This document shows, piece by piece, positions 1 to 64,000 of a DNA stretch of 64,000 bases. Positions within the stretch are counted from its first letter, which is position 1; each line of letters opens with the position of its first letter. Location of the stretch: contig JADKCL010000004.1 in NCBI GenBank assembly GCA_016718825.1, positions 91,277 through 155,276 of the forward strand, written 5' to 3'. The position numbers were made by a program, and so were the translations under genes. Below the pieces are notes generated by a model. That model did no database searches. It was not told the DNA's origin and worked only from the letters and a program-made list of their open reading frames with translations. Source of the stretch: Bacteroidota bacterium (GTDB taxonomy: Bacteria; Bacteroidota; Bacteroidia; J057; JADKCL01).

Positions 1-670
1 GACCGTAAGGGCACATGTAGATGCAGGCCTGCTCTCTGAAATAAGAGAATACAAAATAGAACACGCCGGTATTGATGAGCACAAATCCGAAAAGGAGAGG
101 ATGCTCCATCGGGGAATCACGAACATAACCCAAAACCGTATCCATCCCCAAAAAGAAGGCGATCACTGTATGGCTGACCCAAAATGCGATCAGAAGGAAA
201 ATGGTGTGTTTCAGAAGCCGCTTCCGAATCTTTTCCCCGTTCCAATCCTGGGCTTTCAGCTTCCGCTGCTTGGTATAATCACCTTCAATCCAATATTCGA
301 TGCGGCGATAGACCATTTCCAGGAATATGGTTTGTGGGCATGCCCATCCGCACCATATTCTTCCCAAGATGGCGGTAAAAAGGAAAATGAAAATGATAAA
401 GGTGACGGCAAAGATGGCAAACAAAACAAAGTCTTGCGGCCAGAATGCAAAGCCAAAAATGATGAACTTGCGCTGAAGTACATCCAGCAAGAAGAAGGGT
501 TCACCGTTGACTTTGATCCACGGAATGCCAAAAAAGATGATCAGTAATACAAAGCTGACGATCCGTCTAGCATTAAAAAACCGTCCACTCGGACGTTTGG
601 GGAAGAACCCGACACGACGACCAGAGTTGTTTACATTGTAGAGCTGATCGCGAAATTCTGCAGATTCCAT
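1..670 (-). CDS. ccoG: cbb3-type cytochrome c oxidase accessory protein CcoG/FixG (5' part; runs off the window start)
   Basis: Missing from the ORF track because it has no stop in the window. Manual translation from ATG 670 gives MESAEFRDQLYNV..., with GRIWCGWACPQTIFLEM and YFREQACIYMCPYG 4Fe-4S motifs; follows ccoP. Confidence 0.93.
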   Translation of the reverse strand, partial: MESAEFRDQLYNVNNSGRRVGFFPKRPSGRFFNARRIVSFVLLIIFFGIPWIKVNGEPFFLLDVLQRKFIIFGFAFWPQDFVLFAIFAVTFIIFIFLFTAILGRIWCGWACPQTIFLEMVYRRIEYWIEGDYTKQRKLKAQDWNGEKIRKRLLKHTIFLLIAFWVSHTVIAFFLGMDTVLGYVRDSPMEHPLLFGFVLINTGVFYFVFSYFREQACIYMCPYG

Positions 671-771
671 ATAGACTAGATTTTTTCAAGAACGCTTCGA
701 TCAAATAAAATATTCGGAAGCAAAGGCGGCGATAAACTTCCCACCTTATGCTTCCGAAATTACGTGGCTTA

Positions 772-1635
772 TTATTGCGGTTGTGTAACCGCGGTATCAT
801 TGGCAGCAGAATCTACTGCTACTTGAGCTGGTTCGGCACCTGCCACAACACCCTCAGGTGCACGTGGATTGGCGGGTTTGGAACCTTGCTTTGACAGAAT
901 ATAGCTCGCAATTGCGAGACGCTCTTGGGAAGGGATCCGATCCTTCCAAGAAATCATCGATTTGCCCGGGACACCATTGGTGATTGTGGCATAAAGATTC
1001 TTGATTTCACCACCATGAAGCCAGAATTCGTCAGTGAGATTGGGGCCCGATTCTCCACCCATATCCTTACGGTGACAGGTCGCGCAATTCTCAACAAACA
1101 CGGCCTCGGCGGCGGTCAATCGACCTGGATCTGTAACCAGAATCAACTGATCATCTGGCAATTCCACGCTCTTGTAAGTTTCAGCAGCAGTTGCCATTTC
1201 GAGCTCATATTCCTCTTTACTGGTCGGTCCCGTGCCAAGGAATTCATAGTGCACCATATAAACCACTGCGAAAATAATGGATCCGATAAAGATGAACCGC
1301 AACCATGCCGGCATGGGATTGTCCAACTCGCGAATACCATCGTATTCATGGTCGGTTTCAGGGTCAGGCGCATTTCGACCGACGATTCCGTCCCAAATAT
1401 ATTTGATGGACAGGTGGCTCGAATCTTTCACCGTCAAGACGGTGGCGATATAGCCGATGAGCAAGGCAATAATCACCAAGATGTAAATCAGAATCCTGAT
1501 TTCACCCAAGAAACTCTCCTCCAGTCTCACCGGAGGTTTTTCGGCTGCGAAGAGCGAAACGGAAGCCAGCATGAAGAAGGCACCGCTCAATATTGCCCTG
1601 AAATGCCGCGAAAGAAATTGAACTATCGTTTTCAT
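772..1635 (-). CDS. ccoP: cbb3-type cytochrome c oxidase subunit III (monoheme)
   Basis: HEYDGIRELDNPMP N-terminal motif, CATCH heme motif, GPNLTD, M ligand; start moved to ATG 1635 to clear ccoQ. Confidence 0.93.
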   Translation of the reverse strand: MKTIVQFLSRHFRAILSGAFFMLASVSLFAAEKPPVRLEESFLGEIRILIYILVIIALLIGYIATVLTVKDSSHLSIKYIWDGIVGRNAPDPETDHEYDGIRELDNPMPAWLRFIFIGSIIFAVVYMVHYEFLGTGPTSKEEYELEMATAAETYKSVELPDDQLILVTDPGRLTAAEAVFVENCATCHRKDMGGESGPNLTDEFWLHGGEIKNLYATITNGVPGKSMISWKDRIPSQERLAIASYILSKQGSKPANPRAPEGVVAGAEPAQVAVDSAANDTAVTQPQ

Positions 1636-1645
1636 AATAGAGCTA

Positions 1646-1843
1646 TCAAGGTTGAGTGGTGGCAGATGAATCATTGTCTTCCAGGTCAAGCGGCACTGCG
1701 GCCATATAGTTGGCATGCTGCTTGCGCATCAGGAGTACGTAGACGCCTAAACCGAGGAAGAAGATGAAGAAAATCAGCAAGGAGATCATCGGATAAATCT
1801 CTATCCCTGCAATACCTTCGAAAAAATGCTTGATGTAACGCAT
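1646..1843 (-). CDS. ccoQ: cbb3-type oxidase small subunit CcoQ/FixQ family
   Basis: 65 aa, one TM helix (GIEIYPMISLLIFFIFF), between ccoNO and ccoP. Confidence 0.85.
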   Translation of the reverse strand: MRYIKHFFEGIAGIEIYPMISLLIFFIFFLGLGVYVLLMRKQHANYMAAVPLDLEDNDSSATTQP

Positions 1844-1856
1844 AATATCCTCCTGA

Positions 1857-4055
1857 TTATTGTGGGTTTACTGCGGATGAATCAGCTGGTGCAGGCACTG
1901 CTGCGGGGGCGGCAGGAGCAGTTTCGGCAACCGGCGCAAGCACCACAGGTTTTACCTTGATGTCTTTGCCCAATCTTTGCAGGTAGGCAATCATGGCAAT
2001 GATTTCCTTGGTCTCCGAGGTTTTGATCTTGGATTTCTCCAAGCTAGCCTGGATTTCCAGTGCCTGATTGTGCAGGACCGCGTCTGCATTGGCAATGAGG
2101 CTATCGCTGTAAGGCACTCCCATGGCCTGCATGGCTTTGAGCTTTGTAGCTGTCAAGCTGATGTCAAGCTCTTTTTCGCCCATATGTGCATAAGCCGGCA
2201 TGATAGAACCCGGAGATACCGAACGCGGGTCAATCATGTGGCGATAATGCCAGTCATCTCCCCAACGGCCACCGACGCGGTGCAAATCCGGACCGGTACG
2301 CTTGGATCCCCATTGGAAAGGATGGTCATAAACATATTCGCCAGCCTTGGAATATTCGCCTTGGTAGCGCAACTCCTCGTTTCTGAAGGGACGTACCATT
2401 TGTGAGTGACAGAGGTAACAACCTTCACGGATGTAAAGGTCACGACCCTCCAATTCGAGCGGTGTATAAGGCTTTACACTCGCAATGGTCGGAACATTGC
2501 TCTTGACCAAGAATGTCGGGATCAATTCAATAAAAGTCCCCACGAGGAGCAAAAGCAAGGTCAAAACAAGCATCTGAACTGGCTTGCGCTCGATCCAGCG
2601 GTGCCAATAGGTATCGGAATGCGCTCCCTTGTCCAAGGCTGGCGCTTCAGCTTTCTCTTCTTTCAAGAATGTGCCAGACTTGATGGTTTTGATCAAGTTA
2701 TAGACCATTAGCAATGCCCCGATGAGGTAGAGCAAACCTCCTAACGAACGCAGCATGTACATCGGTACAATTTGGGTCACGGTTTCCAAGAAATTGGGAT
2801 GCTCCAAAAAGCCGTTGCCGTCAAATTGCTTCCACATCAAACCCTGCACGATACCTGCGATGTACATCGGCACGGCATAGACGACGATACCCATGGTTCC
2901 GATCCAGAAGTGGGCGGTGGCAAGTTTGGTGCTATGGAGTTTGGTATTCCAGAGTCTTGGTACGAGCCAATAGAGAATACCGAAGGTCATGAAGCCGTTC
3001 CAACCCAAGCCACCGACGTGCACGTGGGCAACAATCCAGTCGGTAAAGTGGGCAATGGCAGTGACGTTTTTCAAGGAGAGCATCGGCCCTTCGAATGTCG
3101 CCATGCCGTAGCAGGTCACTGCGACCACAAAAAACTTCAACACGGGCTCTTGACGCACTTTGTCCCAAGAACCGCGCAAGGTGAGCAAACCGTTGATCAT
3201 ACCACCCCAGCTTGGTGCGATAAGCATGATCGAAAATACGGTTCCCAGAGACTGGGCCCAGTCTGGAAGGGAGGTATAGAGCAAGTGGTGAGGACCCGCC
3301 CAGATATAAAGGAAAACCAATGACCAAAAGTGTACGATCGAAAGTTTATAGGAATAGACAGGACGACCCGCAGCCTTGGGCAAAAAGTAGTACATCAAAC
3401 CCAAAATCGGTGTGGTAAGGAAGAATGCCACAGCATTGTGACCATACCACCATTGCACCAAGGCATCTTGAACGCCGGCATACATGGAGTAGCTTTTGGT
3501 CAGCGACACAGGGTACTCCATGGAGTTGACAATGTGCAATACTGCGATTGCAACCCAAGTTGCGACGTAGAACCAGATGGCCACATACAGGTGGCGCTCA
3601 CGGCGCTTGATCATCGTCCCAAACATGTTGATGCCAAACACCACCCAGACCAAAGTGATCATGATGTCGATCGGCCACTCCAATTCAGCATATTCCTTTC
3701 CAGTCGTAAAACCGAGCGGCAAGGAAATCGCTGCACATAGAATGATGAATTGCCAACCCCAGAAGTGAATGTTGCTCAGCAAATCACTGAACATCCTCGC
3801 CTTGAGGAGGCGTTGGAGAGAATAATAAACACCCATGAACATCCCGTTGCCCACAAATGCAAAAATGATCGCATTGGTGTGCAAAGGCCGTAAACGGCCA
3901 AAAGAGGTGTACTCGATGCCCATATTCAGAGCAGGAAAGGCCAATTGTAAGGCCACTAGGAGTCCGACCAGCATCCCCACGATCCCAAAAATGACCGTGG
4001 CCATGCCGAATTTTCGGACAATCCCGTTGTCGTAATAAAATGTTTCTACCGCCAT
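1857..4055 (-). CDS. ccoN: fused cbb3-type cytochrome c oxidase subunits I/II (CcoN-CcoO)
   Basis: GRLRPLHTNA, QWWYGHNAV, WAGPHHL, AHVHVG heme-copper motifs; C-terminal GCYLCHSQ and WGSKRTGPDL of CcoO. Confidence 0.97.
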   Translation of the reverse strand: MAVETFYYDNGIVRKFGMATVIFGIVGMLVGLLVALQLAFPALNMGIEYTSFGRLRPLHTNAIIFAFVGNGMFMGVYYSLQRLLKARMFSDLLSNIHFWGWQFIILCAAISLPLGFTTGKEYAELEWPIDIMITLVWVVFGINMFGTMIKRRERHLYVAIWFYVATWVAIAVLHIVNSMEYPVSLTKSYSMYAGVQDALVQWWYGHNAVAFFLTTPILGLMYYFLPKAAGRPVYSYKLSIVHFWSLVFLYIWAGPHHLLYTSLPDWAQSLGTVFSIMLIAPSWGGMINGLLTLRGSWDKVRQEPVLKFFVVAVTCYGMATFEGPMLSLKNVTAIAHFTDWIVAHVHVGGLGWNGFMTFGILYWLVPRLWNTKLHSTKLATAHFWIGTMGIVVYAVPMYIAGIVQGLMWKQFDGNGFLEHPNFLETVTQIVPMYMLRSLGGLLYLIGALLMVYNLIKTIKSGTFLKEEKAEAPALDKGAHSDTYWHRWIERKPVQMLVLTLLLLLVGTFIELIPTFLVKSNVPTIASVKPYTPLELEGRDLYIREGCYLCHSQMVRPFRNEELRYQGEYSKAGEYVYDHPFQWGSKRTGPDLHRVGGRWGDDWHYRHMIDPRSVSPGSIMPAYAHMGEKELDISLTATKLKAMQAMGVPYSDSLIANADAVLHNQALEIQASLEKSKIKTSETKEIIAMIAYLQRLGKDIKVKPVVLAPVAETAPAAPAAVPAPADSSAVNPQ

Positions 4056-4117
4056 ATTATTTGCGTTGAATTCAGGGTAAAATTCTCGTTGTCGCTCATC
4101 GAAATGGATGATGAATA

Positions 4118-4339
4118 TCAGGCTTGCGGCTGACTTGGCTCAAGGTTTGTAGGTGCGGCATCTGTCAGAGTTGGCGTCTTTTGGTCTTTTTGTTGCAATT
4201 CGCCAGGCTCAAACAACATTCTCACCGATGGGGTGTAGGTATCGTCGTACTGACCGGAGCGGATGGACCAAAGGAAACCCACCAAGAAAACCAATGCCAT
4301 CGCGATGCTGCAGCCGATTAATAAATAGAAGATGGTCAT
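4118..4339 (-). CDS. ccoS: cbb3 oxidase assembly protein CcoS
   Basis: FLWSIRSGQYDDTYTPSVRML motif; start at ATG 4339. Confidence 0.92.
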   Translation of the reverse strand: MTIFYLLIGCSIAMALVFLVGFLWSIRSGQYDDTYTPSVRMLFEPGELQQKDQKTPTLTDAAPTNLEPSQPQA

Positions 4340-4343
4340 AATG

Positions 4344-4392
4344 GGGAATTGAGAATTGAGAATTGAGAATGGAAAATGGAAAATGGAGAAAC
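4344..4392. repeat. degenerate 7-bp tandem repeat (7 units, GAGAATT/GAAAATG)
   Basis: GGGAATT GAGAATT GAGAATT GAGAATG GAAAATG GAAAATG GAGAAAC in the ccoI-ccoS spacer. Confidence 0.85.
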
Positions 4393-4428
4393 GAAGTTCG
4401 GCGAAGCCAATTAGCAGCATTGCAATTG

Positions 4429-6858
4429 CTACTTGTTACTTGTGAGCTTCTTCCTTGCCAACAAGGAAACGCCTGCGGTGGTGAATAGCACCACACTCAC
4501 GGAACTCAGCGGCATCAAGATGGCTGCCACGAGCGGGGAGAGATGGCCCGAGACTGCAAATGCAATTCCGACCGCATTGTAGGAGAAGGAGACCAAGAAG
4601 CTGTATTTCACCAGTTTCAATGCGCCTTTTGCGACCTCCAGAAAGGCTGGGAGGTTGTGGATCGACTTCGCAGCCAAAATTGCATCGCTTGCAGGTGTGA
4701 ATGCAGCCAAGTCGTCGGTGATGGCAATGCCGACATCTGCCTGTTTCAAGGCGCCTGCATCATTCAAACCGTCTCCGACCATGGCCACCTTTTGGCCTTC
4801 TGCTTGCATTGACCTGATAAACTCCAGTTTCGCAGCAGGATCCTGCCTAAACATGAGCGTAGCGCCATCGGGCATGATCCCGCGCATCTGCGCCTCAGCA
4901 CCGGGATGATCCCCTGAAAGGAGCCCCAACCGCATCCCAGCACCCAATTCCTTCAAAACTTCCGAGATTCCAGGTCTCAAATCATTCGAAAGTTCAAACC
5001 TACCCTTGAGATCTCCGCCAATTTCAACAAATACACCGCCGTTGCGTTCGTCTGAAATTTGAAGAAAGCTTGCCGATCCCACGCGAATCTCAGTGCCCAT
5101 TGCTGTGCCGGAGATTCCTTTGCCCTTTTCCTCTTCAAAATCCTCCACTTCCAACAGCTGATCCTCTGGAAAATGGGCATACAATCTTCGACTGAGCGGA
5201 TGTATCGATCCTGCCAAAACAGAACGCACCATGTTCTGCTCGACGGTCGTCAAGGTTTTCCCGGTATAACTTACGACAGCTTCCCCGACGGAGGTCAATG
5301 TTCCTGTTTTGTCAAAAATCATCGCCTCGGCCTCTGCAAGCGATTCTACAACTGCCGGCCCTTTCAAATAAAAACCCCTTCGACCAAAAACACGCAAGAC
5401 GTGTCCCAATGTAAAAGGTGTTGACAAGGCCAAGGCGCATGGACAGGCAACAATCAGCACGGAGCTGACCACGGTCCAAATCATGCTGCTGTCGACGATG
5501 GCCCAGAAAATAGCTGCCACGGCCGCGATCACCAACACTACCGGGGTAAATCGTTGTCCAATCCGGTCACTTTGCTGCGTGATCTCGGCCGTCCGCTTTT
5601 TCCGGAATGCCTCGTGGTTCCAGAGTTTGGTGAGGTAACCTTGAGACACTTCCCGTTCGAGCACCAGTTTAATCGGCCCTGCCGTCTGTCTTCCTCCCGC
5701 GTAGATGCGCTCACCTGATCGCACGGGCACAGGTTCACTTTCGCCCGTGACGAAACTATAGTCGATTTCGCCCTCTCCGTGCAGCAAAAAGCCATCCGCA
5801 GGAATCAATTCGCCATTACGAATCGTGATTTGGTCGCCCTGCTTCAATTCAGAAACGGGAACCATCACGTCCTTGGTACCCATCAACTTATTTACCGAAA
5901 TGGGAAAATAGCTGCGGTAATCGCGCTCGAAGCTGAGCATATGGTAGGTCTGCCGTTGATAAGCCTTCCCTATCAGCAGGAAAAAAAGCAATCCGGCGAG
6001 TGAGTCAAAGTATCCTGACCCAGTGTTCAGGATTACATCGAGCGAGGATCGAACGAAAAGCATGACAATCCCGATGGCTATCGGGACGTCCATGTTGATC
6101 ATGCGGTGCTTGAGGCCCGACCATGCTGATTTGAAATAACTTCTTGCACTGAATGTCACCACCGGAATGGACAAACCCATGCTGAGCCATCGAAACAAAT
6201 TGCTCAAGGTTGGATCGTCCAGGCTCAGGTATTCGGGAAAACTCAAAAGCATGATATTGCCAAAACAAAATCCTGCGACGCCCAACTCATACCAAAGCAC
6301 CCTTCCACTGCGATCCTTCTTTCCTGATTTCCCTTCTTCTGCATCTGCCAGAGAAAGTGCAGGAGGATACCCCAATGCATCCAACAATGTGGCCACCTTT
6401 TCAAGTGTCACCTGATTGGGATCGTAGCTGAGGGAAACCTCTCTCCTGGGAAAATCGACTTCGGAGCGCAAAATTCCGGGTTGAATCTTGTACAACTGTT
6501 CCAGCAGCCAAATGCAGGCTGCACAGTGCATTGTGGGTAATTTGAGGGTCGCTTTCGCAACCTTCGCGTCTTGATACTCCAGCAATTTTGAAGCTTGAAC
6601 AGGATCTGCGAGCCAGGCATATTTACCTTCATTTCCCTCCGGGCGTTGGCCAGGATGACTTTGAAGCTGATAATAGTCGGCCAAATGATGGCTGCTCAGG
6701 AGGCCATACACCGTATAGCACCCTGAGCAACAAAATGATTTTTCGCCATCATTGATTGGACTTCTACCTACATCAGCACCACAGTGGAAACAATTTTCCA
6801 TTTTGGGCGCTGAAGGGCTCGCGCTGCTTTTTTCCGCTTTGATTTGGGCAATACTCAT
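4429..6858 (-). CDS. ccoI: heavy-metal (Cu) translocating P1B-type ATPase CcoI/FixI
   Basis: CFHCG and FCCSGC metal-binding sites, MHCAAC HMA domain, TGES, CPCAL, DKTGT, GDGLND; within the cco operon. Confidence 0.95.
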   Translation of the reverse strand: MSIAQIKAEKSSASPSAPKMENCFHCGADVGRSPINDGEKSFCCSGCYTVYGLLSSHHLADYYQLQSHPGQRPEGNEGKYAWLADPVQASKLLEYQDAKVAKATLKLPTMHCAACIWLLEQLYKIQPGILRSEVDFPRREVSLSYDPNQVTLEKVATLLDALGYPPALSLADAEEGKSGKKDRSGRVLWYELGVAGFCFGNIMLLSFPEYLSLDDPTLSNLFRWLSMGLSIPVVTFSARSYFKSAWSGLKHRMINMDVPIAIGIVMLFVRSSLDVILNTGSGYFDSLAGLLFFLLIGKAYQRQTYHMLSFERDYRSYFPISVNKLMGTKDVMVPVSELKQGDQITIRNGELIPADGFLLHGEGEIDYSFVTGESEPVPVRSGERIYAGGRQTAGPIKLVLEREVSQGYLTKLWNHEAFRKKRTAEITQQSDRIGQRFTPVVLVIAAVAAIFWAIVDSSMIWTVVSSVLIVACPCALALSTPFTLGHVLRVFGRRGFYLKGPAVVESLAEAEAMIFDKTGTLTSVGEAVVSYTGKTLTTVEQNMVRSVLAGSIHPLSRRLYAHFPEDQLLEVEDFEEEKGKGISGTAMGTEIRVGSASFLQISDERNGGVFVEIGGDLKGRFELSNDLRPGISEVLKELGAGMRLGLLSGDHPGAEAQMRGIMPDGATLMFRQDPAAKLEFIRSMQAEGQKVAMVGDGLNDAGALKQADVGIAITDDLAAFTPASDAILAAKSIHNLPAFLEVAKGALKLVKYSFLVSFSYNAVGIAFAVSGHLSPLVAAILMPLSSVSVVLFTTAGVSLLARKKLTSNK

Positions 6859-6925
6859 GCCTGTGCCACATTGCGTGGACGATTGTAAACAAACCTTGGA
6901 CTTGACAAAAGGCCTTCCCCCCTAC

Positions 6926-7804
6926 TCAGAAGGGAGCATTCGCATGATAGAAGTAAGACGCCTTGGACTCACGCTCGGGGTGCAAACTCAAAACAGGAAC
7001 TGGACTGTACTGCAGCACTTCTTCGGTGATGCTTCCCAAAATCCAACCCGAAATGCCTTGACGACCATGGGTTTCCATCCAAATCATGTCATGATTGCCT
7101 TCCTTGGCATAAGCGAGGATGGCATCGCTGATGATCCCGCCGACGCGCACTGCCGATTGGACATTCTTGATTCCTTGTTCGTGCAAGGCAGCCGTTTGTT
7201 TGTTGAGATAAGCTTTGAGGCCCTCAACATCCTTCTCGGAGGCCGCAATCGTCACGAGCTCGACGACAGGGTTGTAGGCATCATGGTACACCTGCAACAG
7301 GTGGCGCAATTCCTTGATACCAAATTCTGGATCGACAGCGATCAGCAGTTTGCCAAATGAATCGTCCGCAGGTTGGCGCGTCACGGTCACGACAGGAATC
7401 CGTGCGCTACGCACAACCTTGTTTACATTGGAACCGATCATGCCGGTTTCGATGGCATGGCTACCCCATGTACCCATCACAATCATTTCAGCATCAATCT
7501 CTTCGCTAGCACGAAGGATTTCCTTGTAAGGCTTGCCTTCCATCACCATTCGTGAAACAGGAACGGCATCGGTATGATGTTGCGCGACCAACTTGTCGAG
7601 CATTTTCATGCTGTAAGTCCGCTTTTTTTCAGCCAAATCACCATCTGCAAAAAACTCGGCGATGGGTGCTATCGCTTCGATGACATGCAACAAAACCATC
7701 TCTGCCTTGTGCATCTTGGCGAATTTCAATGCCACCTCAATGGCTGCTTCGCTGCTAGGAGTGAAATCCACCGAAACCAGTATCTTTTTTTGTCTCTTTT
7801 CCAT
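6926..7804 (-). CDS. universal stress protein (tandem Usp domains)
   Basis: KILVSVDFTPSS, IVMGTWGS...GSNVNKVVR, ETHGRQG...GSITEEVL. Confidence 0.92.
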   Translation of the reverse strand: MEKRQKKILVSVDFTPSSEAAIEVALKFAKMHKAEMVLLHVIEAIAPIAEFFADGDLAEKKRTYSMKMLDKLVAQHHTDAVPVSRMVMEGKPYKEILRASEEIDAEMIVMGTWGSHAIETGMIGSNVNKVVRSARIPVVTVTRQPADDSFGKLLIAVDPEFGIKELRHLLQVYHDAYNPVVELVTIAASEKDVEGLKAYLNKQTAALHEQGIKNVQSAVRVGGIISDAILAYAKEGNHDMIWMETHGRQGISGWILGSITEEVLQYSPVPVLSLHPERESKASYFYHANAPF

Positions 7805-7859
7805 TGTGCTTTGATATAAACCGATGTACAACATTCGCAATTGATTTCCGCGGCATGAG

Positions 7860-7895
7860 TGACTTCTGCCATGATAAATACTGACTTTTATCATG
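7860..7895. promoter_or_regulatory. two tandem TGA-N6-(T/C)CA boxes (Crp/Fnr-type spacing) upstream of the usp-cco operon
   Basis: TGACTTCTGCCA (7860-7871) and TGACTTTTATCA (7882-7893), 22 bp apart; CATGATAA/TTATCATG inverted repeat. Confidence 0.45.
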
Positions 7896-8186
7896 CTATC
7901 GGTGGCGGGCGCCACAAAAGTGCTCTAGAACGGCAAAATCAACTGATCTACATTCTGAACCTGTAAGCCCAATGTACAAATTTTTCAGACTTGATTTTGA
8001 AAACGCTCCCTGGGAAATTGAATGTTCCAAACACCCCTCTGAAAACGGTGAAGCAGCAAATCTTTCGTTGAGAATATGCCTCGCTGTGCTGTTTCATCAA
8101 CAAGATAAAAATGCAGGGTGTCTCAAGGGACATCAATCCATGAAAGAAGGTAAACACTGAAGTAGAGGCAATTTGTCAGGAATGGA

Positions 8187-8789
8187 CTATTTCCAAACGA
8201 TGGATTCAGCCATATGCTTCAAATCCTCCTTCATGAAATCGATGACTGGTGCGAGCGAATCGTTGCGCACCGCAGTATCAAAATAGAACGACGCCATGAC
8301 AAGGTGCACGGAGTCGCTGTAAAACACTTGTGCCGGAACGCCGACGGTTCCAAACAATTCGTACATCACCCCGCTGCCGTTCTTTCCTTGCAAAGGGTTT
8401 TCCTTGATCTGTTGCACCTTTTGTATGTGCTTGAATACGAGCTTGCGGTATTCTTCAAAATGGTCCACGACCGTCTTTCCTGATCCCGGAACGTAGCGAT
8501 AGGTTACGTGCCAGCGACATTCGAAGTCCTTGAAATACAGGTCCATCCAGCAACTGTCGGCCTTCTGCCGCTCGATTTGGCCGATTTGGGGGTATTCAAA
8601 AGTGAATGGACAGACTTGGTTTTCAAATTTCTGGTAGGAATGTTCCGGCAAATCGATGCGCGGCCAGCCTTTGGGTCGTGGAAACGGGTCATTGGCTTGG
8701 CTACATGCTCCCAAAATCAATACCATGATTGCCGTAGCAAAGCCGATTCCCATCCAGACACGGATGCGCTTGATTCCCAAATTGCTCAT
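8187..8789 (-). CDS. gldD: gliding motility lipoprotein GldD
   Basis: Lipobox LGAC; PRPKGWPRIDLPEHSY, CPFTFEYP, DSLAPVIDFMKEDLKHM; directly downstream of gldE. Confidence 0.88.
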   Translation of the reverse strand: MSNLGIKRIRVWMGIGFATAIMVLILGACSQANDPFPRPKGWPRIDLPEHSYQKFENQVCPFTFEYPQIGQIERQKADSCWMDLYFKDFECRWHVTYRYVPGSGKTVVDHFEEYRKLVFKHIQKVQQIKENPLQGKNGSGVMYELFGTVGVPAQVFYSDSVHLVMASFYFDTAVRNDSLAPVIDFMKEDLKHMAESIVWK

Positions 8790-10147
8790 TCTACTTCGTT
8801 TTCAATATCATCACCATCAGAAAGCGGGACCAGAACCAGACGGAGACGCTTGATGCGGTTTTGCTCCACGGACTCAACGGTAAAATGGAACTGCGCATGC
8901 TCAATTTCGTCTCCCTGATCCGGAATCTTACGGTGAAGTTCCAAGATCAAGCCTGCGAGCGTATCCGCTGTTCCCCTGACATCGTCTAGCACGTTTTCAG
9001 GAAGCTCCAACGTTGCGATCAAATCATCCAGCGGGATCTTCCCATCCAGAATGTATTCCGTTTCACTCACCTTGGACAAAACCACCTCTACATCATCAAA
9101 TTCGTCGGCAATGTCTCCGAAGATCTCCTCTACTATATCCTCCAAGGTAACAAGTCCAGAAGTCCCTCCAAATTCATCGACGACAATCGCGATATGCAAT
9201 CGCCTGGTTTTGAAGTCATCGAGCAATGAATCGATCTTTTTGGTCTCCGGGATAAAATAGGCAGGCCTTATCAAAGTTTTCCAGTCAACCGTTGGGCGAT
9301 CTTCTTTGAGCAGCGGAATCAAATCCTTGACATACAGCGTCCCCGTAACGTTGTCAAGATTCCCTTCAAACACCGGCATTCGCGAATACCCTTGCAGATT
9401 GACGAGTTCCAAGAGCTCCTCCAAACTGCTCGTCTCCTCGATGGCGACCATGTCGACCCTGGAACGCATGATTGATTTCACCATCGTATTCCCGAAATCG
9501 ACGATTCCTTTCAGAATCTCCTTTTCTTCATCGGGAGATTCCTCCTCACTTGTGAGATCGATGGCATGTTTGATATCCTCAAAAGATGCCGCTCCGCCAT
9601 GCGTTTTGATCCTGCGTTCCCAAAAATTGGTCGTGGAAACAAGCAAGGTGGCAACAGGACTCAGGATAAAGCGGAAGAAGGCAATCGGGTACGCCAACAG
9701 ATTCACCAATTGTACCCGACGTTGGCTTGCATAGATTTTTGGGGTGATTTCGCCAAAAAGCAGGATCATGAACGAAATGAAAACCACATCCAGCGGATAG
9801 ACCACCCACGGCAACCAAGGCTTGTCTGCCCATGCCGTATGGTCAAACAGGTCTTGAATTTCCATCACCGCCACGAAAATGAATCCGACATTGACCAGGT
9901 TGCCAAAAACCAAGATCGTTGCGAGCAACCGTCGCGGCTTTTGCAACAAGCGCCAAACCAATCCATTGGCTTCTTTATAGTCGCCGAGTTCATTTTGCGG
10001 AAGGGAGAAAAAAGCAACTTCAGCCATCGCGGCCAAACCAGAAAGCACCATGAGGAGCAACATCAGCACCAGCATCGGCCACTCATTGCTGAAATAGAGC
10101 GATAAGTTGGAAACGACAGGGACTGTACTATTGGGGTCAGTATCCAC
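8786..10147 (-). CDS. gldE: gliding motility-associated protein GldE (CNNM/DUF21-CBS-CorC)
   Basis: DUF21 TM domain (EVAFFSL, GEITPKIYA), CBS pair (SRMPVF, VDEFGGTSGLVTLEDIVEEI), CorC domain; GTG start; overlaps gldD by 4 bp. Confidence 0.9.
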   Translation of the reverse strand: MDTDPNSTVPVVSNLSLYFSNEWPMLVLMLLLMVLSGLAAMAEVAFFSLPQNELGDYKEANGLVWRLLQKPRRLLATILVFGNLVNVGFIFVAVMEIQDLFDHTAWADKPWLPWVVYPLDVVFISFMILLFGEITPKIYASQRRVQLVNLLAYPIAFFRFILSPVATLLVSTTNFWERRIKTHGGAASFEDIKHAIDLTSEEESPDEEKEILKGIVDFGNTMVKSIMRSRVDMVAIEETSSLEELLELVNLQGYSRMPVFEGNLDNVTGTLYVKDLIPLLKEDRPTVDWKTLIRPAYFIPETKKIDSLLDDFKTRRLHIAIVVDEFGGTSGLVTLEDIVEEIFGDIADEFDDVEVVLSKVSETEYILDGKIPLDDLIATLELPENVLDDVRGTADTLAGLILELHRKIPDQGDEIEHAQFHFTVESVEQNRIKRLRLVLVPLSDGDDIENEVE

Positions 10148-10175
10148 GTTGGCACTCGGTTGGTTGGGCGGAATC

Positions 10176-10310
10176 GTTCATCTTAGGTCACCTTGAAAAT
10201 GTGCACATATATAAGGTGTCCTTCTCGCTTGGATTCTCAGCCTCAAAAGGTAGTTGCTGCACACCAAAGGCTGGACTCGCGGGCGACTTCCAACATAAGG
10301 TGACCTGAAC
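10176..10310 (+). ncRNA. candidate structured RNA (long rod with central bubble, 6S-like architecture) or cis-regulatory switch
   Basis: AGGTCACCTT(10185-94)/AAGGTGACCT(10297-306) closing stem; inner TCGC/GCGA, CAGCCT/AGGCTG and GGT-GT/AC-ACC stems; G-U pairs favour the + strand. Confidence 0.4.
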
Positions 10311-10341
10311 AAACTGATTTCGAGCATCTAAATCCAATTGA

Positions 10342-11412
10342 CTATCCTTTGGGAAAATAAACATTCCGGCTCAAATATCGCTCGAAAATTTTTAATACTG
10401 CCCTTGAAAAGGCATAATCCCCGATCTCTGCCAATGGGATCTCCCTTAGCCCTCCTTCGGTTGACGCATCAAACACGTCAGGAAGCGCATCTCCGGCAAA
10501 AACGGTAATCATCATATCGAGGTGCGTAAAAACATGCTTGAAGGTGCCCAACGTATGGTACCCTTCGGATTGAGCCTTCCCTGCATCGGCCTCGGCAACC
10601 TCTAGATTTGGAATCTCCCAGAGGTTGGGCCATAGACCATGGGGCGGCCTTCGTTGCACAAAAAGGCACCCGCGGTCGACGCCGACCAAATAAAAATGTT
10701 GCCAAACGGTCTTGCGTTGGAGCTTTTTGGACTTTACCGGCAGTTCTGAAACGATTCCGCGGGCCTTGGCCTCGCAGTGCAATGACAGCGGACAAAGATC
10801 ACATGCTGGATTTCGGGGTGTGCAAACCGTCGCGCCAAGATCCATCATGCCCTGATTGAATTTCCCGGGCAACTGCGGATCTGCCTGTTGCAGGGTGGCC
10901 TCTTCGATCCAAGCATCCAAACGGGCTTGAAACGCATTTCGCGTTGCAGGGAGGTCAATCGGAGAATAGTCAGCAAGATACCTGCTCAAAACCCTGAAAA
11001 CATTTCCGTCCAATACGCCCGTGACATTGTCAAAGGCAAGTGAACCGATGGCTCGAGCGGTGTAGGGTCCGATTCCTTTCAATTTGAGCAAGTCCCGAAA
11101 ATCACCCGGGAAAACGCCTGCATGGTCGTTTACAATGATTTTGGCCGTATGGTGCAAGTTCCTTGCACGCGAATAGTAGCCGAGCCCCTCCCAATACTTC
11201 ATCAAAGTATCGGTATCGGCGGCAGCAAGATCCTCGACGGTTGGAAACCGCTCGACAAACCTCAAATAATAACCAAGCCCTTGATCGACGCGGGTTTGTT
11301 GGAGGATCACCTCGCTCAGCCATATTTTATAAGGATCTCGGGTACGCCTCCAGGGCAAATCTCGGGCCTCACGCGCATACCATTGTAGTAGGGAAATCGA
11401 AGGATTTAGCAT
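10342..11412 (-). CDS. mutY: A/G-specific adenine glycosylase MutY
   Basis: RDLPWR, WLSEVILQQT, HhH LKGIGPYTA, CxxxxPxCxxCPLxxxC Fe-S motif, NUDIX-like C-terminus; start uncertain (11412 chosen). Confidence 0.95.
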   Translation of the reverse strand: MLNPSISLLQWYAREARDLPWRRTRDPYKIWLSEVILQQTRVDQGLGYYLRFVERFPTVEDLAAADTDTLMKYWEGLGYYSRARNLHHTAKIIVNDHAGVFPGDFRDLLKLKGIGPYTARAIGSLAFDNVTGVLDGNVFRVLSRYLADYSPIDLPATRNAFQARLDAWIEEATLQQADPQLPGKFNQGMMDLGATVCTPRNPACDLCPLSLHCEAKARGIVSELPVKSKKLQRKTVWQHFYLVGVDRGCLFVQRRPPHGLWPNLWEIPNLEVAEADAGKAQSEGYHTLGTFKHVFTHLDMMITVFAGDALPDVFDASTEGGLREIPLAEIGDYAFSRAVLKIFERYLSRNVYFPKG

Positions 11413-11536
11413 CAGGCCACGAAGTTCTAGAAATTCTGCCGATCGTCGTGCTCCAATTGCGTGAACATGACTTAATTTCAATCCGGGAGGTGGAGGAGAG
11501 GCGAGAATCGGTCCTGAATTCAACAAAATCTCAAAT

Positions 11537-11613
11537 TATCTTTGAGAAAGGCTGAAATCAGGGTCTTAAATCGAAAAAAATATTTTCTACTTTCTCCAAA
11601 ACCACTAACTTTG
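11537..11613 (+). promoter_or_regulatory. two Bacteroidota -7 promoter elements upstream of hup
   Basis: TATCTTTG (11537-44) and TAACTTTG (11606-13) match TAnnTTTG. Confidence 0.6.
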
Positions 11614-11709
11614 CAGTCCAATCTTTTTCCCATAGCCTAAAGGCTGTAAACGAGGGACTTAGATGGAGTAATTGGTAATGTTGGTTCAAAAATTTAAATT
11701 GTAGAGACA

Positions 11710-12012
11710 GTGACGAAAGCCGAAGTTATCACAGAGATCGCCAATAAGACAGGTGTTGACAAAGGAGACGTGTCCACCACTATTGAAGCATTCTTCAAGG
11801 TCGTAAAGGGTTCGCTTGCCGAAAACGAAAACGTCTATTTCAGGAACTTTGGTTCGTTTGTGGTGAAGAGACGCGCACAAAAAGTCGCACGTATCATCTC
11901 CAAAAACAAGTCCATGGTGATTCCGGAGCACAACATTCCGGCATTTAAGCCTGCGAAGACTTTTGTTTCCAAAGTGAAGGATTCCAGCGCCAAGAAAGCT
12001 GTTAAAGCCTAA
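11710..12012 (+). CDS. hup: HU family DNA-binding protein
   Basis: MTKAEVITEIA...VYFRNFGSFVVKRRAQKVARIISKN...PAFKPAK; GTG start. Confidence 0.95.
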   Translation: MTKAEVITEIANKTGVDKGDVSTTIEAFFKVVKGSLAENENVYFRNFGSFVVKRRAQKVARIISKNKSMVIPEHNIPAFKPAKTFVSKVKDSSAKKAVKA

Positions 12013-12027
12013 GGGGCGATGTCTTGA

Positions 12028-12924
12028 ATGGTTAATACCAGCAAATCAATCAATAGATTCACTTGGCAACATGGTGCAGTGCTATTGATGGGTTTGCTGG
12101 TTTTCGTTCTTTTGCTTGTTGCGGACAAGACCAATCTAGACGACGAGACAGGCTCTGCCTTGGGCGGTCGTGCTGGAGATGGAGGGAAAACCGAAGTTGC
12201 TGACGGAAGTGGCAAAGTTGATGTGAAGGGTGATTTGTTGGCAATATTGCCCGCAGATGACAGCCCCAACGAAATTGCCCAACTCCGGACCGCACTTCAG
12301 GATGAGCAGGTCGCAGCCGAACGCGAGAAAATCTACCAGCAAATCGTTGAAGGTTATCGCGAAGGCGGCCGTACCGATCTCGCTGCTGTATACGCGTCGG
12401 CACTGGCTCAAGAGGCCCCGACGACGCGAAACTTCATCGTAGCGGGTGCTCTTTTTCGCAATGCCACTTCGTTGGAGTTTGCCCAAGCAGACAGCAATGT
12501 CTTCAGAAGGCTCTCGGATGAAGCCATCCAACACGATGAATCGGCTTTGGAACTCTCGCCGGAAGACGAGGATGCCAAGCTCGAACTCGGACTTGCGATG
12601 GTGGAATCACGAATTCCAGCCAACAGCATGAATGGCATTTTCAAAATCAGGGAGGTAGCCGAAAAGAATCCGAAGAATACAGAAGCACTGTACCATCTCG
12701 GGAAGTTTTCACTCGATACCAACCAGGATGAAAAAGCTGCGCAACGCTTCAAGCAGATTTTGGAGGTCAATCCTGAAGATGTGCGTGCCAAGTACTATCT
12801 TGGCGTCACGGAGCAGCGACTAGGCCATTCCGCAGAATTCAATCGACTCATGTCAGAAGTCGCCATCCAGACCCAAGATCAAAATCTTGCGGCCTTGGCC
12901 AAGGAGGCTTTGAATAAACACTAA
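12028..12924 (+). CDS. tetratricopeptide repeat protein with N-terminal membrane anchor
   Basis: Hydrophobic N-terminus; TPR-like helices (NPKNTEALYHLG, NPEDVRAKYYLG); between hup and rng. Confidence 0.8.
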   Translation: MVNTSKSINRFTWQHGAVLLMGLLVFVLLLVADKTNLDDETGSALGGRAGDGGKTEVADGSGKVDVKGDLLAILPADDSPNEIAQLRTALQDEQVAAEREKIYQQIVEGYREGGRTDLAAVYASALAQEAPTTRNFIVAGALFRNATSLEFAQADSNVFRRLSDEAIQHDESALELSPEDEDAKLELGLAMVESRIPANSMNGIFKIREVAEKNPKNTEALYHLGKFSLDTNQDEKAAQRFKQILEVNPEDVRAKYYLGVTEQRLGHSAEFNRLMSEVAIQTQDQNLAALAKEALNKH

Positions 12925-12937
12925 AATACTTCAGAAG

Positions 12938-13031
12938 ATGCCAAGCGGTAAAAAACGTAAAAGACATAAAATTGCAACGCACAAGCGTAAAAAAGCGCCT
13001 CCGCAAGAACCGTCACAAGAAGAAGAAGTAA
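12938..13031 (+). CDS. 30-aa basic ribosomal protein bS22 / AURKAIP1-COX24-like, with a 1-nt insertion in an A6 run
   Basis: MPSGKKRKRHKIATHKRKK then (+1 frame) RLRKNRHKKKK*; removing one A at 12989-94 restores a 93-nt ORF; absent from the ORF track. Confidence 0.8.
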
Positions 13032-13109
13032 GCGGTCTGTAATGCATTCCAATCGCGCCTTCGCGATCTTGCTTTCTCGTTCGATTGTAACACATGTAAT
13101 ATGTAACTC

Positions 13110-14654
13110 GTGAACGAATTAATAGTAAGCGCAAGTGAGGAGGGGTTGAGAATTGGAATCCTTGAGGACAAGCGCATTGTAGAACTCCATCATGAAAAGA
13201 CCAATTCGCTCTTTTCTGTTGGAGATCTCTTGTTAGGCAAGGTCACCAAGATCGTCCCTGGTCTCAATGCTGCGTTTGTGGAGATTGGGCATCCCAAAGA
13301 TGCCTTCCTGCATTATTTGGATTTAGGACCACAAGTCATGAGCCTTCAACGGTATGTCAAGGCTGTGCAGTCCTCTGCCCAAAATATCAGGCCACTTGGC
13401 CAAATCACTCCGCTTCCCGACATCAGCAAAGATGGTCGTATGGCCACTGTGCTCAAGGCTGGGCAGCCCATTTTGGTGCAAGTTGAGAAAGAAGCGATCT
13501 CTACCAAGGGACCGCGTCTTACTTGTGAGATTTCGTTGCCGGGGCAGTACCTCATCTTGGTTCCGTTTTCTGAAGACATTTCGGTGTCACGGAAAATCGC
13601 GACCAATGACGAGAAGCGCAGGCTCAAGTCTATCGTGGAGGCCGTAAAACCCAAAGGTTTTGGCCTGATCATCCGCACGGCCGCAGAAGGAAGGGAAGCA
13701 GCGGCAATCGAAAAGGACATGAACGACCTGCTGGATAAGTGGGACAAAATGATCCGATCGATTGCAGAAGCGCGCCCCCCCAAACGCGTGCTTGCGGAGG
13801 AAGATCGTGCTGCAAGTATCCTGCGAGACATGCTCTCCATTGGATTCGACTCCATTGTGACCGATCAAGAAAGTGCGTTTGAAGAGATTAGCGAATATCT
13901 CAAACGCACGAGCCCCGAGCAGCTCAAAAATCTGAAAATGCACCAAGGCAAGGTCTCATTGTTTGAGTCCCGAGGTGTTGAAAAGCAGATTAAGGCAGCC
14001 TTTGGGAAAACGGTGACCATGCGGAATGGTTCCTACCTTGTGATCGAGCATACGGAGGCGATGCACGTCATCGACGTCAACAGCGGCAGCAAAAACCTGC
14101 GTGGTGACACGTTGGAAGAGAATGCCCTGAAGACCAACATGGTCGCGGCCGAGGAGATAGCGCGACAGCTCCGTCTGCGCGACATGGGCGGCATCATCGT
14201 GATCGACTTCATCGATCTTAAGAAGGTCGAAAACAAGAAACGGCTCCATCAACATCTTAAGGATGCGATGGCGAGCGACTTGGCCAAGCACACAATCCTG
14301 CCGATGAGTCGCTTCGGTCTGATTCAGATCACGCGGCAACGCGTGCGTCCGCAGATCGACATTGTGACGACCGAGGCTTGCCCAAGTTGCAACGGCACCG
14401 GAACGATCCAGCCAGCGATCCTGCTAATCGACGAGATCAAAAACAACGTCGATTTCCTCATGCGTCAAAACAAGGATCGCCTGACGGTGACGGTTCACCC
14501 TCTTGTAGAAGCCTACTTTAAACGCGGCTTCTGGAATCAGGTGCGCAAATGGTGGTGGGAATACAAAAAGCCGGTCAAGGTTGTTCCCGATACCGCATTG
14601 AGCTTCACAGAGGTGCGGTACCATGATGCCAAAGGCGTGGAAATCAAGTTCTAA
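13110..14654 (+). CDS. rng: Rne/Rng family ribonuclease (RNase E/G)
   Basis: S1 domain (AAFVEIG, KGPRLT), IDVNSG, RDMGGIIVIDFID, CPSCNGTG. Confidence 0.95.
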   Translation: MNELIVSASEEGLRIGILEDKRIVELHHEKTNSLFSVGDLLLGKVTKIVPGLNAAFVEIGHPKDAFLHYLDLGPQVMSLQRYVKAVQSSAQNIRPLGQITPLPDISKDGRMATVLKAGQPILVQVEKEAISTKGPRLTCEISLPGQYLILVPFSEDISVSRKIATNDEKRRLKSIVEAVKPKGFGLIIRTAAEGREAAAIEKDMNDLLDKWDKMIRSIAEARPPKRVLAEEDRAASILRDMLSIGFDSIVTDQESAFEEISEYLKRTSPEQLKNLKMHQGKVSLFESRGVEKQIKAAFGKTVTMRNGSYLVIEHTEAMHVIDVNSGSKNLRGDTLEENALKTNMVAAEEIARQLRLRDMGGIIVIDFIDLKKVENKKRLHQHLKDAMASDLAKHTILPMSRFGLIQITRQRVRPQIDIVTTEACPSCNGTGTIQPAILLIDEIKNNVDFLMRQNKDRLTVTVHPLVEAYFKRGFWNQVRKWWWEYKKPVKVVPDTALSFTEVRYHDAKGVEIKF

Positions 14655-15015
14655 GCCTTCCCATTCGACAAAAAATCCAGCGTTTCATTCACGAGATGAA
14701 AGCTCCGAAAACGGTGGCGACAATGCCATTGTAGCAATGGGCTATTCTCAAAGCCGTGCACTGAAGAATTTTGCCGGGTGGTTCAGCCCTTCGGTGCGTT
14801 GAATGAGATGGCTCTTGCAATTCGCACTTTCAGAGAAATCTGAGCCTTGACATAAGGCATCCAAGCCTCAACGTCGTTGGCACATTTGCAAACCTGAATA
14901 AGTATTCACGCCTCGTCGACGTTGGCTTGTCTTGGAAAGGGGCAACATTAGTTGGCATGGCTTCAAACTTTGAATTAAATTTGGCCTTCGAATAATATTG
15001 ATAATCATGTTAGTT

Positions 15016-16212
15016 ATGAGAAAAAAGCTACTTCTACTTTCACTTTTTGCTTCAATGATTGGCGGTGGCCTCATTGCCCAGTCAGGTCGTATTGCAAAGG
15101 CAAACATTGGGATGAATGGATCTTCTGTCGGTTCTGTGGCAGAAACCCCTGAAGGCATCGTCTGCGATACGGTTGCCTTTGGCTACCCCGTTGACGATAC
15201 CTTATTGATTTATACTTCCAGCGGTTGGGGCTACGTTGGTGGCCACAATGACTATGGGGATATGAGTAAAGCAGAGCGTGTTGTGAACGTGCAGGGCTAC
15301 ACTGAGGTCTATGGCGCTCGCTTCTCCTTTGGAGCTGCAACTGCTGCGGACAGTAACAGCAAGATCATTGCCCATATTTGGCCAGAGGTCTCTGGTCAAC
15401 CAGGTGCCCCTCTCAACTCTTTGGATATCAGAATTCAGGACATCATTGCGCAGCAAGGTGAAATTGAGGTGAGGTTTCCAAGCCCAGTTTCTGTGAGTGG
15501 ACCATTTTATGTAGGGTTCTCGATCACGTATGTGACAGGTGATACCGTGGGTCTCCTATCCAATGAAGATGGAAAGACCATTCCAGGCACTGCTTGGGAA
15601 CAATGGAGTGACAGTAGCTGGCACCCTTACAGCGAGGTCGGCACAGGTTGGGGCGTGAACCTGACCACTACAATTTATCCATTGGTTTACTCAGGTGTAT
15701 TTCCCGTTACAATCACACCTTCGTCCAGCGTCGTACCCTCAGGAACACCAGTTCAGCTAACGGCAACTGGCGGTACCACCTACACATGGTATCCTGCAAC
15801 AGGTTTGAGCTGCAACAATTGCCCTAACCCCACCGCAACCGTCACGGATACCACCACTTATACCGCAGTTGCAACGCTTACCGGCTTCAATTGCGTTTCT
15901 TCGGCTTATGCAACGATTTACACCACTGTTGTGGTATCTGTTGATGACAACCTTTTTGAAGGTGCAGTAAGCGTATTCCCCAATCCAAATGCTGGCCGCT
16001 TTGCTGTGGTTTTCAATCAAGCAGTAGCGACCGACCTGGAAATTGGATTGTACAATCAACTTGGACAGCGTGTGTATTTTGAGTCGCTCACCGATTTTGC
16101 GGGCGAATACAACAAGACTTTTGACTGGACTGATGTCGCGAAAGGCCTGTACACACTTCGGATCTCTGATGCACAGAACAATCAGTTTGTTTCCAAGCTG
16201 ATCGTGGAATAA
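15016..16212 (+). CDS. secreted T9SS type-A sorting domain protein with Ig-like module
   Basis: Signal peptide; WYPATGLSCNNCPNPTA module; C-terminal VFPNPNAG...LYNQLGQ...GLYTLRI...SKLIVE. Confidence 0.85.
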   Translation: MRKKLLLLSLFASMIGGGLIAQSGRIAKANIGMNGSSVGSVAETPEGIVCDTVAFGYPVDDTLLIYTSSGWGYVGGHNDYGDMSKAERVVNVQGYTEVYGARFSFGAATAADSNSKIIAHIWPEVSGQPGAPLNSLDIRIQDIIAQQGEIEVRFPSPVSVSGPFYVGFSITYVTGDTVGLLSNEDGKTIPGTAWEQWSDSSWHPYSEVGTGWGVNLTTTIYPLVYSGVFPVTITPSSSVVPSGTPVQLTATGGTTYTWYPATGLSCNNCPNPTATVTDTTTYTAVATLTGFNCVSSAYATIYTTVVVSVDDNLFEGAVSVFPNPNAGRFAVVFNQAVATDLEIGLYNQLGQRVYFESLTDFAGEYNKTFDWTDVAKGLYTLRISDAQNNQFVSKLIVE

Positions 16213-16236
16213 GGTCATTTTTCCCGAATTCAATTG

Positions 16237-16275
16237 CAAAGGTCATTCCGATAGACGGAATGACCTTTGTTTTTG
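16237..16275 (+). terminator. rho-independent terminator
   Basis: Perfect 14-bp stem CAAAGGTCATTCCG/CGGAATGACCTTTG, 5-nt loop, followed by a T-run. Confidence 0.9.
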
Positions 16276-16420
16276 TCTCAATCGCGGGAAGAAATCACCG
16301 TGGAGAGAATATTTCGAATCGTACTGGGTTCCGATGTTCAGGATTCAATCCCAAAATTCACTTTGCAACACTCATTTTCATGAGGTCTTGCCAGAAGTGA
16401 ACATTGTGTAATGGTCGAAA

Positions 16421-16837
16421 TTACCTCCGCTCGATCCGGATGTTGACGCCGCCATTGCCGCCACCTTCGCCGTCCTTTTTCCGGTCTTTGGGTTCGAGCA
16501 GGCCGCTGACAATCGAAATGATGATGGATCCCCAGACTGCGGGCCAGAATCCCTCGACGATGAAATGTTGATCGGGCACAATGTCACCTGCAAACATGAG
16601 CAGGATCGCGTTGATCACGACCAAAAACAAGCCGAAGGTGACCAAAATGAAAGGGATTGAGATCAAAGCGAGCAAGGGCTTGATAAATGTGTTTAACAAG
16701 CCTAGGATAAATGAGACCACGATGGCCCAGCCGATGCTGTCGACTTTGATGCCGGGAAGGATCCAAGCAGCGAGATAAACGGCAATTGCAGTTCCGAAAA
16801 GCTTGACAATGTACCGTGCGATTCTTTTTGAGTCCAT
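16421..16837 (-). CDS. phage holin family (YvlD-like, 4-TM) membrane protein
   Basis: LGLLNTFIKPLL...LVTFGLFLVVINAILL...GFWPAVWGSIIISIV. Confidence 0.85.
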   Translation of the reverse strand: MDSKRIARYIVKLFGTAIAVYLAAWILPGIKVDSIGWAIVVSFILGLLNTFIKPLLALISIPFILVTFGLFLVVINAILLMFAGDIVPDQHFIVEGFWPAVWGSIIISIVSGLLEPKDRKKDGEGGGNGGVNIRIERR

Positions 16838-16907
16838 GATATGCAAAGTTACAGCAAGTCACCGAATGTTGTAAATCGCTGAGCAGGATCAGCTTTGCAG
16901 TTCTGAT

Positions 16908-17297
16908 TCAACGATTTCCTTCCACCCGAAACCAAATTTGATCTCCGCTAAAATTGGTGAATGTCGATTCGAAATAAAGTGAGTCCGTGCCCGTGAACGC
17001 CCCGACAAAGGTTGCTCCATTTTGCAATCCATTGACCGTCAAAGTTCCTGACTCCGACAATGAGGGCGCCAAGGAATCATCGACCAGAAAACGAATCAAA
17101 ACTTGATCCTTGCCAAATTCGCGGATGATCCCGTTGTAGCTGACGTTGGATGTATCCGGAAATCCCGCATTGCGGACCGTGCGACGCGTCAAAAAAGAGA
17201 AATTGCCGGCGTAGTCTTCGCGGTAGCTGAATTGACTGCAGGCAGTAAACATCAGGAGCAAAAGCAGCAAAATCGCATGGATCGGGTGGGACTTCAT
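16908..17297 (-). CDS. hypothetical lipoprotein
   Basis: Lipobox FTAC; YREDYAGNF motif; beta-rich. Confidence 0.75.
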   Translation of the reverse strand: MKSHPIHAILLLLLLMFTACSQFSYREDYAGNFSFLTRRTVRNAGFPDTSNVSYNGIIREFGKDQVLIRFLVDDSLAPSLSESGTLTVNGLQNGATFVGAFTGTDSLYFESTFTNFSGDQIWFRVEGNR

Positions 17298-17360
17298 TTG
17301 GCAAAGATAATGGCACGCATTAAAATTTTGATGTCCGCAAGTTAAACCCGCCTACAAAGT

Positions 17361-17753
17361 TCATTTTCTTATCCCATGAAACGAACACGAAATGGGAGCA
17401 CTGCCGATAAAGGAATGCGTATAGATCACTGCAACATCAAAACTATTTTTGGAATAGAAGCTACCTTCGACTTCGCCATAGTCATCCTTATGACGCATGG
17501 TTCCATCGCGATCAATGTTGACGTCCAACACAATTCCCCATTCGGCGATCTCGATGCGAATCGATTCGCGCTCTTCTGCAAAATCCACCGTTGCGGGAGA
17601 CAATACGGTAAACGTTTCATCTTGGGTTACGATGGTGCCGACGACCTCAAAGGTGCCGACATATCGATGCCGGTAGTCAAATTTTCCGCCTTCGCAGGCT
17701 TGGAACATCGGAAGGAGAGCAAGGAGGGCGATAAGGAGATGCTTATTTTTCAT
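17361..17753 (-). CDS. hypothetical lipoprotein (similar to neighbour)
   Basis: Lipobox FQAC; YRHRYVGTF motif. Confidence 0.75.
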   Translation of the reverse strand: MKNKHLLIALLALLPMFQACEGGKFDYRHRYVGTFEVVGTIVTQDETFTVLSPATVDFAEERESIRIEIAEWGIVLDVNIDRDGTMRHKDDYGEVEGSFYSKNSFDVAVIYTHSFIGSAPISCSFHGIRK

Positions 17754-17869
17754 TCGGATTCATTTTGAGATTGTAAATACGATTGAAGTTATTCAATGAA
17801 TCGGAAAGAACCGTCGCGGAGGACGAACCAAATTGTCTTGGTAATTACACAGTTAGCCAGTAGGCAAAC

Positions 17870-18676
17870 CTAGATATCCGATGCCCTCCCTCCGCGCGCT
17901 TGCGGCAATCGGACGTCGCAGTCGCCGGTTTCATGCAGCCACAACAACGACTGCTTGAACATCTTTCGGGGAATTTTGTCCAATTGATCGGCCCATTCGG
18001 GGTCTTTGCGGCCTTGGAGGTAGGCTTGCACTGCCAAGGCATAGACGATCATTTGCTGCGGCAGATAGCCTTGTTTCCCGATCGCCCAGCCGCTGTAGCC
18101 TTTGTTGTCGCTCCAAGTTTCCCTTGTGTTACAGGTATTGGCCATGAAAATACCGAAGCCAAAATAAATGGCGGTCAAATCGGTGTAATACTCGTGGTTG
18201 TCGTTGTCTTCGGTGACGCGGTATTCACCCAGCAATTTGATGTGGCCGACTTCGTGTGCCATGGTCGCAAACAAGGCCTGCGGATTCCCGATCACCTTGC
18301 GGTTGATATGGATGTCGAATTTGCCGGTCAAGTTATTGCGATGGTGATATTCTCCTTGGCTGTAGCCGCCCTCGAACCGCACCATCACCGGACCATCAAA
18401 CCCCGAATCGTCGCCTGCCGTGTACAAATGCAGGTCCACGTTGTCGGAATCGACATCCATCCGTTCGCAGACGTTGTCCATGAAATAGGTGAGCTTTTTC
18501 TCGATCCGATCTGAAAACTGTGCAAACGGTCCTTTATGCGCCGTAATCGGTGGCAACAACAGCGGACGCACTCCATATTGGCCCATCATCCATTCCAAAT
18601 TGGCTTCAATCCAAAGTTTATCGTCTTCGGTGACGATGAGTTTCGGGCGGGGCGTACGGTTGAAGAAGGAGAACAT
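17870..18676 (-). CDS. hypothetical protein with zincin HExxH motif
   Basis: ATMAHEVGHIKL followed by EYYTDLTAIYFGFG. Confidence 0.7.
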   Translation of the reverse strand: MFSFFNRTPRPKLIVTEDDKLWIEANLEWMMGQYGVRPLLLPPITAHKGPFAQFSDRIEKKLTYFMDNVCERMDVDSDNVDLHLYTAGDDSGFDGPVMVRFEGGYSQGEYHHRNNLTGKFDIHINRKVIGNPQALFATMAHEVGHIKLLGEYRVTEDNDNHEYYTDLTAIYFGFGIFMANTCNTRETWSDNKGYSGWAIGKQGYLPQQMIVYALAVQAYLQGRKDPEWADQLDKIPRKMFKQSLLWLHETGDCDVRLPQARGGRASDI

Positions 18677-18917
18677 GATTGGTTTTGGAATTGAATGAAA
18701 ACTGCCTTGAATTTACTGCGAATTTTCAATCGAAGATGACGTGGAGCTCAAAATTTCATTTTCAAGCTATTAGACTATAAAATGTTGGTGCCATTCAAGA
18801 CAAATGTAGATTCGACAAGGCATGATGGAAGCAGTGTCAAAATTAATGCACCCTTCATTTTCCACACCCTTGGCATGCGGATTGAAGCCAATTCCTTAGG
18901 CACTCTCAATGTTCATC

Positions 18918-19838
18918 ATCATGTTAAGAAAACATCTTCTGCTTCCTTTTCTTGCAATGCTTTCCGTCCTTTTCGTCAGTTGCGAACGGTTGGAGGATGC
19001 GCCGCCCACCTTGGCGACTGCGGTCGATCTTGACACCGCAGGAAGGTCCACTTTCATCCTCGTGGACCGCAGTACCAAGGGCGCGCATCGCTTTGTGGAT
19101 CCGAGCGGCAACGTCCTTTTCGGTGGCGAAACCTACCATCAGGCGTTTCCATTCAGGTTTGGCTACGCTGTCGTTTCCAGAATTGTAGAAGGTGAAATTC
19201 GGTATGGCGTGCTCGATCAGTCGGGCAAAACGATCATTCCCATTCAACACCGCGACCCGATATTCAGCTATGAAGGTGGCTTGTTCAAGACAGGAATGGA
19301 CCGAATCGGATACTTGGATACGATGGGGAAGACCGTCATTCCGATGGATTACATTGCCACAAAAGGGGTGCAGGATGGTTTCGTCACGGTGAAAAATGCT
19401 GCTGGCAAATGGGGTATTCTCAATATCAAAGGAGAGGCCATTGCTCCCTTCGAATTTCTCGAAATCGGAAGCTGGTCGGATGGTTTGGCGGCTGTATCGA
19501 TTGTCAGCGGCAATTCTGCGAAATGGGGATTCCTCAACCAAAACGGGGAAATCGTCATTCCTTGCATTTATGACTATGCCACCGATTTTGAGCAAGGCGT
19601 AGCAATGGTGAAGCAAGGCAAAAAATTCGGATTGATTGACGCCGTAGGCCAAGCCGTAACGCCATTCGAATTTGACGATTTCCAAATGGCCGCAACCGTT
19701 GAAGCGAATTCTGGAAATGGAAATCATCAGCCAAGAACGCAGCTGCATCTTTTTTCCCCATCAGGTCAGATCAGCGTTTCCAAGGGTGGCCAATGGATGA
19801 CTGTCGGGGAGGATGGGAAAATCAGTGCGGCCGAATAA
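18918..19838 (+). CDS. WG repeat-containing lipoprotein
   Basis: Lipobox FVSC; repeated K(W/Y/F)G.I/L...G...IP units. Confidence 0.85.
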   Translation: MMLRKHLLLPFLAMLSVLFVSCERLEDAPPTLATAVDLDTAGRSTFILVDRSTKGAHRFVDPSGNVLFGGETYHQAFPFRFGYAVVSRIVEGEIRYGVLDQSGKTIIPIQHRDPIFSYEGGLFKTGMDRIGYLDTMGKTVIPMDYIATKGVQDGFVTVKNAAGKWGILNIKGEAIAPFEFLEIGSWSDGLAAVSIVSGNSAKWGFLNQNGEIVIPCIYDYATDFEQGVAMVKQGKKFGLIDAVGQAVTPFEFDDFQMAATVEANSGNGNHQPRTQLHLFSPSGQISVSKGGQWMTVGEDGKISAAE

Positions 19839-19852
19839 TCGTCTCCTCGCGC

Positions 19853-20479
19853 TTATTCCAAGGCAAGATTGACAAAAATTCCGGTGTCGATGTAGCTGAA
19901 TCCGATCGTTGCATCAGGGCTTCCCATGAAATGGGTCCGGAAATCGAATCCAAATGAAATGAGATTCCCATAGTTGACCATCAACCCGGCACAAGGTCCA
20001 ACGCCGATCATTCCCCCAATGAAGGTTTCTCCGTTCTGGCCTACGGGACTGCTTGACCTTTCTTCGTAAAACGTAAAGTAATAGCCCAAATTGAACCCGA
20101 GGTAGGGATTGAATTTGGCATCCCGGATCAGACCTTGCCTGAAGCCGACCATCAAGGGGATCATCGGCACCTTGCCATAGGAAAATGAGGCTTGTGCACC
20201 AAAGTTGTCTGTGCCATAATGCGGCCCTGGCTTGGGTGTGAAAAAGGTAAACCCTATCCCGTAATAGAAATGTGTACCGCTTTCGGAAAGAATTTGGTCA
20301 AATTCAAATTCTAGCCCTGCCGAGCCGCCATAAGCTTGCCCCTTGCGACCAATAATCGGATTGGTATAACTTACCCTGCCCGTAAGGCCAATTTGTGTCA
20401 AAGCCTCGCTGCAGGCTGCCGTCAATAACAGCAACATCAAAAAATACTTGTTCCAATTATACAGATTGCGCTTGATCAT
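19853..20479 (-). CDS. outer membrane beta-barrel (OmpW/porin-like) protein
   Basis: Signal peptide, alternating beta-strand pattern (NPYLGFNLGYY, FGFDFRTHF); start at 20479 inferred. Confidence 0.7.
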   Translation of the reverse strand: MIKRNLYNWNKYFLMLLLLTAACSEALTQIGLTGRVSYTNPIIGRKGQAYGGSAGLEFEFDQILSESGTHFYYGIGFTFFTPKPGPHYGTDNFGAQASFSYGKVPMIPLMVGFRQGLIRDAKFNPYLGFNLGYYFTFYEERSSSPVGQNGETFIGGMIGVGPCAGLMVNYGNLISFGFDFRTHFMGSPDATIGFSYIDTGIFVNLALE

Positions 20480-20534
20480 GCCGATTCTATAAGTTAATTT
20501 GCCCAATAATACCTTGTGATTCCTTAACTTCCAA

Positions 20535-21155
20535 ATGATGAGCTTCAAAAACGCATGGTTCATTCTGCTGTTTTCCACTGCCGTTGCCGCTTGCAATCTT
20601 GGCGCGCCCGAACCCATTGAAACCTGTTCAGATGGCATCCTGAATCAAACGGAAGAGGGTGTGGACTGCGGCGGCACTTGTACGCCATGCCCGTCTTGCA
20701 CGGACGGCATCCTGAATCAAAATGAGACGGAAATTGATTGTGGGGGTCCTTGTTTGCCCTGTTTGCCGCCACCGCCGTGCACCCCCGATACAAGCTCGTG
20801 GACGATCAACGGATTCACGCAAATGGATTTTACTACATTCTCACATCAACTTGACTTTCAGGGCAATCACGTTTATCGGCTCGGAGGAACGAATGGGTCG
20901 GCCAAGATTACAGTAGCCAGCAACTACAATTTCGCTACAAGCACCATGTTCACCCTGGATCAATCCATCGAAGGGTCCTACTCGCTCGTGATTCGAATAG
21001 AAACGACCTATTCGGCTTACCTGGTCGGGCCAGGCGAAGCCTTTGTGCGTATTGCTGACGGCATGTTGTCGATTATTGTTTGCAACGCAAACACGACCAA
21101 CCAAATGTTCACCACCACTTCTTCAGGGCACGTTTTCTTCCCGGCGGTACATTGA
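20535..21155 (+). CDS. lipoprotein with two Cys-rich C-x-DGILNQ-x-E-x-x-(V/I)DCGG-x-C-x-PC repeats
   Basis: Lipobox VAAC; 72-nt repeat units starting at 20625 and 20697. Confidence 0.8.
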   Translation: MMSFKNAWFILLFSTAVAACNLGAPEPIETCSDGILNQTEEGVDCGGTCTPCPSCTDGILNQNETEIDCGGPCLPCLPPPPCTPDTSSWTINGFTQMDFTTFSHQLDFQGNHVYRLGGTNGSAKITVASNYNFATSTMFTLDQSIEGSYSLVIRIETTYSAYLVGPGEAFVRIADGMLSIIVCNANTTNQMFTTTSSGHVFFPAVH

Positions 21156-21203
21156 TGGATTTTGAGGCAACCCGTTGGTCGAAGCCTTGAAAAATGCAAC
21201 ACG

Positions 21204-21654
21204 TCATTGCCGCTTCCCATCCACGGTATAACTAAACGTATGTGGCACCTGATCCATGTGGATGTAGAGATGGAAACTGTCCAATCCGATGAAATTGCCC
21301 TCATGGATTTGGTAGGGATTCGCCAGAAAATCAGTGTAAAATCTGCCACTGGAATCGACAAAAGGATAGGCAGGTGACCCCGGCGTCCTTGGAACGGCCA
21401 ATTTCAAAGAATCGAATAACATCACGGAATCACTGAACTGATAATAGGTATCGGGCCAGCCGGCTTCGCGGTAGGTACAGGTGACGTCAAACATCCCCGT
21501 GAAGGGCAACCGGGAAATCCAATCCGACAGTATCCGGATTTTCGAGGGTATCTCCACCATCGATGAGCGGGGGTCCAGGATCCAATTCGCGACACGAAAC
21601 AACCGTCAAAACAAGCAACAGCAATGCAATGGGGGTGACAATTCTTCTCTTCAT
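21204..21654 (-). CDS. hypothetical lipoprotein split by a probable 1-nt insertion
   Basis: MKRRIV...VVSC joins the 21204-21602 ORF if one C (plus-strand GGG 21512-14) is removed, giving LDFRLPFTGMF, like the motifs at 16908 and 17361. Confidence 0.6.
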
Positions 21655-21958
21655 TGTACTCATTTCCTCGAATATAACCGATTTACCAACCTTTCGCAAT
21701 TCGGCGCGGTGGTGCCTGGCAAACATTCAGGAATGATCGCCAGAGAATATGGATTCGCTAATGACCTGAAATTCAATCCATTTAGAATTTTCCCCGATTG
21801 CTGCACGAAACCCTCCCCTGAAATTCATGGCAGGAACGAGACATTGTCTTTTTTTCCTGCCAAGGAATCATGACATTGCTTCTGGGTACGGGTAATGCCT
21901 CAAAATGCGCTGAATTTTATTCTCTCTCAAAAGATACTTTAAACACAATATTGGTACT

Positions 21959-24220
21959 ATGAAGAAATTACTACAAAAAATGATCGGCAAGATCGGCAAG
22001 TTGCCTGCGACACAACGATGTCTTGCGGCAGGTTTGTTGTTGCTTGCTGGCGGACAATTGATGGCGCAAACGACCTTCAATTACACAGGCGCGGTCCAAA
22101 CGTATACAGTGCCGGTTGGTTGCACATCGATCACGGTTGATGCTTACGGAGGCGCCGGATTTGGCTTACAAGGTTATGGCGGAAGCGTTCAAGCAACACA
22201 TCCTGTGACACCGGGCGAGGTCTTGAACGTCTACGTGGGCGGAACAGGTTCGGAAACTGCCGGCGGCTTCAACGGCGGAGGCAATCCAGGTTCCAATACC
22301 GGCTATGCCGGTGGTGGTGGTGCATCTGACATTCGCCGTGGAGGCAACACGCTGAATGACAGGATCATTGTTGCCGGTGGCGGTGGCGGATCGGGTAGCA
22401 ACTGCGGTACTTGGACTGCCGAAGGCGGCCATGGTGGTGGTTTGACCGGTGGTTCAGGATGCTTATTCTCCTGTTCGGATTGTCAATACACTGGCTCCGG
22501 AGGCACGCAAGCTGCCGGTGGAATTGCCGGACCTACTTCGCATACCTATTGCACTGGCAATACCAACGGTAGCTTCGGAATCGGTGGCTCCAATACGGTT
22601 CAGGGATACGGCAGCGGCGGTGGAGGCGGCTACTACGGTGGCGGTTCAGGTTGCTTCGAAGGTGCAGGTGGTGGCAGCAGCTATACTTCTCCCCTCGCAA
22701 CGTCCGTTACCCATACCCAAGGCGTGCGCCAAGGTAACGGCATGATTGTCATTACCCCCGTCATTTCTGCTCCTTGCACCTCCCCTTCGAACGTCACGGC
22801 TTCGCCGCCGATGATTTGCTTGGGCAGTACCGCTGACATGAATGCAACTTCTGCCGGAAATACCATCCATTGGTACACTGTTCCTGTGGGCGGCGTTTCC
22901 ATCGGCTCCAGCCTCAGTGGTGCAAATTTTGCAGTGAGTCCGAGCGTGACAACGATCTACTACGCCGAAGCTGTCGGCACGGTCTGCTCCCCTTCTACCA
23001 GGACCGCCGTGACTGTGACCGTAGACAACGTCGCTCCCGTGGCCAACTGCCAAGCGATTACGGTCACCCTCGACGCCAACGGCAATGCCAGCACCACCGC
23101 ATCTGCCGTCAACAATGGCAGCACCGACAACTGCACGATCGCTTCGTCGGCATTGAGCCAGACCAGCTTCACATGCAACAATGCCGGCACCAACTCCGTC
23201 ACGCTGACGGTCACTGACAACAATGGCAACACAGCCACTTGCGCCACAACCATCTTCGTGATGGGCGCCAACCCTACCGCATCGGTCGCTGCTGATACAA
23301 CGGTTTGCGGATTCAACGTTGGCTGCAACGGTGGCTCAGACGGCGTCGCCACGGCAACTGCCGCTGGCGGATGCGGTACGTACACCTATATGTGGAACAA
23401 TGGTGGCAACACGGCCACTGTCACCGGACTTGTGGCAGGCACCTATACGGTTACCGTCACCGACATCGGTGGTGGCAGCACCGTGCAGACGGTTACCGTC
23501 ACCGAACCCTCCGCGCTTCAAGGGAGCTCCACAACCACACAAAGTTGCGCCGGCGATTCGACAGGTTCCATTGACCTGACCTACACAGGTGGCAACAATT
23601 GCCAAGCACTGACTTATGCCTGGAGCAATGGCGCATCCACCGAAGATTTGCAAAATCTAGCTCCCGGTAGCTACACGGTCACCGTGAGCGATGTCGCAGG
23701 ATGCACGAGCACCACCACGGTTGTCGTCGCAGCATTCGCAGTTCAAACACCGACATTTACCCAAAACGGCAACGATTTGACCTGCAACGGCGGATTTACG
23801 GGCTTCCAATGGCTCTTGAACGGGAACAATATCTCGGGCGCGACTTCGAATACCTATTCGGTGACGCAATCGGGAACATACTCCGTGATGGCCGTGGACA
23901 GCAATGGCTGCTCAGCCGTCAGCGACACGCTGTTTGTGACTTTTGTCGGCATCGGCAATGCCATGGGCGAATGGAGCGATCTGAGCATCTATCCCAACCC
24001 TGCCAAGGATCAGTTCAAGCTTCGCACCGCCGCACCGATCGGTTATGCGATCAAAGTGACGGTCACCGACATGTTTGGCCGCAGCATTTTGGTCAAATCC
24101 CTGCCGCAGCTGGGTGATGAAGTCGCATTCGACCTCAAGGCCTTGGCCGCAGGAACTTACATGGTGGAGGTGACTTCCGAGCAAGGCCAACGCAAGACGT
24201 TCAAGCTCGCAGTCCAATAA
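21959..24220 (+). CDS. secreted glycine-rich-domain protein with Ig-like, HYR-like and SprB-like modules and T9SS CTD
   Basis: FNYTGAVQTYTVP...GGGGASDIR...RIIVAGGGGG...GGGGYYGGG...AGGGSSY; DNVAPVANCQ; VGCNGGSDG; IYPNPAKD...GTYMVEV. Confidence 0.85.
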   Translation: MKKLLQKMIGKIGKLPATQRCLAAGLLLLAGGQLMAQTTFNYTGAVQTYTVPVGCTSITVDAYGGAGFGLQGYGGSVQATHPVTPGEVLNVYVGGTGSETAGGFNGGGNPGSNTGYAGGGGASDIRRGGNTLNDRIIVAGGGGGSGSNCGTWTAEGGHGGGLTGGSGCLFSCSDCQYTGSGGTQAAGGIAGPTSHTYCTGNTNGSFGIGGSNTVQGYGSGGGGGYYGGGSGCFEGAGGGSSYTSPLATSVTHTQGVRQGNGMIVITPVISAPCTSPSNVTASPPMICLGSTADMNATSAGNTIHWYTVPVGGVSIGSSLSGANFAVSPSVTTIYYAEAVGTVCSPSTRTAVTVTVDNVAPVANCQAITVTLDANGNASTTASAVNNGSTDNCTIASSALSQTSFTCNNAGTNSVTLTVTDNNGNTATCATTIFVMGANPTASVAADTTVCGFNVGCNGGSDGVATATAAGGCGTYTYMWNNGGNTATVTGLVAGTYTVTVTDIGGGSTVQTVTVTEPSALQGSSTTTQSCAGDSTGSIDLTYTGGNNCQALTYAWSNGASTEDLQNLAPGSYTVTVSDVAGCTSTTTVVVAAFAVQTPTFTQNGNDLTCNGGFTGFQWLLNGNNISGATSNTYSVTQSGTYSVMAVDSNGCSAVSDTLFVTFVGIGNAMGEWSDLSIYPNPAKDQFKLRTAAPIGYAIKVTVTDMFGRSILVKSLPQLGDEVAFDLKALAAGTYMVEVTSEQGQRKTFKLAVQ

Positions 24221-24238
24221 CCAAGTTTGTCTTGATCA

Positions 24239-24285
24239 AAAGCCGCTGGCGAATTCGAAGGAATTTGCCAGCGGCTTTGGTTTTT
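24239..24285 (+). terminator. rho-independent terminator
   Basis: AAAGCCGCTGGCGAATTC-GAAG-GAATTTGCCAGCGGCTTT followed by GGTTTTT. Confidence 0.85.
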
Positions 24286-24329
24286 AGGGTTGCGAAATGG
24301 TTCAGGTAAAATCTTGATTCCTTTTTTCA

Positions 24330-24401
24330 GCCACAAAGACACGAAGGCACAAAGCAACTTGGACTCAGATTCGTGTCTTCGTGCCTTGGTGTCTTCGTGG
24401 C
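24330..24401. repeat. REP-like inverted repeat built from 8-bp units
   Basis: (nCAC[A/G]AAG)x3 at 24331-54 facing (CTT[C/G]GTGn)x3 plus a partial unit at 24370-400, between convergent genes. Confidence 0.75.
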
Positions 24402-24423
24402 CAAATTTCAGTAGAATATCGTA

Positions 24424-26106
24424 TCAGCCCATCTTGGATTCCACCACAGCCAAAATCTCCCGCAGCGTCATTGCCGAATCATTGATCAGCATTGCAACTT
24501 TTTTGCCGAGTTCGGCTTTGAAGTCTTCGTTTTTGAGGCCGCCGAGGTTGATGCGCACGTTGAGGGCTGCGCCTTGGATGCATGTGTGGATGCACAACGC
24601 GCCCACGCCTGCGTCCGTGATCGAAGCTGGATTGCCATTTTCGGCCATTTGCTTGATCAAGGCATAAGCTTCGAATGCCTTTTGCATGACGGAAAAGGGC
24701 ACCTGCGCTGCATATTCGTTGGCGGATTGGATCGCGGCGCTGCGCGCAGCTTTTTCGAGGTCGGTGTCCTTGGGCAGGCGAAAGGCATCCATGACCTTGT
24801 TGAAGGCCGCGGTGTCTTCGTCCACGAGGTAAAGCAACTGATCCTTGATGCCCTGCGCCTTGGTCGCAATCGCGCTGAATTCGGGAATGCGGGCGTCCCA
24901 GCCTTGTTTGGCGGCGCTGAGGTTGGCGACCATTCCACCGAGGGACACGCCCAAGGCGCCGACCAATGCCGCCACAGAGCCGCCGCCCGGCGCGGGCGAA
25001 TCGCTCAAGGTTTCGTTGCAAAACTGCCGCAGGTTCATTTTGACCAACTTGGCCTTGTTTTCGTCGGCGATGCGGTATTCGATGATCTTTTCCTTGGGAT
25101 TGAAGGGGTACAATTCGTCGAGACCCATGGATTTCACAGCGATGCGAATCAATTCCTCCTCGCTCACACCTTCGCTCACGTTTTGCTTTTTCAGGTAATG
25201 GCGTCCTGCATCCAACATGGCATTCAACGGCAAAAGGCCTACGATTTCCGAGCCCGTGACACGCAGCCCGCGGTTGGTGGCGCTCACACAACAGGCGTCA
25301 AATGCTTCGTGCAAGGGCGTCACGCTGATGTTGGTGAGGTTCATGCTCACCTGCGCGATGCCGTATTCCTCGACCATCCATCCGATGGCTTTCACGGATT
25401 TCAGCATTCCCGGCTCGCGGATTTCTTCGCCATTGGCGTCGAGGACTTTTTTGCCCCAAGGTGTGCCGTCTTCTGTTTTGGGCCGGCCATTTTCCCGCAC
25501 ATCAAACGCCACCGAATTTGCGCGCCGCACCGAAGTCGTGTTCAAATTGGCGTTGTAGGCAATGAGGAAATCGCGTACGCCGATGACGGATTGGCCCGCC
25601 TTGGCGTTGAATTCCTGGGGTCCAAAGTCAGGTTTCCACTCCGGCTGATAAATTTTGGTGGCGAAGGCCTCGTATTCGCCGGCACGGATGACCGCCAAAT
25701 TCCTGCGCTCCGGCGTCGAAGCGGCCATTTCGTAGAGGTAAACGGGGATGCCCAATTCCCCTACCCTTTTGCCGAGCTCCTTTGCCCAAACGATGCATTC
25801 GTCAAAGGTGATGCCGGCGATCGGAATCAGCGGCGTGACGTCGGTAGCGCCCATGCGGGGGTGTGCGCCCTTGTGGGTACGCATGTCGATGAGTTCGGCA
25901 GCCTTGGCGATGCCTCGGTACGCCGCCTCGACGACCGCAGCGGGTTCGCCGACAAAGGTCACGACGGTGCGATTGGTCGATGCGCCCATGTCCACGTCGA
26001 GCAGGGAAATGCCCTCGACAGACTCAATGGCGTCGGTGATTTGCTTGATTTTATCCTTGTCGCGGCCCTCTGAAAAGTTGGGTACGCATTCTATGAGTTG
26101 TTTCAT
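24424..26106 (-). CDS. ftcD: glutamate formimidoyltransferase / formimidoyltetrahydrofolate cyclodeaminase (fused)
   Basis: LIECVPNFSEGR, HPRMGATDV, AQVSMNL, SPAPGGGSVAA, NPASITDAGVG. Confidence 0.96.
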   Translation of the reverse strand: MKQLIECVPNFSEGRDKDKIKQITDAIESVEGISLLDVDMGASTNRTVVTFVGEPAAVVEAAYRGIAKAAELIDMRTHKGAHPRMGATDVTPLIPIAGITFDECIVWAKELGKRVGELGIPVYLYEMAASTPERRNLAVIRAGEYEAFATKIYQPEWKPDFGPQEFNAKAGQSVIGVRDFLIAYNANLNTTSVRRANSVAFDVRENGRPKTEDGTPWGKKVLDANGEEIREPGMLKSVKAIGWMVEEYGIAQVSMNLTNISVTPLHEAFDACCVSATNRGLRVTGSEIVGLLPLNAMLDAGRHYLKKQNVSEGVSEEELIRIAVKSMGLDELYPFNPKEKIIEYRIADENKAKLVKMNLRQFCNETLSDSPAPGGGSVAALVGALGVSLGGMVANLSAAKQGWDARIPEFSAIATKAQGIKDQLLYLVDEDTAAFNKVMDAFRLPKDTDLEKAARSAAIQSANEYAAQVPFSVMQKAFEAYALIKQMAENGNPASITDAGVGALCIHTCIQGAALNVRINLGGLKNEDFKAELGKKVAMLINDSAMTLREILAVVESKMG

Positions 26107-26243
26107 TGGAATCTACTTTTGGGTGCCGCGAAGATAACGGGTTTTGGGGGAATGTTGGGTGGCTCCTTTTCACCTGAAAGGAGACTTGAAACGGAACTTT
26201 ATTGCTCCTTTCGAAATGAAAAATCCGATTGAATTGCAGACGA

Positions 26244-26749
26244 CTACCACTCAAGCCTAATATCCATGTCCTTAATTCGCTCCTCAATTGCTTTCTCGTT
26301 GCAAATCAGCTCGGTCAAGCCTGGAATTGTCTCGGAAACACTAAAAAGCAAGGGTTGTCCACTTTCCAGCTTGAGTAAAATGGCTGCATCGTATTCGTAT
26401 CCCCAGTTGTCTTCTTTTTTCCGAAGAATTGATGTTCGAACAACGCTGCTGATAGGGCCAAGCACCACGTCGGAAGCCTCAAGAAAAGCACCTTTAAAAG
26501 GTCCTTCTATTTTACGTCGTATACCCTGCGGTGATTCGTTTTCCTCAAGAAAAAATTGATACCTTTCCTCGCCATCACACCATGAATAGATTGTAAGAAA
26601 ACGTTCGCCGAGAGAAATTGAGAAGGAGCCAGCAGTAAACGATTCATCATAAAGACTGAACCTGATCGAGGGACACCAGATTTGGTAGATACCTACAGCT
26701 TCTGAAGCAAGGGAAAGGTCTTCTCATCAATGAAATTCTGAATGATCAT
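26244..26749 (-). CDS. hypothetical low-GC protein, apparently frameshifted near 26700
   Basis: MIIQNFIDEKTFPLLQKL stops at TAG; an open frame VGIYQIWCPS...IRLEW* continues to 26244. Confidence 0.45.
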
Positions 26750-26794
26750 TTGGATGGGGAGGAATACTTTTCAACGAGATCAATAAAAACCAGC

Positions 26795-27010
26795 TCAACA
26801 TTCACTCAGAAAATCCTTTAGCGATTGCAACTCGCGTCCTTCCTTCTTGGCATCGTCTACTTCCTTGAGTGCGTCTTTTATCCCTTGCAAAACTACCAGC
26901 TTCCGTTTGAATTCCTGGAATTGCTTTTCGAAGAGCAGCCAATCACTCATGGCGATTTGTACTGCAATTTGCTTGCCCGTCGCATCTGTGATATAATTCA
27001 AGTCAAGCAT
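26795..27010 (-). CDS. small antitoxin-like protein (no adjacent toxin)
   Basis: 71 aa, YITDATGKQIAVQI N-terminus and GRELQSLKDFLSE C-terminus, resembling antitoxins that precede RelE/ParE toxins; TATCTTTG promoter upstream. Confidence 0.55.
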   Translation of the reverse strand: MLDLNYITDATGKQIAVQIAMSDWLLFEKQFQEFKRKLVVLQGIKDALKEVDDAKKEGRELQSLKDFLSEC

Positions 27011-27237
27011 GACATTAGATTTCTTCTTTGATCAAAGATAGTCACGACAGGCAAAAAGGACAAACTTGTTTCAGGTGGTCAATTGGCTGCGCATTTTCGG
27101 CTGACTATACTTGCAGGGAATCGACAATAGGCATTCTTTGAAATTCTTAGCTATTAGTTTTGGCATAAACTTGGCCGGATCGCCATTTCTGATCGTATTT
27201 GGCACCAAATCTTAGTTACAATTTCGAGATTTCTCTT

Positions 27238-27245
27238 TAAATTTG
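27238..27245 (+). promoter_or_regulatory. Bacteroidota -7 promoter element for the RhuM-family gene
   Basis: TAAATTTG, 74 nt before the ATG. Confidence 0.55.
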
Positions 27246-27319
27246 CATTCTCGGTCAATGCCAAAACTCGAAAGAGTCTGCCAAGATCGATTGTTAATCC
27301 GAATCACATTGCTCCAACC

Positions 27320-28330
27320 ATGGAAAGCGAAGAACAGAACATCATCATTTACAATACTGCCGACGGCAAGGCTGCAGTTGCTTTGTATGCCCGCGACGGT
27401 AGTGCTTGGATGAGTCAAGCGCAACTCGCAGAACTTTTTGACACCTCTAAGCAAAACATTGGCCAACACATCGCTAATGTACTGGATGATAAAGAGTTAA
27501 ATTCAAATTCAGTTGTAAAGAATTACTTTACAACTGCCTCTGACGGCAAGCAGTACGAAGTCACCTTCTACTCCCTCGACATGATCCTGGCGATCGGATT
27601 CCGGGTTCGAAGCAAACGCGGCACTCAGTTTCGCATCTGGGCCAACAACCACTTGCGGGAATACTTGGTCAAGGGCTTTGTGATGGACGATGAGCGGCTG
27701 AAGAATCCGAATGGCCGTTTTGACTATTTTGATGAGTTGTTGGAGCGCATCCGCGAAATCCGGGCATCGGAAAAGCGGTTTTATCAGAAGGTGCGGGATT
27801 TGTTTGCATTGAGCAGCGACTATGACCAAAGCGATAAGGCGACCCAAATGTTCTTTGCGGAGACCCAAAACAAGCTCCTCTATGCCGTCACAGGACAGAC
27901 AGCGGCCGAAGTCATTGTCTCACGCGCCAACGCGAGCCTCCCCAACATGGGTTTGACCTCTTGGAAAGGCAACGTCGTGCGCAAGCAAGACATCATCGTC
28001 GCCAAAAATTATCTCAATGCCGACGAACTCGATACCCTGAACCGATTGGTCGTGCTCTTCCTTGAAAGCGCCGAGCTCAGGGTGAAAAATCGTCAAGACA
28101 TCACGATGCGCTTCTGGCGGGACAATGTCGATCGGCTTCTAGAATTTCAAGACAAGCAAGTCCTGCAAGGCGTCGGACAAATCAGCCACGGCATGATGGA
28201 GGAGCAAGTACGCGAAGTTTATGCAGCGTTTGATCAGCAGCGCAAGGCCGCCGAAGCAGCTGCCGCGGATTTGTTTGATTTGGAGGAGTTGAAGGAGCTG
28301 GAGGAGGAGGTTGGGAAACGGAATGGGTGA
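27320..28330 (+). CDS. virulence RhuM family DNA-binding protein
   Basis: WMSQAQLAELF, YSLDMILAIGFRVRSKRGTQFRIWA, GFVMDDERLK, IRASEKRFYQKV, PNMGLTSW. Confidence 0.93.
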   Translation: MESEEQNIIIYNTADGKAAVALYARDGSAWMSQAQLAELFDTSKQNIGQHIANVLDDKELNSNSVVKNYFTTASDGKQYEVTFYSLDMILAIGFRVRSKRGTQFRIWANNHLREYLVKGFVMDDERLKNPNGRFDYFDELLERIREIRASEKRFYQKVRDLFALSSDYDQSDKATQMFFAETQNKLLYAVTGQTAAEVIVSRANASLPNMGLTSWKGNVVRKQDIIVAKNYLNADELDTLNRLVVLFLESAELRVKNRQDITMRFWRDNVDRLLEFQDKQVLQGVGQISHGMMEEQVREVYAAFDQQRKAAEAAAADLFDLEELKELEEEVGKRNG

Positions 28331-28430
28331 GTTGGCAACGTCCTTTAACTAACCTGCAACAAACCGATTCCTAAACATTTGCAACCGAGACCACCAATAC
28401 CCTATCTTCGCCGCTCACCAATTCCAGTAG

Positions 28431-29570
28431 ATGCTTCCTTTCATCCAAGACATCATCAGCCGCTTTGGCGGTCGCTACCCGGGCAGCACTGCCGAAAGAG
28501 ACGCCCAAGCCTACACTGCGGAGTATCTGAAAAACTACTGCGACAAGGTGGAGGTTGAGGAGTTTCAGGCGCCTTTGGAATCCCATTTCGGGTCGATGAA
28601 GATCTTTGTGACGGTGTATTTTTTGGTGCTGATCCTGCTGAAAGTCAATGTCTATGCAGCTGGTTTGCTCGGAATTTTGAATACGGTCCTGTTTCTGGGG
28701 CATTTTGTGAGCTACCGGCATTGGCTGGATTTTTTGTGGCGGAAACAGGCGTCTTGGAACGTCATCGGCGACATCGAACCCACGGGTGAAGTGCGGGACA
28801 CGCTGATCATCGCCGGCCATATCGACAGCGTCCGCGAATTTCAGTGGTGGTACCGCTTCAAGCAGCGTGGCATCGAAATGACCCTGTTTGGCGGGTTTGC
28901 GCTGACATTCTTGGGCGTCTATGCGCTGCTGAGCATGGTCATCACAGCAAATTGGTGGAGTTACGGATGGTGGATTTTTGTGGTGATGGCGCCCTTGCAG
29001 CTGATTTGGTACAAATTTTTTGGAGATAGGGTCGTCGATGGCGCGATCGACAACCTCACGGGCGTGGCGCTCTCCGTCGAAATGGCCAAGGTCTTTTCGG
29101 CGCGCAGGCTCAAGCATACACGTTTGCGCGTGATCAGCTTCGGATCCGAGGAGGCGTGTTTGCGCGGGTCACATGCCTACGCACGGGCGCACAAGCAACA
29201 ATTGCTGGACGAAAAGGCATTTCTCTTTAACCTCGATTCGATCAAGGACCCAGAGCACTTGACGATTTGCATCAGCGAAATCAGCACGTTTGTTTACTAC
29301 AAAAAGGAACACATCGCGCTGGTGCAAAAGGCCTTTGACGATGCAGAAGTGCCCGCACTCAAGTTGCCGATCACGGTCGGCGCTTCGGATGGCTCAGCCT
29401 TCCATATGAACGGCTTGCCGGCGATCACGGTGATCGGCCTCAATTCGGGACGCTTGGACCCGACCTACCATACACGCCTCGACGTCGCGGCAAACATCAA
29501 TCCGCAAGCGCTGGAGTCCATGAAAGAGGTGCTGATCCGGTTTGTGGAGAATTGGGATGGGCGGGTTTGA
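28431..29570 (+). CDS. M28 family membrane metallopeptidase
   Basis: AGHIDS, GAIDNLTG, GSEEACLRGS, NLDSI, YHTRLD; TM segments. Confidence 0.88.
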   Translation: MLPFIQDIISRFGGRYPGSTAERDAQAYTAEYLKNYCDKVEVEEFQAPLESHFGSMKIFVTVYFLVLILLKVNVYAAGLLGILNTVLFLGHFVSYRHWLDFLWRKQASWNVIGDIEPTGEVRDTLIIAGHIDSVREFQWWYRFKQRGIEMTLFGGFALTFLGVYALLSMVITANWWSYGWWIFVVMAPLQLIWYKFFGDRVVDGAIDNLTGVALSVEMAKVFSARRLKHTRLRVISFGSEEACLRGSHAYARAHKQQLLDEKAFLFNLDSIKDPEHLTICISEISTFVYYKKEHIALVQKAFDDAEVPALKLPITVGASDGSAFHMNGLPAITVIGLNSGRLDPTYHTRLDVAANINPQALESMKEVLIRFVENWDGRV

Positions 29571-30094
29571 GGTGGACTGCCAGTCGACTTATGAGCAATC
29601 AACATTGGCGCTCCAAGAGAATTATCAAAAATCGTAGCTTCGCTCACGACCGGAAGGTAAATCCCAAACAGATTCTGCAGACCGCTTACATACCTTCTTC
29701 GGATAACATCTGTCTCAATGTTGTGCCCACCATTGCGCACTCTTTCGGCGACACGGTCAATGGCCAATTGAACGCTGTCCAACCAAAAAAACAACAAAGT
29801 CACGACGTACCCTTTCGCCTTGGCTTCCTCCACGGTCGTGCGGTAGCTTTTCGTTGCGAGGGTGGTCTCAAAAGCAAAGGTTTCGCCGCGCTCCAGAAGT
29901 TCGTCGATGCGCCTGAGCATGATCCTGCCAGCTTCAAAAGCAACCTTTTCCGGCTGAAAGGGCGACAAGCCGCGGGCTATTTCGTCGGCATTGACAAACT
30001 CTTTGCAGTTCAAAATCTCGGGCAAAATGGTAAAGGATGCCGTCGTTTTTCCAGCTCCATTGCAACCTGCGATGATAAATAGGCGCTTGACCAT
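29465..30094 (-). CDS. zeta-toxin-like P-loop ATPase (AAA_33), C-terminus probably truncated
   Basis: AGCNGAGKTT, FVNADEIARGLSPF, FETTLAT, RVRNGGHNI, FDNS; final ~35 codons are antisense to the M28 gene. Confidence 0.8.
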   Translation of the reverse strand: MVKRLFIIAGCNGAGKTTASFTILPEILNCKEFVNADEIARGLSPFQPEKVAFEAGRIMLRRIDELLERGETFAFETTLATKSYRTTVEEAKAKGYVVTLLFFWLDSVQLAIDRVAERVRNGGHNIETDVIRRRYVSGLQNLFGIYLPVVSEATIFDNSLGAPMLIAHKSTGSPPQTRPSQFSTNRISTSFMDSSACGLMFAATSRRVW

Positions 30095-30173
30095 CGATCA
30101 AAGATAATCCATTTCAACGGAAATCATCCATTCGAAGTGGACCAGAAAAGACGCGCTTGTCCAATCGTCTCCT

Positions 30174-30839
30174 TTACCCCTGCTTCCCGTGGATCATCCT
30201 TGAAACTAGACCATTGTACTTGGTCATGTCGGCACGTAGAACCCCAAAAAGGTGTACTACGATGTAGGCGTACATTCCCCATTGGCCGAGTTCGTGGATT
30301 TGTTTGATCGGGCGGTGGTAGGTGTCCAACAATTCCACATCATGCTCAAACGCAAGGCCCAATCCTGTTGCTGCCATCACGAAAATCAACAGGTAAAAGA
30401 CCAAATACCCACGCTTGACCCAGATGTAATGCAGGCGATCCCGTTTTTGGACATCCGATGTTGGGGAAAGCTGCAAAGCACGCTTGATCTTGTTACGCAT
30501 TTTTTCCTCCTTCGAGACGACCACTTCGATCAACAAACGGCTGAATAACAGGAAATTAATTCCATAGCCGATCCAAGTATGGAGCACCCAGAGCTTTTCG
30601 GGGAAGTAGTGCGCGATGCCGCGTGCTTGTTTTTCGCTGAGTTCGACGCCGCGGTTGAGGGCCTCCTCCATGACCGCCGGCGCATTGGCACGGGTATCAA
30701 AAACGTATTCGGCGAGCATCACCAAGACGATCGTGCTGATGAGCAAAAGGGCAAATAGCCAGTGCCAGAGGCGGATCAGGGCTGGATGGCGTTCATTGAA
30801 CAGGGCCACGCTGCCTTGCGTTGTCGCGGAATTCTCCAT
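30174..30839 (-). CDS. cytochrome b/b6 domain (Ni-hydrogenase b-type-like) membrane protein
   Basis: RLWHW, WVLHTWIGY, MAATGL, IHEL...VVHLFGV...SRMIHG. Confidence 0.85.
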   Translation of the reverse strand: MENSATTQGSVALFNERHPALIRLWHWLFALLLISTIVLVMLAEYVFDTRANAPAVMEEALNRGVELSEKQARGIAHYFPEKLWVLHTWIGYGINFLLFSRLLIEVVVSKEEKMRNKIKRALQLSPTSDVQKRDRLHYIWVKRGYLVFYLLIFVMAATGLGLAFEHDVELLDTYHRPIKQIHELGQWGMYAYIVVHLFGVLRADMTKYNGLVSRMIHGKQG

Positions 30840-31049
30840 ATCTCCAAACTAATAGCCTCAACCGCCGCATTCTCCATTGGCAGCCCGGCTGATGTACATT
30901 TTGCTGCCGATTTCGGGAAAGGAGACGAAAATTCCTAATGCGATGCCACGAATTGTCAACCACAGGCGTTTGGATGCCCATCCAATTTGGCTTCACACTC
31001 CCCACTGCGAACAAGATTCGGCCCAAAATTCCGGAGATCCTTGCCTTCT

Positions 31050-31922
31050 CTACCGCAAATAACCATTGATCGTGGCCAAATTGGGCGCGACGTGGGTACT
31101 GGAAACGACACTGCCGGCAGCGACGAAAATGGCTTGCTCGAGGTGGCTGTTGCGCGCCGCCTCGCCCCGGAAAAGGCTGAATCCTTCGAATACATTGATC
31201 CCATTCACCCGCAGGAAGGAGCCAAATCCGCCTGAGGAACAGTAAGATGTAATCACCAAGGTCTTGCCGACGGGCACTGTGTAAGTTGCGCCCACGAGAT
31301 TGACGGAAACCGGAGTCACCTGCTTGTCGACTAGGTAGCCATTGAAATTGGTAGTGGTCTTGCCGCTGATCACGTCGCCCGGCCCCGCGAGCAATGGACG
31401 CAGAAAAGCCCCCATCGCGTCTTGGTCGCCACGATTCGTGTAACCAATCATCATCGTGATGGCGTTGATTTCGAGTGAGTTGGTCGTATTGCCGACATTG
31501 TTGTGGACGTTAGTGATGTAGAGGTTTTTGCCGACGGGCACGGTGTAGGGAAAAGAGGTGCCGGCAAGCGTGATTGGCGTGATGGTAACATGGTCGTCGG
31601 GATGGTACCAATCCGGGCCGCCGCTTCCCCCGCCACCGGGTGCCGGTCCCCAAGTGGCATTGCCCAGCAAAACCGTATTGGGATCCATTGAAAATTCGAA
31701 GCGGCGAAGGGTTCCCAATGGGTCAGCAATCACCAAGGCGCTATCCGGTCCTGCCAACGAATCGGAGCGGATCCAACCGGCAACATGCAACTTGGTGAAT
31801 GGGTTGCTGCGGCCGATACCGACGTTTTGCGCTGACAGCGAAGCAAAGGCCAAACATCCAATGCTCAAAATCGACAAAACCACCTTACCATTCCGAAACC
31901 GGATTCCAAATAGCTCCAACAT
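31050..31922 (-). CDS. secreted protein with NVGIG tail-fibre-like N-module and a duplicated YTVPVGK domain
   Basis: SAQNVGIGRSNPFTKLHVAG; two YTVPVGK(N/T)L.IT...(L/I)...N.I units. Confidence 0.7.
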   Translation of the reverse strand: MLELFGIRFRNGKVVLSILSIGCLAFASLSAQNVGIGRSNPFTKLHVAGWIRSDSLAGPDSALVIADPLGTLRRFEFSMDPNTVLLGNATWGPAPGGGGSGGPDWYHPDDHVTITPITLAGTSFPYTVPVGKNLYITNVHNNVGNTTNSLEINAITMMIGYTNRGDQDAMGAFLRPLLAGPGDVISGKTTTNFNGYLVDKQVTPVSVNLVGATYTVPVGKTLVITSYCSSGGFGSFLRVNGINVFEGFSLFRGEAARNSHLEQAIFVAAGSVVSSTHVAPNLATINGYLR

Positions 31923-32226
31923 ACCTACACGTGCGAAAATGTAATTCAGGAACCAAGTTAGCGATTTCAGGTGATTGCAACTTCATTGGATTAAGAATCG
32001 GGGTTAGCGATGAATCCGACGAAAACCACCTGGCAACCACTTGAGGACGCAATCCAATGACAAGTATCTCCTGCGAAGTCCCATTTGAGCCAATTTGGAG
32101 GTGGCACGAAAATTCGCGATGCTTGCATACTGACGCCCAAGCTTAAATGACCAATGCAGGTGCATGTCATGATAGGCGCGAGAAGGTCCACATTCGAATT
32201 CGTTCACATTAACCATTTTGAATCCC

Positions 32227-33321
32227 ATGAGCTTCTTCAAAAAATTATTCGGCAAAAAAGAGCAGCCCATTCGCAGCTATGCAGATTTCTGGGCTTGGTT
32301 TCAGGAACATGCGCCGAACTTTCAAAGTGTTGTCAAGCGAATGGGAGATATTCAGAGGGACTTTTTCAGCCACGTTTCCCCAAAATTGGGCGAGTTGCAT
32401 GAGGGATTTTACCTGTTGACGGGTATGCAAGACCCGGAGACAGTGGAATTGGTCTTTTCGGCGGAAGGGAATTTGCGGAATTTCGTTTTTGTCGAAGAAC
32501 TCGTTGCTGCAGCACCTCCGATCCCAGGATGGACCTTCACAGCTCACAAACCTGCCTTCGACAGCACCACCTTTGGCGTCGAAATGGAGGGCATCCAATT
32601 TGACCACAAAACGTTGCATTTCTATCCGATCGAGGATTCAGCGTTCCCGGATTTGATTCAAATCGCGGTCGTACATCGCGATTTGACAGCCGAAAACCGC
32701 CCTGTGATCACCAACGGCTGCTTCGTATTTCTAGACAACTACCTTGGGGACCTGAGGGTCGTCACCGAAATCGATCAGGTTTTCATCGTAGGAAAGGGGG
32801 ATGCAGCCGGCGAATTGATGACCATGGACAAACTTGGCCCCTACCTCACGTGGCGGCAAGCTGAATTCGTTGAAAAATACGAGGGCGAAAGACAGAATAC
32901 CGAGCATGGCAACTACGCCATCATGGAAGCAACGCTGCAAAACGGGAAAGGGCTCATTGCAACGATCAACCAAGATCTGCTGCAATGGGACCGAAAAGCC
33001 TCGCATCCTTGGATGGTGATCGTGGAAATCGGCTATCCCGCTGACGGCGATCACGGCATGCCCGACCAATCAACAGCCGATTCGCTGAATACCATTGAAG
33101 ACAAAATCATCGCCCAACTCCCTGACCATGAAGGCTATCTCAACATTGGGCGGCAAACTTCCGAAAACCTCCGATCCATCTTTATGGCCTGCCGGGATTT
33201 CCGGAAACCGTCTAAAGTGATGGAGGCGATTGAAAAGGAATACAAGGGCAGTTTTCAGATTGAATTTGAGATCTTCAAGGACAAATACTGGCGAAGTGTA
33301 GAGCGGTTTGCCAAGCCGTAG
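32227..33321 (+). CDS. DUF695 domain-containing protein
   Basis: MSFFKKLF...DFWAWF, FSAEGN, W.FTAHKP; C-terminal NIGRQT, DKYW. Confidence 0.75.
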   Translation: MSFFKKLFGKKEQPIRSYADFWAWFQEHAPNFQSVVKRMGDIQRDFFSHVSPKLGELHEGFYLLTGMQDPETVELVFSAEGNLRNFVFVEELVAAAPPIPGWTFTAHKPAFDSTTFGVEMEGIQFDHKTLHFYPIEDSAFPDLIQIAVVHRDLTAENRPVITNGCFVFLDNYLGDLRVVTEIDQVFIVGKGDAAGELMTMDKLGPYLTWRQAEFVEKYEGERQNTEHGNYAIMEATLQNGKGLIATINQDLLQWDRKASHPWMVIVEIGYPADGDHGMPDQSTADSLNTIEDKIIAQLPDHEGYLNIGRQTSENLRSIFMACRDFRKPSKVMEAIEKEYKGSFQIEFEIFKDKYWRSVERFAKP

Positions 33322-33402
33322 CCGAATTGACACCGCTTGATTCTACAGCTGAAAGATAGCTCGGAGGCACCATTTCGCTGATTCTTCCAGTCGATCGGCC
33401 AT

Positions 33403-34080
33403 TCAATTCTTGAAAACTTTGTAAACTGATTGACTACCCGCAGTACCAATTTTGATCCAATACATGCCTGCCGGAAAAGACCGAATATCAACTGAAGCGC
33501 CGGCATTCAAGGTGGTGTAATAGCAAACTTGTCCCAAAGCATTGGTGAGTGTTAGCTCCAATCTTCCGACTGATTTGCGCGAAATCACCACAAATTCGTC
33601 CACCACGGGGTTAGGGGCAATGGAAAAGCCGTTAGAGGGTAAACCTTCATTTGCGATGCTAGCCAAGTTCACAACCTCGAAATTCAAAGTCACGCTGTTG
33701 GAATCTACCGGAACGCAAACGGTGTCATTGGAAGAAATGGTTCCCAAGTAATTCACTGTATAAAATCCTCCCTGCAACGGTCCAAGCATTGTTGTATCCA
33801 AAAACGTCCGTGGAACGGTCAGCATCCCATCCGCAAAACAGCCATTCAATTGGATCAAATTTCCTTGCAAAGAGAAACTGTATGAAATTTCTTGACCGTA
33901 GCCAGGAGTCGTCGTTTGTGTCACGATCCTCACCGAATCACTTGTGGTAGGCTGAGTGGGAATGATCTCGATTGGGGAAATGTATGGGCAGCAATTCGTT
34001 TGCGCATTGAACGAACCAACAATTGCTACCAAAACGAGGCAGGTGAGAAGAATCTTGCGGATGGTTTCGGGATTGATCAT
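33403..34080 (-). CDS. small T9SS type-A sorting domain protein
   Basis: Signal peptide; IAPNPVVD...NALGQ...PAGMYWIKI...YKVFKN. Confidence 0.8.
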   Translation of the reverse strand: MINPETIRKILLTCLVLVAIVGSFNAQTNCCPYISPIEIIPTQPTTSDSVRIVTQTTTPGYGQEISYSFSLQGNLIQLNGCFADGMLTVPRTFLDTTMLGPLQGGFYTVNYLGTISSNDTVCVPVDSNSVTLNFEVVNLASIANEGLPSNGFSIAPNPVVDEFVVISRKSVGRLELTLTNALGQVCYYTTLNAGASVDIRSFPAGMYWIKIGTAGSQSVYKVFKN

Positions 34081-34127
34081 CAGGAATTATGATTACGTTT
34101 CAATGCAAGCCTTAAGCTATTCATTTT

Positions 34128-34646
34128 TCAGATTTCTTGCAACTTGATTGCACTGCGGTAGATCTTCTGAATGCTCCCCTTTTCCTCCCGCGCGCAAATC
34201 GCCTCGAACGCAGGCAAAAGATCTGCATTGTGCGGCGTTTTAATCTTGAAAATCTCGCCCAAGGCAAAGGCTGCACTCCATCGCACGACGGTTCCTTCGT
34301 GTTCGGTATTGGAAAGCAAGTTGCCGATGGCTTCCTCCAAATGGCCCGGAAAAAGGTAGGCTATGTTTCCAATCACCCTGGCCGATTCGCATTTCACGCG
34401 TGGTGCCTTGGCTTTCAATGCATTGGAAACAAATTGAAGGCAGTCCAACGTAGCCAATGCTGGATTTTGTTTTGTCGCGTATTCCAAAGCTTCGATACAA
34501 GTGGCTTTCAAAGGATCCTTTGCCTTCCCTGCGAACAACAGCAAATCTGCCACCGATAGGCTTTGGTTCAGCAACGCCGTACTGAGCGCGTTGGTCTTTT
34601 CCTTGGGCTTTAACCCCTTGTCGTTGAGCAACTCTCCGATGTTCAT
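34128..34646 (-). CDS. HEAT repeat protein
   Basis: PRVKCESARVIGNIA, GTVVRWSAAFALGEI. Confidence 0.75.
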   Translation of the reverse strand: MNIGELLNDKGLKPKEKTNALSTALLNQSLSVADLLLFAGKAKDPLKATCIEALEYATKQNPALATLDCLQFVSNALKAKAPRVKCESARVIGNIAYLFPGHLEEAIGNLLSNTEHEGTVVRWSAAFALGEIFKIKTPHNADLLPAFEAICAREEKGSIQKIYRSAIKLQEI

Positions 34647-35293
34647 TTCCCTGTTTTCCTTGCGATCAGAATTAAATCCACATCCCCATCCGGCCCTGCT
34701 GCGCGAACCCGACTTTCGTAGAGTAAATCGAATCCGCAAGCCTTGAGCTGCGCTGTCAAATAGCCGGCTTCGTGAAAATGCATAAAAATTTCATCGCCTT
34801 GGCTGCCTTTGCGAATTCCCGATTTTGCATAGTCGTCTTCCATGGTGCTGATGTAGAGGACGCCACCCGGTGCGAGTTTGGTTGCACTATCTTGAATGAA
34901 ACGCAGCGCCTCTTCCTTGGAAATGTACGGAAAGAAAAATGCCGCGACAATCGCATCCAACTGCTCCGGAACTTGCAAGATGGCCCGACCGTCCAGAAGC
35001 TCAAATTGCGCGGTCGGATTGTTGGCTTGGGCGAGGGCCAACATATTCGGAGATAGATCAGTGCCCAAAATCTGCAAATCCGGGCGCTTTTGCAGCAAAT
35101 ATTGGGTAACATTCCCCGGGCCGCATGCGACCTCGAGAACTTTTGCAGCCTTGACCGATATCGCGGCAAGCAAAACATCCAAACTGTCGTGGTAAGCGCT
35201 GATGTCCATGAACCGCGACTGATAGCCTTCGGCGTATTTGTCAAAGATGCTGGCAGCGAATTCGGAGTGATCCATGGATTCCGGATGTTTCAT
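34643..35293 (-). CDS. class I SAM-dependent methyltransferase
   Basis: VLEVACGPGN, GTDLSPNML, LAPGGVLYIS. Confidence 0.9.
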   Translation of the reverse strand: MKHPESMDHSEFAASIFDKYAEGYQSRFMDISAYHDSLDVLLAAISVKAAKVLEVACGPGNVTQYLLQKRPDLQILGTDLSPNMLALAQANNPTAQFELLDGRAILQVPEQLDAIVAAFFFPYISKEEALRFIQDSATKLAPGGVLYISTMEDDYAKSGIRKGSQGDEIFMHFHEAGYLTAQLKACGFDLLYESRVRAAGPDGDVDLILIARKTGK

Positions 35294-35297
35294 GGGC

Positions 35298-35855
35298 TCA
35301 GGCGATAAAACGTTGATATTCTTGAATCTTCAAGGCCAATCGATTCGCCAAGTAGACATTTCCATCCTTCAAAGCGGCATGAATCAACTTTGCCTCCTCC
35401 AAATAGGCCCGTTTCTTCTCATTGCTCCAATAAAACGGTGGCGCGTACAAATTGCAGATACGGTCGGCCATTTTGACTGCCCAGATTTCGTGGGGTTGCT
35501 GCCGAATGCGGGCAAGACTGTCTTGCATCTTCTCGTCCTTGTCGGCAATCGCAGGACTTTTGGTCAAGGCAAGCACCCCTTCGGCAACGGCAAGGCCAAA
35601 TTTCGCTTGAATTTCCTCGAAAGTGATTCCGGTATCTTCCAAGCTATCGTGCAAAATGGCGCATGAAAGGGCCAACTCGGCGTTCATATTCGCCGTCTGA
35701 TCCAAGGCCGCCATCACCTCAAACACCACACTCCCGATGTGATTGATATATTCAATCTGCTGTCCCTTCGCCGGACCGCCATACTTTTGGCCGTCGTGGA
35801 GTTCGGTGGCGAGCTGCCAGATATCTTGAAGTGTATCGATGGACCAATTTTTCAT
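35298..35855 (-). CDS. HD domain protein, small alarmone hydrolase / MESH1-like
   Basis: H..Q, YINH, AILHDSLEDT, GV.ALTK, VKMADRICNL; no synthetase domain. Confidence 0.82.
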   Translation of the reverse strand: MKNWSIDTLQDIWQLATELHDGQKYGGPAKGQQIEYINHIGSVVFEVMAALDQTANMNAELALSCAILHDSLEDTGITFEEIQAKFGLAVAEGVLALTKSPAIADKDEKMQDSLARIRQQPHEIWAVKMADRICNLYAPPFYWSNEKKRAYLEEAKLIHAALKDGNVYLANRLALKIQEYQRFIA

Positions 35856-35889
35856 GTGCTTGCGGCTTTTGTCTTCTTCGAATCAGGCT

Positions 35890-36273
35890 TCAATTTTTCC
35901 GTTTGGGCTTCTTGACGACCAATGCCTCGTCTTCCATGATGCGGTGCAAGACGATCCGACGTACAAGTTCCAACGGCAGCGGCTTGTCAAGCGGAAACTG
36001 AACGGCACCTTTGGACCATTTGAAATCCTTGAATTCGTGCTGAAACGCAGCGATTCCGGTCCCCGAGGGATAAAATCCGATATGGCCTTTGTAGCCTGCA
36101 AAATAGACCAAAACGCGTTTCATTTTGAAGGCCGGCATCTGGTAACTGATGCATTCGACGGCCAAGGGAGCTGTTTCGCGAATCACCGCCCGGAGTTGTT
36201 GAAGCAATGCCTGCGTCTCCGCCGGAAATTGGGCGATGTATTGATCGATGTTTTTAAAGGCAACGGGATTCAT
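35890..36273 (-). CDS. DUF1801 / YdhG-like domain protein
   Basis: IDQYIAQFP, ISYQMPAF, HIGFYP, KGAVQFPLDKPLP. Confidence 0.9.
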   Translation of the reverse strand: MNPVAFKNIDQYIAQFPAETQALLQQLRAVIRETAPLAVECISYQMPAFKMKRVLVYFAGYKGHIGFYPSGTGIAAFQHEFKDFKWSKGAVQFPLDKPLPLELVRRIVLHRIMEDEALVVKKPKRKN

Positions 36274-36402
36274 GCGCTTTTGGATTGGACAAGGAAGGGA
36301 AATGCATCCTTTTGCCGAAATTAATCATTTTGCGTTTGAAGAGGAACGGTGTTTCACGACAGTTTCCGAGGGGCTTTGCGAATTTCCGATTATCTTTGCC
36401 GA

Positions 36403-37041
36403 ATGGATTCTCGCCTTCCAATTCGCAGGTTCGGGCTTGGCAAATTGCTTTTGCTCAACATCTTGTTGCTGCTTGCTTCGCGGGTTTCTGCCCAATCGGA
36501 GGATCCGCTGGTGGAGCGCTTTTCGCTGACGCTGGACGATGGCCGCGTGTTGCTCAACTGGGTCACGCGCCCGGGCACGACCTGCGACGGCGTGGACGTA
36601 CTGCGCGCGACCGACAGCATTCATTTTGAGCTGATCCACCACATTCCAGGCATTTGCGGCGGCCCCAATGATGCGTTTTCGTATTCCTTCCTAGATGAGC
36701 ATCCCATCGCCAATCATACGAATTACTACCGCATCGGCTTTGACCGCTTGGGAGAATCCACGATTCGGTCCATCGATGTGGTGACGTTGGATGCGACTGG
36801 ATTTCAGGTTCGCCCCAACCCTGTGACGGATGTTTCACGGCTGTATTTTGCAAATGAAAACCGCGAAGTCTGCTCCCTGAGTCTGATCGATATGGGCGGA
36901 ATTGTCCAAGGCGAATGGCAAACCTCGCAAGATTTTTTTGTGGTGGACGGCACGGACTTGTTGCCGCAGCTGTACGCCTTCCGCATCCAAAACACAGAGG
37001 GCCAAGTGATTGCGAAGGGTAGATTGTTGGTACAGAAATGA
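36403..37041 (+). CDS. secreted protein with probable T9SS CTD
   Basis: Signal peptide; LLNW...YSFLD.HP...NYYRI Ig/Fn3-like module; VRPNPVTD...YAFRI...GRLLVQK. Confidence 0.7.
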   Translation: MDSRLPIRRFGLGKLLLLNILLLLASRVSAQSEDPLVERFSLTLDDGRVLLNWVTRPGTTCDGVDVLRATDSIHFELIHHIPGICGGPNDAFSYSFLDEHPIANHTNYYRIGFDRLGESTIRSIDVVTLDATGFQVRPNPVTDVSRLYFANENREVCSLSLIDMGGIVQGEWQTSQDFFVVDGTDLLPQLYAFRIQNTEGQVIAKGRLLVQK

Positions 37042-37083
37042 CCCTTTGCCGTGTCCATTCTCAAAAGACCTGATTTTCAACCC

Positions 37084-37266
37084 ATGAGAATCCCCCCCAT
37101 CGACACCGAAGAAGAATACGAAGCCGCCCTCCTGCGGCTCGCTGAATTGTTGGAAGACCTCGACGCAGACTCCGAGGATGAGGACGAGGAGCGGGAGGCC
37201 TTGTTGGAGGCGATTGAGGCGTATGAGGATGAACTTTTACCAAAGCAACAATTGAAGTCCACCTAA
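37084..37266 (+). CDS. small acidic protein resembling the N-terminal domain of HigA antitoxins
   Basis: IDTEEEYEAALLRLAELL...EREALLEAIEAYED; no HTH domain, no toxin. Confidence 0.55.
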   Translation: MRIPPIDTEEEYEAALLRLAELLEDLDADSEDEDEEREALLEAIEAYEDELLPKQQLKST

Positions 37267-37277
37267 ATTCAAAATCC

Positions 37278-37819
37278 ATGCCCCGATACATCGCCCTCCT
37301 CCGCGGGATCAACGTCAGCGGTCAGAAAATCATCAAAATGGTCGACTTGAAGGCCATGTTTGAAGCGGCGAATTGCACGTCCGTCGTAACCTATATTCAA
37401 AGCGGCAATGTCGTTTTTGAACATGCTGAAGCGGATGCTGCTGAACTGCGACGGCATTTGGAGGTTCACCTGAAGGCATCGCTCGGGTATGCTGTGCCTA
37501 CGCTTCTGCGCACGCACGGGCACTCGCGGCGATTGTGTCCAAAAACCCATTCGACGATCAACTTCCGGAATTTGGCAAGCGGATGTATGTCTGTTTCCTT
37601 GAAAATGCTCCCGATACCACGGCCATTGCCGCCATTGCGCCTTACACCAATCCTGAGGAACAACTGCAGGTCCATGGCTCAGAGGCCTTTGTGTACTATG
37701 CCGGCGGCTTGGGCAAGGCAAAATTGACGAATGCGATCATTGAGCGGAGGCTGGGCATGGCCACAATGCGCAACTGGAACACGGTCAATACCTTGTTGGA
37801 GATGTCCAAGCCCAATTGA
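37278..37819 (+). CDS. DUF1697 domain protein, split by a probable 1-nt deletion
   Basis: YIALLRGINVSG, TYIQSGNVVF in one frame; ALAAIVSKNPF...TMRNWNTVNTL in the next; break at GGG 37518-20. Confidence 0.85.
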
Positions 37820-37827
37820 GACGAGAT

Positions 37828-38262
37828 ATGGCCTTTGAAGATGATCAAGATTTCAGAAGATTTCTCAGCAAATTCGAACCTAACGTGCAAGAAATTGCCT
37901 TGGGAATGCGTGAATTTGTCTGGCGACGCTATCCCGAAAGCAATGAACTGATTTACGACAAAAAGAATGGGCTTTCAGTTGGATGGGGATTTACGGACAA
38001 GGCAGGCGACATTTTTGTGAGTTTTGCCTGCTATTCCAAGCATGTGAACTTCGGGTTTCATCATGGGAACCTGCTTGCTGATCCTCAAAAAATGCTGTCG
38101 GGTAGCGGCAGCCAATACCGGCATATCAAGGTGTCGCGTTGGGCAGAGTTTCCATCTGCTGCAATGGAGGGCTTCGCGCAAGCTGCTTGGCTCAATGTTC
38201 TTGGAATGCTCAAACCGACGGCAAAACTGATTCAAGGCGTCACGATGGTGAAATCGAGCTGA
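37828..38262 (+). CDS. DUF1801-like domain protein
   Basis: NELIYD, HVNFGF.HG..L.DPQKML.GSG.QYRHIKV. Confidence 0.75.
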   Translation: MAFEDDQDFRRFLSKFEPNVQEIALGMREFVWRRYPESNELIYDKKNGLSVGWGFTDKAGDIFVSFACYSKHVNFGFHHGNLLADPQKMLSGSGSQYRHIKVSRWAEFPSAAMEGFAQAAWLNVLGMLKPTAKLIQGVTMVKSS

Positions 38263-38348
38263 AACATCCGGCGCAGAAATGAGTTTTCCATGCTGGCGAT
38301 TCCGTAACTTAGTAATGCCGGATTTGTCATTCTGCCGATTCTGATCGT

Positions 38349-39443
38349 ATGAAAGGTTACCGTTTCTCCGAATACATCGCCCCTGAAAGCACGAAGACCA
38401 CCTTCGACAAGCTGAAGGGCATCTTTTTGCAGATTCTTGTGCACACCAACGGCGATGTGGATGAGGCACTGAACTGGATGAATCAACTCGACCGGAAGTA
38501 CCATCTGACGAATGATGCCTACGGTATGGGCGACTTCATCGAAGACCTTCGCAACCAAGGTTTTATCCGCGACAACGAGGAAGGAAAATTTGACCTGACG
38601 GCAAAGTCGGAGAAGACCATCCGGCAAAATTCGCTGGAGGAAATCTTCGGGAAGCTGAAAAAAGCCCGTCGCGGTGGCCACCGCAGTCCGCAGCATGGTT
38701 TGGGCGAAGAAGCAAGTGCCGACCACCGTCCCTACGAATTCGGAGACAGTTTGGAGCAGATTGCGATGACCGATTCGCTCCGCAATGCGCAGATCAACCA
38801 TGGTCCCGACAGCAATCGCTTGACTGAAAACGACTTGGAAGTCCGCGAAAACGAATACACAACAGCTTGCTCCACAGTGCTGATGATCGATATCAGCCAC
38901 TCCATGATTTTGTATGGCGAGGACCGCATCACGCCGGCAAAAAAGACTGCGATGGCCTTGGCGGAGCTCATTACCACGCGTTACCCCAAAGACACGCTCG
39001 ACATCATCGTCTTCGGCAACGACGCCTGGCAGATCGAAATCAAGGACCTCCCCTACTTGCAGGTCGGCCCCTACCATACCAATACCGTGGCAGGATTGGA
39101 GCTCGCCATGGACCTGCTCAGGCGGCGCAAAACGCCCAACAAGCAGATCTTCATGATCACCGACGGCAAGCCAACCTGCATCAAGGAAGGCATCAAATAC
39201 TACAAAAATTCATGGGGGCTTGACCGCAAGATCATCAACAAGACGCTCACTTTAGGCGCACAATGCCGCAAATTGAAAATCCCGGTCACGACTTTCATGA
39301 TCGCCAAGGACCAATGGCTACAGGAATTTGTGCAGGAATTTACCAAAGTCAATGCAGGCCGGGCGTTTTACAGTGGATTGAATGGCCTCGGGGAGTTTGT
39401 GTTTGAGGACTATCAGAAGAATCGCCGGAAGACGGTAAGGTAG
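38349..39443 (+). CDS. von Willebrand factor type A domain protein (partner of Mg-chelatase-like AAA ATPase)
   Basis: MIDISHSMILYGEDRITPAKK MIDAS, YHTNTVAGL, MITDGKPT. Confidence 0.9.
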   Translation: MKGYRFSEYIAPESTKTTFDKLKGIFLQILVHTNGDVDEALNWMNQLDRKYHLTNDAYGMGDFIEDLRNQGFIRDNEEGKFDLTAKSEKTIRQNSLEEIFGKLKKARRGGHRSPQHGLGEEASADHRPYEFGDSLEQIAMTDSLRNAQINHGPDSNRLTENDLEVRENEYTTACSTVLMIDISHSMILYGEDRITPAKKTAMALAELITTRYPKDTLDIIVFGNDAWQIEIKDLPYLQVGPYHTNTVAGLELAMDLLRRRKTPNKQIFMITDGKPTCIKEGIKYYKNSWGLDRKIINKTLTLGAQCRKLKIPVTTFMIAKDQWLQEFVQEFTKVNAGRAFYSGLNGLGEFVFEDYQKNRRKTVR

Positions 39444-39483
39444 GAAACAAAAAAAATATCCCTCTCATTATCACCCAATTCAC

Positions 39484-40077
39484 ATGAATCATCACAACAA
39501 CGCAAAGTTCCTCGGAAGCGCTGCCCTCCTCGCCACCCTCCTCTTATTCTCAGCCTGCAACAATTGCCCTGACTACCCGATCGAGCCCGATGTGTTGCGG
39601 TTCCTGCCTTACCAAGCGAATCAGACCGTTGTATTTGAAGATGCAACACAAAATCTGGATACACTTACCGTATCTTCATTCAGCCGCGGATTTGATACGG
39701 AAACTTGCGCAGACCACCCCAGCCAAGACTTTGAATATGAGCGCATACATATCACACTGGGGACAATTGCCGGCGATTCGACCTTCGTGCTGCTTGACAA
39801 TACAACTTGGGAAAAATTGTCGATTCGGTTTCAGGACAGCGATTTGGGGCCTGCCTTTGAACCACTTTCCGGCACGCTCGACCATCCCATCGGTACCAAC
39901 TATGAGACGTTTACCTTTCAGGCAAGCGAGGTCATAAATGGCACAACGTATCAAAATGTTTCGACCTACACCAAGACGTATTACAACCCTTCCCATATAG
40001 AAACGGTAAAGCTTGCCATTGACCATGGAATTGTTGCCTTTCAAACTGATTTGGGTGTTTGGTGGTATCTTCATTGA
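39484..40077 (+). CDS. hypothetical lipoprotein
   Basis: Lipobox FSAC; LPYQANQTVVF; GIVAF C-terminus. Confidence 0.7.
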   Translation: MNHHNNAKFLGSAALLATLLLFSACNNCPDYPIEPDVLRFLPYQANQTVVFEDATQNLDTLTVSSFSRGFDTETCADHPSQDFEYERIHITLGTIAGDSTFVLLDNTTWEKLSIRFQDSDLGPAFEPLSGTLDHPIGTNYETFTFQASEVINGTTYQNVSTYTKTYYNPSHIETVKLAIDHGIVAFQTDLGVWWYLH

Positions 40078-40096
40078 TTGAATAGCACAACATTTT

Positions 40097-40161
40097 TGCA
40101 AAAACGGCGATTCCAGCGTTTCTGATCATATTGCCGACGTCGGCAAAATGATCAGAAACGC
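40097..40161. repeat. non-coding copy of an internal dinD segment containing a 46-bp near-perfect palindrome
   Basis: 40097-129 matches 40449-481 at 31/33 nt; 40116-161 has 23-bp arms with one mismatch. Confidence 0.9.
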
Positions 40162-40289
40162 ATTTTGAGGCAATCAAGGGCATGCAAAATCGCGAGCACC
40201 ATCACCAACACACTTAGCCGCACGGAAATTTTATTGGGATTTTGCGAATTATTATTGCAACAAATTAGCAATTCACTATTTTTGCAACC

Positions 40290-41144
40290 ATGAAACAAGA
40301 ACTTATCACCGAACTCTTCGAAAAATTCGAAAAAGCCTGCTATTCCTACAATGGACTAGAGTGCTGGAGCGCCCGTGAGCTCATGGAAATTTTTGAATAC
40401 ACCAAGTGGGAAAACTTCGCCAAGGTGGTTGAAAAAGCGAAACTCTCCTGCGAAAACGCCGATTCCAGCGTTTCTGATCATTTTCTTGATGTCAGGAAGA
40501 TGATCCAGACTGGCAAAGGGGCGGAAAGGGAGATTCAAGACATCGCACTCACACGCTATGCCTGCTACCTGATCGCTCAAAATGGTGACCCTGCAAAAAA
40601 TCCGGTTGCCTTTGCCCAGACTTACTTTGCTGTCCAGACCCGGAAGCAAGAAATGGTGGAACAGCGGCTTCTGAACGTCGCGCGGGTGACGGCGAGAGAA
40701 AAGCTTTCCAAAACGGAAACCAAACTTTCGAAAATTCTCTATGACCGCGGCGTCGACCACCATGGGTTTGCAAGAATCCGCTCCCAAGGCGACCAAGCAC
40801 TGTTTGGCGGAAACTCCACCGGAGAAATGAAAAAGCAGTTAAAAATCCCGGAAAACAGACCCTTGGCTGATTTCCTACCAACATTGATCATCAAAGCCAA
40901 GGACTTTGCAACTGAGCTCACGAGCCACAATGTTGTCGACAAGAACTTGCATGGTGAAGCGCCCATCACCCATGAGCATGTCGACAACAACCGCGCAGTG
41001 CGCAAAATGCTGAAAGAACGTGGCGTGAAACCAGAGGAGTTGCCGCCTTCGGAAGATGTCAAAAAGGTGCAGCGACAACTTGCCAATGAGGAAAAGGCCA
41101 TTGCTGCTGGAGCGAAAAAGCCAACCGGAAATCCGCAACAATAG
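40290..41144 (+). CDS. dinD: DNA damage-inducible protein D (Bro-N-like N-terminus)
   Basis: ECWSARELM, LTRYACYLIAQNGDP.K..VAFAQTYFAVQTRKQE, RPLADFLPT..IKAKDFATE, EHVDNN. Confidence 0.93.
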   Translation: MKQELITELFEKFEKACYSYNGLECWSARELMEIFEYTKWENFAKVVEKAKLSCENADSSVSDHFLDVRKMIQTGKGAEREIQDIALTRYACYLIAQNGDPAKNPVAFAQTYFAVQTRKQEMVEQRLLNVARVTAREKLSKTETKLSKILYDRGVDHHGFARIRSQGDQALFGGNSTGEMKKQLKIPENRPLADFLPTLIIKAKDFATELTSHNVVDKNLHGEAPITHEHVDNNRAVRKMLKERGVKPEELPPSEDVKKVQRQLANEEKAIAAGAKKPTGNPQQ

Positions 41145-41169
41145 GAGTCGAATGCCTAGATTAGATGCT

Positions 41170-41943
41170 ATGAAATTGCATTTTCACACGATCTGTTTGA
41201 TTCTAATTGTTCTGAGCAGTTGTTCAGCGCCTAAACCCGTCAAAGGCATCGAGGAGCGCCGCCAACAACATTTGGACGTGTTTCTGGACCTCTTGCGCAA
41301 CAACGATGCTGCCGGGCTTGCAAAACTTGTCCATTATCCGCTCAGCCGGGGCAATCCGATCCCAAATGTTGAGAATGAGGCGGATTTCATCCGGCGGTAT
41401 GATACTTTGTTGGATTCAGAATTTAGGAAAACCCTGGTCCAAACCACTTGGGACTCCACCAATACCATGGAAAGCAATGATCGGTTCATGTTGGGCAGTG
41501 GTGAAATCTGGCTGGACTACGAAGGTAAAATCATCGCGATCAACCATCAGTCTCCTGCGGAATCCCAACTGCAAAAGGCAATCCAAACAAAGATGTTGAT
41601 TGCCATTCACCCTGATGTGGAGCCGTGGCAACACAATCTCAAGGTTTGCGAAACGGACAAGTTCCTCATTCGGCTCGACGAAATGGCTGGCGGCGACTTG
41701 CGTTATGTCTCTTGGTCAAAACCCAAAACCTTCAAAGACAAGCCCGATCTCATTCTGGTTGGCGGGGAAAGCCAACAACAAGGAACGATGGGTGGCTTCA
41801 CCTACACCTTCAAAAATGAGGACTGGACCTACGTGATCGACGAAGTGCAAATGGCCGAATCGGATGAAGACATTGGCCTGTTTTTACGTTTGCGGCAAGG
41901 CGAAGGGGATGAGATAAGCGCTCGTTGCACGGAAATCAAATAG
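41170..41943 (+). CDS. hypothetical lipoprotein
   Basis: Lipobox LSSC; YPLSR.NPIP.V; RYVSWSK, GGFTYTFKN. Confidence 0.75.
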   Translation: MKLHFHTICLILIVLSSCSAPKPVKGIEERRQQHLDVFLDLLRNNDAAGLAKLVHYPLSRGNPIPNVENEADFIRRYDTLLDSEFRKTLVQTTWDSTNTMESNDRFMLGSGEIWLDYEGKIIAINHQSPAESQLQKAIQTKMLIAIHPDVEPWQHNLKVCETDKFLIRLDEMAGGDLRYVSWSKPKTFKDKPDLILVGGESQQQGTMGGFTYTFKNEDWTYVIDEVQMAESDEDIGLFLRLRQGEGDEISARCTEIK

Positions 41944-41950
41944 CTGGAGT

Positions 41951-42469
41951 ATGGGCTTTGGATTCAGTTTGATTGGAATTCCGTTGTTGCTTTTACTCAG
42001 CGTGGCGTTGTTGCTTTACTTCCTCTTTGTAAAAGAAAAGAAAGCCCTTTACGCACTTGGAATCCTGTGGGGAATGGTCTTTTTACTTATCCCGTTTTCA
42101 TTGCTCATGGACAATTATCGTCAGCCGATAAGTCTGACCAAGGCAGATTTTGTCGGCGATTACCGGATCGACACCACCTTCTATCCCGGCAGAAACGCGC
42201 GGTGGCAATACGATCGCTTTGGATTTCGCATTTTGGAAAGCGACAGCATCATTTTTGTCGAAATCAATGACAAAGGGACACGGACGAAATTACATCGACA
42301 TCGGATCAAAATAAACGATGTCCATCCCTCTCTCTGGAGCGTGATCGCTGAGACAACCTCCCATGTAATCCAAAAGCCACCCACGCTTTATCGAGGCCAT
42401 ACAAGATTCTACTATGTCTTTAGATCGGATCGGTATGGGAATATGTTTTTCCGAAAGGTTGATTCATGA
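41951..42469 (+). CDS. hypothetical membrane protein
   Basis: Two N-terminal TM helices, DFVGDYRID soluble domain. Confidence 0.7.
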   Translation: MGFGFSLIGIPLLLLLSVALLLYFLFVKEKKALYALGILWGMVFLLIPFSLLMDNYRQPISLTKADFVGDYRIDTTFYPGRNARWQYDRFGFRILESDSIIFVEINDKGTRTKLHRHRIKINDVHPSLWSVIAETTSHVIQKPPTLYRGHTRFYYVFRSDRYGNMFFRKVDS

Positions 42470-42581
42470 ATGTTCCTGATTGAATTTGGCTTAATTTGAT
42501 TCCATGTTTGTCTCATGAATGCGAATTGGCTTTCAATTTCAATTCAGCTCTTTAGGTGGCATCCGAAAAGCAAAAACTAAA

Positions 42582-43202
42582 ATGACCGATCAAGATCACC
42601 TCCGCTCCCTCCGCGTTCCGACGAAGGAAAATCCTTTGCGCATCCTCATGAGCGCCTGCCTTGCGGGCGTGACATGCGGGTACGACGGCACAGCAAATGG
42701 CACCTATCCAAGTGCACTGAAGCTCCTGCAATATGACACTGCGCGTTTGGTGCGCTTTTGCCCGGAGGAGTTTTCCTTCGGTTCGCCGAGGGCCATGTGC
42801 GACATCCACGGCGGGACCGGCTTGGACGTGTTGGAAGGTAGAGCCAAAATGCTGTCGGAGTTTGGCGAAGATTGGAGCGAAGGCATCATCCGAGCCTCGG
42901 AAAAGATGCTGGAACTCGCCCAAGCAGAAGACGTCGAACTTGCCGTACTGATGGACGTGAGCGGTGCCTGCGGCAGTCAAGTCATTTATGACGGCAACCG
43001 GTTTGGTGCCGAAAAGGTCTATCAAATCGGGGCAGGAGTCTGCGCTGCCCAACTGATGCGCAACGGCTTCAAAGTCATCAGTCAGCGGGATTTTGCCTCG
43101 CTGGAACTGCTTTATGCAAAATTGGATCCTGCGCATATCATCAATCCGGAGGCCATCGATCACCACGAAACCGCTTGGTACCGATTATATTTTGGGAAAT
43201 GA
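42582..43202 (+). CDS. DUF523 / 2-thiouracil desulfurase (TudS) family protein
   Basis: SACLAGVTCGYDG, FCPEE, SGACGS, GAGVCAAQL. Confidence 0.82.
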   Translation: MTDQDHLRSLRVPTKENPLRILMSACLAGVTCGYDGTANGTYPSALKLLQYDTARLVRFCPEEFSFGSPRAMCDIHGGTGLDVLEGRAKMLSEFGEDWSEGIIRASEKMLELAQAEDVELAVLMDVSGACGSQVIYDGNRFGAEKVYQIGAGVCAAQLMRNGFKVISQRDFASLELLYAKLDPAHIINPEAIDHHETAWYRLYFGK

Positions 43203-43308
43203 AGGCGATATCCCAAGGATTCAATGACAAATTGCGATCAACCCGGAGTAGCTAGGCCGCAAAAGTTGAGTGAACCAAACTATCTTTGATGAATATACCG
43301 GATCCACG

Positions 43309-44217
43309 ATGAGACGATTTCAGACTTTCATATTTGTAATTGCCCTTGCATTGATTTCGGGATGCGGAGGTACTCCGGCGAACGTTCCTAGCGACGAGAA
43401 AATTGAACTCGTTGACGGCCAAGAAAACAACGCCGACACAGCAGCTCTAGCTGATGTAGACGCAACTTCTGCCGACACCGATACTTTCAATTTGGAGGAA
43501 ATGGAGTTTGGATTTGCAAATTCCGAAGGGAATAACATCCTGACAACCAAAACCGAAGGACTGAAAGATCCCGCAAAATTTTCCATGGCGATTGCAGAAA
43601 ATGGTAGTCAATTTGCCATTCAATTCGTAGCGCAAAAAGAAGCGACAGAAAACGACAACGGCCGCCAAAACGAATACAACTTCAAGGACATTGGAGGATT
43701 TCTTTACAAGGTCAAGGGCGGAACGGTTAGCGCGGAACAATCGCTCATGCTGGTAACAGCTGACTTTTTGACAAAACATAAACCGCTCAAATTCAATCCC
43801 TCGGCTTCAAATTCGCTTTCGAAGGCAACACGTACCAAAATCGAAGGTGAAAAGGGACGCAAAATCAAGAAATCCAACTTGTTACGGAAGCTGGAGGGTG
43901 GGCAGGAAATTTGGATCTTTGTGTTCCAGCAAAAAGCGGATTCAGCCTTGGCTTCACTTGCCGTCGTGTCGGAAAACAAGGTCATTTACCAAGATTATCC
44001 AGCCTTGCACAACGAAATCAGCACATGGCGGGTCGACGACGGTGGTGAATTCGGATTGGACGACATTCACATTCTCGCTGCATTTGACTACGCAGGCAAA
44101 ATTGAAATCGTCACGGATTGGGCCGGAGCAGAGGGGTTTTCGATCGATTTTCTGCAAGAAGACGGAAAGGCGTTCAGGTCTCTCAAAAATGACGGGCGCT
44201 ATTGTGCGCCGTTTTGA
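43309..44217 (+). CDS. hypothetical lipoprotein
   Basis: Lipobox ISGC; QNEYNF, WRVDDGGEF, DWAGAEG; TATCTTTG promoter at 43281. Confidence 0.75.
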   Translation: MRRFQTFIFVIALALISGCGGTPANVPSDEKIELVDGQENNADTAALADVDATSADTDTFNLEEMEFGFANSEGNNILTTKTEGLKDPAKFSMAIAENGSQFAIQFVAQKEATENDNGRQNEYNFKDIGGFLYKVKGGTVSAEQSLMLVTADFLTKHKPLKFNPSASNSLSKATRTKIEGEKGRKIKKSNLLRKLEGGQEIWIFVFQQKADSALASLAVVSENKVIYQDYPALHNEISTWRVDDGGEFGLDDIHILAAFDYAGKIEIVTDWAGAEGFSIDFLQEDGKAFRSLKNDGRYCAPF

Positions 44218-44265
44218 TTTCAAACGCAGGCTGCTCGACTCAAAACGGAAAACCCATTCCCCATT

Positions 44266-44925
44266 TTGGAAAATCTTCCCATCGAAATCCTGCCTATCTT
44301 ACCTTTCCTGGAGGGTGATCCTACCAAGCTGATCATCGGGACATTTCCGCCACACAGGAGCAGATGGAACTTCCCATTTTTCTTCCCCAATCTGCAAAAC
44401 CGGCTTTGGAACACACTCGGAAGGGTTGCTTACGGAGCGGAAAACTTCAGCACCCGAAGCAATGGCTTTGACGAAGCAGCTGTTGAGGAACGGCAAGCCA
44501 TCCTCCGCAAACTGAATGCTGCAATGGTCAATATCATCCATTCATGCAGCAGAAAGGGGCAAAGCGCATTGGACAACGACCTGAATGTGGCGACCTTGCA
44601 TCCGATCGTGACTGAAATCCTTGAACCGCATCCGACAATCTTGGAGATTTTCCTGACGAGTGGCAGCGGAGCCAACAGCTGTTTGTCCCTGCTGAAACGG
44701 CATCTCAAGGAAAACCGAATTCCTTTCGAAGAAACGAAGGCTCCCCAAAAATCTCGTGATGCCCGAATTGCGGATCCCAAAATCGGCTTTTTCACACTGA
44801 ACGGTCGCAGGATAGCAGTGTATTCGCTGTTTTCGCCGTCTCCCACGGCACAGCGATCGGGCATCACGGAGGCAGTGTTGCTGCAGCAATACCAAGTGTT
44901 GGCAGCGCAGAATAGCAAGGCATGA
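44266..44925 (+). CDS. uracil-DNA glycosylase superfamily protein (MUG/HDG-like)
   Basis: LIIGTFPP, FFFPNLQNRLW, ALDNDL, LFSPSP; start codon uncertain. Confidence 0.75.
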   Translation: MENLPIEILPILPFLEGDPTKLIIGTFPPHRSRWNFPFFFPNLQNRLWNTLGRVAYGAENFSTRSNGFDEAAVEERQAILRKLNAAMVNIIHSCSRKGQSALDNDLNVATLHPIVTEILEPHPTILEIFLTSGSGANSCLSLLKRHLKENRIPFEETKAPQKSRDARIADPKIGFFTLNGRRIAVYSLFSPSPTAQRSGITEAVLLQQYQVLAAQNSKA

Positions 44926-44973
44926 CATTGCTCTTATTCCCCTGCACCACACCTATCTTCCGTAACTTTGCGC

Positions 44974-45534
44974 ATGAACATTGATTTTCAAAACCCTTGG
45001 CACAAAGTGTCTATCGGAGCCAACGCCCCCGACAGGGTCAACGGCATCATCGAAATCCCCAAAAATACCCGCGCCAAGTATGAATTGGACAAGGAATCGG
45101 GCTTGTTGAAGATGGATCGTGTGATCTTTTCCTCGATGTATTATCCTGCCAATTATGGCTTCATTCCGCAAACCTATTGTGATGACAAGGATCCGCTCGA
45201 CATCTTGGTCCTTTCACAAATCGAAATCGTGCCCATGTGCATCGTCGAAGCCAAGGTCATCGGCGTCATGCGCATGATGGATGGTGGGGAAATGGACGAC
45301 AAAATCATTGCCGTTGCCGCCAACGACATGAGCGTCAACCATATTCAAGACATTTCCGAACTGCCGGAGCATTTCTTGCGCGAACTCCGCAGCTTCTTTG
45401 AGGACTATAAAAAACTGGAAAACAAAACCGTCGTGGTCGAAGATTTCCAAAATGCCGCGATTGCCAAAGACATCATCCGCCAAAGCATCTCCGACTATCA
45501 GGCACTCATCCATCAAACGCCCATCAACCCTTGA
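44974..45534 (+). CDS. ppa: inorganic pyrophosphatase (family I)
   Basis: [41 protein letters not shown]. Confidence 0.96.
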
Positions 45535-45542
45535 ATCCACCG

Positions 45543-46058
45543 ATGAAATCTTTCCTCTTTATCACCACGCTTTTATTGGCTTCCACCATGTCATTGTCCG
45601 CTCAAAAATTAGAAACCGTCCCATTGGTTGACTTGCAGAAGTATGCCGGCAAATGGTATGAAATCGCCTCGTATCCCCTGAGTTTCCAACGTGGATGCCA
45701 CTGTACCACAGCCGAATACACCGTCACCGACAAGGGTTACGTGATCGTCGAAAATCGCTGCAACCGCGACTCAGTGAACGGCAAAGCCTCCTATATCAAA
45801 GGCAAAGCCTTCGTCACAAAAAATTCCGGCAACGCCAAGTTGAAAGTGCAATTCTTCTGGCCATTCACGGGCAAATACTGGATCATCGAACTCCCGGAAG
45901 ACTACAGTTATGCCGTTGTGAGCCATCCCAACCGCAAATACCTCTGGATTTTGTCACGCACCTCCAAAATGGATCCTGTGATTTATGACGGAATTTTAGC
46001 GCGCCTCAAGCAAAAGCAATTTGACTTGACGCGCCTGCAAAAAACGGTTCAAATTTGA
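45543..46058 (+). CDS. blc: lipocalin family protein (Blc-like)
   Basis: VDLQKYAGKWYEIA, KVQFFWPF.GKYWII, YLWILSR. Confidence 0.92.
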   Translation: MKSFLFITTLLLASTMSLSAQKLETVPLVDLQKYAGKWYEIASYPLSFQRGCHCTTAEYTVTDKGYVIVENRCNRDSVNGKASYIKGKAFVTKNSGNAKLKVQFFWPFTGKYWIIELPEDYSYAVVSHPNRKYLWILSRTSKMDPVIYDGILARLKQKQFDLTRLQKTVQI

Positions 46059-46158
46059 CGGAATGAATCGGTTTGAGGCAAGGGGATTCCAAGGCGTCCA
46101 CTTGTTTGCTTGTGCCAATCCCGCTAATTTCATCCCTCGAATTTCACCTCTTCAAAAG

Positions 46159-46869
46159 ATGACAGTAGCAGAAATCATGGCGCAACTCAAAGAAATGGGC
46201 AGTGCGCAAACGGTCAAAACATTCGCCAATCACGGCGCACCGATCGACAAAATGTATGGGGTCAAGGTCGGCGACTTGAAGACCATCGTCAAAAAAGTCA
46301 AAAAAAACCATGAACTGAGCCTCGAATTGTACCGCACGGGAAACAGTGATGCGATGTACCTCGCGGGGCTGATCGCGGACGAAAAGAAAATTACCAAAGA
46401 AGACCTCCAAGAATGGGTGCGCGGGGCATATTGGTACATGCTCAGCGAATACACGGTGGCCTGGATCGCTGCAGAAAGCCGATTTGGCTGGGAATTGGGC
46501 CTCGAATGGATTGAATCAGATGTTGAAACCATCGCGGATGCAGGCTGGGCAACACTCTCCAATGTCGTGAGTCTCAAGCCCGACGCGGAATTGGATTTTG
46601 GCAAACTCGAGGAGCTCATCCTGCGGGTCGAGAATACCATTCACCAAGCGCCCAACCGCGTCAGGTATGCCATGAACAGCTTTTTGCTAAGCGTCGGAGG
46701 CTATTGTCCGCTGCTGACAGAAAGGGTCAAACAAGCTGCAAACAAGATCGGGAAAGTAGAAGTGAACATGGGAACAACCCACTGCAACGTTCCTTATGTC
46801 CCAGACTACCTCAAAAATATGGAGGCGCGTGGGGTGATTGGGAAGAAGAAGAAAATGGCGCGGTGCTAG
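46159..46869 (+). CDS. DNA alkylation repair (AlkD-like HEAT) protein
   Basis: YGVKVGDLK, HELSLELYRTGNSDAMYLAGLIAD, NRVRYAMN. Confidence 0.85.
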   Translation: MTVAEIMAQLKEMGSAQTVKTFANHGAPIDKMYGVKVGDLKTIVKKVKKNHELSLELYRTGNSDAMYLAGLIADEKKITKEDLQEWVRGAYWYMLSEYTVAWIAAESRFGWELGLEWIESDVETIADAGWATLSNVVSLKPDAELDFGKLEELILRVENTIHQAPNRVRYAMNSFLLSVGGYCPLLTERVKQAANKIGKVEVNMGTTHCNVPYVPDYLKNMEARGVIGKKKKMARC

Positions 46870-46899
46870 GACCGTCGGAATGCAGGTTTTCCTACGAAG

Positions 46900-47806
46900 T
46901 TATTCTTGTGCGCCAAGCTTCTGGATCGCATCGGCCAAAACCTCGGCGGCCTCGGGAAATCTCCTGAACCACAATTCGGGCTCGAATGCTTCCAATTCGG
47001 AGACGGAAATACGCCCTTGATTGTCCCAAATCGCGTCTACGCGGGCGTACAGGGGCATATCGGGGCAGGCGCGCAAGACATTTTCGGCAAATGCAATTTC
47101 TTCGGCGGAAGGCAAATAGTCCTCGACCGTGCCCCCAAAATCATCCTGCACCCGAAAATCACCTGATTTTGGCCGCTTGCGGACGGCATGGGTGAATTGA
47201 CCGGCCATCATCATCAGGGTGATTTCTCCTTGGAGGGGCACGTTGTGCTGAAATTCCTGGAGAAGCATCGATTCGGCGGCGATCAATTGCTGGAAAATGG
47301 CTTCGAATTCGGGCAAATGGGCTTGGTCAAACCGATACGTATGCCTAGCCGTGCTGGAAATGGCGGGTTTGAGTACGAATTCGGTCCAACCTGAGGCTGC
47401 CGCGATCTGCTGTAGGCTACGCGTATCGCCGGTTTCGATAAAAATCGTCGGGGGAATGTTGATTCCCTTTCACGGCAAGATCCGCGAGATAGTGTTTGTC
47501 CCAATTCCAGCGGATGAAGTGGCTCGGGTTGATGAAAGCAGTTTTGGAATCGGTGGTCTTTAACCATTCGGAGAATTCCTCAAAGCGTTCAAAACAGTCC
47601 CAAGTCGTGCGAAACAGGGCAAAACGGGTCTGCGTCCAGTCAAAATTTGGATCGTCCCAATGGGTGCGGTGCACTTTCAGCCCGCGACGCTCCAAGGCCG
47701 CGCGCAAAATCGCATCGTCGCGGTGAATGTTCTCCACGTACCAATTGCCCGGTTGCGGCAAAACATAGCGGGCATCTGTGAGCAGGGTAATGTCGTAGGT
47801 TTTCAT
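46900..47806 (-). CDS. RimK/glutathione-synthetase-like ATP-grasp protein, split by a probable 1-nt insertion
   Basis: RTTWD, WNWDKHYL in one frame; INIPPT, VLKPAISS, LYARVD, ELEAFEPELW in the next; break at CCC 47465-67. Confidence 0.8.
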
Positions 47807-47827
47807 CAAAGGAATAGGGTTCAATCT

Positions 47828-48169
47828 TCAAGCAAATTTTATGATTTTACCATTTTCCAGCAGAAGCCGTTTTGCCTCTTTCCAATCTGGAAACGATTCA
47901 CTCTCATAGGTATAGGTTCGGATTTCATGCGAAAGCGCGGCGCTTTGCTTCATCGCCTCCATGTGCGCGCCGGTCCGCACGAAGGCTTTCATTTCGGCCT
48001 CAGAATCCCATACGCTCAGGGTATAATGCAGTTTTCCCCAGCCGGTATTCTTCATCTTCACGAATCCCGCACTCTTTTTGGCTTGCGCCTGAATCTTGCG
48101 GCCATGGTTGCTGAGCTTAAAAAACTGCCAAGGACTACGGAGTTGAATCGAGGTGACGGTGATGCGCAT
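47828..48169 (-). CDS. DUF3291 / ABM-like dimeric alpha-beta barrel protein
   Basis: YTLSVWDSEAEMKAFVRTGAHMEAM. Confidence 0.75.
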   Translation of the reverse strand: MRITVTSIQLRSPWQFFKLSNHGRKIQAQAKKSAGFVKMKNTGWGKLHYTLSVWDSEAEMKAFVRTGAHMEAMKQSAALSHEIRTYTYESESFPDWKEAKRLLLENGKIIKFA

Positions 48170-48318
48170 GAAGATCATTTTGCCAGATTGGACCAGCGAT
48201 CGAAATTAGGAAAATCAGCCCGAATGTAGGACAAACTAGCCCGCGAACGTTGAATGAGAGAGCAGTCATTCACAAAATTCGTTTGCCTTTTTGCTACCTA
48301 TTTTACAATTTGAGTCTC

Positions 48319-48931
48319 ATGAACACCTCTATCAAACGCTTAGGATTATTCTTGATTATCGTTGTAGGCCTTGGCCATACCATGGTTGTGGCGCAAAAGT
48401 CTGCGCGGAATGATTCGTTACGGCTTAGGCATGTGGTGACTTTGGGGTATATGAACTTTATGTATGGCTCAACTCCGATTCTAGGTTATGAGTCGCAACT
48501 GAATCGTAGGTGGAGTGTGAACATTTCGGGGGGCATTGGATCGATGCATTACTCTAGTTTCAACCTTCCAAACGCGGGGGCAGCGGTAGTGAATCTTGAT
48601 TTTCGTTGGTATCCTGCGCTCTTCAAAGAGCGTGCGCTTTCAGGCCCTTTCTTAGCGATTCATAGTGGATGGCGGACAAATTGGTACAAGGCTATCGCCA
48701 ATGGGCAAGTTACAATACAGGGATTACAATCGCTTTGCGGACTTTGGAAGCAATTTGGGATTTCAGTGGGTAATCCATCAAAGCATGACCTTCAACGGAC
48801 AATTTGGAATTGGCTATGGGTTTGGCCAAAAATTTCATGGATACGCCTACAACAATGGTCCTCGCCCCGTGCCCGTTGCTGAGCGTGGATTCACCGCTCA
48901 AATTTCCCTTGGCGCAGGAATCGCCTTCTAA
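48319..48931 (+). CDS. DUF3575-like outer membrane beta-barrel protein, split by a probable 1-nt insertion
   Basis: Signal peptide, GYESQLNRRWSV, LDFRWY; second frame GSNLGFQW...GIGYG...ISLGAGIAF; break near GGG 48703-05. Confidence 0.65.
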
Positions 48932-48940
48932 GCCCCCGAC

Positions 48941-49279
48941 CTAGCGCAAGTTAAACCCACGCTCGGTGAGCAGGGCCCTGCTTTCCTTGGTATTGAGCTT
49001 CTGCAAGCCGACAATCGCCCAGTCACGGTAGGACAAATTCCCAACGGAAAGTTGCTCCTTGAACAATTCGAAGGCTTTTTCCGAACGTGCATGGCCGAGC
49101 AATTCGAGGAGCCAACATTTGAGACCATAATCGGTCTCCGCACGGAATTCGGTCATCAGTTCCTCGACAAAATGGGCCGCATGGGCTTGCAAGAGGTGAA
49201 AGCCTTCCTCCTGATGGTTGGAATTGTCGCGGCGCATGAGCGTCATGCAATGCTGGAAATTGGGAATTTTAGCGGCCAT
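48941..49279 (-). CDS. small HEAT-like hypothetical protein
   Basis: LKCWLLELLGHARSEKAF, RDWAIVGLQKL; start uncertain. Confidence 0.55.
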   Translation of the reverse strand: MAAKIPNFQHCMTLMRRDNSNHQEEGFHLLQAHAAHFVEELMTEFRAETDYGLKCWLLELLGHARSEKAFELFKEQLSVGNLSYRDWAIVGLQKLNTKESRALLTERGFNLR

Positions 49280-49429
49280 CGGGAAATCAGCGTATCAACC
49301 TCGTCGTGTTGTAATTGGGTGCAAAGGTATTGTTTCATTTTGCCAACTGTCAAGGAAATCTTGGGATTCCCGAAGTCTGAGCTTCCAAAAACAATCCCGA
49401 CCCAAAATCGGTTATCTTGCCTGCACGAC

Positions 49430-50941
49430 ATGAATATGCACCAAGATCCTCCCAAAATTTCGACGTTTGGCGCGCTCAAGGCCGCCGGCTACCGCTCACG
49501 GTCCATCAAAGATGAGCTCCGCGACAACCTGATTGTCAAGCTCAAAGCGGGCGAAGAAGTCTTTCCCGGCGTTTACGGCTACGAAGACACCGTCATTCCC
49601 GACGTCGAACGCGCCATTTTGAGCCGCCACAACATGATCCTGCTGGGCCTTCGGGGTCAAGCCAAAACCCGCCTTGCCCGCCAAATGGTGGCTTTGTTGG
49701 ACGAATGGATTCCAGTTGTGTATGGTTCTGAATTGCAAGACGATCCATTTGCACCGTTAAGCCGCGGCGCGGTCGAACTGCTCGCCCAACACGGCGACGA
49801 TACCCGCATCGGTTGGCTGCACCGCAGCGAACGCTACGCCGAAAAACTCGCCACACCTGACGTTTCCGTCGCTGACTTGATTGGCGACCTCGACCCGATC
49901 AAGGCAGCCAACCTCCGCCTGAGCTATGCCGATGAAAAGGTCATTCACTTTGGCCTGATTCCCCGCAGCAACCGCAGCATCTTCGTGATCAACGAATTGC
50001 CTGACTTGCAGGCCCGCATCCAAGTCGCCTTGTTCAACATCTTGCAGGAAGGCGACATTCAAATCCGCGGCTTCAAGTTGCGTTTGCCACTCGACATTCA
50101 GTTTGTATTCACGGCAAATCCAGAGGACTACACCAACCGTGGCAGCATCGTGACGCCCCTCAAGGACCGCATCGAAAGCCAAATCCTGACGCATTACCCC
50201 AAAACCCTGGAAATCGGCCAAAAAATCACGCAGCAAGAGGCGCATGTCGCCGCCGATGCCAAGGAAAGGGTGCATCTGCATCCCGTTTTGGGCCGCTTGG
50301 TCGAGCAGATCGCCATCGAGGCCCGCGGCAGCGAATTCGTAGATCAAAAAAGCGGGGTTTCCGCTCGTCTCACCATTTCCGCCTTGGAAAACCTCGTGAG
50401 CGCCGCCGAAAGACGTTGCCTTCGTACGCACTCAGCAGACGTTCATGCGCGCGTCAGCGACCTTTGGGGCGTGATTCCAGCCATCACAGGCAAAATCGAA
50501 TTGGTCTATGAAGGCGAACAGGAAGGTCCGGCCATCGTCGCCCAAAATCTGATCGGCAAGGCGATTCGTTCGCAGTTTGTCGAATATTTCCCAAATCCCG
50601 AGGATTTGCGCAAAAACAGCAAGGAGAATCCCTACGAGGCCGTGATCCGATGGTTTGGTGCGGGCAACAAGTTGGACATGTTGCTTGACCTGGGTGATGC
50701 CGAGTACGCCGCCACCCTCCAAAAGGTTCCGGGCCTTGAAGCCATCGTGACAAAGTATCAAGCTGATGCACAAGGACTTGAAAAGCTGTTTCTGATGGAG
50801 TTTGTCTTGCATGGCTTGGCGGAGTTTTCCCTGATCGGCAAAACTCGGCTCGAAAAGGGTTTGGTCTTCCAAGATCTGATGAGCGGTCTGCTCAGTGGGG
50901 GATTTGGATCTGCTGACGAAGACGAAGAAGAGGATTATTGA
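49430..50941 (+). CDS. Mg-chelatase-like AAA+ ATPase
   Basis: LLGLRGQAKTR Walker A variant, EKLATPDVSVADLIGD, INELPDL, TANPEDYTNRG. Confidence 0.9.
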   Translation: MNMHQDPPKISTFGALKAAGYRSRSIKDELRDNLIVKLKAGEEVFPGVYGYEDTVIPDVERAILSRHNMILLGLRGQAKTRLARQMVALLDEWIPVVYGSELQDDPFAPLSRGAVELLAQHGDDTRIGWLHRSERYAEKLATPDVSVADLIGDLDPIKAANLRLSYADEKVIHFGLIPRSNRSIFVINELPDLQARIQVALFNILQEGDIQIRGFKLRLPLDIQFVFTANPEDYTNRGSIVTPLKDRIESQILTHYPKTLEIGQKITQQEAHVAADAKERVHLHPVLGRLVEQIAIEARGSEFVDQKSGVSARLTISALENLVSAAERRCLRTHSADVHARVSDLWGVIPAITGKIELVYEGEQEGPAIVAQNLIGKAIRSQFVEYFPNPEDLRKNSKENPYEAVIRWFGAGNKLDMLLDLGDAEYAATLQKVPGLEAIVTKYQADAQGLEKLFLMEFVLHGLAEFSLIGKTRLEKGLVFQDLMSGLLSGGFGSADEDEEEDY

Positions 50942-51153
50942 GATTGGCTTGGTTTCATACGCCTAATTTTCCGCGAGGGATTGCAATGCCTTCCTCCGAG
51001 GGAAAATGTCGTTGCCTTCCTCCTAGCCAATTCAAGAAAATCTTGGATCTTAAAATTGTGATTCCCAAGAAAATAAATTAGCTTCATTCCCCAATAGCAT
51101 CGGGGAAATCCCGTCGGTAAGTGCTATTTCCGGGGTGTCTAAATCGTATTAGG

Positions 51154-52710
51154 ATGAAGCAGAAAATTACACTTTTGGCCGCTTTTGCTTTGGTGTTGGT
51201 TGGATTTGGGACGTTACAATCACAAAACGTCGGCATTGGGGTGGCAATCCCACTTGAAAAATTGCATGTTGCAGGTAACGTTCGAGTCAATAACCTCGCA
51301 GGTGTTGGCACCCGCATGGTGGGTTCCGATGCAACGGGTACCCTGGTTAACATCGCAGCGGGAACCAACGGTCAAGTCCTGACCCAAACTGGAGGAGGTC
51401 CAGCCTGGCAACCCATCACCGCTTGGCTTACGACGGGAAATGCAGGTCTCAACGGTGGCACCACGGTCGCCGCAGGAACAAATTTCCTTGGAACGACGGA
51501 CAATCAGAATCTTGATTTTCGTACCAATAACACCTTCCGGGGGCGAGTCAGTAACCTCGGCGAATTTTTCATCGGCACGCTGAATACCGTTCTGACAGGT
51601 GACTTGATGAATGGGGTCGGCAACGTGACCTTTCCATGGGCTGTCAATGGCTATACGGCATTCGACGGAGCAGGTACGTACGGACAAGTTACCGCAGGAA
51701 CCACGATTTTTGCTGGTGTTCAAGGCGAATACAATGGCACCAATGCCCAAGGCGCTGGTGTGCGCGGGATAGCATTGACGGGGACCGCAGGTACTGCATT
51801 TACAACGCCGCATACGGGTGTAAGCGGAAATGCTACCACTGCAGGTACCTACAAATTTGGCACCTACGGCTCAGGGGGAACAACTACGCGTTCAGGAGGT
51901 GTATTGGGCAATGACTATGGACTTGCGATGGGCGCTTTGGGCTACTATGCCTTCAACGGCCTTGATTATGGAGTCTATGGCTTTGGTCAGGCGCATGCCA
52001 CTGGACTCGGAACCGGTCGCAGTTCCGGCAGCACACCCATCACGATTGGCATGGATCAACCCAACACAATGGTCGGCCTCGGTGTTTACGGCGGCGTTAT
52101 GGGCGGATGGGTCAAGGGCATGAAATATGGCATGCATGTCAATGGCGAGCGCACGAGCTTGTATGTCGATGGCAAGACTTTCACCAATGAGCCGATTGCG
52201 CAGCTCGTGGCCAAGGACGATGGCAGTCGCGTGAGCACGTATGTGCCTTCTTCTGCGACAGCGGACGTGTATGCGCGTGGCAAATCCAAAATGGCAGCAG
52301 GAGAGATTTATATCAGCTTTGATAACGATTTCAAGCAGATCATCGGTGACCCTATGAGCTTGACGATCACCGTGACGCCTGCCGGCAATTCGAATGGTGT
52401 TTACGTCTCGGCCATCGATGCCAATGGCTTCTGGGTCAAAGAAAATAACAATGGCACCTCCAATGTCGATCTTTCATGGATCGCGATGGGCGTGCGCAAG
52501 GGCAGCGAAAACATCGTGACCTCGCCTGAAATTCTCGAGGCTGACTACGACCGCCACATGCACGATGTGATGCGCAACGAAAACTCCAACGAACAAGGCG
52601 GATCACTTTGGTGGGATGGAACGCAGGTACGTTTCGACGCGCCGCCCGTGAAGAAGGCAAGCGATGACTGGAAAACAATCGCTCGGCCGTCGGCTGCAAC
52701 AACACGTTGA
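51154..52710 (+). CDS. secreted tail-fibre-like protein (NVGIG N-module, Gly-rich shaft, C-terminal domain)
   Basis: SQNVGIGVAIPLEKLHVAG, GTNGQVLTQ, NFLGTTDNQ.L.FRTNN, repeated GV.G units, DVYARG, ITVTP. Confidence 0.8.
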   Translation: MKQKITLLAAFALVLVGFGTLQSQNVGIGVAIPLEKLHVAGNVRVNNLAGVGTRMVGSDATGTLVNIAAGTNGQVLTQTGGGPAWQPITAWLTTGNAGLNGGTTVAAGTNFLGTTDNQNLDFRTNNTFRGRVSNLGEFFIGTLNTVLTGDLMNGVGNVTFPWAVNGYTAFDGAGTYGQVTAGTTIFAGVQGEYNGTNAQGAGVRGIALTGTAGTAFTTPHTGVSGNATTAGTYKFGTYGSGGTTTRSGGVLGNDYGLAMGALGYYAFNGLDYGVYGFGQAHATGLGTGRSSGSTPITIGMDQPNTMVGLGVYGGVMGGWVKGMKYGMHVNGERTSLYVDGKTFTNEPIAQLVAKDDGSRVSTYVPSSATADVYARGKSKMAAGEIYISFDNDFKQIIGDPMSLTITVTPAGNSNGVYVSAIDANGFWVKENNNGTSNVDLSWIAMGVRKGSENIVTSPEILEADYDRHMHDVMRNENSNEQGGSLWWDGTQVRFDAPPVKKASDDWKTIARPSAATTR

Positions 52711-52863
52711 CCCACCCATCAGGCGGCAGCGACGCCATTTTGTGATTCACCGTTCATCAACGTTGCCCGTACTTCACCGTTTCGGGAAACTTGACCTTTT
52801 GCCATCTCCATTGGGACTTTTTTAGAAGCCCAATTCACTCAAGAAAATCAAATTAAGGAAATT

Positions 52864-53556
52864 ATGATCTACAAAATCGCCCGGAATCTATTTGCGCTTG
52901 CCACTTTTGCGCTGATTGGCATATCCATGATTTATTCCCAAAACGTCGGAATAGGTGTCCCAGCGCCTTTGGAGAAGTTGCATGTGGCCGGAAACGCCCG
53001 TGTCAACAATCTCGCTGGAATTGGGACACGGGTCGTAGGCTCGGATGTCAATGGGACATTGGTGAACATCGCACCCGGAACCAACGGACAGGTATTGACT
53101 CAGACAGTGGGCGGACCGGCGTGGCAAAATGCAGGTGCCCTGAACGTGAGCTCAACGTCCCTGACTACGGATTACACCGTGACCTCGGCGGGATGGACCA
53201 ACGTCGCCCCCATGTCGGTCACCTTCACAGCAACCAAGAACACAGCCCTTTTGATATTTTCGGCCTCCGGATTTGCTTATACCAACTCGATGGCCTTTGT
53301 GCAGTTTCGGGTACGAAACGGCGCCACCAGTCTCGGAGGCACCAACACACTTACCCAAAACTATGACGACGTCACGGGCACGGTCACACCTTGGAGTTGT
53401 ACATTCACCAAGAATATCTCCGGACTCACGGTCGGAAATTCCTACACTTTCCAACTTCAAGCGCAACGAAATGGCATTCTCGGAACCTATGACACCGTGA
53501 TTCAAGCTGCGACCAACCCCGATACTCATCACATGACGCTCACCGTAATCCAATGA
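52864..53556 (+). CDS. secreted short fibre-like protein with the same N-module and a beta-sandwich head
   Basis: SQNVGIGVPAPLEKLHVAG...GTNGQVLTQTVGGPAWQ; C-terminal strands SVTFTAT, GLTVGNSYTFQLQ. Confidence 0.8.
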   Translation: MIYKIARNLFALATFALIGISMIYSQNVGIGVPAPLEKLHVAGNARVNNLAGIGTRVVGSDVNGTLVNIAPGTNGQVLTQTVGGPAWQNAGALNVSSTSLTTDYTVTSAGWTNVAPMSVTFTATKNTALLIFSASGFAYTNSMAFVQFRVRNGATSLGGTNTLTQNYDDVTGTVTPWSCTFTKNISGLTVGNSYTFQLQAQRNGILGTYDTVIQAATNPDTHHMTLTVIQ

Positions 53557-53837
53557 AGAAGAATATCAGTTTCATCGTTTCGCTAGGCCTTTGTTTCGGT
53601 TGCGGCTATGCGCAATCGATCGAACCCAACCTTCCTCAATTGGGGGAAATGGGGACTACCACCCCTGCAGTCGTCAAACCCACTGCGGTGGACAGGCAGG
53701 TGGCGCAGCCAACATTGGGAAATGCCGCTCAATCCCAAAAAATCAAACAATTGCCCACGCCGACGCCTGATGGAAATCAACGCAACAAAGCACCGCAGTT
53801 GATGGAAAGTAGCCCGGCCAAGGCACCGGAAAACTGA
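53553..53837 (+). CDS. small secreted Pro/Gln/Thr-rich protein
   Basis: Signal peptide (GYAQ); ATGA overlap with the upstream fibre gene. Confidence 0.6.
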   Translation: MKKNISFIVSLGLCFGCGYAQSIEPNLPQLGEMGTTTPAVVKPTAVDRQVAQPTLGNAAQSQKIKQLPTPTPDGNQRNKAPQLMESSPAKAPEN

Positions 53838-53958
53838 TTGAGGCGAAGCGCTTTACGGGGAAATGGTACTTGGTATTCGGCGTAGCGCGAATTGGAGTTA
53901 AGACCGCATTCAAATTCGAAGCGGGCAAATCTCCATTTTTCGCTAATTTGGCGGCTCA

Positions 53959-54528
53959 ATGGATCAACAGCTCCCCAAGACCGATCTCTCCCGCTTCAAC
54001 AACGATTGGTTTGATGAAGGGGCGAGCAAATTCAAATGGCTGTTGTGGTTCATGGCCAACGGACTTTTTGTCAACACGCCCCTCAATCCCTTCAATGCAC
54101 TGAGAATCTTTGTTTTGCGCGCATTTGGCGCCAAGATCGGCAAAGGTGTTATTCTCAAGCACAGGGTCAACGTCAAGTTTCCCTGGAACCTCGAAATTGG
54201 GGATCATTGCTGGATTGGCGAGGCCGTTTGGATCGAAAATCAAGGCAAAGTGACCATTGGCAACAACTGCTGCCTGTCACAAGGTGTGGTGATGATGACC
54301 GGGAACCACAACTACAAAAAGGTCACCTTTGATTTGATCGTGAGGCCGATTGTCCTGGAAGACGGCGTTTGGCTGGGTGCAGGTTCGATGGTGACACAGG
54401 GCGTGACGTGCTTCAGCCATTCGGTGTTGGGAGTCGCGGCTGTGGCGAGTTTCGATCTGGAGCCCTACACCATTTATGCCGGCAACCCTTGCCAAATTTT
54501 ACGCAAACGGGTGATGGAAGCCGAATGA
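53959..54528 (+). CDS. wcaF: WcaF family polysaccharide acetyltransferase
   Basis: DLSRFNNDWF, RAFGAKIG, VNVKFPWNL, TGNHNYK hexapeptide fold. Confidence 0.92.
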   Translation: MDQQLPKTDLSRFNNDWFDEGASKFKWLLWFMANGLFVNTPLNPFNALRIFVLRAFGAKIGKGVILKHRVNVKFPWNLEIGDHCWIGEAVWIENQGKVTIGNNCCLSQGVVMMTGNHNYKKVTFDLIVRPIVLEDGVWLGAGSMVTQGVTCFSHSVLGVAAVASFDLEPYTIYAGNPCQILRKRVMEAE

Positions 54529-55304
54529 AAGTAAGCATCATCACCGTCGTGTACAATGGCGCTGCGACCATCGCCTCGGCGGTGGATTCCGTGGTCGCAC
54601 AGGACCATCCCGACATCGAATACATCGTCATCGACGGCGGCAGCAAGGACAACACCGTCGACATCCTGAAAAGTTATGGCGACAAGATCGCCGTACTTGT
54701 CTCGGAAAAGGACAAAGGCATCTACGATGCGATGAACAAAGGCCTCGCACGCGCCACCGGTGACGTGATCGGCATCCTCAATGCCGATGATTTTTATACC
54801 GATACAGACGTCATTTCCGCCGTTGTCGCCGAACTGACCCGCACCGGCAAAGACAGCATGATCGGCGACCTGATATTCGTGACGCCCGAAAACCTCGACC
54901 ATGTCGTGCGGTTTTACAGTTCGGAGGGTTTTACGCTCCGCAAGTTTGAGCATGGCGACATGCCGCCGCATCCGACCTTTTTTGTGCGGCGCGAAGTTTA
55001 TCAGCGCCTTGGCAATTTTGATACGCAGTACCGCATCACGAGTGACTTTGACCTTATGCTGCGGTTTTTGTACAAAGCCAAAATAAGTTGGTCATATTTG
55101 CCCAAGGTCATGGTCACGATGCGCACGGGCGGATTGACCAACCAAGGCATCAAAAGCAAAATCAAACTCAACCGCGAAATCATCGCGTCGATGCGCAACA
55201 ATGGCTTGCCATCCGGGACTTTCAGGGTGTATTCGAAGTATTTCACCAAGGTTTTTCAGCTCCTGAGACGCCCAAAATCTCTACGCAAGCAGCGCAAAGA
55301 TTGA
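54525..55304 (+). CDS. glycosyltransferase family 2 (WcaE-like)
   Basis: KVSIITVVYN, IDGGSKD, DKGIYDAMNKG, LNADD, PHP. Confidence 0.93.
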   Translation: MKVSIITVVYNGAATIASAVDSVVAQDHPDIEYIVIDGGSKDNTVDILKSYGDKIAVLVSEKDKGIYDAMNKGLARATGDVIGILNADDFYTDTDVISAVVAELTRTGKDSMIGDLIFVTPENLDHVVRFYSSEGFTLRKFEHGDMPPHPTFFVRREVYQRLGNFDTQYRITSDFDLMLRFLYKAKISWSYLPKVMVTMRTGGLTNQGIKSKIKLNREIIASMRNNGLPSGTFRVYSKYFTKVFQLLRRPKSLRKQRKD

Positions 55305-55365
55305 CTTCTCTCATGTATATGCAGGCATTTTTGCCGACATTTGCACCCAACTTTTGGTAGCAGGA

Positions 55366-56676
55366 ATGAAAATCCAGACGATTGGCCATGCTTGCATGGT
55401 GTTGCGGGACGACGATGGGAGCCCGATTCTGATCACCGATCCTTGGTTGGTCGGTTCGGCTTATTGGCGGAGTTGGTGGTTGCAAAACTATCCCAAGGAG
55501 GCGGAATTGGAGGAACTGACCAAAACCCAATACGTTTATCTCACCCACGAGCACGGGGACCATTTCCATCCGGCGAGCATCCGAAGGTTGGGAACAGGGC
55601 CGACTTATGTGGCGCCCGCCTTGCCGCAGGAGCAAATGGCCAAGTATTTGAGCCGCGTCGGTTACAAGACCAAAGTGTTGGAGCCCTTGCAATGGCATCA
55701 GCTTCACCCCAAAGTGAGCGTACTGAGCATTCCGCTACCCAATGACGATTCGGTTTTGCTGCTTGATACGCCCACGGCGTTTATCGTGAACCTCAACGAC
55801 AGCAAGCCGATGAAGTACCAGCTGCGCCGGGTACGCAAGTACATCGATGCCCATGTCGGCTCGAAAAAGGTCATTTTGCTCAGCAGCTATTCGCCGGCAA
55901 GCCCGGTCAATAGCTTTCGCAAGGACAGCAAAGTGGTGAGCATGAAAGACAAACGCGACTACGTCGCACGCTGCTGCGAACTGAGCGAAGTCTTGCGCGC
56001 CGACTTTTTCATGCCATTCGCCAGTCAGATTATTCTTTACCGTCAAGACTCCAAGTGGGCCAATCCCTACCGTGTCAGCACCGACGACCTCCGCGAGAAC
56101 TGGACCGCCAAGGCGACGACGCTTTGCATGCCCTATTCGACCATCGACCTCGACCAATTCACCAACTGGCACGTTGCGGAAAATGAGTATTACCGCGATG
56201 AGGAGATGATTTTGCAGAAGGTCAGTGCCCAGGAAGCCCTGGAAAAGCAGGTGGTATTCAGTGCGCAAGACCGTGAAAACCTTCGCCAAAAACTCCGGTT
56301 TAGCCGCCTGATTTTGCCCATGCTCTTCAGAAAAGGCATCGGATTTCATGTGGACGGGCAGGAATTCACGTTCAAGCCGTGGGGCGGAAAAATGGTCGAA
56401 GGCATTCAGAATCCAAGTTTTTCGTTGATGATGCCGGGCCAAGCGTTGATTGATTGCCACAAAACAGGCCACTTCGCCGATTTGGGCATCACAATGTTCA
56501 CACTGATTATCCTCAACGGCAAGACCAATCCCAAAATGGTCTATCTCTTTTTCCTGCTGATTGGCCTCCATGATTACCACCATTGGTGGAGCTGGGGCAA
56601 TCTCTGGAAATGGTTCCGGACGAGTTTGAGACTGAACAAATGGAAGATTCCGGCGCTTCGTGGGGCGGAAGTTTGA
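55366..56676 (+). CDS. MBL-fold protein resembling the CMP-Neu5Ac hydroxylase (CMAH) beta-lactamase-like domain, without Rieske domain
   Basis: HAC, TDPWLVGSAYWRSWW, YLTHEHGDH, DDS, NLND, MPFA...DS..N. Confidence 0.7.
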   Translation: MKIQTIGHACMVLRDDDGSPILITDPWLVGSAYWRSWWLQNYPKEAELEELTKTQYVYLTHEHGDHFHPASIRRLGTGPTYVAPALPQEQMAKYLSRVGYKTKVLEPLQWHQLHPKVSVLSIPLPNDDSVLLLDTPTAFIVNLNDSKPMKYQLRRVRKYIDAHVGSKKVILLSSYSPASPVNSFRKDSKVVSMKDKRDYVARCCELSEVLRADFFMPFASQIILYRQDSKWANPYRVSTDDLRENWTAKATTLCMPYSTIDLDQFTNWHVAENEYYRDEEMILQKVSAQEALEKQVVFSAQDRENLRQKLRFSRLILPMLFRKGIGFHVDGQEFTFKPWGGKMVEGIQNPSFSLMMPGQALIDCHKTGHFADLGITMFTLIILNGKTNPKMVYLFFLLIGLHDYHHWWSWGNLWKWFRTSLRLNKWKIPALRGAEV

Positions 56677-56749
56677 GGAATGAATTTGCCCTTGTGCAAC
56701 GACTGCACTACCTTCCACCTTTGAAATCAAAAATATCGACGCAGCAAGT

Positions 56750-57100
56750 ATGGCTCAAATAGCAATCACCAACGAAGAAATCAAAGCGCATGCTTTTTTG
56801 GCAGACATGTACGCCAACAATCAGTATCCGAGGCATTTGGTGGACAAGGCAAGAACCATTTTGATGGACCTTTGCGCCAAAATCGAGGCCAAAACGCCGA
56901 AGAAGCTCGAAGATCTCTATGATTTGACGCATCGCGCCACCGACAGCTTCAACGATTTGCAGGATGAATTCAAAGCCAAGAAATCAAAGTATGACAGCGT
57001 CGCAGCCAAGAATATCGGCGAGGACTTTGCCTTCATTGCAAGCACATACGGCTACTTTGAGGCGGATGACGAGGAATTGACCGGGCCGCGGGAGTGGTAA
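56750..57100 (+). CDS. DUF5713 family protein
   Basis: ITNE....AFLADMY...YP.HLVDK...IL..LC..IE; EEL...REW. Confidence 0.8.
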   Translation: MAQIAITNEEIKAHAFLADMYANNQYPRHLVDKARTILMDLCAKIEAKTPKKLEDLYDLTHRATDSFNDLQDEFKAKKSKYDSVAAKNIGEDFAFIASTYGYFEADDEELTGPREW

Positions 57101-57190
57101 AACATTCAGCAAAATCCCGAGCATCAACGACAGAATGCACTTTGCATGCAGAATGCTGAATGGCACCAAGGTCGATTTGGTTGGGATTTC

Positions 57191-58918
57191 CTACTTCACC
57201 TGTTTCACCTCCGGCAAAGCCACTTCTCTGGCGACAGATACTGGCGTTGCCTCCCCTTTCACTTCCTCCGGACGCACTTTGTACCGCTCAAAGATTCCCT
57301 TTTCCTTGGGTTGTCCATACAATTCCGGCTGCAAATACAGGCCCACATCTGAAACTCGTTTGGCAGGTTCGACCGAAATACTTTCGCTGTTTTGCTGTAC
57401 AAAAGCATCGTTGCGGTCGGCATAGACGGTCCAACAAACCTTTGGCCGGGGCCTCCTCCTGCACCTTCGAAGCGGCCTTGGGCATTGATTTCCTCGGCAA
57501 CAAAGACAGCCGCGGCGCTGCCCACAGGCGTCAATTGATAAGAAAAATCCACATTCACGGCCTGAAAATAGCTGGGCAATTGCACCTCAGCGAATCCATT
57601 GGCGTCCAAGACCACCGAACCACGGTAGAGATTGAGCACTTCGGGTGATTCGATCGAATAATGGCGCAGGTATTTGTTTTCAGGATCCAAGGGATGATCG
57701 ATCATAAAGGATTTGACACCCGAAGCGCCGATGTTGCCATTTGCATAGACCCCGTACCAATTGCCTTGACCGACAACGCCGTATCCGTAATTGGGATTGG
57801 GTTGGAAAACACCATAGACGCCCACGCCATCGTAGTTGCCTGCCGGGCCATTGTAAAGGGCTTGGAGAACCGTGTTGCCGGAAGAGGTGCCGGCCGACAA
57901 GAATGCGCCCCCACGGATACCCGCAGATTGCGCCCACAGTGCAGTCGCATTGGAATAGGTGAGAGGTACGAGGCCATTACTAAATTGATTGAAAAATCCC
58001 GTCTGCGTGGTGCTTGTGGCCAAATAGGTGCTCGCTGCGATCGACCTGCCTGCTCCAGCTTGATCCGACAAGAATGCAGCTTGGGTCACCGCAGGATTAA
58101 ATGATTGCAATGAAAGCGAATGGTTCAGTCCATTCTGTAGCACTGCAATCCCTACACCTGTCGAGGCAGCGTCCATGTCCACTTGAATACCGCGATGGGA
58201 AGATGCGCCATTGATATCCAACGAAATGCCGTGCGCCCCTGGACTTGCAACATCCGTCCGCAGGCTTATCGTAGGCACCGTTGCAGAACCATTGTAAGCG
58301 TAAATGGTCGGCGAAGTGCTTGGCCCGGCAGAAAGCGTCAAAAATTCGCCAGCTGATCCAGATGTACCTACCGCCTGCCCCACGACTGCCGATCCGCTCC
58401 CCGAAGTATAGAAAAAACCCTCCATCACCATTACCTGAAGCATAGCCATTGACTGCCCATTGCCCACCTGAGGCATAAGCGGAGAATACATCAGAATTGT
58501 ACGGTCCCGTACCATTCACACAAAGTAGGCCAGAATTTGTGAATCTCGCCCGTTCAAGATTATTGGTGCGAAATGCCAACCCTTGATTGTCGGTTGTACC
58601 GACAAAATTGGTTGCAGGCACCGTGCCCGCGTTGCCCAGCAAACCCCATCCGCTGTCGTCTTGCCAGACGGGACCCGTTGGTCCTTGCACCAAAACCTGA
58701 CCCGGAGTTCCGGCGGTCACTTCAGTCATCGTCCCGTTGGGGTCAATCCCGGCGAGGCGCGTATCCACACCCGCCAAGGCATCCAACCGAATGTTGCCTG
58801 CAACATGGAGTTTCTCCAATGGCGTGGTGGTACCGATGCCTACGTTTTGCGAAAATAGCCTGAAAGGAAACAAGCAAACTAAGCCGAGGAGCAAACAAAG
58901 CGAAAAATGGTGACGCAT
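57191..58918 (-). CDS. secreted tail-fibre-like protein (NVGIG N-module), interrupted by two compensating indels
   Basis: SQNVGIGTTTPLEKLHVAG, NFVGTTDNQ; +1 at A6 58412-17, -1 near 57441-43; restored C-terminus KSFMIDHPLDPENKYLRH...YQLTP...WTVYADRND; total 1728 nt, in frame. Confidence 0.75.
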
Positions 58919-59156
58919 AGCATGTGGGTTGAATCCGTCTCCAATTTGGAAACAGCGCTGCAAGCTCGTACGGGCGTGCGCGTTCCTACAAGAATGGATT
59001 TGTAATCGGTCGGTATGACTTTGTATTTGGATCTGCGCGCACGATCGGTGCGGATCAAGGTCACATTCCCAAACACAAACCCAAATCCCCCAAATGCAAA
59101 TTCAGGCGATAGCCAAATCATCGGTAGGCGCAGCTTTGTCTCGAAAAGCAAGAATT

Positions 59157-60821
59157 ATGAAATCAAAAATCACCCTCACCCTTCTTTTTCTGCTGGCCTG
59201 TCGACTTTCCGCTGCGACTTGGTATGTGGCCACGACGGGCAACGATGCCAATCCCGGCACACTCACCGACCCGCTGCTGACCCTCGATGAAGCTATCTTG
59301 CAGGCCAATCCGGGCGATGTGATCGAACTTCGAGGCGGGAACTATATCAGCAATGAAGTCCGCGTCACCAAAAGCAACCTTACCATCCGCTCCTACCCCG
59401 GCGAATGGGCTGTACTTACCGCTGTCACGAATGTCGAAAACACCGCAAGCTGCATTTGGTACAATGAGCCGGATGTAAACGGCGGCACATTGGAAAACCT
59501 TGAAATCATCGGCGGCTATTATTACGGCGTGAGTTTCGAGACGAATTGGGATTGGGGTGGCGCTCCGCAAGACCGTCACGGGGTCAGTAACATCACGATT
59601 CGCAATTGCAAAATCCACGATACCGGACGAGACTGCATCAAAATCAAGCCTGGATGCGATGGAATTCAAATCCTTGGCTGCGAATTGTACAATTCGGGCG
59701 TAGGACCGGGCAATGCCCTTGATCCAAATGCAGAAGGCATTGACAACGTCAACGGCGATGGAATGGTCGTGCGCAATTGCCATATCCATCATACCTCCAC
59801 CTCGGGCGTCTATGCCAAAGGGGGCGCAGATGGTTGTATCATCGACGAAAACCTGATCCGTGAAACGGGCGAGGCAGGCATTTTGCTGGGTTTTTATACC
59901 GATGCCGAATACTTTGACGAAGTCGCCAATCCGGGCATGTTTGAATGTCGCAACAGCATTGCACGCAACAACATCATCGTCAACACAGGCGGAGCTGGAA
60001 TCGGATTTTTTGCCGCCCAAAACTGCCGAGCCGAACACAACACGGTTGTCACCGCCTCCCCGAGCTTTCACAGCCCATTGTTCATTTCCAAAGGCGATAT
60101 TTGGGTCAGCAATAGCCTCACACTCACCCCATCCAATGAGAACATCACTGTGATCAACAATATTTTTGTGGACGAAAGCGGCACAGGCCAAGACGACTAC
60201 ACGGTACAGGTTCGTGAAGGCGCACTTACAGGCACCAACACGATCAATCACAATATTTTCCAAAAGACGACAGGCACAGCAACTTTTGACGACGGCATCG
60301 CTTGGCCCGCAATGACCTTCGCCCAATGGCAATCCACCATGGGGTTGGATGCACAAAGTCAGGAAGTAGATCCTGATTTGGATTCAGAATATCACCTGAA
60401 TGCTGGAAGTCCGGCGGTTGATGCCGCAATGGCCTCGAGCACAACCTATGATTATGATTTTAACCTCCGCGCTGGAACGGCAGACATCGGCGCCGACGAA
60501 TTTGGGGCCGGAACAAACCTCAGCACACCGCCACAAACTGGCGTGATCGGTACTGGTTCGCCCAATACCTTGCAATCGGCCACCCCCGCGCAAGGAATGC
60601 TGGAAATTCAAGTTTGGCCCAATCCCTCATCAGAAATTATTCACGTTCAAGCAGATAGGGAACGGATCAACGCGCTGTCGGTGGTGGACCTCGCGGGACG
60701 AATCGTGCTGCAATCAAAGGTTGCTGAATTTTCAGTTGCCGAAGTTCCAGCAGGAATCTATTGTCTGCAGGTTCATACGACCAAGGGTCAACAAACCATT
60801 CGAATTCAAATTGTACACTGA
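59157..60821 (+). CDS. right-handed parallel beta-helix (pectate-lyase-fold) secreted protein with T9SS CTD
   Basis: YVATTGNDANPGT, PGDVIELRGG, repeated I.NC.IH..G units, LNAGSPAVDA, VWPNPSSE. Confidence 0.87.
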   Translation: MKSKITLTLLFLLACRLSAATWYVATTGNDANPGTLTDPLLTLDEAILQANPGDVIELRGGNYISNEVRVTKSNLTIRSYPGEWAVLTAVTNVENTASCIWYNEPDVNGGTLENLEIIGGYYYGVSFETNWDWGGAPQDRHGVSNITIRNCKIHDTGRDCIKIKPGCDGIQILGCELYNSGVGPGNALDPNAEGIDNVNGDGMVVRNCHIHHTSTSGVYAKGGADGCIIDENLIRETGEAGILLGFYTDAEYFDEVANPGMFECRNSIARNNIIVNTGGAGIGFFAAQNCRAEHNTVVTASPSFHSPLFISKGDIWVSNSLTLTPSNENITVINNIFVDESGTGQDDYTVQVREGALTGTNTINHNIFQKTTGTATFDDGIAWPAMTFAQWQSTMGLDAQSQEVDPDLDSEYHLNAGSPAVDAAMASSTTYDYDFNLRAGTADIGADEFGAGTNLSTPPQTGVIGTGSPNTLQSATPAQGMLEIQVWPNPSSEIIHVQADRERINALSVVDLAGRIVLQSKVAEFSVAEVPAGIYCLQVHTTKGQQTIRIQIVH

Positions 60822-60839
60822 ATTTCTTTACCAACATCT

Positions 60840-60880
60840 CATCCCGCGACGGGCTCCCCGCCCGTGCGGGATGTTTTTTT
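60840..60880 (+). terminator. rho-independent terminator
   Basis: CATCCCGC..ACGGG / CCCGT GCGGGATG stem followed by T7. Confidence 0.85.
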
Positions 60881-61048
60881 CCATTGCCGCTTTATGAAAT
60901 TTCCCCAAACATCTTTCCCGGTTGTCCTTTCCTTTGGAGAATGCACCTGTGCATACGCGGCGATTCGCCCGCCGATGAAGGGCCGAGCCAATCCAACAAT
61001 ACTTGGATTTCAAGCACCAACTAGCGTATTTCAATAAAATTTGGCCAA

Positions 61049-64000
61049 ATGCGCCTTTGTCTCCTTTTCATGCTGACTTGTTGGAGCTTCGCGATGGCGC
61101 AGCCACCCCGGCATTTTAGACATTTCACGGAAAAGGACGGCTTGAGCGACAGCAGGGTGCAAGCCATCGTCCGCGACGGACAAGGATTTCTCTGGGTAGG
61201 CACCGCCAATGGCCTCAATCGCTACGACGGCTACAACTTCAAGCACTATCTTCCCGATCCGATTCACCCTGAGCGATCCGTCTGCAACGAACTGATCCAC
61301 GATCTCAAAATTGACCAAAAAGGACAAATGTGGATCGCCACCGCCAACGGACTCAATCGTTACAATCCTCAAAACCAGACCTTTCGCAAATGGATCAATG
61401 AAGGTCGAAACGATGGTTCGTTGCCCAATCCCTTGATTTGGAACCTGGCAATGGATGCACAGGATCGGTTGTGGCTGTCGGTTGATAACAAAGGATTGTG
61501 TAGGTATGACGCTGCCACGGACAAGTTTATCGTCTATCCTTGGCGCGAATTTGTGCGAAAAACCTTTCCGGAGAGGCTGCCGGATGCCTATCTGAAGATC
61601 TATCAAATCGATCAAAGGTCACCCACGGCATTTTGGCTACAAACCAACATTGGCGTCTTTTCATTCGACTGGAAGCAAGAACGGTTTGCCTACCATCCGA
61701 TGCCCAAGTCATTTCCAATCGCCACCTCCGTCACGAATTGCAAGGAGGAAACCTATTTTGGCAGTTGGTACCAAAATCTGCTTCGCTATGATCCTTGCGC
61801 TGGAGAATGGACCCAAATCTGCATTCCAGCGCCAAACGCGCCTGAATGTACAGGACAACATGTCACCAATATTTGGCCTTACAAAGGCGGGAAGCTGATT
61901 CTGACGCAACTGGGCATTTATTGGTTGCCCAATGGTGGTTTCCAAGTTCAGGCGATCCAAGGTTTTGAACATGAGGAGGAAGAATTGCCGCGCGGAATCG
62001 TTCACAAGGCTTTTACAGACAACGACCAAGGACTCTGGCTGGGCGGCGAATCCGGGCTTTGGCTGGCCGAACCACAGCAACTGAACTTCAAGTACGTTCC
62101 CCTCCGTGACCAGGCGATTTTTGACAATGCCAATTGTTATCCCCGCTTTTTGGAATTGCCAGGCCGACGGCTTTTGACCCTCAATTTCTATTACCATCAA
62201 TTGCTCTTGATTCGAAACGGCGAAACGGAAAAAAGCATCGACCTTCCGCCAAAATCGGCATTGTTGCACCGCGATCGTTCCGGAAAAATCTGGGTTGGCG
62301 GGGGGAATCAGCTTTTCAACTTTGATCTTAAGAACTTCGAATTGATTCCATTCCCGATCAATGCCGCAGGCTGGATTCCGCCAGCAAATGGGTATTTTCA
62401 GGACATGGCCGAAGACCACGAAGGAAACTTTTGGTTTGCGCATTTCAACAACGGCGCATTGGTCTGGAAACCGAAAACACAAACTTGGTGGATCCCGGAC
62501 AGCAGCCAAGGGTTTATCAGCAAGCATGTTACATCCATTGTGACCGATAGCGCACACGCAACGGTCTATCTCGGGACCGAGGACTACGGGTTGTTTGTGT
62601 ATGACGCCAAAACCAATCAGTTCGAGCTTTTCCAGCACGATCCTTCCAACCCGGAAAGCAGCCTTGCGGCGTATACTGTTTTTGATTTGTGTTTGGACCC
62701 CGATGGTGCGGTTTGGGCAGCCACAGACCCTGGCGGTGTTTCCCGGTTTGATCCCAAAGCCCCCGCGGGCCAGCAATTCTTCAACATTCGCGCCCAAAAC
62801 GGGCTTCCGGGAAACCGTGTCACCAACTTGCTGTTTGATCAGCGCGGACGACTTTGGGTCTGTACTTTGGGCGGATTGGCTTGCTTGGACAAAACCACGG
62901 GTCGCATTCGTGCTTTTACCAAGGATGATGGCCTTCCAAAGGAATTTCTGGATCAGGCTTTGTCATTGATGGAAGACGGCAGCATCCTGAACAGCACGGT
63001 GTACGGCTATTTCAAGTTCCATCCTGATAGCCTCCTGCAGGAAAATCCGCAATCGGAGGTTCACTTGACCTCTTTCAAAATCTTTGACTCCGAAATCGGG
63101 GATTCGCTGTTGCTCGGCGGGCTCAAACAGCTGGATTTGAGCTGGAAACAGAACTATTTCCAATTCGAATTTGCCAGCCGCGACATCTTGTCGGCGGGAA
63201 AAACGGAATATGCGTACCGCCTTCAGGGTTTTGATGCCAATTGGCGAAAAAACGGCCATCGGCATGTGGCGAGCTATACCAATGTACCCCCCGGCGATTA
63301 CGTTTTGGAGGTGAAGTCGGGCATCGAAGGTCGCTGGAACACGCCTGGAATGCGCTTGCCCATCCATATCGCGCCCCCATTTTGGGTAACTTGGTGGTTC
63401 CGTATTGCGGTCATTTTGGGATGCTGCGCCTTGATTTACAGCATTTACAGGTTCCGAATCCGGCAAATTAGACGTGAGGAAGCACTCAAAACCGATTTCA
63501 ACCATCGGATTGCCCGCACCGAAATGGCGGCATTGCGCGCGCAGATGAATCCGCATTTTGTATTCAATTGCCTGAGCTCGATCAACCGGTTCATCATGGT
63601 GAATCAACCCGAGGAGGCATCGGCCTATTTGACCAAGTTTTCGCGGTTGATCCGACTGATCCTGGACAATTCCCGCACCGATACCGTCGTGCTGAGCAAG
63701 GAATTGGAGGCACTCAAGCTCTATATCGAAATGGAGCAAATGCGCTTTGCCGATCGCTTTGAATATTCCTTGGAAATCGATCCGCAGCTTCAAGTTGAGC
63801 ACTTGGAGATTCCACCGTTGCTGATCCAACCTTACGTCGAAAATGCCATTTGGCATGGGTTGATGCACAAAAAAGAAGGATGTATGCTCACCATCCGGTT
63901 GTACCCGCAGGGAAAACGTCTTTGCATTGAAATCGAAGACAACGGCGTCGGGCGGGCCAAAGCCATGGAACTCAAAAGCCGTTCGGCGACGGCCCAAAAA
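61049..64000 (+). CDS. two-component sensor: beta-propeller, Y_Y_Y domain, TM helix and LytS/YehU-type histidine kinase (runs off the window end)
   Basis: Not in the ORF track (no stop in window). MRLCLLF...HFTEKDGLS, LWVGTANGLNRYDG; YTNVPPGDY; LRAQMNPHFVFNCL, LIQPYVENAIWHG, EDNGVGR. Confidence 0.93.
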   Translation, partial: MRLCLLFMLTCWSFAMAQPPRHFRHFTEKDGLSDSRVQAIVRDGQGFLWVGTANGLNRYDGYNFKHYLPDPIHPERSVCNELIHDLKIDQKGQMWIATANGLNRYNPQNQTFRKWINEGRNDGSLPNPLIWNLAMDAQDRLWLSVDNKGLCRYDAATDKFIVYPWREFVRKTFPERLPDAYLKIYQIDQRSPTAFWLQTNIGVFSFDWKQERFAYHPMPKSFPIATSVTNCKEETYFGSWYQNLLRYDPCAGEWTQICIPAPNAPECTGQHVTNIWPYKGGKLILTQLGIYWLPNGGFQVQAIQGFEHEEEELPRGIVHKAFTDNDQGLWLGGESGLWLAEPQQLNFKYVPLRDQAIFDNANCYPRFLELPGRRLLTLNFYYHQLLLIRNGETEKSIDLPPKSALLHRDRSGKIWVGGGNQLFNFDLKNFELIPFPINAAGWIPPANGYFQDMAEDHEGNFWFAHFNNGALVWKPKTQTWWIPDSSQGFISKHVTSIVTDSAHATVYLGTEDYGLFVYDAKTNQFELFQHDPSNPESSLAAYTVFDLCLDPDGAVWAATDPGGVSRFDPKAPAGQQFFNIRAQNGLPGNRVTNLLFDQRGRLWVCTLGGLACLDKTTGRIRAFTKDDGLPKEFLDQALSLMEDGSILNSTVYGYFKFHPDSLLQENPQSEVHLTSFKIFDSEIGDSLLLGGLKQLDLSWKQNYFQFEFASRDILSAGKTEYAYRLQGFDANWRKNGHRHVASYTNVPPGDYVLEVKSGIEGRWNTPGMRLPIHIAPPFWVTWWFRIAVILGCCALIYSIYRFRIRQIRREEALKTDFNHRIARTEMAALRAQMNPHFVFNCLSSINRFIMVNQPEEASAYLTKFSRLIRLILDNSRTDTVVLSKELEALKLYIEMEQMRFADRFEYSLEIDPQLQVEHLEIPPLLIQPYVENAIWHGLMHKKEGCMLTIRLYPQGKRLCIEIEDNGVGRAKAMELKSRSATAQK

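Follow-up and report, generated by a model that had tools for sequence, protein, structure and literature searches.

The stretch analysed here, referred to as the window, is 64,000 nucleotides of the genome of a member of the Bacteroidota, and carries on its plus strand an open reading frame of 336 amino acids whose predicted product is assigned to the RhuM family, PDC-S05 in PADLOC, by profile scores above the curated cutoff. The Pfam profile PF13310 matches residues 64–310 (E = 2e-110, 368 bits against a cutoff of 33.7), and the PADLOC model PDC-S05 matches residues 3–332 (E = 2e-147). More than 590 relatives of the protein, at 68–79% identity, are spread over phyla. The present RhuM is a lone chromosomal gene, with no transposase adjoining it. 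An earlier prediction made RhuM a toxin domain in type I restriction-modification neighbourhoods (PMC3710099), and it is enriched beside inverting hsdS genes (PMC9881135); one PDC-S05 representative, a different gene from the present one, conferred on E. coli B a 10- to 1000-fold protection from T7, T5 and T4 (bioRxiv 10.1101/2024.09.26.614923).

An AF2 model of the protein (mean pLDDT 89.6) places in the N-terminal domain strands at residues 7–12, 19–25 and 28–32, helices at 33–39, 44–56, 86–95 and 99–118, and two wing strands at 66–72 and 78–85, so that the N-terminal fold is, in the model, a winged helix-turn-helix; the body of the RhuM Pfam domain is modelled as helical. The N-terminal part matches Bro-N with E = 0.005 and 17.8 bits, under the Pfam cutoff of 25.6, and Foldseek returns weak winged-helix matches (DdrC, PadR, MarR). 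Searches of the PDB by sequence and by fold retrieved no solved structure akin to RhuM. The features discussed below are as follows.

27320..28330, plus strand: RhuM-family (PDC-S05) gene, 336 aa (open reading frame, PF13310, PADLOC)
27320..27673, plus strand: Bro-N-like winged-helix N-terminal domain, codons 1–118, predicted from the AF2 model
27431..27445, plus strand: block A, GAACTTTTTGACACC, codons 38–42, nucleotide-invariant, at the left edge of the exchanged cassette
27446..27574, plus strand: exchanged specificity cassette, codons 43 to 72–85, comprising helix, linker, palindrome and wing (comparison of gene pairs)
27449..27487, plus strand: predicted recognition helix alpha-3, codons 44–56, here KQNIGQHIANVLD (AF2 helix)
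27509..28249, plus strand: RhuM Pfam domain, residues 64–310 (Pfam envelope, AF2)
27510..27520, no strand assigned: left arm of the palindrome, CAGTTGTAAAG; outer box CAGT conserved, positions 5–6 tolerant of mismatches, positions 7–11 class-specific
27521..27525, no strand assigned: spacer of 5 bp, AATTA; length invariant, sequence variable and A/T-rich
27526..27536, no strand assigned: right arm, CTTTACAACTG, the inverted repeat of the left arm

The palindrome, CAGTTGTAAAG-AATTA-CTTTACAACTG, is a perfect 11-bp inverted repeat of 27 bases (27510–27536) that lies in frame within the coding sequence and encodes, over codons 64–73, S-VVKNYFTT-A. Its opening Ser codon specifies the first residue of the RhuM Pfam domain. 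An earlier note on this DNA had drawn attention to the repeat; re-derivation of sequence and frame agrees with its description, and a recount reproduces exactly the base composition that it gave, 18 G or C of 60 at 27481–27540 and 32 of 60 in the following 60 nucleotides. The note had also proposed mapping the motif onto a predicted structure, which places it on the first wing strand (66–72) of the model, and folding the segment, which as RNA yields a perfect stem with a predicted energy of -13.9 kcal/mol (z = -5.7). Such a stem gives substance to an alternative that we nevertheless regard as unlikely, namely that a folded nucleic acid is the functional entity: a hairpin in the mRNA, or else, where the DNA is single-stranded or supercoiled, a hairpin or a cruciform, recognized by a protein or a nuclease.

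By itself the occurrence of one such repeat means little. The window contains two perfect hairpins of at least 11 bp, where Markov shuffles would lead one to expect 0.2, but the 7.7-Mb genome holds 70 perfect palindromes with arms of at least 11 bp and a 5-nt spacer, most of them terminators; the lone copy in the RhuM gene is therefore insignificant on its own, and its significance has to come from comparison. No further CAGT..ACTG palindrome, which would be a second copy of the site, is found in the 7.7-Mb genome, so there is no regulon. The window also holds an orphan palindrome upstream of dinD, a foldback copy of dinD codons with arms of 23 nt.

Comparison was based on 80 relative loci (68–79% amino acid identity) from Bacteroidota, Pseudomonadota, Chlorobiota, Cloacimonadota, Chloroflexota and others, collected with search patterns that avoided the palindrome motif, and on an alignment of RhuM homologues over codons 30–90. 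Across these loci a nucleotide string, TCAGTTGTAAAGAATTACTTTACAACTGCC, is near-invariant, and where it varies the variants are paired: a synonymous Val codon changes with the Phe or Leu codon opposite (GTA..TTT, GTT..TTA, GTC..TTG), and further pairs are ATT..ATA and AAA..TAT. Per-codon entropy indicates that synonymous sites are saturated throughout the gene (observed about equal to expected) except in the palindrome arms and block A, the arm codons being nearly frozen (TCA 78/78, GTT 79/80, AAG 78/81, ACA 67/74, ACT 81/81). Over the 80 homologues pairing extends to 97% of cells; covariation as high as that observed never arose in 500 shuffles, and the pairing is lost once the 3' partner is slid along the alignment. 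Pair 8, for example, is A-U 37 times, U-A 26 times and C-G 14 times.

The same codons carry a palindrome in more distant relatives. On another contig of this genome, C61, a frameshifted paralogue (44% identity) reads TCAGTATGTGCA-TTTTT-TGCACATACTGCC there, and 7 of the 11 pairs differ from the main palindrome. Its subfamily contributed 80 more loci, archaea and CPR bacteria included, always with the 11+5+11 arrangement and with arm pairs such as CAGTATGTGCA/TGCACATACTG, CAGTTATTCGA/TCGAATAACTG, CAGTATGTTCC/GGAACATACTG, CAGTTGTTCGG/CCGAACAACTG, TGGTATGTTCC/GGAACATACCA and GAACTATTCGA/TCGAATAGTTC, among others. All 161 RhuM genes (161/161), from many phyla, thus have the element inside the coding sequence, at the same codons and with arms of 11 and a spacer of 5 nt. 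There are 53 arm variants, among them 19 distinct perfect arm pairs, and the covariation spans amino acid changes (VVK..FTT, VVK..LTT, VCA..AHT, VIR..RIT, VVS..ETT, TTR..RVV). Perfect palindromes are found in 88 genes, one mismatch in 45, two in 27 and three in one; mismatches concentrate at pairs 5–6, the outer CAGT/ACTG box is almost constant, and pairs 7–11 are close to 100% Watson-Crick although each occurs as three or four pair types. The earlier note had suggested that RhuM proteins vary in this motif in ways compatible with a palindrome and had proposed a test of arm covariation; both expectations are borne out, by the varied amino acid motifs and by the pairing statistics.

These data bear directly on the notion that the palindrome arose by chance or is a by-product of amino acid constraints, which could appeal to the 70 palindromes of the same type in the genome and to the motif being a conserved protein segment. 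Protein conservation does not account for Ser being TCA and Thr being ACT without exception, for a synonymous Val codon that covaries with Phe and Leu codons, or for 19 different perfect arm pairs at the same codons; we count this explanation as refuted and its residual probability as negligible. Moreover, pairs of which both members are synonymous third positions, pair 2 (TCA/ACT) for example, nonetheless do not vary within a class, so that the sequence itself is constrained, beyond the requirement for pairing. These observations show the palindrome to be a family-wide element under purifying selection at the nucleotide level. Our literature search found no description of a RhuM palindrome.

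The low GC content around the repeat turns out to be equally widespread. Codons 55–73 average 34% GC against 42% in the rest of the gene, and are the lower of the two in 71 of 80 homologues; the dip reflects the conserved AT-rich palindrome together with a linker rich in Lys, Glu and Asn, and being common to homologues it gives no sign of a recent local rewrite. The proposal of the earlier note that the dip marks a replaced or rewritten segment accordingly fails on the very finding that the note had named as contrary to it, a dip shared by the family. Exchange of the segment is seen all the same, on other evidence. Gene pairs with nearly identical C-terminal domains (L013/L026, which come from one MAG, L016/L065 and L048/L079) differ mainly in codons 43–72/85, and the pairwise difference maps begin at codon 43, directly after block A. 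Block A is itself exceptional among otherwise saturated synonymous sites (CTT 81/81, TTT 81/81, ACC 77/81, GAA 71/77), and is not conserved in the C61 paralogue. That part of the earlier suggestion which concerned exchange therefore stands, in that the motif lies within codons exchanged between alleles, while the part that took base composition as evidence of local replacement does not. Two explanations for block A were discarded: as an internal promoter it offers TTGACA without a conserved -10 at 16–18 nt, and its predicted pairing with codons 57–60 is unconserved, being incompatible with the GAA that 31 of 81 sequences have as codon 59.

The exchanged codons include the predicted recognition helix, encoded about 45–60 nt upstream of the palindrome, and the two vary together. 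Each inner stem (positions 7–11) goes with one type of helix 44–56: TAAAG with SKQNIGQHI, TTAAG with SVPNISMHI, TCAAG with SKQNISLHI, GTGCA with DRTVVTKHL, GTTCC with QRPAITKHL, and xxCGG with ..EH.. in three backgrounds. The match is repeated in an E. coli island gene and in the tandem second gene of locus L025, where an apparent insert of 360 nt turned out to be this additional RhuM gene, which belongs to a different class. In subfamily 1, residue 49 fully predicts pair 8 (MI/H = 1.00; Q with A.T, M with T.A, L or Y with C.G). Residues 44, 45, 48 and 52, which share one face of the helix, have MI/H values with palindrome class of 0.43, 0.63, 0.51 and 0.54; for the hypervariable linker residues 56–63, situated between helix and palindrome, and for residues 74, 78 and 80 the value is at most 0.19. 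On this correlative evidence, variant RhuM helices pair one-to-one with distinct inner stems.

Given a separation of only some 50 nt between helix and palindrome, the association could be partly due to linkage. Palindrome class is, however, scattered over the tree of C-terminal domains (32 changes; mean after shuffling, 36), which means that ancestry alone would not yield the pattern of helix residues and base pairs. Sister genes alike in the C-terminal domain differ in class (L013 and L026, L016 and L065), and the confinement of such differences to codons 43–72/85 argues that reader and site travel together as a cassette.

Copies of the palindrome also occur outside RhuM genes. The AT-class pattern, with 22 specified bases and any 5-nt spacer, is present in 31 IMG/VR viral contigs and the TA-class pattern in 22, in neither case within a RhuM gene, whereas two control palindromes of the same composition have no match in the viral contigs and the estimated chance expectation is about 0.01 per pattern. 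When spacers of 0 to 12 were allowed, 31 of 32 free viral copies had one of 5; the spacer of free copies is biased towards GATTR. The C61-type palindrome was found 12 times in viral contigs, 10 of these inside RhuM genes or what remains of them. Free copies reside in genes for ParB-like, exonuclease VIII-like and resolvase-like proteins and for a DnaK homologue whose length is unchanged, in linkers of very large proteins, in short ORFs and in non-coding DNA. Eight complete or nearly complete phages, with GC contents of 27–62%, have exactly one copy each; in these eight no phage with several palindrome classes was found, and almost no other palindromes of the same geometry. The 31 viral records, searched for a RhuM-type N-terminal domain, yielded none.

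Bacterial genomes contain at least 120 matches to the palindrome; the matches listed include at least 104 in RhuM genes and at least 16 free copies, some of which adjoin RhuM remnants of another class (L290, L241). Ten bacterial genomes with orphan copies contained no RhuM of the cognate class: six are without RhuM, and the rest have members of other subfamilies. In 16 of 43 non-redundant free copies, where 2.7 would be expected, the arms continue for another 2–7 bases that are complementary but arbitrary in sequence. The commonest extension, TT/AA, suggests a half-site of 13 bp that the gene could not afford, since the next codon there specifies Ala.

How the palindrome is read can be approached from the way in which its variants depart from pairing. 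A folded strand, the structure and its conserved CAGT/ACTG foot being what is read, could possibly serve processing, pausing, recombination or sensing. The perfect and stable stem, the strong covariation, compensatory changes within a single helix class at positions 1–2 and 5–6 (AT/AT, AA/TT, TTAG/CTAA, TGGT/ACCA), the 23-nt arms of the orphan at dinD, and a conserved 4-nt foot reminiscent of REP/RAYT hairpins all favour it, as does the lengthening of free copies, in arbitrary flanks, into longer perfect palindromes. The extensions point to strand complementarity, through a hairpin or through template switching, as something that matters, and thus count against a double-stranded DNA site, as do the within-class compensatory changes, which a plain operator model does not predict, and the roughly 45% of genes with one or two mismatches. 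The absence of a cognate-class RhuM from the ten bacterial genomes with orphan copies, and of a second site from the present genome, tells against such a site as well.

Against a folded strand, only 9 of 102 non-Watson-Crick cells are G.T in the sense orientation and 26 in the antisense, most of the others being T.T or A.A, and the changes are mostly transversions (A.T, T.A, C.G) that cannot pass through wobble intermediates. Within a class the identity of each pair does not change, even at pairs that two synonymous substitutions could have swapped; in 28 of 161 genes a 2x2 internal loop or worse leaves helices of 4 and 5 bp; and the spacer stays at 5 even in non-coding free copies. Rfam 15 gives no meaningful match at E <= 10, the covariation term of RNAalifold is just -0.86, and RNAalifold run over codons 30–90 predicts the hairpin only, without a larger RNA structure. 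Taken together, the scarcity of G.T, the pairs fixed by class, the arms that track the helix and the constant 5-bp spacer of free copies favour a sequence-specific DNA site, and the "hairpin" of the earlier note is not best understood as folded RNA or a folded single strand. Two more specific candidates were set aside. A programmed frameshift or bypass signal would need a slippery X XXY YYZ heptamer, which is lacking 5–9 nt 5' of the stem, where the upstream codons are variable; and a REP/RAYT or attC-type hairpin element agrees poorly with one copy per RhuM gene and no adjoining transposase.

A further explanation, that the stem is an intrinsic terminator of antisense transcription entering the 5' part of the gene, we consider very improbable. 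A consensus scan does flag the minus strand, with the tail AATTTGAATT, and AATTTTC follows the stem on this strand in many homologues; the plus strand has no T-run after the stem. But the stem is A/T-rich, with four G-C pairs, the codons of the tail are not conserved and the minus-strand tail is weak, and termination requires neither fixed arms nor coupling of class to helix nor copies within phage ORFs.

The palindrome might also have no reader at all, being a quasipalindrome that perpetuates itself, its arms kept complementary by intramolecular template switching during replication; the palindrome and block A would then be a recombination anchor for the helix cassette, or the result of such recombination, and the orphans its scars. 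This would suit the position of the cassette, which is bounded on the left by invariant block A and ends on the right at or after the palindrome, as well as the orphans at junctions beside RhuM remnants, the foldback origin of the orphan upstream of dinD, the many PADLOC models of RhuM fragments of about 80 aa that end just past the palindrome, and the arm extensions of free copies. Template switching, however, copies changes from one arm to the other and does not prevent them. It leaves unexplained why arms are invariant within a class when synonymous sites are saturated and the adjacent linker is hypervariable, why the tie is specifically to residues of one helix face, and why 53 phage copies are identical over 22 nt in unrelated genes, at GC contents of 27–62% and one per genome. 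We judge this explanation improbable. The background to it is the correction of quasipalindromes by template switching in E. coli, and the REP/RAYT hairpins, with which the RhuM element shares arms that evolve in concert, a conserved 4-nt foot and free copies that are perfected and extended; it differs in being single-copy in the genome, with no HUH transposase nearby, and in being under purifying selection and tied to a recognition helix.

The explanation that we favour, and hold to be somewhat probable on the strength of these sequence patterns, is that the palindrome is a cognate double-stranded DNA site for the winged-helix dimer of RhuM itself, an arrangement resembling BstA-aba. The putative site would comprise 11+5+11 bp in the coding sequence and 13+5+13 bp, TTCAGTTGTNAAG-N5-CTTNACAACTGAA, where unconstrained, the putative reader being a dimer of the N-terminal Bro-N-like domain. 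Since class-specific positions 7–11 lie about 5 bp to either side of the dyad, two recognition helices would be placed one helical turn apart, and in this geometry the wing would contact the conserved CAGT/ACTG box farther out. The site would act in cis as the "home" site of the protein, and its location inside the gene, beside the helix, would keep the site together with its reader when genes recombine or are transferred horizontally.

One possible role of such a site would be that of an autoregulatory roadblock at +190. Intragenic operators that act as transcription roadblocks are known from PurR in purB and from lac O2, which likewise are palindromic repressor sites within coding sequence about 200 bp past the start. 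They are, however, sites of a regulon, untied to the regulator's own gene, and they do not dictate a protein motif, diversify into classes or have phage copies. Other parallels are the exchange of specificity cassettes in the target-recognition domains of HsdS in type I restriction-modification systems, and the C-protein/C-box controllers of restriction-modification systems; HsdS resembles RhuM in the shuffling of DNA-reading modules between conserved genes, the many discrete classes and the defence-island context, but its targets are in foreign DNA, whereas the RhuM target site would ride in the cassette of its reader.

The other possible role, by analogy with BstA-aba, would be that of a cognate DNA element which keeps a defence protein inactive. 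BstA is a KilA-N-domain abortive-infection protein of prophages whose gene overlaps a suppressing DNA element of 63 bp, aba; aba works as DNA, is cognate to each BstA variant, and confers immunity on a foreign phage into which it is moved (Owen et al. 2021, PMC8585504). The likeness may include an N-terminal DNA-binding domain of viral type (KilA-N in BstA, perhaps Bro-N-like in RhuM, where the match is under the cutoff), and extends to a short DNA element that overlaps the defence gene itself (in 161/161 RhuM genes), to variant proteins with variant cognate elements (for RhuM as a correlation), and to phages, to which aba confers immunity on transfer and in whose genomes exact copies of the RhuM palindrome are found. 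There are differences as well. The 63 bp of aba are at the start of the gene and bear terminal direct CCCGCC repeats that are essential, whereas the RhuM element is an inverted repeat of 27–31 bp, 11+5+11, at codons 64–72; and BstA is prophage-borne and needs self-immunity for induction, whereas RhuM is here a lone chromosomal gene. That the palindrome suppresses its protein is hinted at, indirectly, by the 53 exact copies found in contigs of phages without a RhuM gene. If it is an inactivating element, the copies in phages would serve as decoys or as immunity that the phage has captured, and an arms race would have left its trace in the many specificity classes.

Assuming that the cognate-site explanation holds, it can be extended, tentatively and with considerable doubt, to a one-protein defence system whose antidote is DNA. 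The C-terminal effector would be kept silent or scarce as long as a dimer sits on the palindrome in its own gene, and would be released when infection removes or outcompetes the site, for example through degradation or takeover of host DNA. For a phage, an exact copy of the palindrome at any place in its genome, even within an unrelated coding sequence, would provide the escape, and hosts would reply by swapping the cassette of helix plus site, so that the arms race over specificity would be fought over DNA sites. Palindromes in the coding sequences of DinD and Bro-N genes may work likewise.

RhuM (PDC-S05) is among the most widespread single-gene defence candidates. If the cognate-site explanation is correct, it would provide the first handle on what the N-terminal domain of RhuM recognizes and, in the copies carried by phages, a likely case of counter-defence by DNA only. 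With a cis element dictating nine residues of the RhuM protein, the family would also illustrate in general how a DNA site within a gene can set part of the sequence of the protein encoded there.

Two RhuM paralogues of a single Haliscomenobacter MAG, one on each of two contigs (L013 and L026), are identical over codons 1-42 and almost identical in their C-terminal domains; their recognition helices differ (GQ vs SM), as do their palindrome classes, which are defined by the inner stem. RhuM genes were also noted at two further loci.

L025:3001-4360, a tandem RhuM-family gene pair, a subfamily 1 gene followed by a GRPTITEHL / GTCGG-class gene
Contig C61 of the source genome, minus strand, about 278-986, a frameshifted additional RhuM gene belonging to another subfamily

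The tandem genes differ in both palindrome class and helix class. The C61 gene, disrupted by a frameshift near residue 130, retains a perfect palindrome, CAGTATGTGCA-AAAAA-TGCACATACTG. N-terminal RhuM fragments truncated just past the palindrome seem to be common in genomes, since many of the PDC-S05 models among the PADLOC matches have only 80-87 residues and align with RhuM residues 1-80.

Block A, GAACTTTTTGACACC (window 27431-27445), is invariant at the nucleotide level in 81 subfamily 1 RhuM genes and is not conserved in the other RhuM subfamily. The helix cassette that is exchanged has its left edge at this block, which could be either a second site or an anchor for recombination.

Within the window the RhuM gene is a lone insert and does not belong to a type I R-M operon. 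It lies between two ORFs.

26795-27010, minus strand, small antitoxin-like ORF
29465-30094, minus strand, zeta-toxin/AAA-like ORF

Besides the RhuM palindrome, the only long perfect hairpin in the window is a 14-bp one, CAAAGGTCATTCCG-ATAGA-CGGAATGACCTTTG, at 16237-16269.

A near-perfect palindrome (96%) of 46 nt, with 23-nt arms and no spacer, occupies window 40116-40161, approximately 130 nt upstream of another gene.

40290-41144, DinD/Bro-N gene, Bro-N match E=3e-9

In this palindrome the left half duplicates codons AAAACGSCGATTCCAGCGTTTCTGATCAT (..SVSDH..) of that gene, and the right half is their mirror image. The coding palindrome within the resident gene, at about 40470-40510, is degenerate. 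The upstream element appears to be a "perfected" orphan copy of a coding palindrome of the DinD type, in parallel with the RhuM case.

A RhuM gene is also found in Escherichia coli.

L382:3675-4709, RhuM gene on the E. coli 1585m1 chromosome, in an island, adjoining IS21 and mobI(A/C)

Its palindrome, CAACCATCCGG-AAATT-CCGGATAGTTC, matches at 9/11 pairs, and its helix reads DVRTINEHL. This gene could serve as a laboratory model.

Follow-up and report, generated by a model that had tools for sequence, protein, structure and literature searches.

A short DNA palindrome lies about 190 nt into nearly all rhuM and dinD genes of bacteria, archaea and phages. Because nearly all relatives keep it at the same place, even where this entails altered residues, we regard it as a real DNA element and not as a protein-diversifying mechanism. 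A full-text literature search found no published account of a coding palindrome in rhuM or dinD, and this family-wide coding palindrome is apparently a DNA element without earlier description. Tentatively, and short of calling it probable, we read the palindrome as a portable cis DNA site that would most likely be bound by the gene's own product. The window, the 64,000-nt stretch of DNA analysed here, contains the following features.

27320–28330, + strand: rhuM-family gene, 336 aa (PF13310, E = 2.3e-110; PADLOC candidate defence family PDC-S05, E = 2e-147)
27510–27536, no strand assigned: rhuM coding palindrome, 11-bp perfect arms and 5-nt loop, codons S64–A73
40097–40129, + strand: left flank of the orphan palindrome, homologous to dinD 40449–40481 (31/33 nt)
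40116–40161, no strand assigned: orphan (free-standing) dinD-type palindrome, 46 nt, 23-nt arms, 22/23 pairs (one mismatch), A-D/V-G type core
40290–41144, + strand: dinD gene, 284 aa, Bro-N N-domain (NCBIfam NF008573 equivalog, E = 4e-103; PADLOC PDC-S13), predicted DdrC-like fold
40476–40505, no strand assigned: dinD internal palindrome, 30 nt, codons D63–I72, with a counterpart kept in homologues

The gene identities given in the initial annotation, RhuM and DinD, were confirmed by matches to PF13310 (368 bits against a gathering score of 33.7 bits, residues 64–310) and to NF008573 (344.7 bits against a curated cut-off of 242 bits, residues 2–274). The two coding palindromes that it had described are likewise non-random, the one in rhuM by shuffling and the one in dinD by comparison of homologues. 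The rhuM palindrome (CAGTTGTAAAG-aatta-CTTTACAACTG, +191 to +217 of the gene) is perfect at 11/11 pairs and folds as DNA with –10.2 kcal/mol (z –7.75), matched by 0 of 200 shuffles; its strength was reached by 1 of 400 synonymous-codon shuffles of the gene, and it is unlikely to have arisen by chance alone. The dinD palindrome (GATCATTTTCTTGA-tg-TCAGGAAGATGATC, +187 to +216) has 11 Watson-Crick and two G·T pairs among 13, with a bulged extension over 40473–40510. It folds weakly as DNA (–6.4 kcal/mol, z –1.6), and 54 of 400 codon shuffles reach its strength; taken singly it is within chance, and only the comparison with homologues shows it to be real. No comparable palindrome had been noticed by eye in core genes, which agrees with codon shuffling of seven neighbouring core or unclassified genes and with a window scan for perfect repeats. 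Among the families that had been named, this genome's rhuM, dinD and both DUF1016/YhcG genes carry palindromes, and core genes do not. An intrinsic-terminator scan called none of the three palindromes (rhuM, dinD and the orphan upstream of dinD); the rhuM stem is A+T-rich, with no T run after it. E. coli K-12 dinD also carries the palindrome. Separately, CTGTATATAAATACAG is present in the upstream region of E. coli dinD, where a LexA box would mark an SOS gene.

Conservation was measured in ~100 cellular homologues per family and 35–41 distinct phage variants. The dinD palindrome was kept in ~93 of 98 cellular and 33 of 35 phage variants, the rhuM palindrome in ~100 of 104 homologues at the same codons, and phage copies of both retain pairing. 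For dinD (98 sequences), 91% of cells were paired, double-change cells numbered 138 against 52 in shuffles, and covariation was 0.310 against 0.151, a value as high being found in 0 of 500 shuffles. Covariation in rhuM (104 sequences) reached 0.642 against 0.224 (0/500 as high), with both sides altered at 12 of 12 pairs. Synonymous sites covary with amino-acid-changing sites in the palindromes of both families; the third base of dinD codon D63 covaries with the first base of the V/I72 codon (C-G 53, T-A 42, unpaired 3). Within these alignments, paired changes show arm complementarity to override both synonymous and amino-acid choice. A nucleic-acid constraint that overrides protein coding in a whole gene family across domains is a rare case, and annotators should note that the conserved 'DHF...KMV' and 'SVV...TTA' protein motifs are in part by-products of DNA symmetry.

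The imperfect pairs bear on whether the paired molecule is DNA or RNA. Counts of G·T against A·C were 46 vs 42 (dinD) and 11 vs 6 (rhuM) in cellular homologues, and 14 vs 14 (dinD) and 7 vs 16 (rhuM) in phage copies, giving totals of 60 vs 56 and 18 vs 22. G·U is tolerated in real RNA helices; since G·T is no commoner than A·C, the counts point to a DNA palindrome and not to a sense-strand RNA helix. An mRNA hairpin, in the ORF or in the 5' UTR where the palindrome lies upstream, that controls translation, mRNA decay or autogenous binding of protein to message is accordingly disfavoured, and we consider it improbable. It would fit the fixed distance from the start codon, the strong RNA folding of the window's dinD segment (–22 to –28 kcal/mol), the U·G pair yielded by the common L-R core (CTT/AGG) and the upstream substitutes at –50 to –75, which could be within a 5' UTR. 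Besides the pair counts, it is opposed by the orphans kept 3' of genes and, in phage DNA, in either orientation, and by an Rfam search that assigned none of the palindromes to a structured-RNA family, its only returns being sub-threshold miRNA-like matches to the orphan.

The initial annotation had proposed that the hairpin codes for a protein segment that is made to vary, through joint mutation of the two arms or through a trans-acting recombinase that swaps cores. Core residues of distant homologues do differ widely (L-D/V-R, A-D/V-G, V-D/V-N, P-D/V-R, R-E/V-T and V-V/D-Y, among others), and the window's orphan and dinD gene, alike at 31 of 33 flank positions, differ at 8 of the next 21 (hypergeometric p ~ 0.005). 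However, at no distance did the cores of either family diverge more than the remainder of the gene, and in pairs with <15% nucleotide divergence the cores were identical, save one substitution at the boundary in one rhuM pair. Cores with no excess divergence over the gene, unchanged between close relatives, do not support a variable segment or core swap, the outcome that had been set in advance as refuting the idea. The residues concerned are in a beta strand of a conserved fold and not in a known ligand-binding variable loop. A window free of recombinase and reverse transcriptase, as had been noted, is consistent with the Pfam families listed (the 25 commonest of 45). Around 80 dinD loci, the neighbouring genes belonged to 159 different Pfam families, with no recombinase among the 25 commonest, and neither of these listed sets contains a reverse transcriptase or an integron integrase. 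No recombinase, HUH enzyme or reverse transcriptase was thus linked to the genes, which leaves a trans-acting core swap unsupported, and the signature of a diversity-generating retroelement (reverse transcriptase, core divergence above the gene average) was not seen. With neighbours so heterogeneous, any trans factor would be the gene's own product or universal machinery. The core-invariance check largely refutes the variable-segment proposal, which we now regard as hardly tenable.

Palindrome copies also occur outside the genes. The initial annotation did not include the third copy in the window, the orphan at 40116–40161. As DNA it folds with –22.8 kcal/mol (z –9.9), so that the window pairs a weak internal dinD copy (–6.4 kcal/mol) with a strong upstream one. 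Its flank shares an exact 22-nt repeat with the gene (40108–40129 = 40460–40481; 0 expected by chance), and its 3' arm is lengthened by a fold-back copy, AGAAACGC. A comparable pairing recurs elsewhere: dinD genes with a degenerate internal copy have a perfect dinD-type palindrome 50–235 nt upstream in L087, L119, L026 and L134, and likewise L293, in phage DNA, combines a perfect upstream palindrome with a degenerate internal one, while L005, a sister of L119, has two decayed copies within an upstream tandem repeat. An upstream copy was present in 4 of 8 loci with a decayed internal palindrome against 7 of 89 otherwise (Fisher p = 0.005), and these substitutes represent at least four independent lineages on the tree, with at least five independent cases counted in all. 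Location is also specific to the family: the 532 kb searched around dinD genes contained 13 dinD-type orphans, the 483 kb around rhuM genes none. In phage contigs the dinD-type pattern occurred in at least 112 copies against ~1 expected by our own estimate, a >100-fold enrichment, which is the appearance expected of a recognised DNA site. Of the phage copies checked by tblastn, 6 of 80 were inside a dinD-like match; 7 of 39 in-frame ORFs of at least 90 aa had a Bro-N match. One copy sits in frame within a portal gene, another within a Mu-F-like gene.

Could these copies reflect a process other than recognition? One possibility is that the DNA hairpin or cruciform is a hot spot of breakage and recombination, an exchange point for single-gene defence cassettes that resembles attC and has no dedicated integrase. 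Truncated copies begin or stop at the palindrome edge (L098, L022, L030), the palindrome is precisely deleted in L019, the window's orphan finishes in a fold-back at the palindrome centre, orphans are located at cassette borders, and in L124 a duplicated hsdM 3' end contains dinD with a rhuM-type orphan on either side. Many of the PDC-S05 models in PADLOC are N-terminal fragments of 80–87 aa that end just past the palindrome, and a pattern of one palindrome per cassette would also fit a required recombination site. Yet the genes have no linked recombinase among the listed families, the arms are perfect, without extrahelical bases, and sit within the gene instead of at the cassette end, and the hybrid mismatched arms that crossovers between unlike palindromes would give were not seen. 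The breakpoint picture is moreover biased, since short relics are detectable only through the palindrome. We judge this explanation unlikely. Somewhat less likely still than an exchange point or an mRNA hairpin is a functionless ancestral quasi-palindrome, self-perpetuated by replication template switching, with orphans as the last relics of dead genes. A proposal exists that template switching is what conserves non-coding inverted repeats in proteobacteria (PMC5941160). The process would account for strict complementarity without wobble preference and for orphans that are at least as perfect as genic copies and reach further outward (to 46 bp in the window and 38 bp in L134). Around free-standing phage copies the reading frame tends to be open, as it would be in gene relics. 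Of the template-switch mechanism in the initial annotation, one part stands: the fold-back by which the window's orphan is extended is at least one trace of it. The other part, diversification of the segments, is not supported, as the cores are not specially variable. Neutral persistence is contradicted by a core gene of the same genome, agmatinase, whose palindrome with 12-bp arms (12/12 pairs) falls to 10, 8, 9 and 7 of 12 in four orthologues; this decay argues for selection, and not only mutational drive, on the rhuM and dinD palindromes. In the window's core genes, palindromes likewise do not exceed the level given by codon shuffles. A neutral process does not predict the tie between internal loss and an upstream copy, and it sits poorly with the same A·A mismatch persisting in the orphans of L001 and L110 and with near-universal conservation across domains of life that dictates residues.

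We think it very doubtful that the ~30-bp palindrome is a tiny mobile or copy-pasted element sitting in frame, like Rickettsia palindromic elements (RPE) or REP. Phage copies are numerous and mostly outside recognisable Bro-N genes, tandem copies are found upstream of L119 and L005, the length is divisible by three and no stop codon interrupts the HF frame. Against this, the place is fixed and homologous in >90% of family members, sequence types are family-specific, and insertion polymorphism, target duplication and an associated transposase are absent. The host genome has only two good dinD-type copies and one rhuM-type copy with the window's arm sequence, and does not display the many-copy scatter of REP or RPE.

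The encoded proteins suggest what might recognise the palindrome. The DinD model (AlphaFold, pLDDT 89) matched DdrC in Foldseek (E = 5e-6, probability 1.0), as did the low-confidence RhuM model (pLDDT 67; E = 9e-3, probability 0.97); the likeness is undetectable by sequence comparison. Both N-domains, predicted to be DdrC-like winged-helix DNA binders, have the same topology in the models and the same best PDB match, DdrC, which puts in doubt the earlier description of the genes as unrelated. In both modelled proteins the palindrome codes for the end of a short helix and the first strand of a beta-hairpin 'wing'. Rather than having converged from unrelated origins, RhuM and DinD are probably remote relatives whose palindromes occupy a shared structural position.

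Autoregulation, also raised in the initial annotation, appears to be the best remaining candidate on the sequence evidence. The palindrome would be a cis-acting DNA site belonging to each single-gene cassette, most likely the target, whether duplex or extruded hairpin, that the cassette's own dimeric DNA-binding product recognises, and would provide a portable autoregulatory site for a gene landing in arbitrary genomic contexts. As in an intragenic operator, dyad symmetry is located near the gene start (internal copies at +187 to +217, substitutes at –50 to –235); the internal palindrome might act as a roadblock at ~+190 and one just upstream as a promoter-proximal operator. Replication template switching would probably help to keep the arms complementary and extend copies free of coding constraint. 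Several observations count against this cis-site reading. The core of the window's orphan differs from that of the dinD gene; rhuM did not show the pattern of an upstream copy replacing a lost internal one; and the frame around many orphans is preferentially open, so that they look like dead-gene relics. Three variable pairs per half-site and the outer GAY/RTC pair covary, which calls for a folded helix, or for template switching as an extra assumption; a sequence-specific operator needs no complementarity at any of these pairs, and their covariation therefore counts against an operator. So does the nature of the fold, as DdrC-type proteins are known to bind lesions or structures and are not known as sequence-specific repressors (PMC9303277).

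A related reading, improbable in our estimate, makes the palindrome the cognate nucleic-acid ligand (hairpin, cruciform or duplex) of DdrC-like sensors that detect phage DNA, the gene's own copy being a self-site that sets expression. The putative superfamily would comprise DinD/Bro-N, RhuM and, probably, KilA-N and YhcG. If so, each sensor would recognise a particular sequence type scattered through phage genomes and would detect or act on incoming DNA, and gene plus site would form a self-referential module conserved in bacteria, archaea and phages. Restriction-modification operons and defence islands carry rhuM, dinD/Bro-N and YhcG genes among their most frequent passengers, and as a candidate ligand the palindrome offers a concrete handle on DinD and RhuM proteins, with the element available in E. 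coli K-12 dinD.

Among known systems, intragenic or auxiliary operators (lac O2 in lacZ, gal OI in galE, the PurR site inside purB codons) share with the present palindromes a dyad site in coding sequence a few hundred bp from the start, constrained jointly with codons and a possible roadblock or looping partner. Those operators, however, belong to single operons with a separately encoded regulator and a conserved sequence, whereas the palindromes here are family-wide in bacteria, archaea and phages, have covarying arms and have the gene's own product as presumed binder. The parS centromere site inside spo0J/parB is likewise a protein-recognised palindromic site within the gene for that protein (presumed here), but it is one of several dispersed, sequence-conserved sites, with no family-wide fixed codon position and no dictated covarying residues. 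RPE and REP are repeats scattered in many copies over one genome, with insertion places that vary; they too are short palindromic DNA, in frame within ORFs or free-standing between genes, unlike the present palindromes in that these are single-copy per gene, positionally homologous and family-specific. Integron attC sites, which fold as single-stranded hairpins, are also inverted repeats variable in sequence, conserved in structure and attached to single-gene cassettes, but they are longer, imperfect, have extrahelical bases, follow the ORF and need IntI, none of which applies to perfect or near-perfect arms inside codons 63–73. Quasipalindrome correction (PMC5941160, where the template-switch models of Ripley and Lovett are cited) explains exact complementarity without wobble preference, the simultaneous change of the two arms and the orphan's fold-back extension; it is a mutational process and not a function, and did not preserve the coding palindrome of the same genome's core gene. 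The coding palindromes of Nematomorpha mitochondria (PMC6649704) are perfect inverted repeats in coding sequence with both arms translated, as here; those are up to 284 bp, numerous per genome, lineage-specific and in mitochondrial core genes, whereas the mobile accessory families studied here have a single short palindrome in each gene, at a fixed and homologous position.

The rhuM-family gene and dinD, two genes for putative DNA-binding proteins, lie in an ordinary Bacteroidota chromosomal neighbourhood (T9SS-sorted proteins, formiminotransferase-cyclodeaminase, cbb3 oxidase, GldD, RNase E/G). No restriction operon was found around them in the window, nor an integrase or reverse transcriptase among the 25 commonest of its 45 Pfam families. 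Each gene contains a palindrome in its coding sequence, and a free-standing copy (an 'orphan'), overlooked in the initial annotation, lies upstream of dinD:

27320–28330, + strand: rhuM-family gene (PF13310, E = 2e-110; PADLOC single-gene candidate defence family PDC-S05)
27510–27536: rhuM palindrome, codons S64–A73, CAGTTGTAAAG-aatta-CTTTACAACTG
40116–40161: orphan palindrome, 46 nt, 22 of 23 pairs, ~130–175 nt 5′ of the dinD start
40290–41144, + strand: dinD gene (NF008573 equivalog, E = 4e-103; Bro-N domain; PADLOC single-gene candidate defence family PDC-S13)
40476–40505: dinD internal palindrome, codons D63–I72, GATCATTTTCTTGA-tg-TCAGGAAGATGATC; 13 pairs (11 Watson-Crick, 2 G·T)

Only three perfect inverted repeats with arms ≥9 nt and loops ≤8 nt are present in the 64-kb window. 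A terminator reading of the palindromes was rejected, as they have no T tract. Elsewhere in the window, a perfect 14-bp-arm hairpin at 16237–16269 (CAAAGGTCATTCCG-ataga-CGGAATGACCTTTG), ~30 nt 3′ of the ORF at 14998–16209, is probably a terminator. The left flank of the orphan is identical to dinD 40449–40481 at 31 of 33 positions, including a 22-nt exact repeat, and 8 of the next 21 positions differ; the residues coded by the central codons are A-D/V-G in the orphan versus L-D/V-R in the gene (the slash marks the palindrome centre). The 3′ arm of the orphan runs on as the reverse complement of its own 5′ flank (AGAAACGC), a fold-back that is absent from the dinD gene.

Folded as single-stranded DNA, the rhuM hairpin gave a z-score of –7.75 (0 of 200 shuffles) and the orphan –9.9, with only –1.6 for the internal dinD copy. 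When synonymous codons were shuffled with the protein kept fixed (400 shuffles per gene), the observed score was matched by 1 shuffle for rhuM, by none for either of the DUF1016/YhcG genes of this genome and by 54 for dinD; no palindrome excess over codon shuffles was observed in seven neighbouring core or unclassified window genes. The enrichment proposed in the initial annotation thus held for rhuM and YhcG and failed for dinD taken alone, whose palindrome in this window is not significant on its own as a DNA hairpin and needs comparative support. The YhcG genes, C12:65663–66727(–) and C10:94566–95879(–), contain the perfect coding palindromes CAAATCGTGACGCA-g-TGCGTCACGATTTG and AATTTTGCAGACA-c-TGTCTGCAAAATT; in the C10 protein the palindrome-coded peptide ILQTVSAKF is present twice, ~10 residues apart. 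In the whole 7.7-Mb genome, 291 perfect inverted repeats with arms ≥10 nt were counted versus 39–46 in shuffles; most of the 291 look like terminators or low-complexity tracts. Other repeats include a loop-less palindrome (core GTAGGGACAGGTCGCGACCTGTCCCTAC, 20–29-bp arms) at no fewer than four places (C6:164820, C68:78220, C68:84457, C43:5955), which looks like a REP-like dispersed element, and two related palindromes with 15–16-bp arms, 110 nt apart, at C4:311660–311801 (TTTTAAACCCCTCGA..TCGAGGGGTTTAAAA and TTTTAATTCCATCGAATTCGATGGAATTAAAA). Long alternating poly-C/poly-G tracts within large open frames (C12:96071–96560 and C65:66902–67351) may be assembly artefacts or hypermutable tracts.

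Homologues of dinD were collected from 60 relatives, 80 species genomes (many phyla, including archaea) and 80 viral contigs, and those of rhuM from relatives, 80 metagenome contigs and 80 viral contigs; gene calls in the fetched loci were ORF-based. A palindrome at the same codons was kept by ~93 of 98 different dinD sequences of cellular origin, by 33 of 35 distinct variants from phages and by ~100 of 104–108 rhuM sequences. Escherichia coli K-12 dinD has it at the same codons as well (GACCATTTCGAGGA-ga-TCCTCGATATGGTC, 13 of 14 pairs). Codon pairs of dinD change together (F-L-D/V-R-K, F-A-D/V-G-K, F-A-G/V-S-K, F-V-D/V-N-K, F-P-D/V-R-K, F-R-E/V-T-K, F-V-V/D-Y-K), and so do seemingly invariant residues: H64 to C with M71 to T (TGT/ACA) in three loci (L300, L303, L304), and K70 to E accompanied by F65 as TTC in L116. 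The dinD motif DHF...KM[VI] is itself reverse-complement symmetric (GAYCATTTT/AAAATGRTC). For dinD, 91.2% of cells were paired versus 82.5% in shuffles, double-change cells numbered 138 versus 52, and covariation was 0.310 versus 0.151, with none of 500 shuffles as high; in rhuM, 12 of 12 pairs were altered on both sides, double-change cells numbered 290 versus 77, and covariation was 0.642 versus 0.224 (0 of 500 as high). These shuffles ignore phylogeny; the slid-partner controls do not, and they gave 0.02–0.135 for dinD (partners slid 1–3 columns) and ≤0.147 for rhuM.

Could such symmetry perpetuate itself? An agmatinase gene of this genome, a core gene, contains a 12-bp-arm coding palindrome (TGGCAGCATGGC-atc-GCCATGCTGCCA; 9 of 400 codon shuffles match it), of which 10, 8, 9 and 7 of the 12 pairs are left in four orthologues (57–80% amino-acid identity). 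For non-coding repeats, conservation by template switching has been put forward (PMC5941160). Because the agmatinase palindrome decays, a pure template-switch drive was ruled out as the sole cause, and the rhuM and dinD palindromes are under family-specific selection. The same decay makes a functionless, self-perpetuating palindrome improbable.

The mismatches bear on the nucleic acid concerned. At stem positions, G·T versus A·C counts were 46 versus 42 in dinD (Watson-Crick 1116, other 70), 11 versus 6 in rhuM, and 14 versus 14 and 7 versus 16 in the phage copies. Between the synonymous third base of D63 and the base that opens the V/I72 codon, 53 pairs were C-G and 42 T-A, with only 2 T·G and no C·A. 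Since RNA helices tolerate G·U and no G·T excess was seen here, the constraint appears to be strict complementarity, which fits a DNA palindrome, present as a dyad in the duplex or as a hairpin in one or the other DNA strand. A sense-strand RNA helix was rejected for want of a G·U preference, and an mRNA hairpin, whose stems would be expected to favour G·U over A·C, is on these counts rather unlikely. A search of Rfam, permissive threshold included, returned no matching family for the palindromes.

The initial annotation had regarded the palindromes as variable protein segments, diversified by co-mutation of both arms or by core swapping through a trans-acting recombinase. We compared rates in homologue pairs over dinD codons 20–120, the 12-nt core against the rest of the region. 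Core divergence was 0.00 where the rest had diverged by 0.08–0.15, 0.17 at 0.22, and equal to the rest beyond that; the outer arms changed roughly half as fast as the rest, rhuM core and arms behaved in the same way, and same-genus dinD genes (77% amino-acid identity) have a core identical to that of the window. Hypervariability and core swapping are ruled out by this comparison for both genes, which contradicts the variable-segment proposal on its own terms, and we consider diversification of a hairpin-coded segment extremely improbable. The largest ORFs flanking 80 dinD loci fell into 159 Pfam families, the commonest being HsdM (7), ResIII (5) and HsdS (4), with no recombinase, integrase or reverse transcriptase among the 25 commonest.

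Free-standing dinD-type palindromes were found at 14 of ~100 cellular dinD loci, 25–260 nt 5′ of the start or 30–90 nt 3′ of the stop, with homology to dinD usually confined to the palindrome (26–30 bp). They numbered 13 in 532 kb around dinD genes versus 0 in 483 kb around rhuM genes. A tiny mobile palindromic element is a quite improbable account of the palindromes. A decayed internal palindrome was accompanied by a perfect dinD-type copy upstream in L087 (–50), L026 (–67), L134 (–75, grown to 38 bp), L119 (–234 and –141) and the phage DNA L293 (–73); L005, which is sister to L119, carries a tandem repeat with two decayed copies. Any strong upstream palindrome was present at 4 of 8 degenerate dinD genes versus 7 of 89 intact ones (Fisher p = 0.005), and this compensation arose in at least four independent lineages on the tree. 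The window matches the pattern: its internal copy is weak (–6.4 kcal/mol), its upstream copy strong (–22.8). Such compensation argues for a function that would be exerted in cis near the dinD 5′ end. Replacement of a lost internal copy by an upstream one was not seen in rhuM. An unrelated Chitinophagaceae MAG (L110) has an orphan 5′ of dinD that shares a CATATT/AAAATG A·A mismatch and a near-identical core with the dinD orphan of this genome; the flanks of the two are unrelated.

Traces of rearrangement lie at or near the palindrome. One truncated copy starts at its left edge (L098), another a few codons before it (L030), and a third ends immediately behind it (L022); L019 has lost exactly the palindrome segment, with a resulting frameshift. 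In a Methanomicrobiales MAG (L124:1380–2520), an hsdM-like 3′ end occurs a second time as a ~60-nt duplicate immediately ahead of the following gene; dinD is inserted between the two and has a different rhuM-type orphan palindrome on either side, at –41 and +58. A recombination or breakage hot spot is unlikely to be what the palindrome is for; the clustering of breakpoints is partly ascertainment, because short relics are recognisable only through the palindrome. Snap-back or template-switch synthesis at a hairpin would be expected to produce both the fold-back seen in the window's orphan and the outward extension of the L134 copy; this shows that the palindrome DNA folds at least occasionally.

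In phage DNA, the dinD-type pattern CATTTT-N3-GACGTC-N3-AAAATG (18 fixed bases; about one chance match estimated in the viral collection) was present in at least 112 viral contigs. Of the 80 copies compared by tblastn, 48 had exactly complementary N3 parts, and only 6 lay inside a dinD-like match. Over all 112 listed loci, 39 copies lay within an open HF frame of ≥90 aa, only 7 of these with a Bro-N hit. One listed copy is in frame in a Mu-F-like gene and one in a portal gene, L480:7483–9006(–), where CATTTTGTTGACGTCAACAAAATG is read H-F-V-D-V-N-K-M at codon 291 of an ORF that has 508 aa and contains a phage portal domain. The H-F...K-M frame is preferentially open around short viral copies (20 of 25); many of the free-standing viral copies may therefore be gene relics.

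The initial annotation had called the two genes unrelated. In the confident DinD AlphaFold model (pLDDT 89) the segment coded by the palindrome comprises the last part of a short helix together with strand E65–74 of the hairpin E65–74/E78–87; the RhuM model, of lower confidence (pLDDT 67), shows its elements in the same order and places S64–A73 on H62–65 and E66–72. DdrC of Deinococcus radiodurans, a damage-induced DNA-binding dimer, was the top PDB hit for both models (8u0g, 7udi, 7qvb; E = 5e-6 for DinD, 9e-3 for RhuM). No sequence homology between DinD and RhuM was detected by hhalign, and PDB sequence searches were empty, so that the agreement is one of fold and topology only; these models suggest that rhuM and dinD are probably not unrelated but distant relatives, with the palindrome in corresponding positions. 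In a Crocinitomicaceae locus (L104:1501–3211) dinD is followed directly by rhuM with a 2-nt overlap. The 468-aa PADLOC PDC-S05 model PDLC04871 matches DinD residues 5–127 over its first ~130 positions and RhuM over the remainder, and thus seems to have a DinD-like N-terminal part fused to RhuM. A second, frame-broken rhuM copy in this genome (C61:275–971(–)) matches residues 5–129 and 134–231 at 43–56% identity.

What the comparisons have shown is a DNA palindrome that is maintained by selection as part of each cassette, apparently acting in cis close to the gene start, prone to fold-back and deletion and independent of neighbouring genes. As the favoured but still tentative explanation we propose that it is a putative DNA site of the gene's own DdrC-like dimer, which would bind it as a duplex dyad or as an extruded hairpin. 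Such binding would provide the cassette with portable autoregulation, and template switching would keep positions not contacted by the protein symmetric. The chief difficulty for an own-product site is the free covariation of outer and core pairs, a pattern that resembles a folded helix more than a sequence-specific operator. The abstract of PMC9303277 terms ddrC one of four Deinococcus-specific genes, and our literature search found no paper mentioning DdrC together with DinD. A full-text search likewise found no published description of the rhuM or dinD palindromes; the nearest published cases are the template-switch conservation mentioned above (PMC5941160), the coding palindromes in mitochondria of Nematomorpha (PMC6649704) and the occurrence of RhuM as a passenger gene in restriction loci (PMC3710099).

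What the first reader, a model, noticed from the sequence alone, without database searches (positions are those of the whole stretch)
40097..40505. Silent second copy of the dinD internal palindrome, differing by base-pair-compensating changes
Seen: about 130 nt upstream of the dinD ATG lies a non-coding 46-bp palindrome (40116-161; 23-bp arms, one mismatch). Its left flank matches dinD 40449-481 at 31/33 nt. The genic copy (GATCATTTTCTTGA-TG-TCAGGAAGATGATC, 40476-505) is itself a hairpin of 12 Watson-Crick plus 2 G-T pairs. The 24-nt cores differ at 8 positions. Two pairs change on both arms (G-C to C-G, C-G to T-A), and the rest give G-T wobble or sit at the loop. The structure is kept while the peptide changes (HFLDVRKMI vs HIADVGKMI) inside the predicted Bro-N-like DNA-binding region. 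Inference: a structure-templated variable cassette with a donor or relic copy, or an operator that the protein partly encodes itself.
Basis: partly seen in the sequence, partly recalled or inferred. Interest (0 to 1): 0.8.

Follow-up and report, generated by a model that had tools for sequence, protein, structure and literature searches.

The report
Extra copy of dinD's in-frame palindrome
The non-coding palindrome upstream of dinD is real and is one instance of an apparently undescribed 30-bp hairpin-forming DNA element that dinD genes from E. coli to Bacteroidota carry inside their reading frame, keep base-paired even at the cost of amino-acid changes, and often repeat beside the gene.

Summary
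ORF 40290-41144 is a DinD equivalog. Bases 40097-40153 are an ungapped partial copy of codons 54-72 (31/33 in the left flank, 8 differences in the 24-nt core), sitting in a 46-bp palindrome with 22/23 pairs. Independent metagenome contigs span it, so it is not a misassembly.

The compensating changes are not local. In 176 of 209 dinD homologues, including E. coli K-12, codons 63-72 (DHFxDVxKM[IV]) form a stem of about 12 bp. Codon 4 and codon 7 are exact reverse complements in 116 of 168 unique sequences, as 11 different residue pairs. Covariation survives phylogenetically independent contrasts (p about 1e-7 for the Asp third base against Ile/Val).

About 12% of loci carry extra non-coding copies beside the gene. 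A same-genus relative has them at the same -152 position. The genome holds no copies away from dinD.

A donor cassette is not supported: reads show no alternative cores, genes show no mosaicism at the palindrome, and variability there is ordinary. My best reading, at moderate confidence, is a cis-acting DNA site of the dinD unit, probably bound or bridged by the DdrC-like DinD dimer. Arm complementarity would be kept by hairpin formation or templated correction. I found no published description.

The parts
40097..40129 (+). Left flank of the upstream copy. It duplicates dinD 40449-40481 (codons 54-64) and lies out of any ORF.
   Evidence: 31/33 identical at offset 352. tblastn fragment hit to aa 54-73.
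40116..40161 (.). 46-bp non-coding palindrome with 23-bp arms and one A.A mismatch. The 8 outermost bp on the right (40154-40161) are an inverted copy of the left flank, not of the gene.
   Evidence: 44/46 self-complementary. (-33 kcal/mol on either strand, z about -8). Contigs of X2 and X3 span it.
40124..40153 (.). 30-bp core of the upstream copy, GATCATATTGCCGACGTCGGCAAAATGATC. It is the extragenic member of the dinD palindrome family and is centred 152 nt before the ATG.
   Evidence: Same-genus G001 has copies centred at -152 and -214.
40162..40289 (+). Spacer with the probable dinD promoter: TTG at 40255-40257 and TATTTTTG at 40277-40284, read as Bacteroidota-type -33/-7 boxes. With the region from 40078 it holds the window's highest density of ATTTTG/TTTTGC words.
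   Evidence: Sequence. Word count 10 against 0.86 expected, the window maximum. The promoter assignment is inference from the published Bacteroidetes consensus (own knowledge).
40290..41144 (+). dinD (DNA-damage-inducible protein D family). It has a Bro-N type winged-helix N-domain plus a helical C-domain and matches PADLOC candidate PDC-S13.
   Evidence: AlphaFold2 model pLDDT 94.8. The only significant PDB fold matches are Deinococcus DdrC.
40476..40505 (+). In-frame 30-bp palindrome, codons 63-72 (DHFLDVRKMI). It encodes the end of a short helix and the first strand of the beta-hairpin wing.
   Evidence: (sense RNA fold -22 kcal/mol, antisense -14.9). It is conserved at the same codons in 176 of 209 homologues.

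Best explanation
Shown: the upstream palindrome is an extragenic copy of a family-wide nucleic-acid element of dinD genes.
- The element has a stem of about 12 bp, GAYCATTTTNNN / NNNAAAATGRTC, around a 4-6 nt centre.
- It is written in frame into codons 63-72 of nearly all DinD genes.
- Its complementarity is maintained at the nucleotide level, even through amino-acid changes.
- Bare or flank-bearing copies recur in non-coding DNA right beside dinD.
- In this lineage the unit [palindrome at about -152, promoter, dinD] is old.

Inferred mechanism: the copies are cis-acting DNA sites of the dinD unit. The most economical binder is the dimeric, DdrC-like DinD protein itself. Binding, or bridging of the upstream and internal sites (352 bp apart, with the promoter between them), would autoregulate a potentially harmful accessory gene and let the control travel with the gene on horizontal transfer. 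This resembles parS inside parB, or the lac O2 and gal OI internal operators.

The complementarity at non-conserved stem positions does not follow from a shared protein specificity. It implies either that the site acts as an extruded hairpin or cruciform, or that template-switch correction of quasi-palindromes keeps the arms matched.

The local copy's 31/33 left flank and its 8-bp inverted extension look like products of gene conversion and fold-back templating between the two copies.
For: Family-wide element:
- 176 of 209 full-length homologues from Bacteroidota, Chloroflexota, Planctomycetota, Clostridia, Pseudomonadota, CPR bacteria and prophages have the palindrome at codons about 63-72.
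- E. coli K-12 dinD has GACCATTTCGAGGAGATCCTCGATATGGTC, 13 of 15 pairs.

Covariation:
- Codons 4 and 7 are exact reverse complements in 116 of 168 unique cores, as 11 residue pairs (V/N, R/T, A/S, P/R, A/G, P/G, I/N, A/R, V/Y, E/L, V/H).
- The Val synonymous codon follows its partner: GTT-AAC, GTA-TAC, GTG-CAC.
- Permutation gives a mean of 19 and a maximum of 34.
- Phylogenetically independent contrasts: pair 3-28 about 23 of 24 the same way and 0 opposite, p about 1e-7; pair 10-21 p about 2e-4; pair 12-19 p about 4e-3.
- Central pairs 14-17 and 15-16 and the outermost pair 1-30 do not covary. This is stem-loop geometry.
- Outer-arm compensation: L215 GGATGT.../...ACATCC (GCFRDVTKTS, 30/30) and L055 CGT/ACG.
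- x4 and x7 lie three residues apart on one beta-strand, on opposite faces, so protein contact does not explain the covariation.

Extragenic copies:
- The strict motif hits 19 times in 0.53 Mb of dinD flanks, 17 of them within 220 nt of the gene. It hits 7 unrelated places in the 7.7-Mb genome.
- Position classes: -30 to -54, ending 3-7 nt before the Shine-Dalgarno sequence in four of the loci read (L097, L142, L143, L222); -118 to -218; and just after the stop codon.
- Most are bare 30-mers without coding flanks.
- Canonical upstream copies persist where the genic palindrome has decayed: L222-230, L033, L016.

Age of the unit:
- G001 (neighbouring VWA gene 92% identical, dinD 65%) has alignable upstream DNA with copies at -152 and -214.
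- L013 and L015 keep a decayed remnant at about -150.

Specificity: the genome has no copy away from dinD.

DNA-binding plausibility:
- Bro-N domain.
- Fold match to DdrC, E 3e-6. DdrC is a dimer with two DNA sites that bridges and loops DNA (PMC11347143, PMC9303277).

DNA rather than RNA:
- Bacteroidota-type copies lie upstream of the probable promoter.
- T.G from AAG codons (18) and C.A from TTC codons (15) are equally common, so there is no sense-strand bias.
Against: - No binding, transcript or reporter data exist for any of this. DinD as the binder is inference.
- In this window both sites are badly placed for simple repression (-152 and +201 from the ATG).
- 352 bp is 33.5 helical turns, which is out of phase for looping.
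- Inner triplets differ between copies of one locus in about half of the loci, so the variable stem positions are not read by one protein.
- The DdrC papers argue that its winged helix is not the DNA-binding surface (PMC9303277). The fold match has modest TM-scores (0.37 and 0.47).
- Only about 12% of loci have extragenic copies, and E. coli has a LexA box instead.
- Template-switch correction alone could produce the covariation without any function.
- The evidence that upstream copies compensate for lost genic ones rests on about three lineages.
Confidence: 0.45

Rival explanations
1. Mutational by-product plus relic. The conserved residues DHF...KM[IV] happen to have reverse-complementary codons. 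Replication template switching within this quasi-palindrome then keeps converting mismatches to matches wherever the protein tolerates it. The upstream copy is a decaying partial duplication of codons 54-72, perfected and lengthened by the same process, and has no function.
For: - The pattern of exceptions follows protein constraint. Silent changes that would need K->E or F->L to compensate stay unpaired (TTC/AAA 15 times, TTT/AAG 18 times). Changes compensable by I<->V or M->V are compensated.
- Non-coding copies are more perfect and longer than the 30-mer: window 46 bp, L071 42 bp, L176 38 bp.
- The window copy carries a coding-derived flank.
- Quasi-palindrome correction is a well-known strong mutational hotspot in E. 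coli (own knowledge: Ripley; Lovett laboratory).
Against: - It does not explain why copies accumulate only beside dinD and at stereotyped distances.
- It does not explain why most are bare 30-mers bounded exactly at the element.
- It does not explain why canonical upstream copies persist where the genic one is degenerate.
- It does not explain why position -152 is shared by alleles only 65% identical.
- Four reverse-complementary residue pairs arising by chance is unlikely.
Confidence: 0.2
2. Structure-specific recombination or mobility signal. The hairpin would be the site, attC- or REP-like, at which dinD cassettes are inserted, exchanged or broken. The upstream copy would mark the left end of the cassette.
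For: - dinD is a mobile accessory gene. The closest homologues are in other phyla.
- It lies at different loci in same-genus genomes, in a variable islet after a conserved VWA gene.
- It lies beside integrases at prophage ends (PMC4129442).
- Homology between G000 and G001 begins at the upstream copy.
- L071 has copies on both sides of the gene.
- Truncated or internally deleted dinD relics all keep the palindrome and end at aa 73-80: L024, L026, L031, L068.
Against: - No recombinase gene stood out in the ORFs listed around dinD (38000-43000); no systematic domain search for one was run.
- No N/C mosaicism at the palindrome among 197 genes.
- No joints or inversions in metagenome contigs.
- There are only two copies in 7.7 Mb, unlike REP elements.
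- The attC R'/R'' core consensus was not looked for.
- Detection of short relics is biased towards this well-conserved segment.
Confidence: 0.12
3. RNA element. The stem-loop acts in the dinD mRNA, and in the 5' UTR where a copy precedes the Shine-Dalgarno sequence. It would serve as a translational operator, an RNase III site or a stabiliser.
For: - Covariation is confined to a 10-12 bp stem around a 4-6 nt loop.
- The window's genic copy folds better as sense RNA (-22) than antisense (-14.9 kcal/mol) because its mismatches are G.U.
- In four of the Firmicutes- and Actinobacteria-type loci read, the extragenic copy ends 3-7 nt before the Shine-Dalgarno sequence.
- Metatranscriptome contigs cover the palindrome of L143 (weak).
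Against: - Across the family there is no sense-strand excess of G.U over A.C.
- Bacteroidota-type copies, including this window's, lie 100 nt or more upstream of the probable promoter or after the stop codon. They lack terminator U-runs.
- There is no Rfam family.
Confidence: 0.1
4. Donor cassette for templated diversification of the DinD wing, or a plain terminator of the upstream gene 39484-40077.
For: - The core differs while the flank is nearly identical.
- The palindrome lies 39 nt after the upstream stop codon and is followed by ATTTTGA.
Against: - There is no alternative core in four metagenome runs.
- There is one orphan only.
- The differences are not A-specific.
- Variability is ordinary.
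- The terminator scan does not call the site.
- Homologous loci have a separate canonical terminator hairpin next to the remnant.
Confidence: 0.04

Closest known systems
parS centromere site inside the parB/spo0J coding sequence; internal operators lac O2 and gal OI (own knowledge)
   Same: A short dyad-symmetric protein-binding DNA site is embedded in a coding sequence, in the parS case in the gene of its own binding protein. Further copies lie nearby, allowing bridging or looping. The site travels with the gene.
   Different: Binding is unproven here. The site is conserved at the same codons across phyla for a non-partition accessory gene. Non-conserved stem positions keep complementarity through amino-acid changes, which those operators are not known to do.
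Quasi-palindrome template-switch mutation hotspots (Ripley model; E. coli thyA and lacZ QP reporters; own knowledge)
   Same: Imperfect inverted repeats are converted to perfect ones by several coordinated base changes. This would yield exactly the compensated pairs and the lengthened non-coding palindromes seen here.
   Different: It is a mutational process, not an element. It does not account for the placement and persistence of extragenic copies beside dinD.
Integron attC sites and CALINs
   Same: Structure-defined hairpin sites with variable sequence but conserved pairing, associated with mobile single-gene cassettes and sometimes found in arrays.
   Different: No integron integrase was seen in the ORFs read near dinD, and none was searched for. 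Neither the conserved R'/R'' cores nor extrahelical bases were looked for. The site lies inside the ORF at a fixed codon position rather than at the cassette's 3' end.
Baculovirus homologous regions (hr) next to bro genes (own knowledge; also raised by an earlier scan note)
   Same: Repeated imperfect palindromes of about 30 bp bound by a dimeric viral protein and often adjacent to Bro-N domain genes.
   Different: hr palindromes are intergenic enhancer or origin elements of eukaryotic viruses bound by IE-1. No in-frame copy in bro genes is known to me, and there is no sequence similarity.
Deinococcus radiodurans DdrC (PDB 7udi, 8u0g, 7qvb)
   Same: A DNA-damage-induced protein with a winged-helix N-domain and a helical C-domain. 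It gives the only significant fold matches of the DinD model (E 3e-6 to 4.5e-4). It is a dimer with two DNA sites that bridges distant sites (PMC11347143).
   Different: DdrC recognises nicks and ends, not a sequence. Sequence identity is 10-12% and TM-scores are 0.26-0.47. The DdrC papers describe it as Deinococcus-specific and without known structural homologues (PMC9303277).

Membership tests
DinD (NCBIfam NF008573, equivalog) | Whole-protein score above the curated cut-off of 242 bits | tested here: met
   344.7 bits, E 4e-103, profile positions 2-283 of 288.
Bro-N domain proteins (Pfam PF02498) | N-terminal Bro-N domain above the gathering score | tested here: met
   37.8 bits against 25.6, residues 24-104. 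The AlphaFold2 model shows helix-helix-wing.
dinD in-frame palindrome element (defined here) | 30-mer with CATTTT / AAAATG arms and at least 10 of 12 outer pairs at codons about 63-72 | tested here: met
   Window gene: 12 of 12 outer pairs counting 2 G.T. 176 of 209 homologues qualify.
dinD in-frame palindrome element (defined here) | Extragenic copy within about 220 nt of a dinD gene and none elsewhere in the genome | tested here: met
   Upstream copy centred at -152. A genome scan finds only the two dinD-locus copies.
Transcriptional operator / autoregulatory site | Specific binding by a regulator | not testable with these tools
   Needs EMSA, footprinting or ChIP.
Transcriptional operator / autoregulatory site | Overlap with, or close proximity to, the core promoter | tested here: inconclusive
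   Window copies lie at -152 and +201 from the ATG and do not overlap the probable -33/-7 boxes. In other loci copies sit at -30 to -54, and in four of those read they end just before the Shine-Dalgarno sequence.
LexA / SOS box | Match to the LexA motif of the phylum | tested here: not met
   Bacteroidetes LexA-like motifs are GGA-N5-TCC and CTAA-N5-TTAG (PMC8565304). The E. coli box CTGT-N8-ACAG is present upstream of E. coli dinD but is a different sequence.
Intrinsic terminator | GC-rich stem followed by a U-run | tested here: not met
   The scan of 39900-40600 does not call the site, and only ATTTT follows.
REP/REPIN or MITE-type dispersed repeat | Many dispersed copies in the genome | tested here: not met
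   Two copies in 7.7 Mb, both at dinD.
Diversity-generating retroelement / donor cassette | Template and variable repeat differing at adenines | tested here: not met
   Only 2 of the 8 differences are at A in the orphan.
Diversity-generating retroelement / donor cassette | Reverse-transcriptase gene nearby | not tested
   No RT gene stood out in the ORFs listed around dinD, but no domain search for one was run.
Diversity-generating retroelement / donor cassette | Population heterogeneity in the variable repeat | tested here: not met
   No alternative genic core in four runs (contigs only).
Integron attC | Integron integrase nearby | not tested
   No integrase stood out in the ORFs listed for 38000-43000. 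No systematic integrase search of the contig was run.
Integron attC | Conserved R''/R' core (GTTRRRY), with the site at the cassette's 3' end | not tested
   The element was not compared with the attC core consensus. It does lie in frame at codons 63-72 or upstream of the gene rather than at a cassette's 3' end.
Rfam RNA families | Score at or above a family's gathering threshold | tested here: not met
   Only sub-threshold miRNA-precursor hits, which any long hairpin gives.

The most novel reading that the evidence does not exclude
A cross-phylum class of accessory, defence-island genes (DinD/Bro-N, and RhuM as seen in this same window) carries in its own reading frame the hairpin-forming DNA site that its DdrC-like, DNA-bridging product recognises. 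The segment encoding the protein's wing would then be also its ligand. The protein would sense extrusion of these sites, driven by supercoiling, single-stranded DNA, DNA damage or phage attack, and so control itself or trigger its activity. The extragenic copies would be auxiliary sites of the same self-contained module.
Probability: 0.15. Interest if true: 0.9.

Novelty: new variant of a known kind. Interest (0 to 1): 0.72.

Why it matters
DinD is a classic SOS gene of E. coli whose function is still poorly defined, and its family is a candidate phage-defence gene (PADLOC PDC-S13).

A 30-bp stem conserved at the same codons from E. coli to Bacteroidota, Clostridia and prophages is a rare, clean case of a nucleic-acid constraint overriding protein sequence in a bacterial gene. 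It is kept by compensatory non-synonymous changes and repeated in non-coding DNA beside the gene.

It gives a directly testable handle on DinD in E. coli K-12: does DinD bind its own gene, and what happens when the stem is recoded synonymously?

The fold link to Deinococcus DdrC, which its papers call Deinococcus-specific and without known structural homologues, would connect two DNA-damage proteins.

If instead the pairing is purely mutational, it is a striking natural record of quasi-palindrome template switching shaping a protein.

Tried and rejected
- Misassembly: rejected. X2 and X3 contigs span the region. X1 and X7 unitigs merely break at the palindrome, as de Bruijn graphs do.
- LexA box: rejected.
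- Rfam family: none.
- Terminator: not called.
- Dispersed repeat: rejected.
- Donor cassette or DGR: rejected.
- Protein-contact covariation of x4 and x7: rejected. They sit on the same beta-strand three residues apart, on opposite faces. Synonymous codon choice also follows the partner codon.
- Shared protein specificity as the cause of symmetric inner triplets: rejected, because copies of one locus differ.
- Continuous dyad symmetry through the centre: not supported, since central pairs do not covary.
- Recombination breakpoint at the palindrome: no N/C mosaic pairs.
- Synteny of the upstream ORF 39484-40077: no homologue in 12 relatives.
- One call failed on a frame error.
- E. coli RNA runs could not be queried because the sequence was not admissible.
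- Uranga et al. 2011 on DinD is not held in the library.
- Metatranscriptome contigs on L143 cover both sides of its upstream palindrome but give no transcript ends.
- Literature searches for dinD with palindrome, RNase III or Bro-N found no description of the element.
Full report
**What is in the window**

ORF 40290-41144 (+) is a DinD equivalog: NF008573, E 4e-103, 344.7 bits against a cut-off of 242. It has a Bro-N domain and matches the PADLOC candidate defence family PDC-S13 at E 6e-115.

At an ungapped offset of 352 nt, 40097-40153 is a partial copy of 40449-40505 (codons 54-72). The match is 31/33 in the left flank, 10/18 in the inner core and 6/6 at ATGATC. There is no similarity beyond either end.

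The upstream copy sits in a 46-bp palindrome, 40116-40161, with 22 of 23 pairs. Its last 8 bp, AGAAACGC, are the inverse of its own left flank and not a copy of the gene. The genic 30-mer 40476-40505 pairs with 12 Watson-Crick and 2 G-T pairs.

So are the two doubly compensated pairs (10-21 and 12-19) and the two peptides.

Chance does not produce this: 0.00 motif matches are expected in shuffles, and the fold has z -8.4. It is not an assembly artefact either. Contigs from two independent activated-sludge studies span 39900-40700 with a single SNP. No alternative core or joint appears in four runs, although these are contigs and rare variants would be missed.

**The compensation is a property of the whole DinD family**

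I collected 209 full-length homologues with flanks:
- relatives of the window's genome;
- GTDB genomes of several phyla;
- metagenome contigs and viral contigs, both fetched with peptide patterns outside the motif;
- E. coli K-12.

In 176 of them, codons about 63-72 (consensus DHFxDVxKM[I/V]) form the same palindrome, GAYCATTTTNNNGANNTCNNNAAAATGRTC. E. coli K-12 dinD reads GACCATTTCGAGGAGATCCTCGATATGGTC (DHFEEILDMV), 13 of 15 pairs, RNA fold z -7.3.

Among 168 unique cores, codon 4 and codon 7 are exact reverse complements in 116. These fall into 11 different residue pairs:
- V/N GTT-AAC
- R/T CGT-ACG
- A/S GCT-AGC
- P/R CCT-AGG
- A/G GCC-GGC
- P/G CCC-GGG
- I/N ATT-AAT
- A/R GCG-CGC
- V/Y GTA-TAC
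- E/L GAG-CTC
- V/H GTG-CAC

Permuting partners gives a mean of 19 and a maximum of 34 in 10,000 trials. The synonymous codon of Val is predicted by its partner. The silent third base of Asp-1 (T or C) tracks Ile (ATC) against Val (GTC) at position 10. CAT to CAC is matched by ATG to GTG.

I built a FastTree of 197 proteins and used phylogenetically independent contrasts:
- pair 3-28: about 23 of 24 the same way, 0 opposite, p about 1e-7;
- pair 10-21: p about 2e-4;
- pair 12-19: p about 4e-3;
- pair 11-20: p 0.016 and 0.03.

Even the conserved outer arm can change with compensation. L215 reads GGATGTTTTCGTGACGTCACGAAAACATCC (GCFRDVTKTS, 30/30). L055 has CGT/ACG.

The central pairs 14-17 and 15-16 and the outermost pair 1-30 do not covary. 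The constrained object is therefore a stem of about 12 bp around a 4-6 nt centre.

A high-confidence AlphaFold2 model (pLDDT 94.8) puts residues 61-64 in a short helix and 65-74 in the first strand of a beta-hairpin wing. x4 and x7 are three residues apart on one strand, on opposite faces, so side-chain contact cannot explain the covariation. Their variability, 2.4 and 2.7 bits, is ordinary for this surface region.

**The upstream copy is one of a recurrent class**

I scanned all loci with a strict motif. It finds 19 extragenic copies in 0.53 Mb of dinD flanks, 17 of them within 220 nt of the gene. The same motif hits only 7 unrelated places in the window's own 7.7-Mb genome, whose only true copies are the two at dinD. 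With slightly looser criteria, about 25 of 209 loci have extragenic copies.

They fall into three position classes:
- centred 30-54 nt before the start codon, ending 3-7 nt before the Shine-Dalgarno sequence in L097, L142, L143 and L222 (also L145 and L033, further from the start region);
- centred at -118 to -218 (this window -152; L071 -119 and -218; L123 -118 and -165; L016 -152 and -214; L176 -183);
- just after the stop codon (L052 +17, L071 +32, L025 +187, L024).

L071 is the closest metagenome homologue. It has four copies: two upstream, a perfect genic one and a 42-bp perfect one downstream.

Most extragenic copies are bare 30-mers without coding-derived flanks. This window's 27-nt flank is the exception.

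They are not simply fresh duplicates. In L222-230, L033 and L016 the genic palindrome is degenerate while the upstream copy is canonical. The inner triplet differs between copies of one locus in about half of the loci, yet it is complementary within each copy.

**History at this locus**

The neighbouring VWA gene (38349-39443) is 92% identical at the protein level in same-genus G001 and about 79-80% identical at the DNA level in G001, G003 and G005.
- G003 and G005 go from it straight to the homologue of window 44291 onwards. Their dinD is elsewhere.
- G001 has a dinD only 65% identical directly after the VWA gene. Its upstream region aligns with the window's and carries two palindromes, in 62-nt tandem units, at -214 and -152.
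- L013 and L015, from two more same-genus genomes, keep a decayed remnant at about -150.

So [palindrome, promoter, dinD] is an old unit that moves as a whole in a variable islet.

The 31/33 flank and the 8-bp inverted extension in this genome look like later gene conversion and fold-back templating. That is inference.

**What it most likely does**

DNA rather than RNA:
- The Bacteroidota-type copies lie upstream of the probable -33/-7 promoter (TTG at 40255-57, TATTTTTG at 40277-84) or after stop codons, and have no U-runs.
- Family-wide there is no sense-strand excess of G.U over A.C. T.G from AAG occurs 18 times and C.A from TTC 15 times.

A cis element specific to dinD:
- No copies lie elsewhere in the genome.
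- The stretch 40078-40289 has the window's highest density of the ATTTTG/TTTTGC half-site words, 10 against 0.86 expected. AT-rich promoter DNA contributes to this.

A plausible binder is DinD itself. It has a Bro-N winged helix. Its only significant PDB fold matches are to Deinococcus DdrC, at E 3e-6 to 4.5e-4. DdrC is a damage-induced dimer with two DNA-binding sites that bridges and loops DNA (PMC11347143, PMC9303277).

I therefore favour a self-contained regulatory or bridging site, analogous to parS inside parB or to lac O2 and gal OI. Complementarity at unread positions would be kept either because the site acts as an extruded hairpin or because quasi-palindrome template switching keeps correcting it. 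Binding is untested. In this window the two sites are poorly placed for simple repression. The whole covariation pattern could arise mutationally. For these reasons my confidence in the mechanism is about 0.45, while confidence in the descriptive result is about 0.9.

**Rivals**

- A purely mutational by-product plus relic (0.2) fits the pattern of exceptions and the lengthened non-coding palindromes. It does not fit the placement, bareness and persistence of the extragenic copies.
- A structure-specific recombination signal (0.12) fits the gene's mobility and the fact that dinD relics (L024, L026, L031, L068) all retain the palindrome and end at aa 73-80. However, I found no mosaicism at the palindrome, no joints, and no recombinase gene among the ORFs listed around dinD.
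- An RNA hairpin (0.1) fits the stem-loop geometry and the copies next to the Shine-Dalgarno sequence. It does not fit the copies upstream of promoters.
- The donor-cassette idea is not supported.

**Novelty**

Full-text searches found no description of the element. The Bacteroidetes LexA-like motifs are different.

After forming this reading I consulted earlier notes of this scan. Other agents have independently met the same dinD palindrome, and analogous in-frame palindromes in RhuM and other families, in many genomes. These are unreviewed AI notes, not independent evidence.

I did verify the RhuM case in this window: 27510-27536, CAGTTGTAAAGAATTACTTTACAACTG, at codons 64-72 of ORF 27320-28330.

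Noticed in passing
window 27510-27536 (ORF 27320-28330, +): An ORF I read as RhuM-family from its sequence and an earlier scan note (no domain search run) carries its own in-frame 27-bp palindrome, CAGTTGTAAAGAATTACTTTACAACTG, with 12 of 13 pairs. It lies at codons 64-72 (SVVKNYFTTAS), about the same distance into the protein as the dinD palindrome, but with an unrelated sequence.
   Followed up: partly
window 40290-41144 (model md4d17634b913): The only significant PDB fold matches of the DinD model are Deinococcus radiodurans DdrC (7udi, 8u0g, 7qvb; E 3e-6 to 4.5e-4; TM 0.26-0.47; 10-12% identity). The DdrC papers call DdrC Deinococcus-specific and without known structural homologues, so a DinD-DdrC relationship may be unreported.
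   Followed up: partly
window 39444-44290: The stretch between the conserved VWA gene (38349-39443) and the gene starting near 44266 is a variable islet. Same-genus G003 and G005 join the two flanks directly. G001 has only dinD plus about 0.9 kb there. The lipoprotein-like ORF 39484-40077 has no homologue in 12 relatives.
   Followed up: partly
L016 / L241 (G001:C127), 247 nt between the VWA stop and the dinD start: Two 62-nt tandem units, each ending in the palindrome GAGCATTTTCCCGAACCCGGGAACATGTTC. This genome's genic palindrome is degenerate (DHFLLVTKEV).
   Followed up: partly
G000:C10:170774-171907 (own genome, outside the window): A different palindrome family, CTCAATTTTCCGCCNNGGCGGAAAATTTGG, recurs about every 190 nt at least five times.
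   Followed up: no
window 40117-40177, run X1: Short unitigs of 44 and 46 nt across the upstream palindrome carry one 'other letter' at depths like the main contig. This could be a perfect-palindrome variant in the population or just the reverse-strand reading of the near-palindrome. Contigs cannot tell.
   Followed up: no
L142, L143, L179 and other viral or gut loci: In Firmicutes-type prophage loci dinD lies between a small HTH gene and a large serine recombinase near the prophage end. The palindrome fills the short gap before the Shine-Dalgarno sequence. In X25 and X26 a contig shares 1430-1517 of L143 (palindrome plus gene start) and then continues into unrelated sequence.
   Followed up: no
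L068 1399-1710; L026: Two dinD relics have large internal deletions (aa about 79-252 and about 81-221). The left edge of each lies just after the palindrome and the GSG turn.
   Followed up: partly
window 40092-40103: A mini-palindrome, TTTTTGCAAAAA, made of two half-site words, lies immediately before the duplicated flank. In all, 10 ATTTTG/TTTTGC words lie in 40078-40289.
   Followed up: partly
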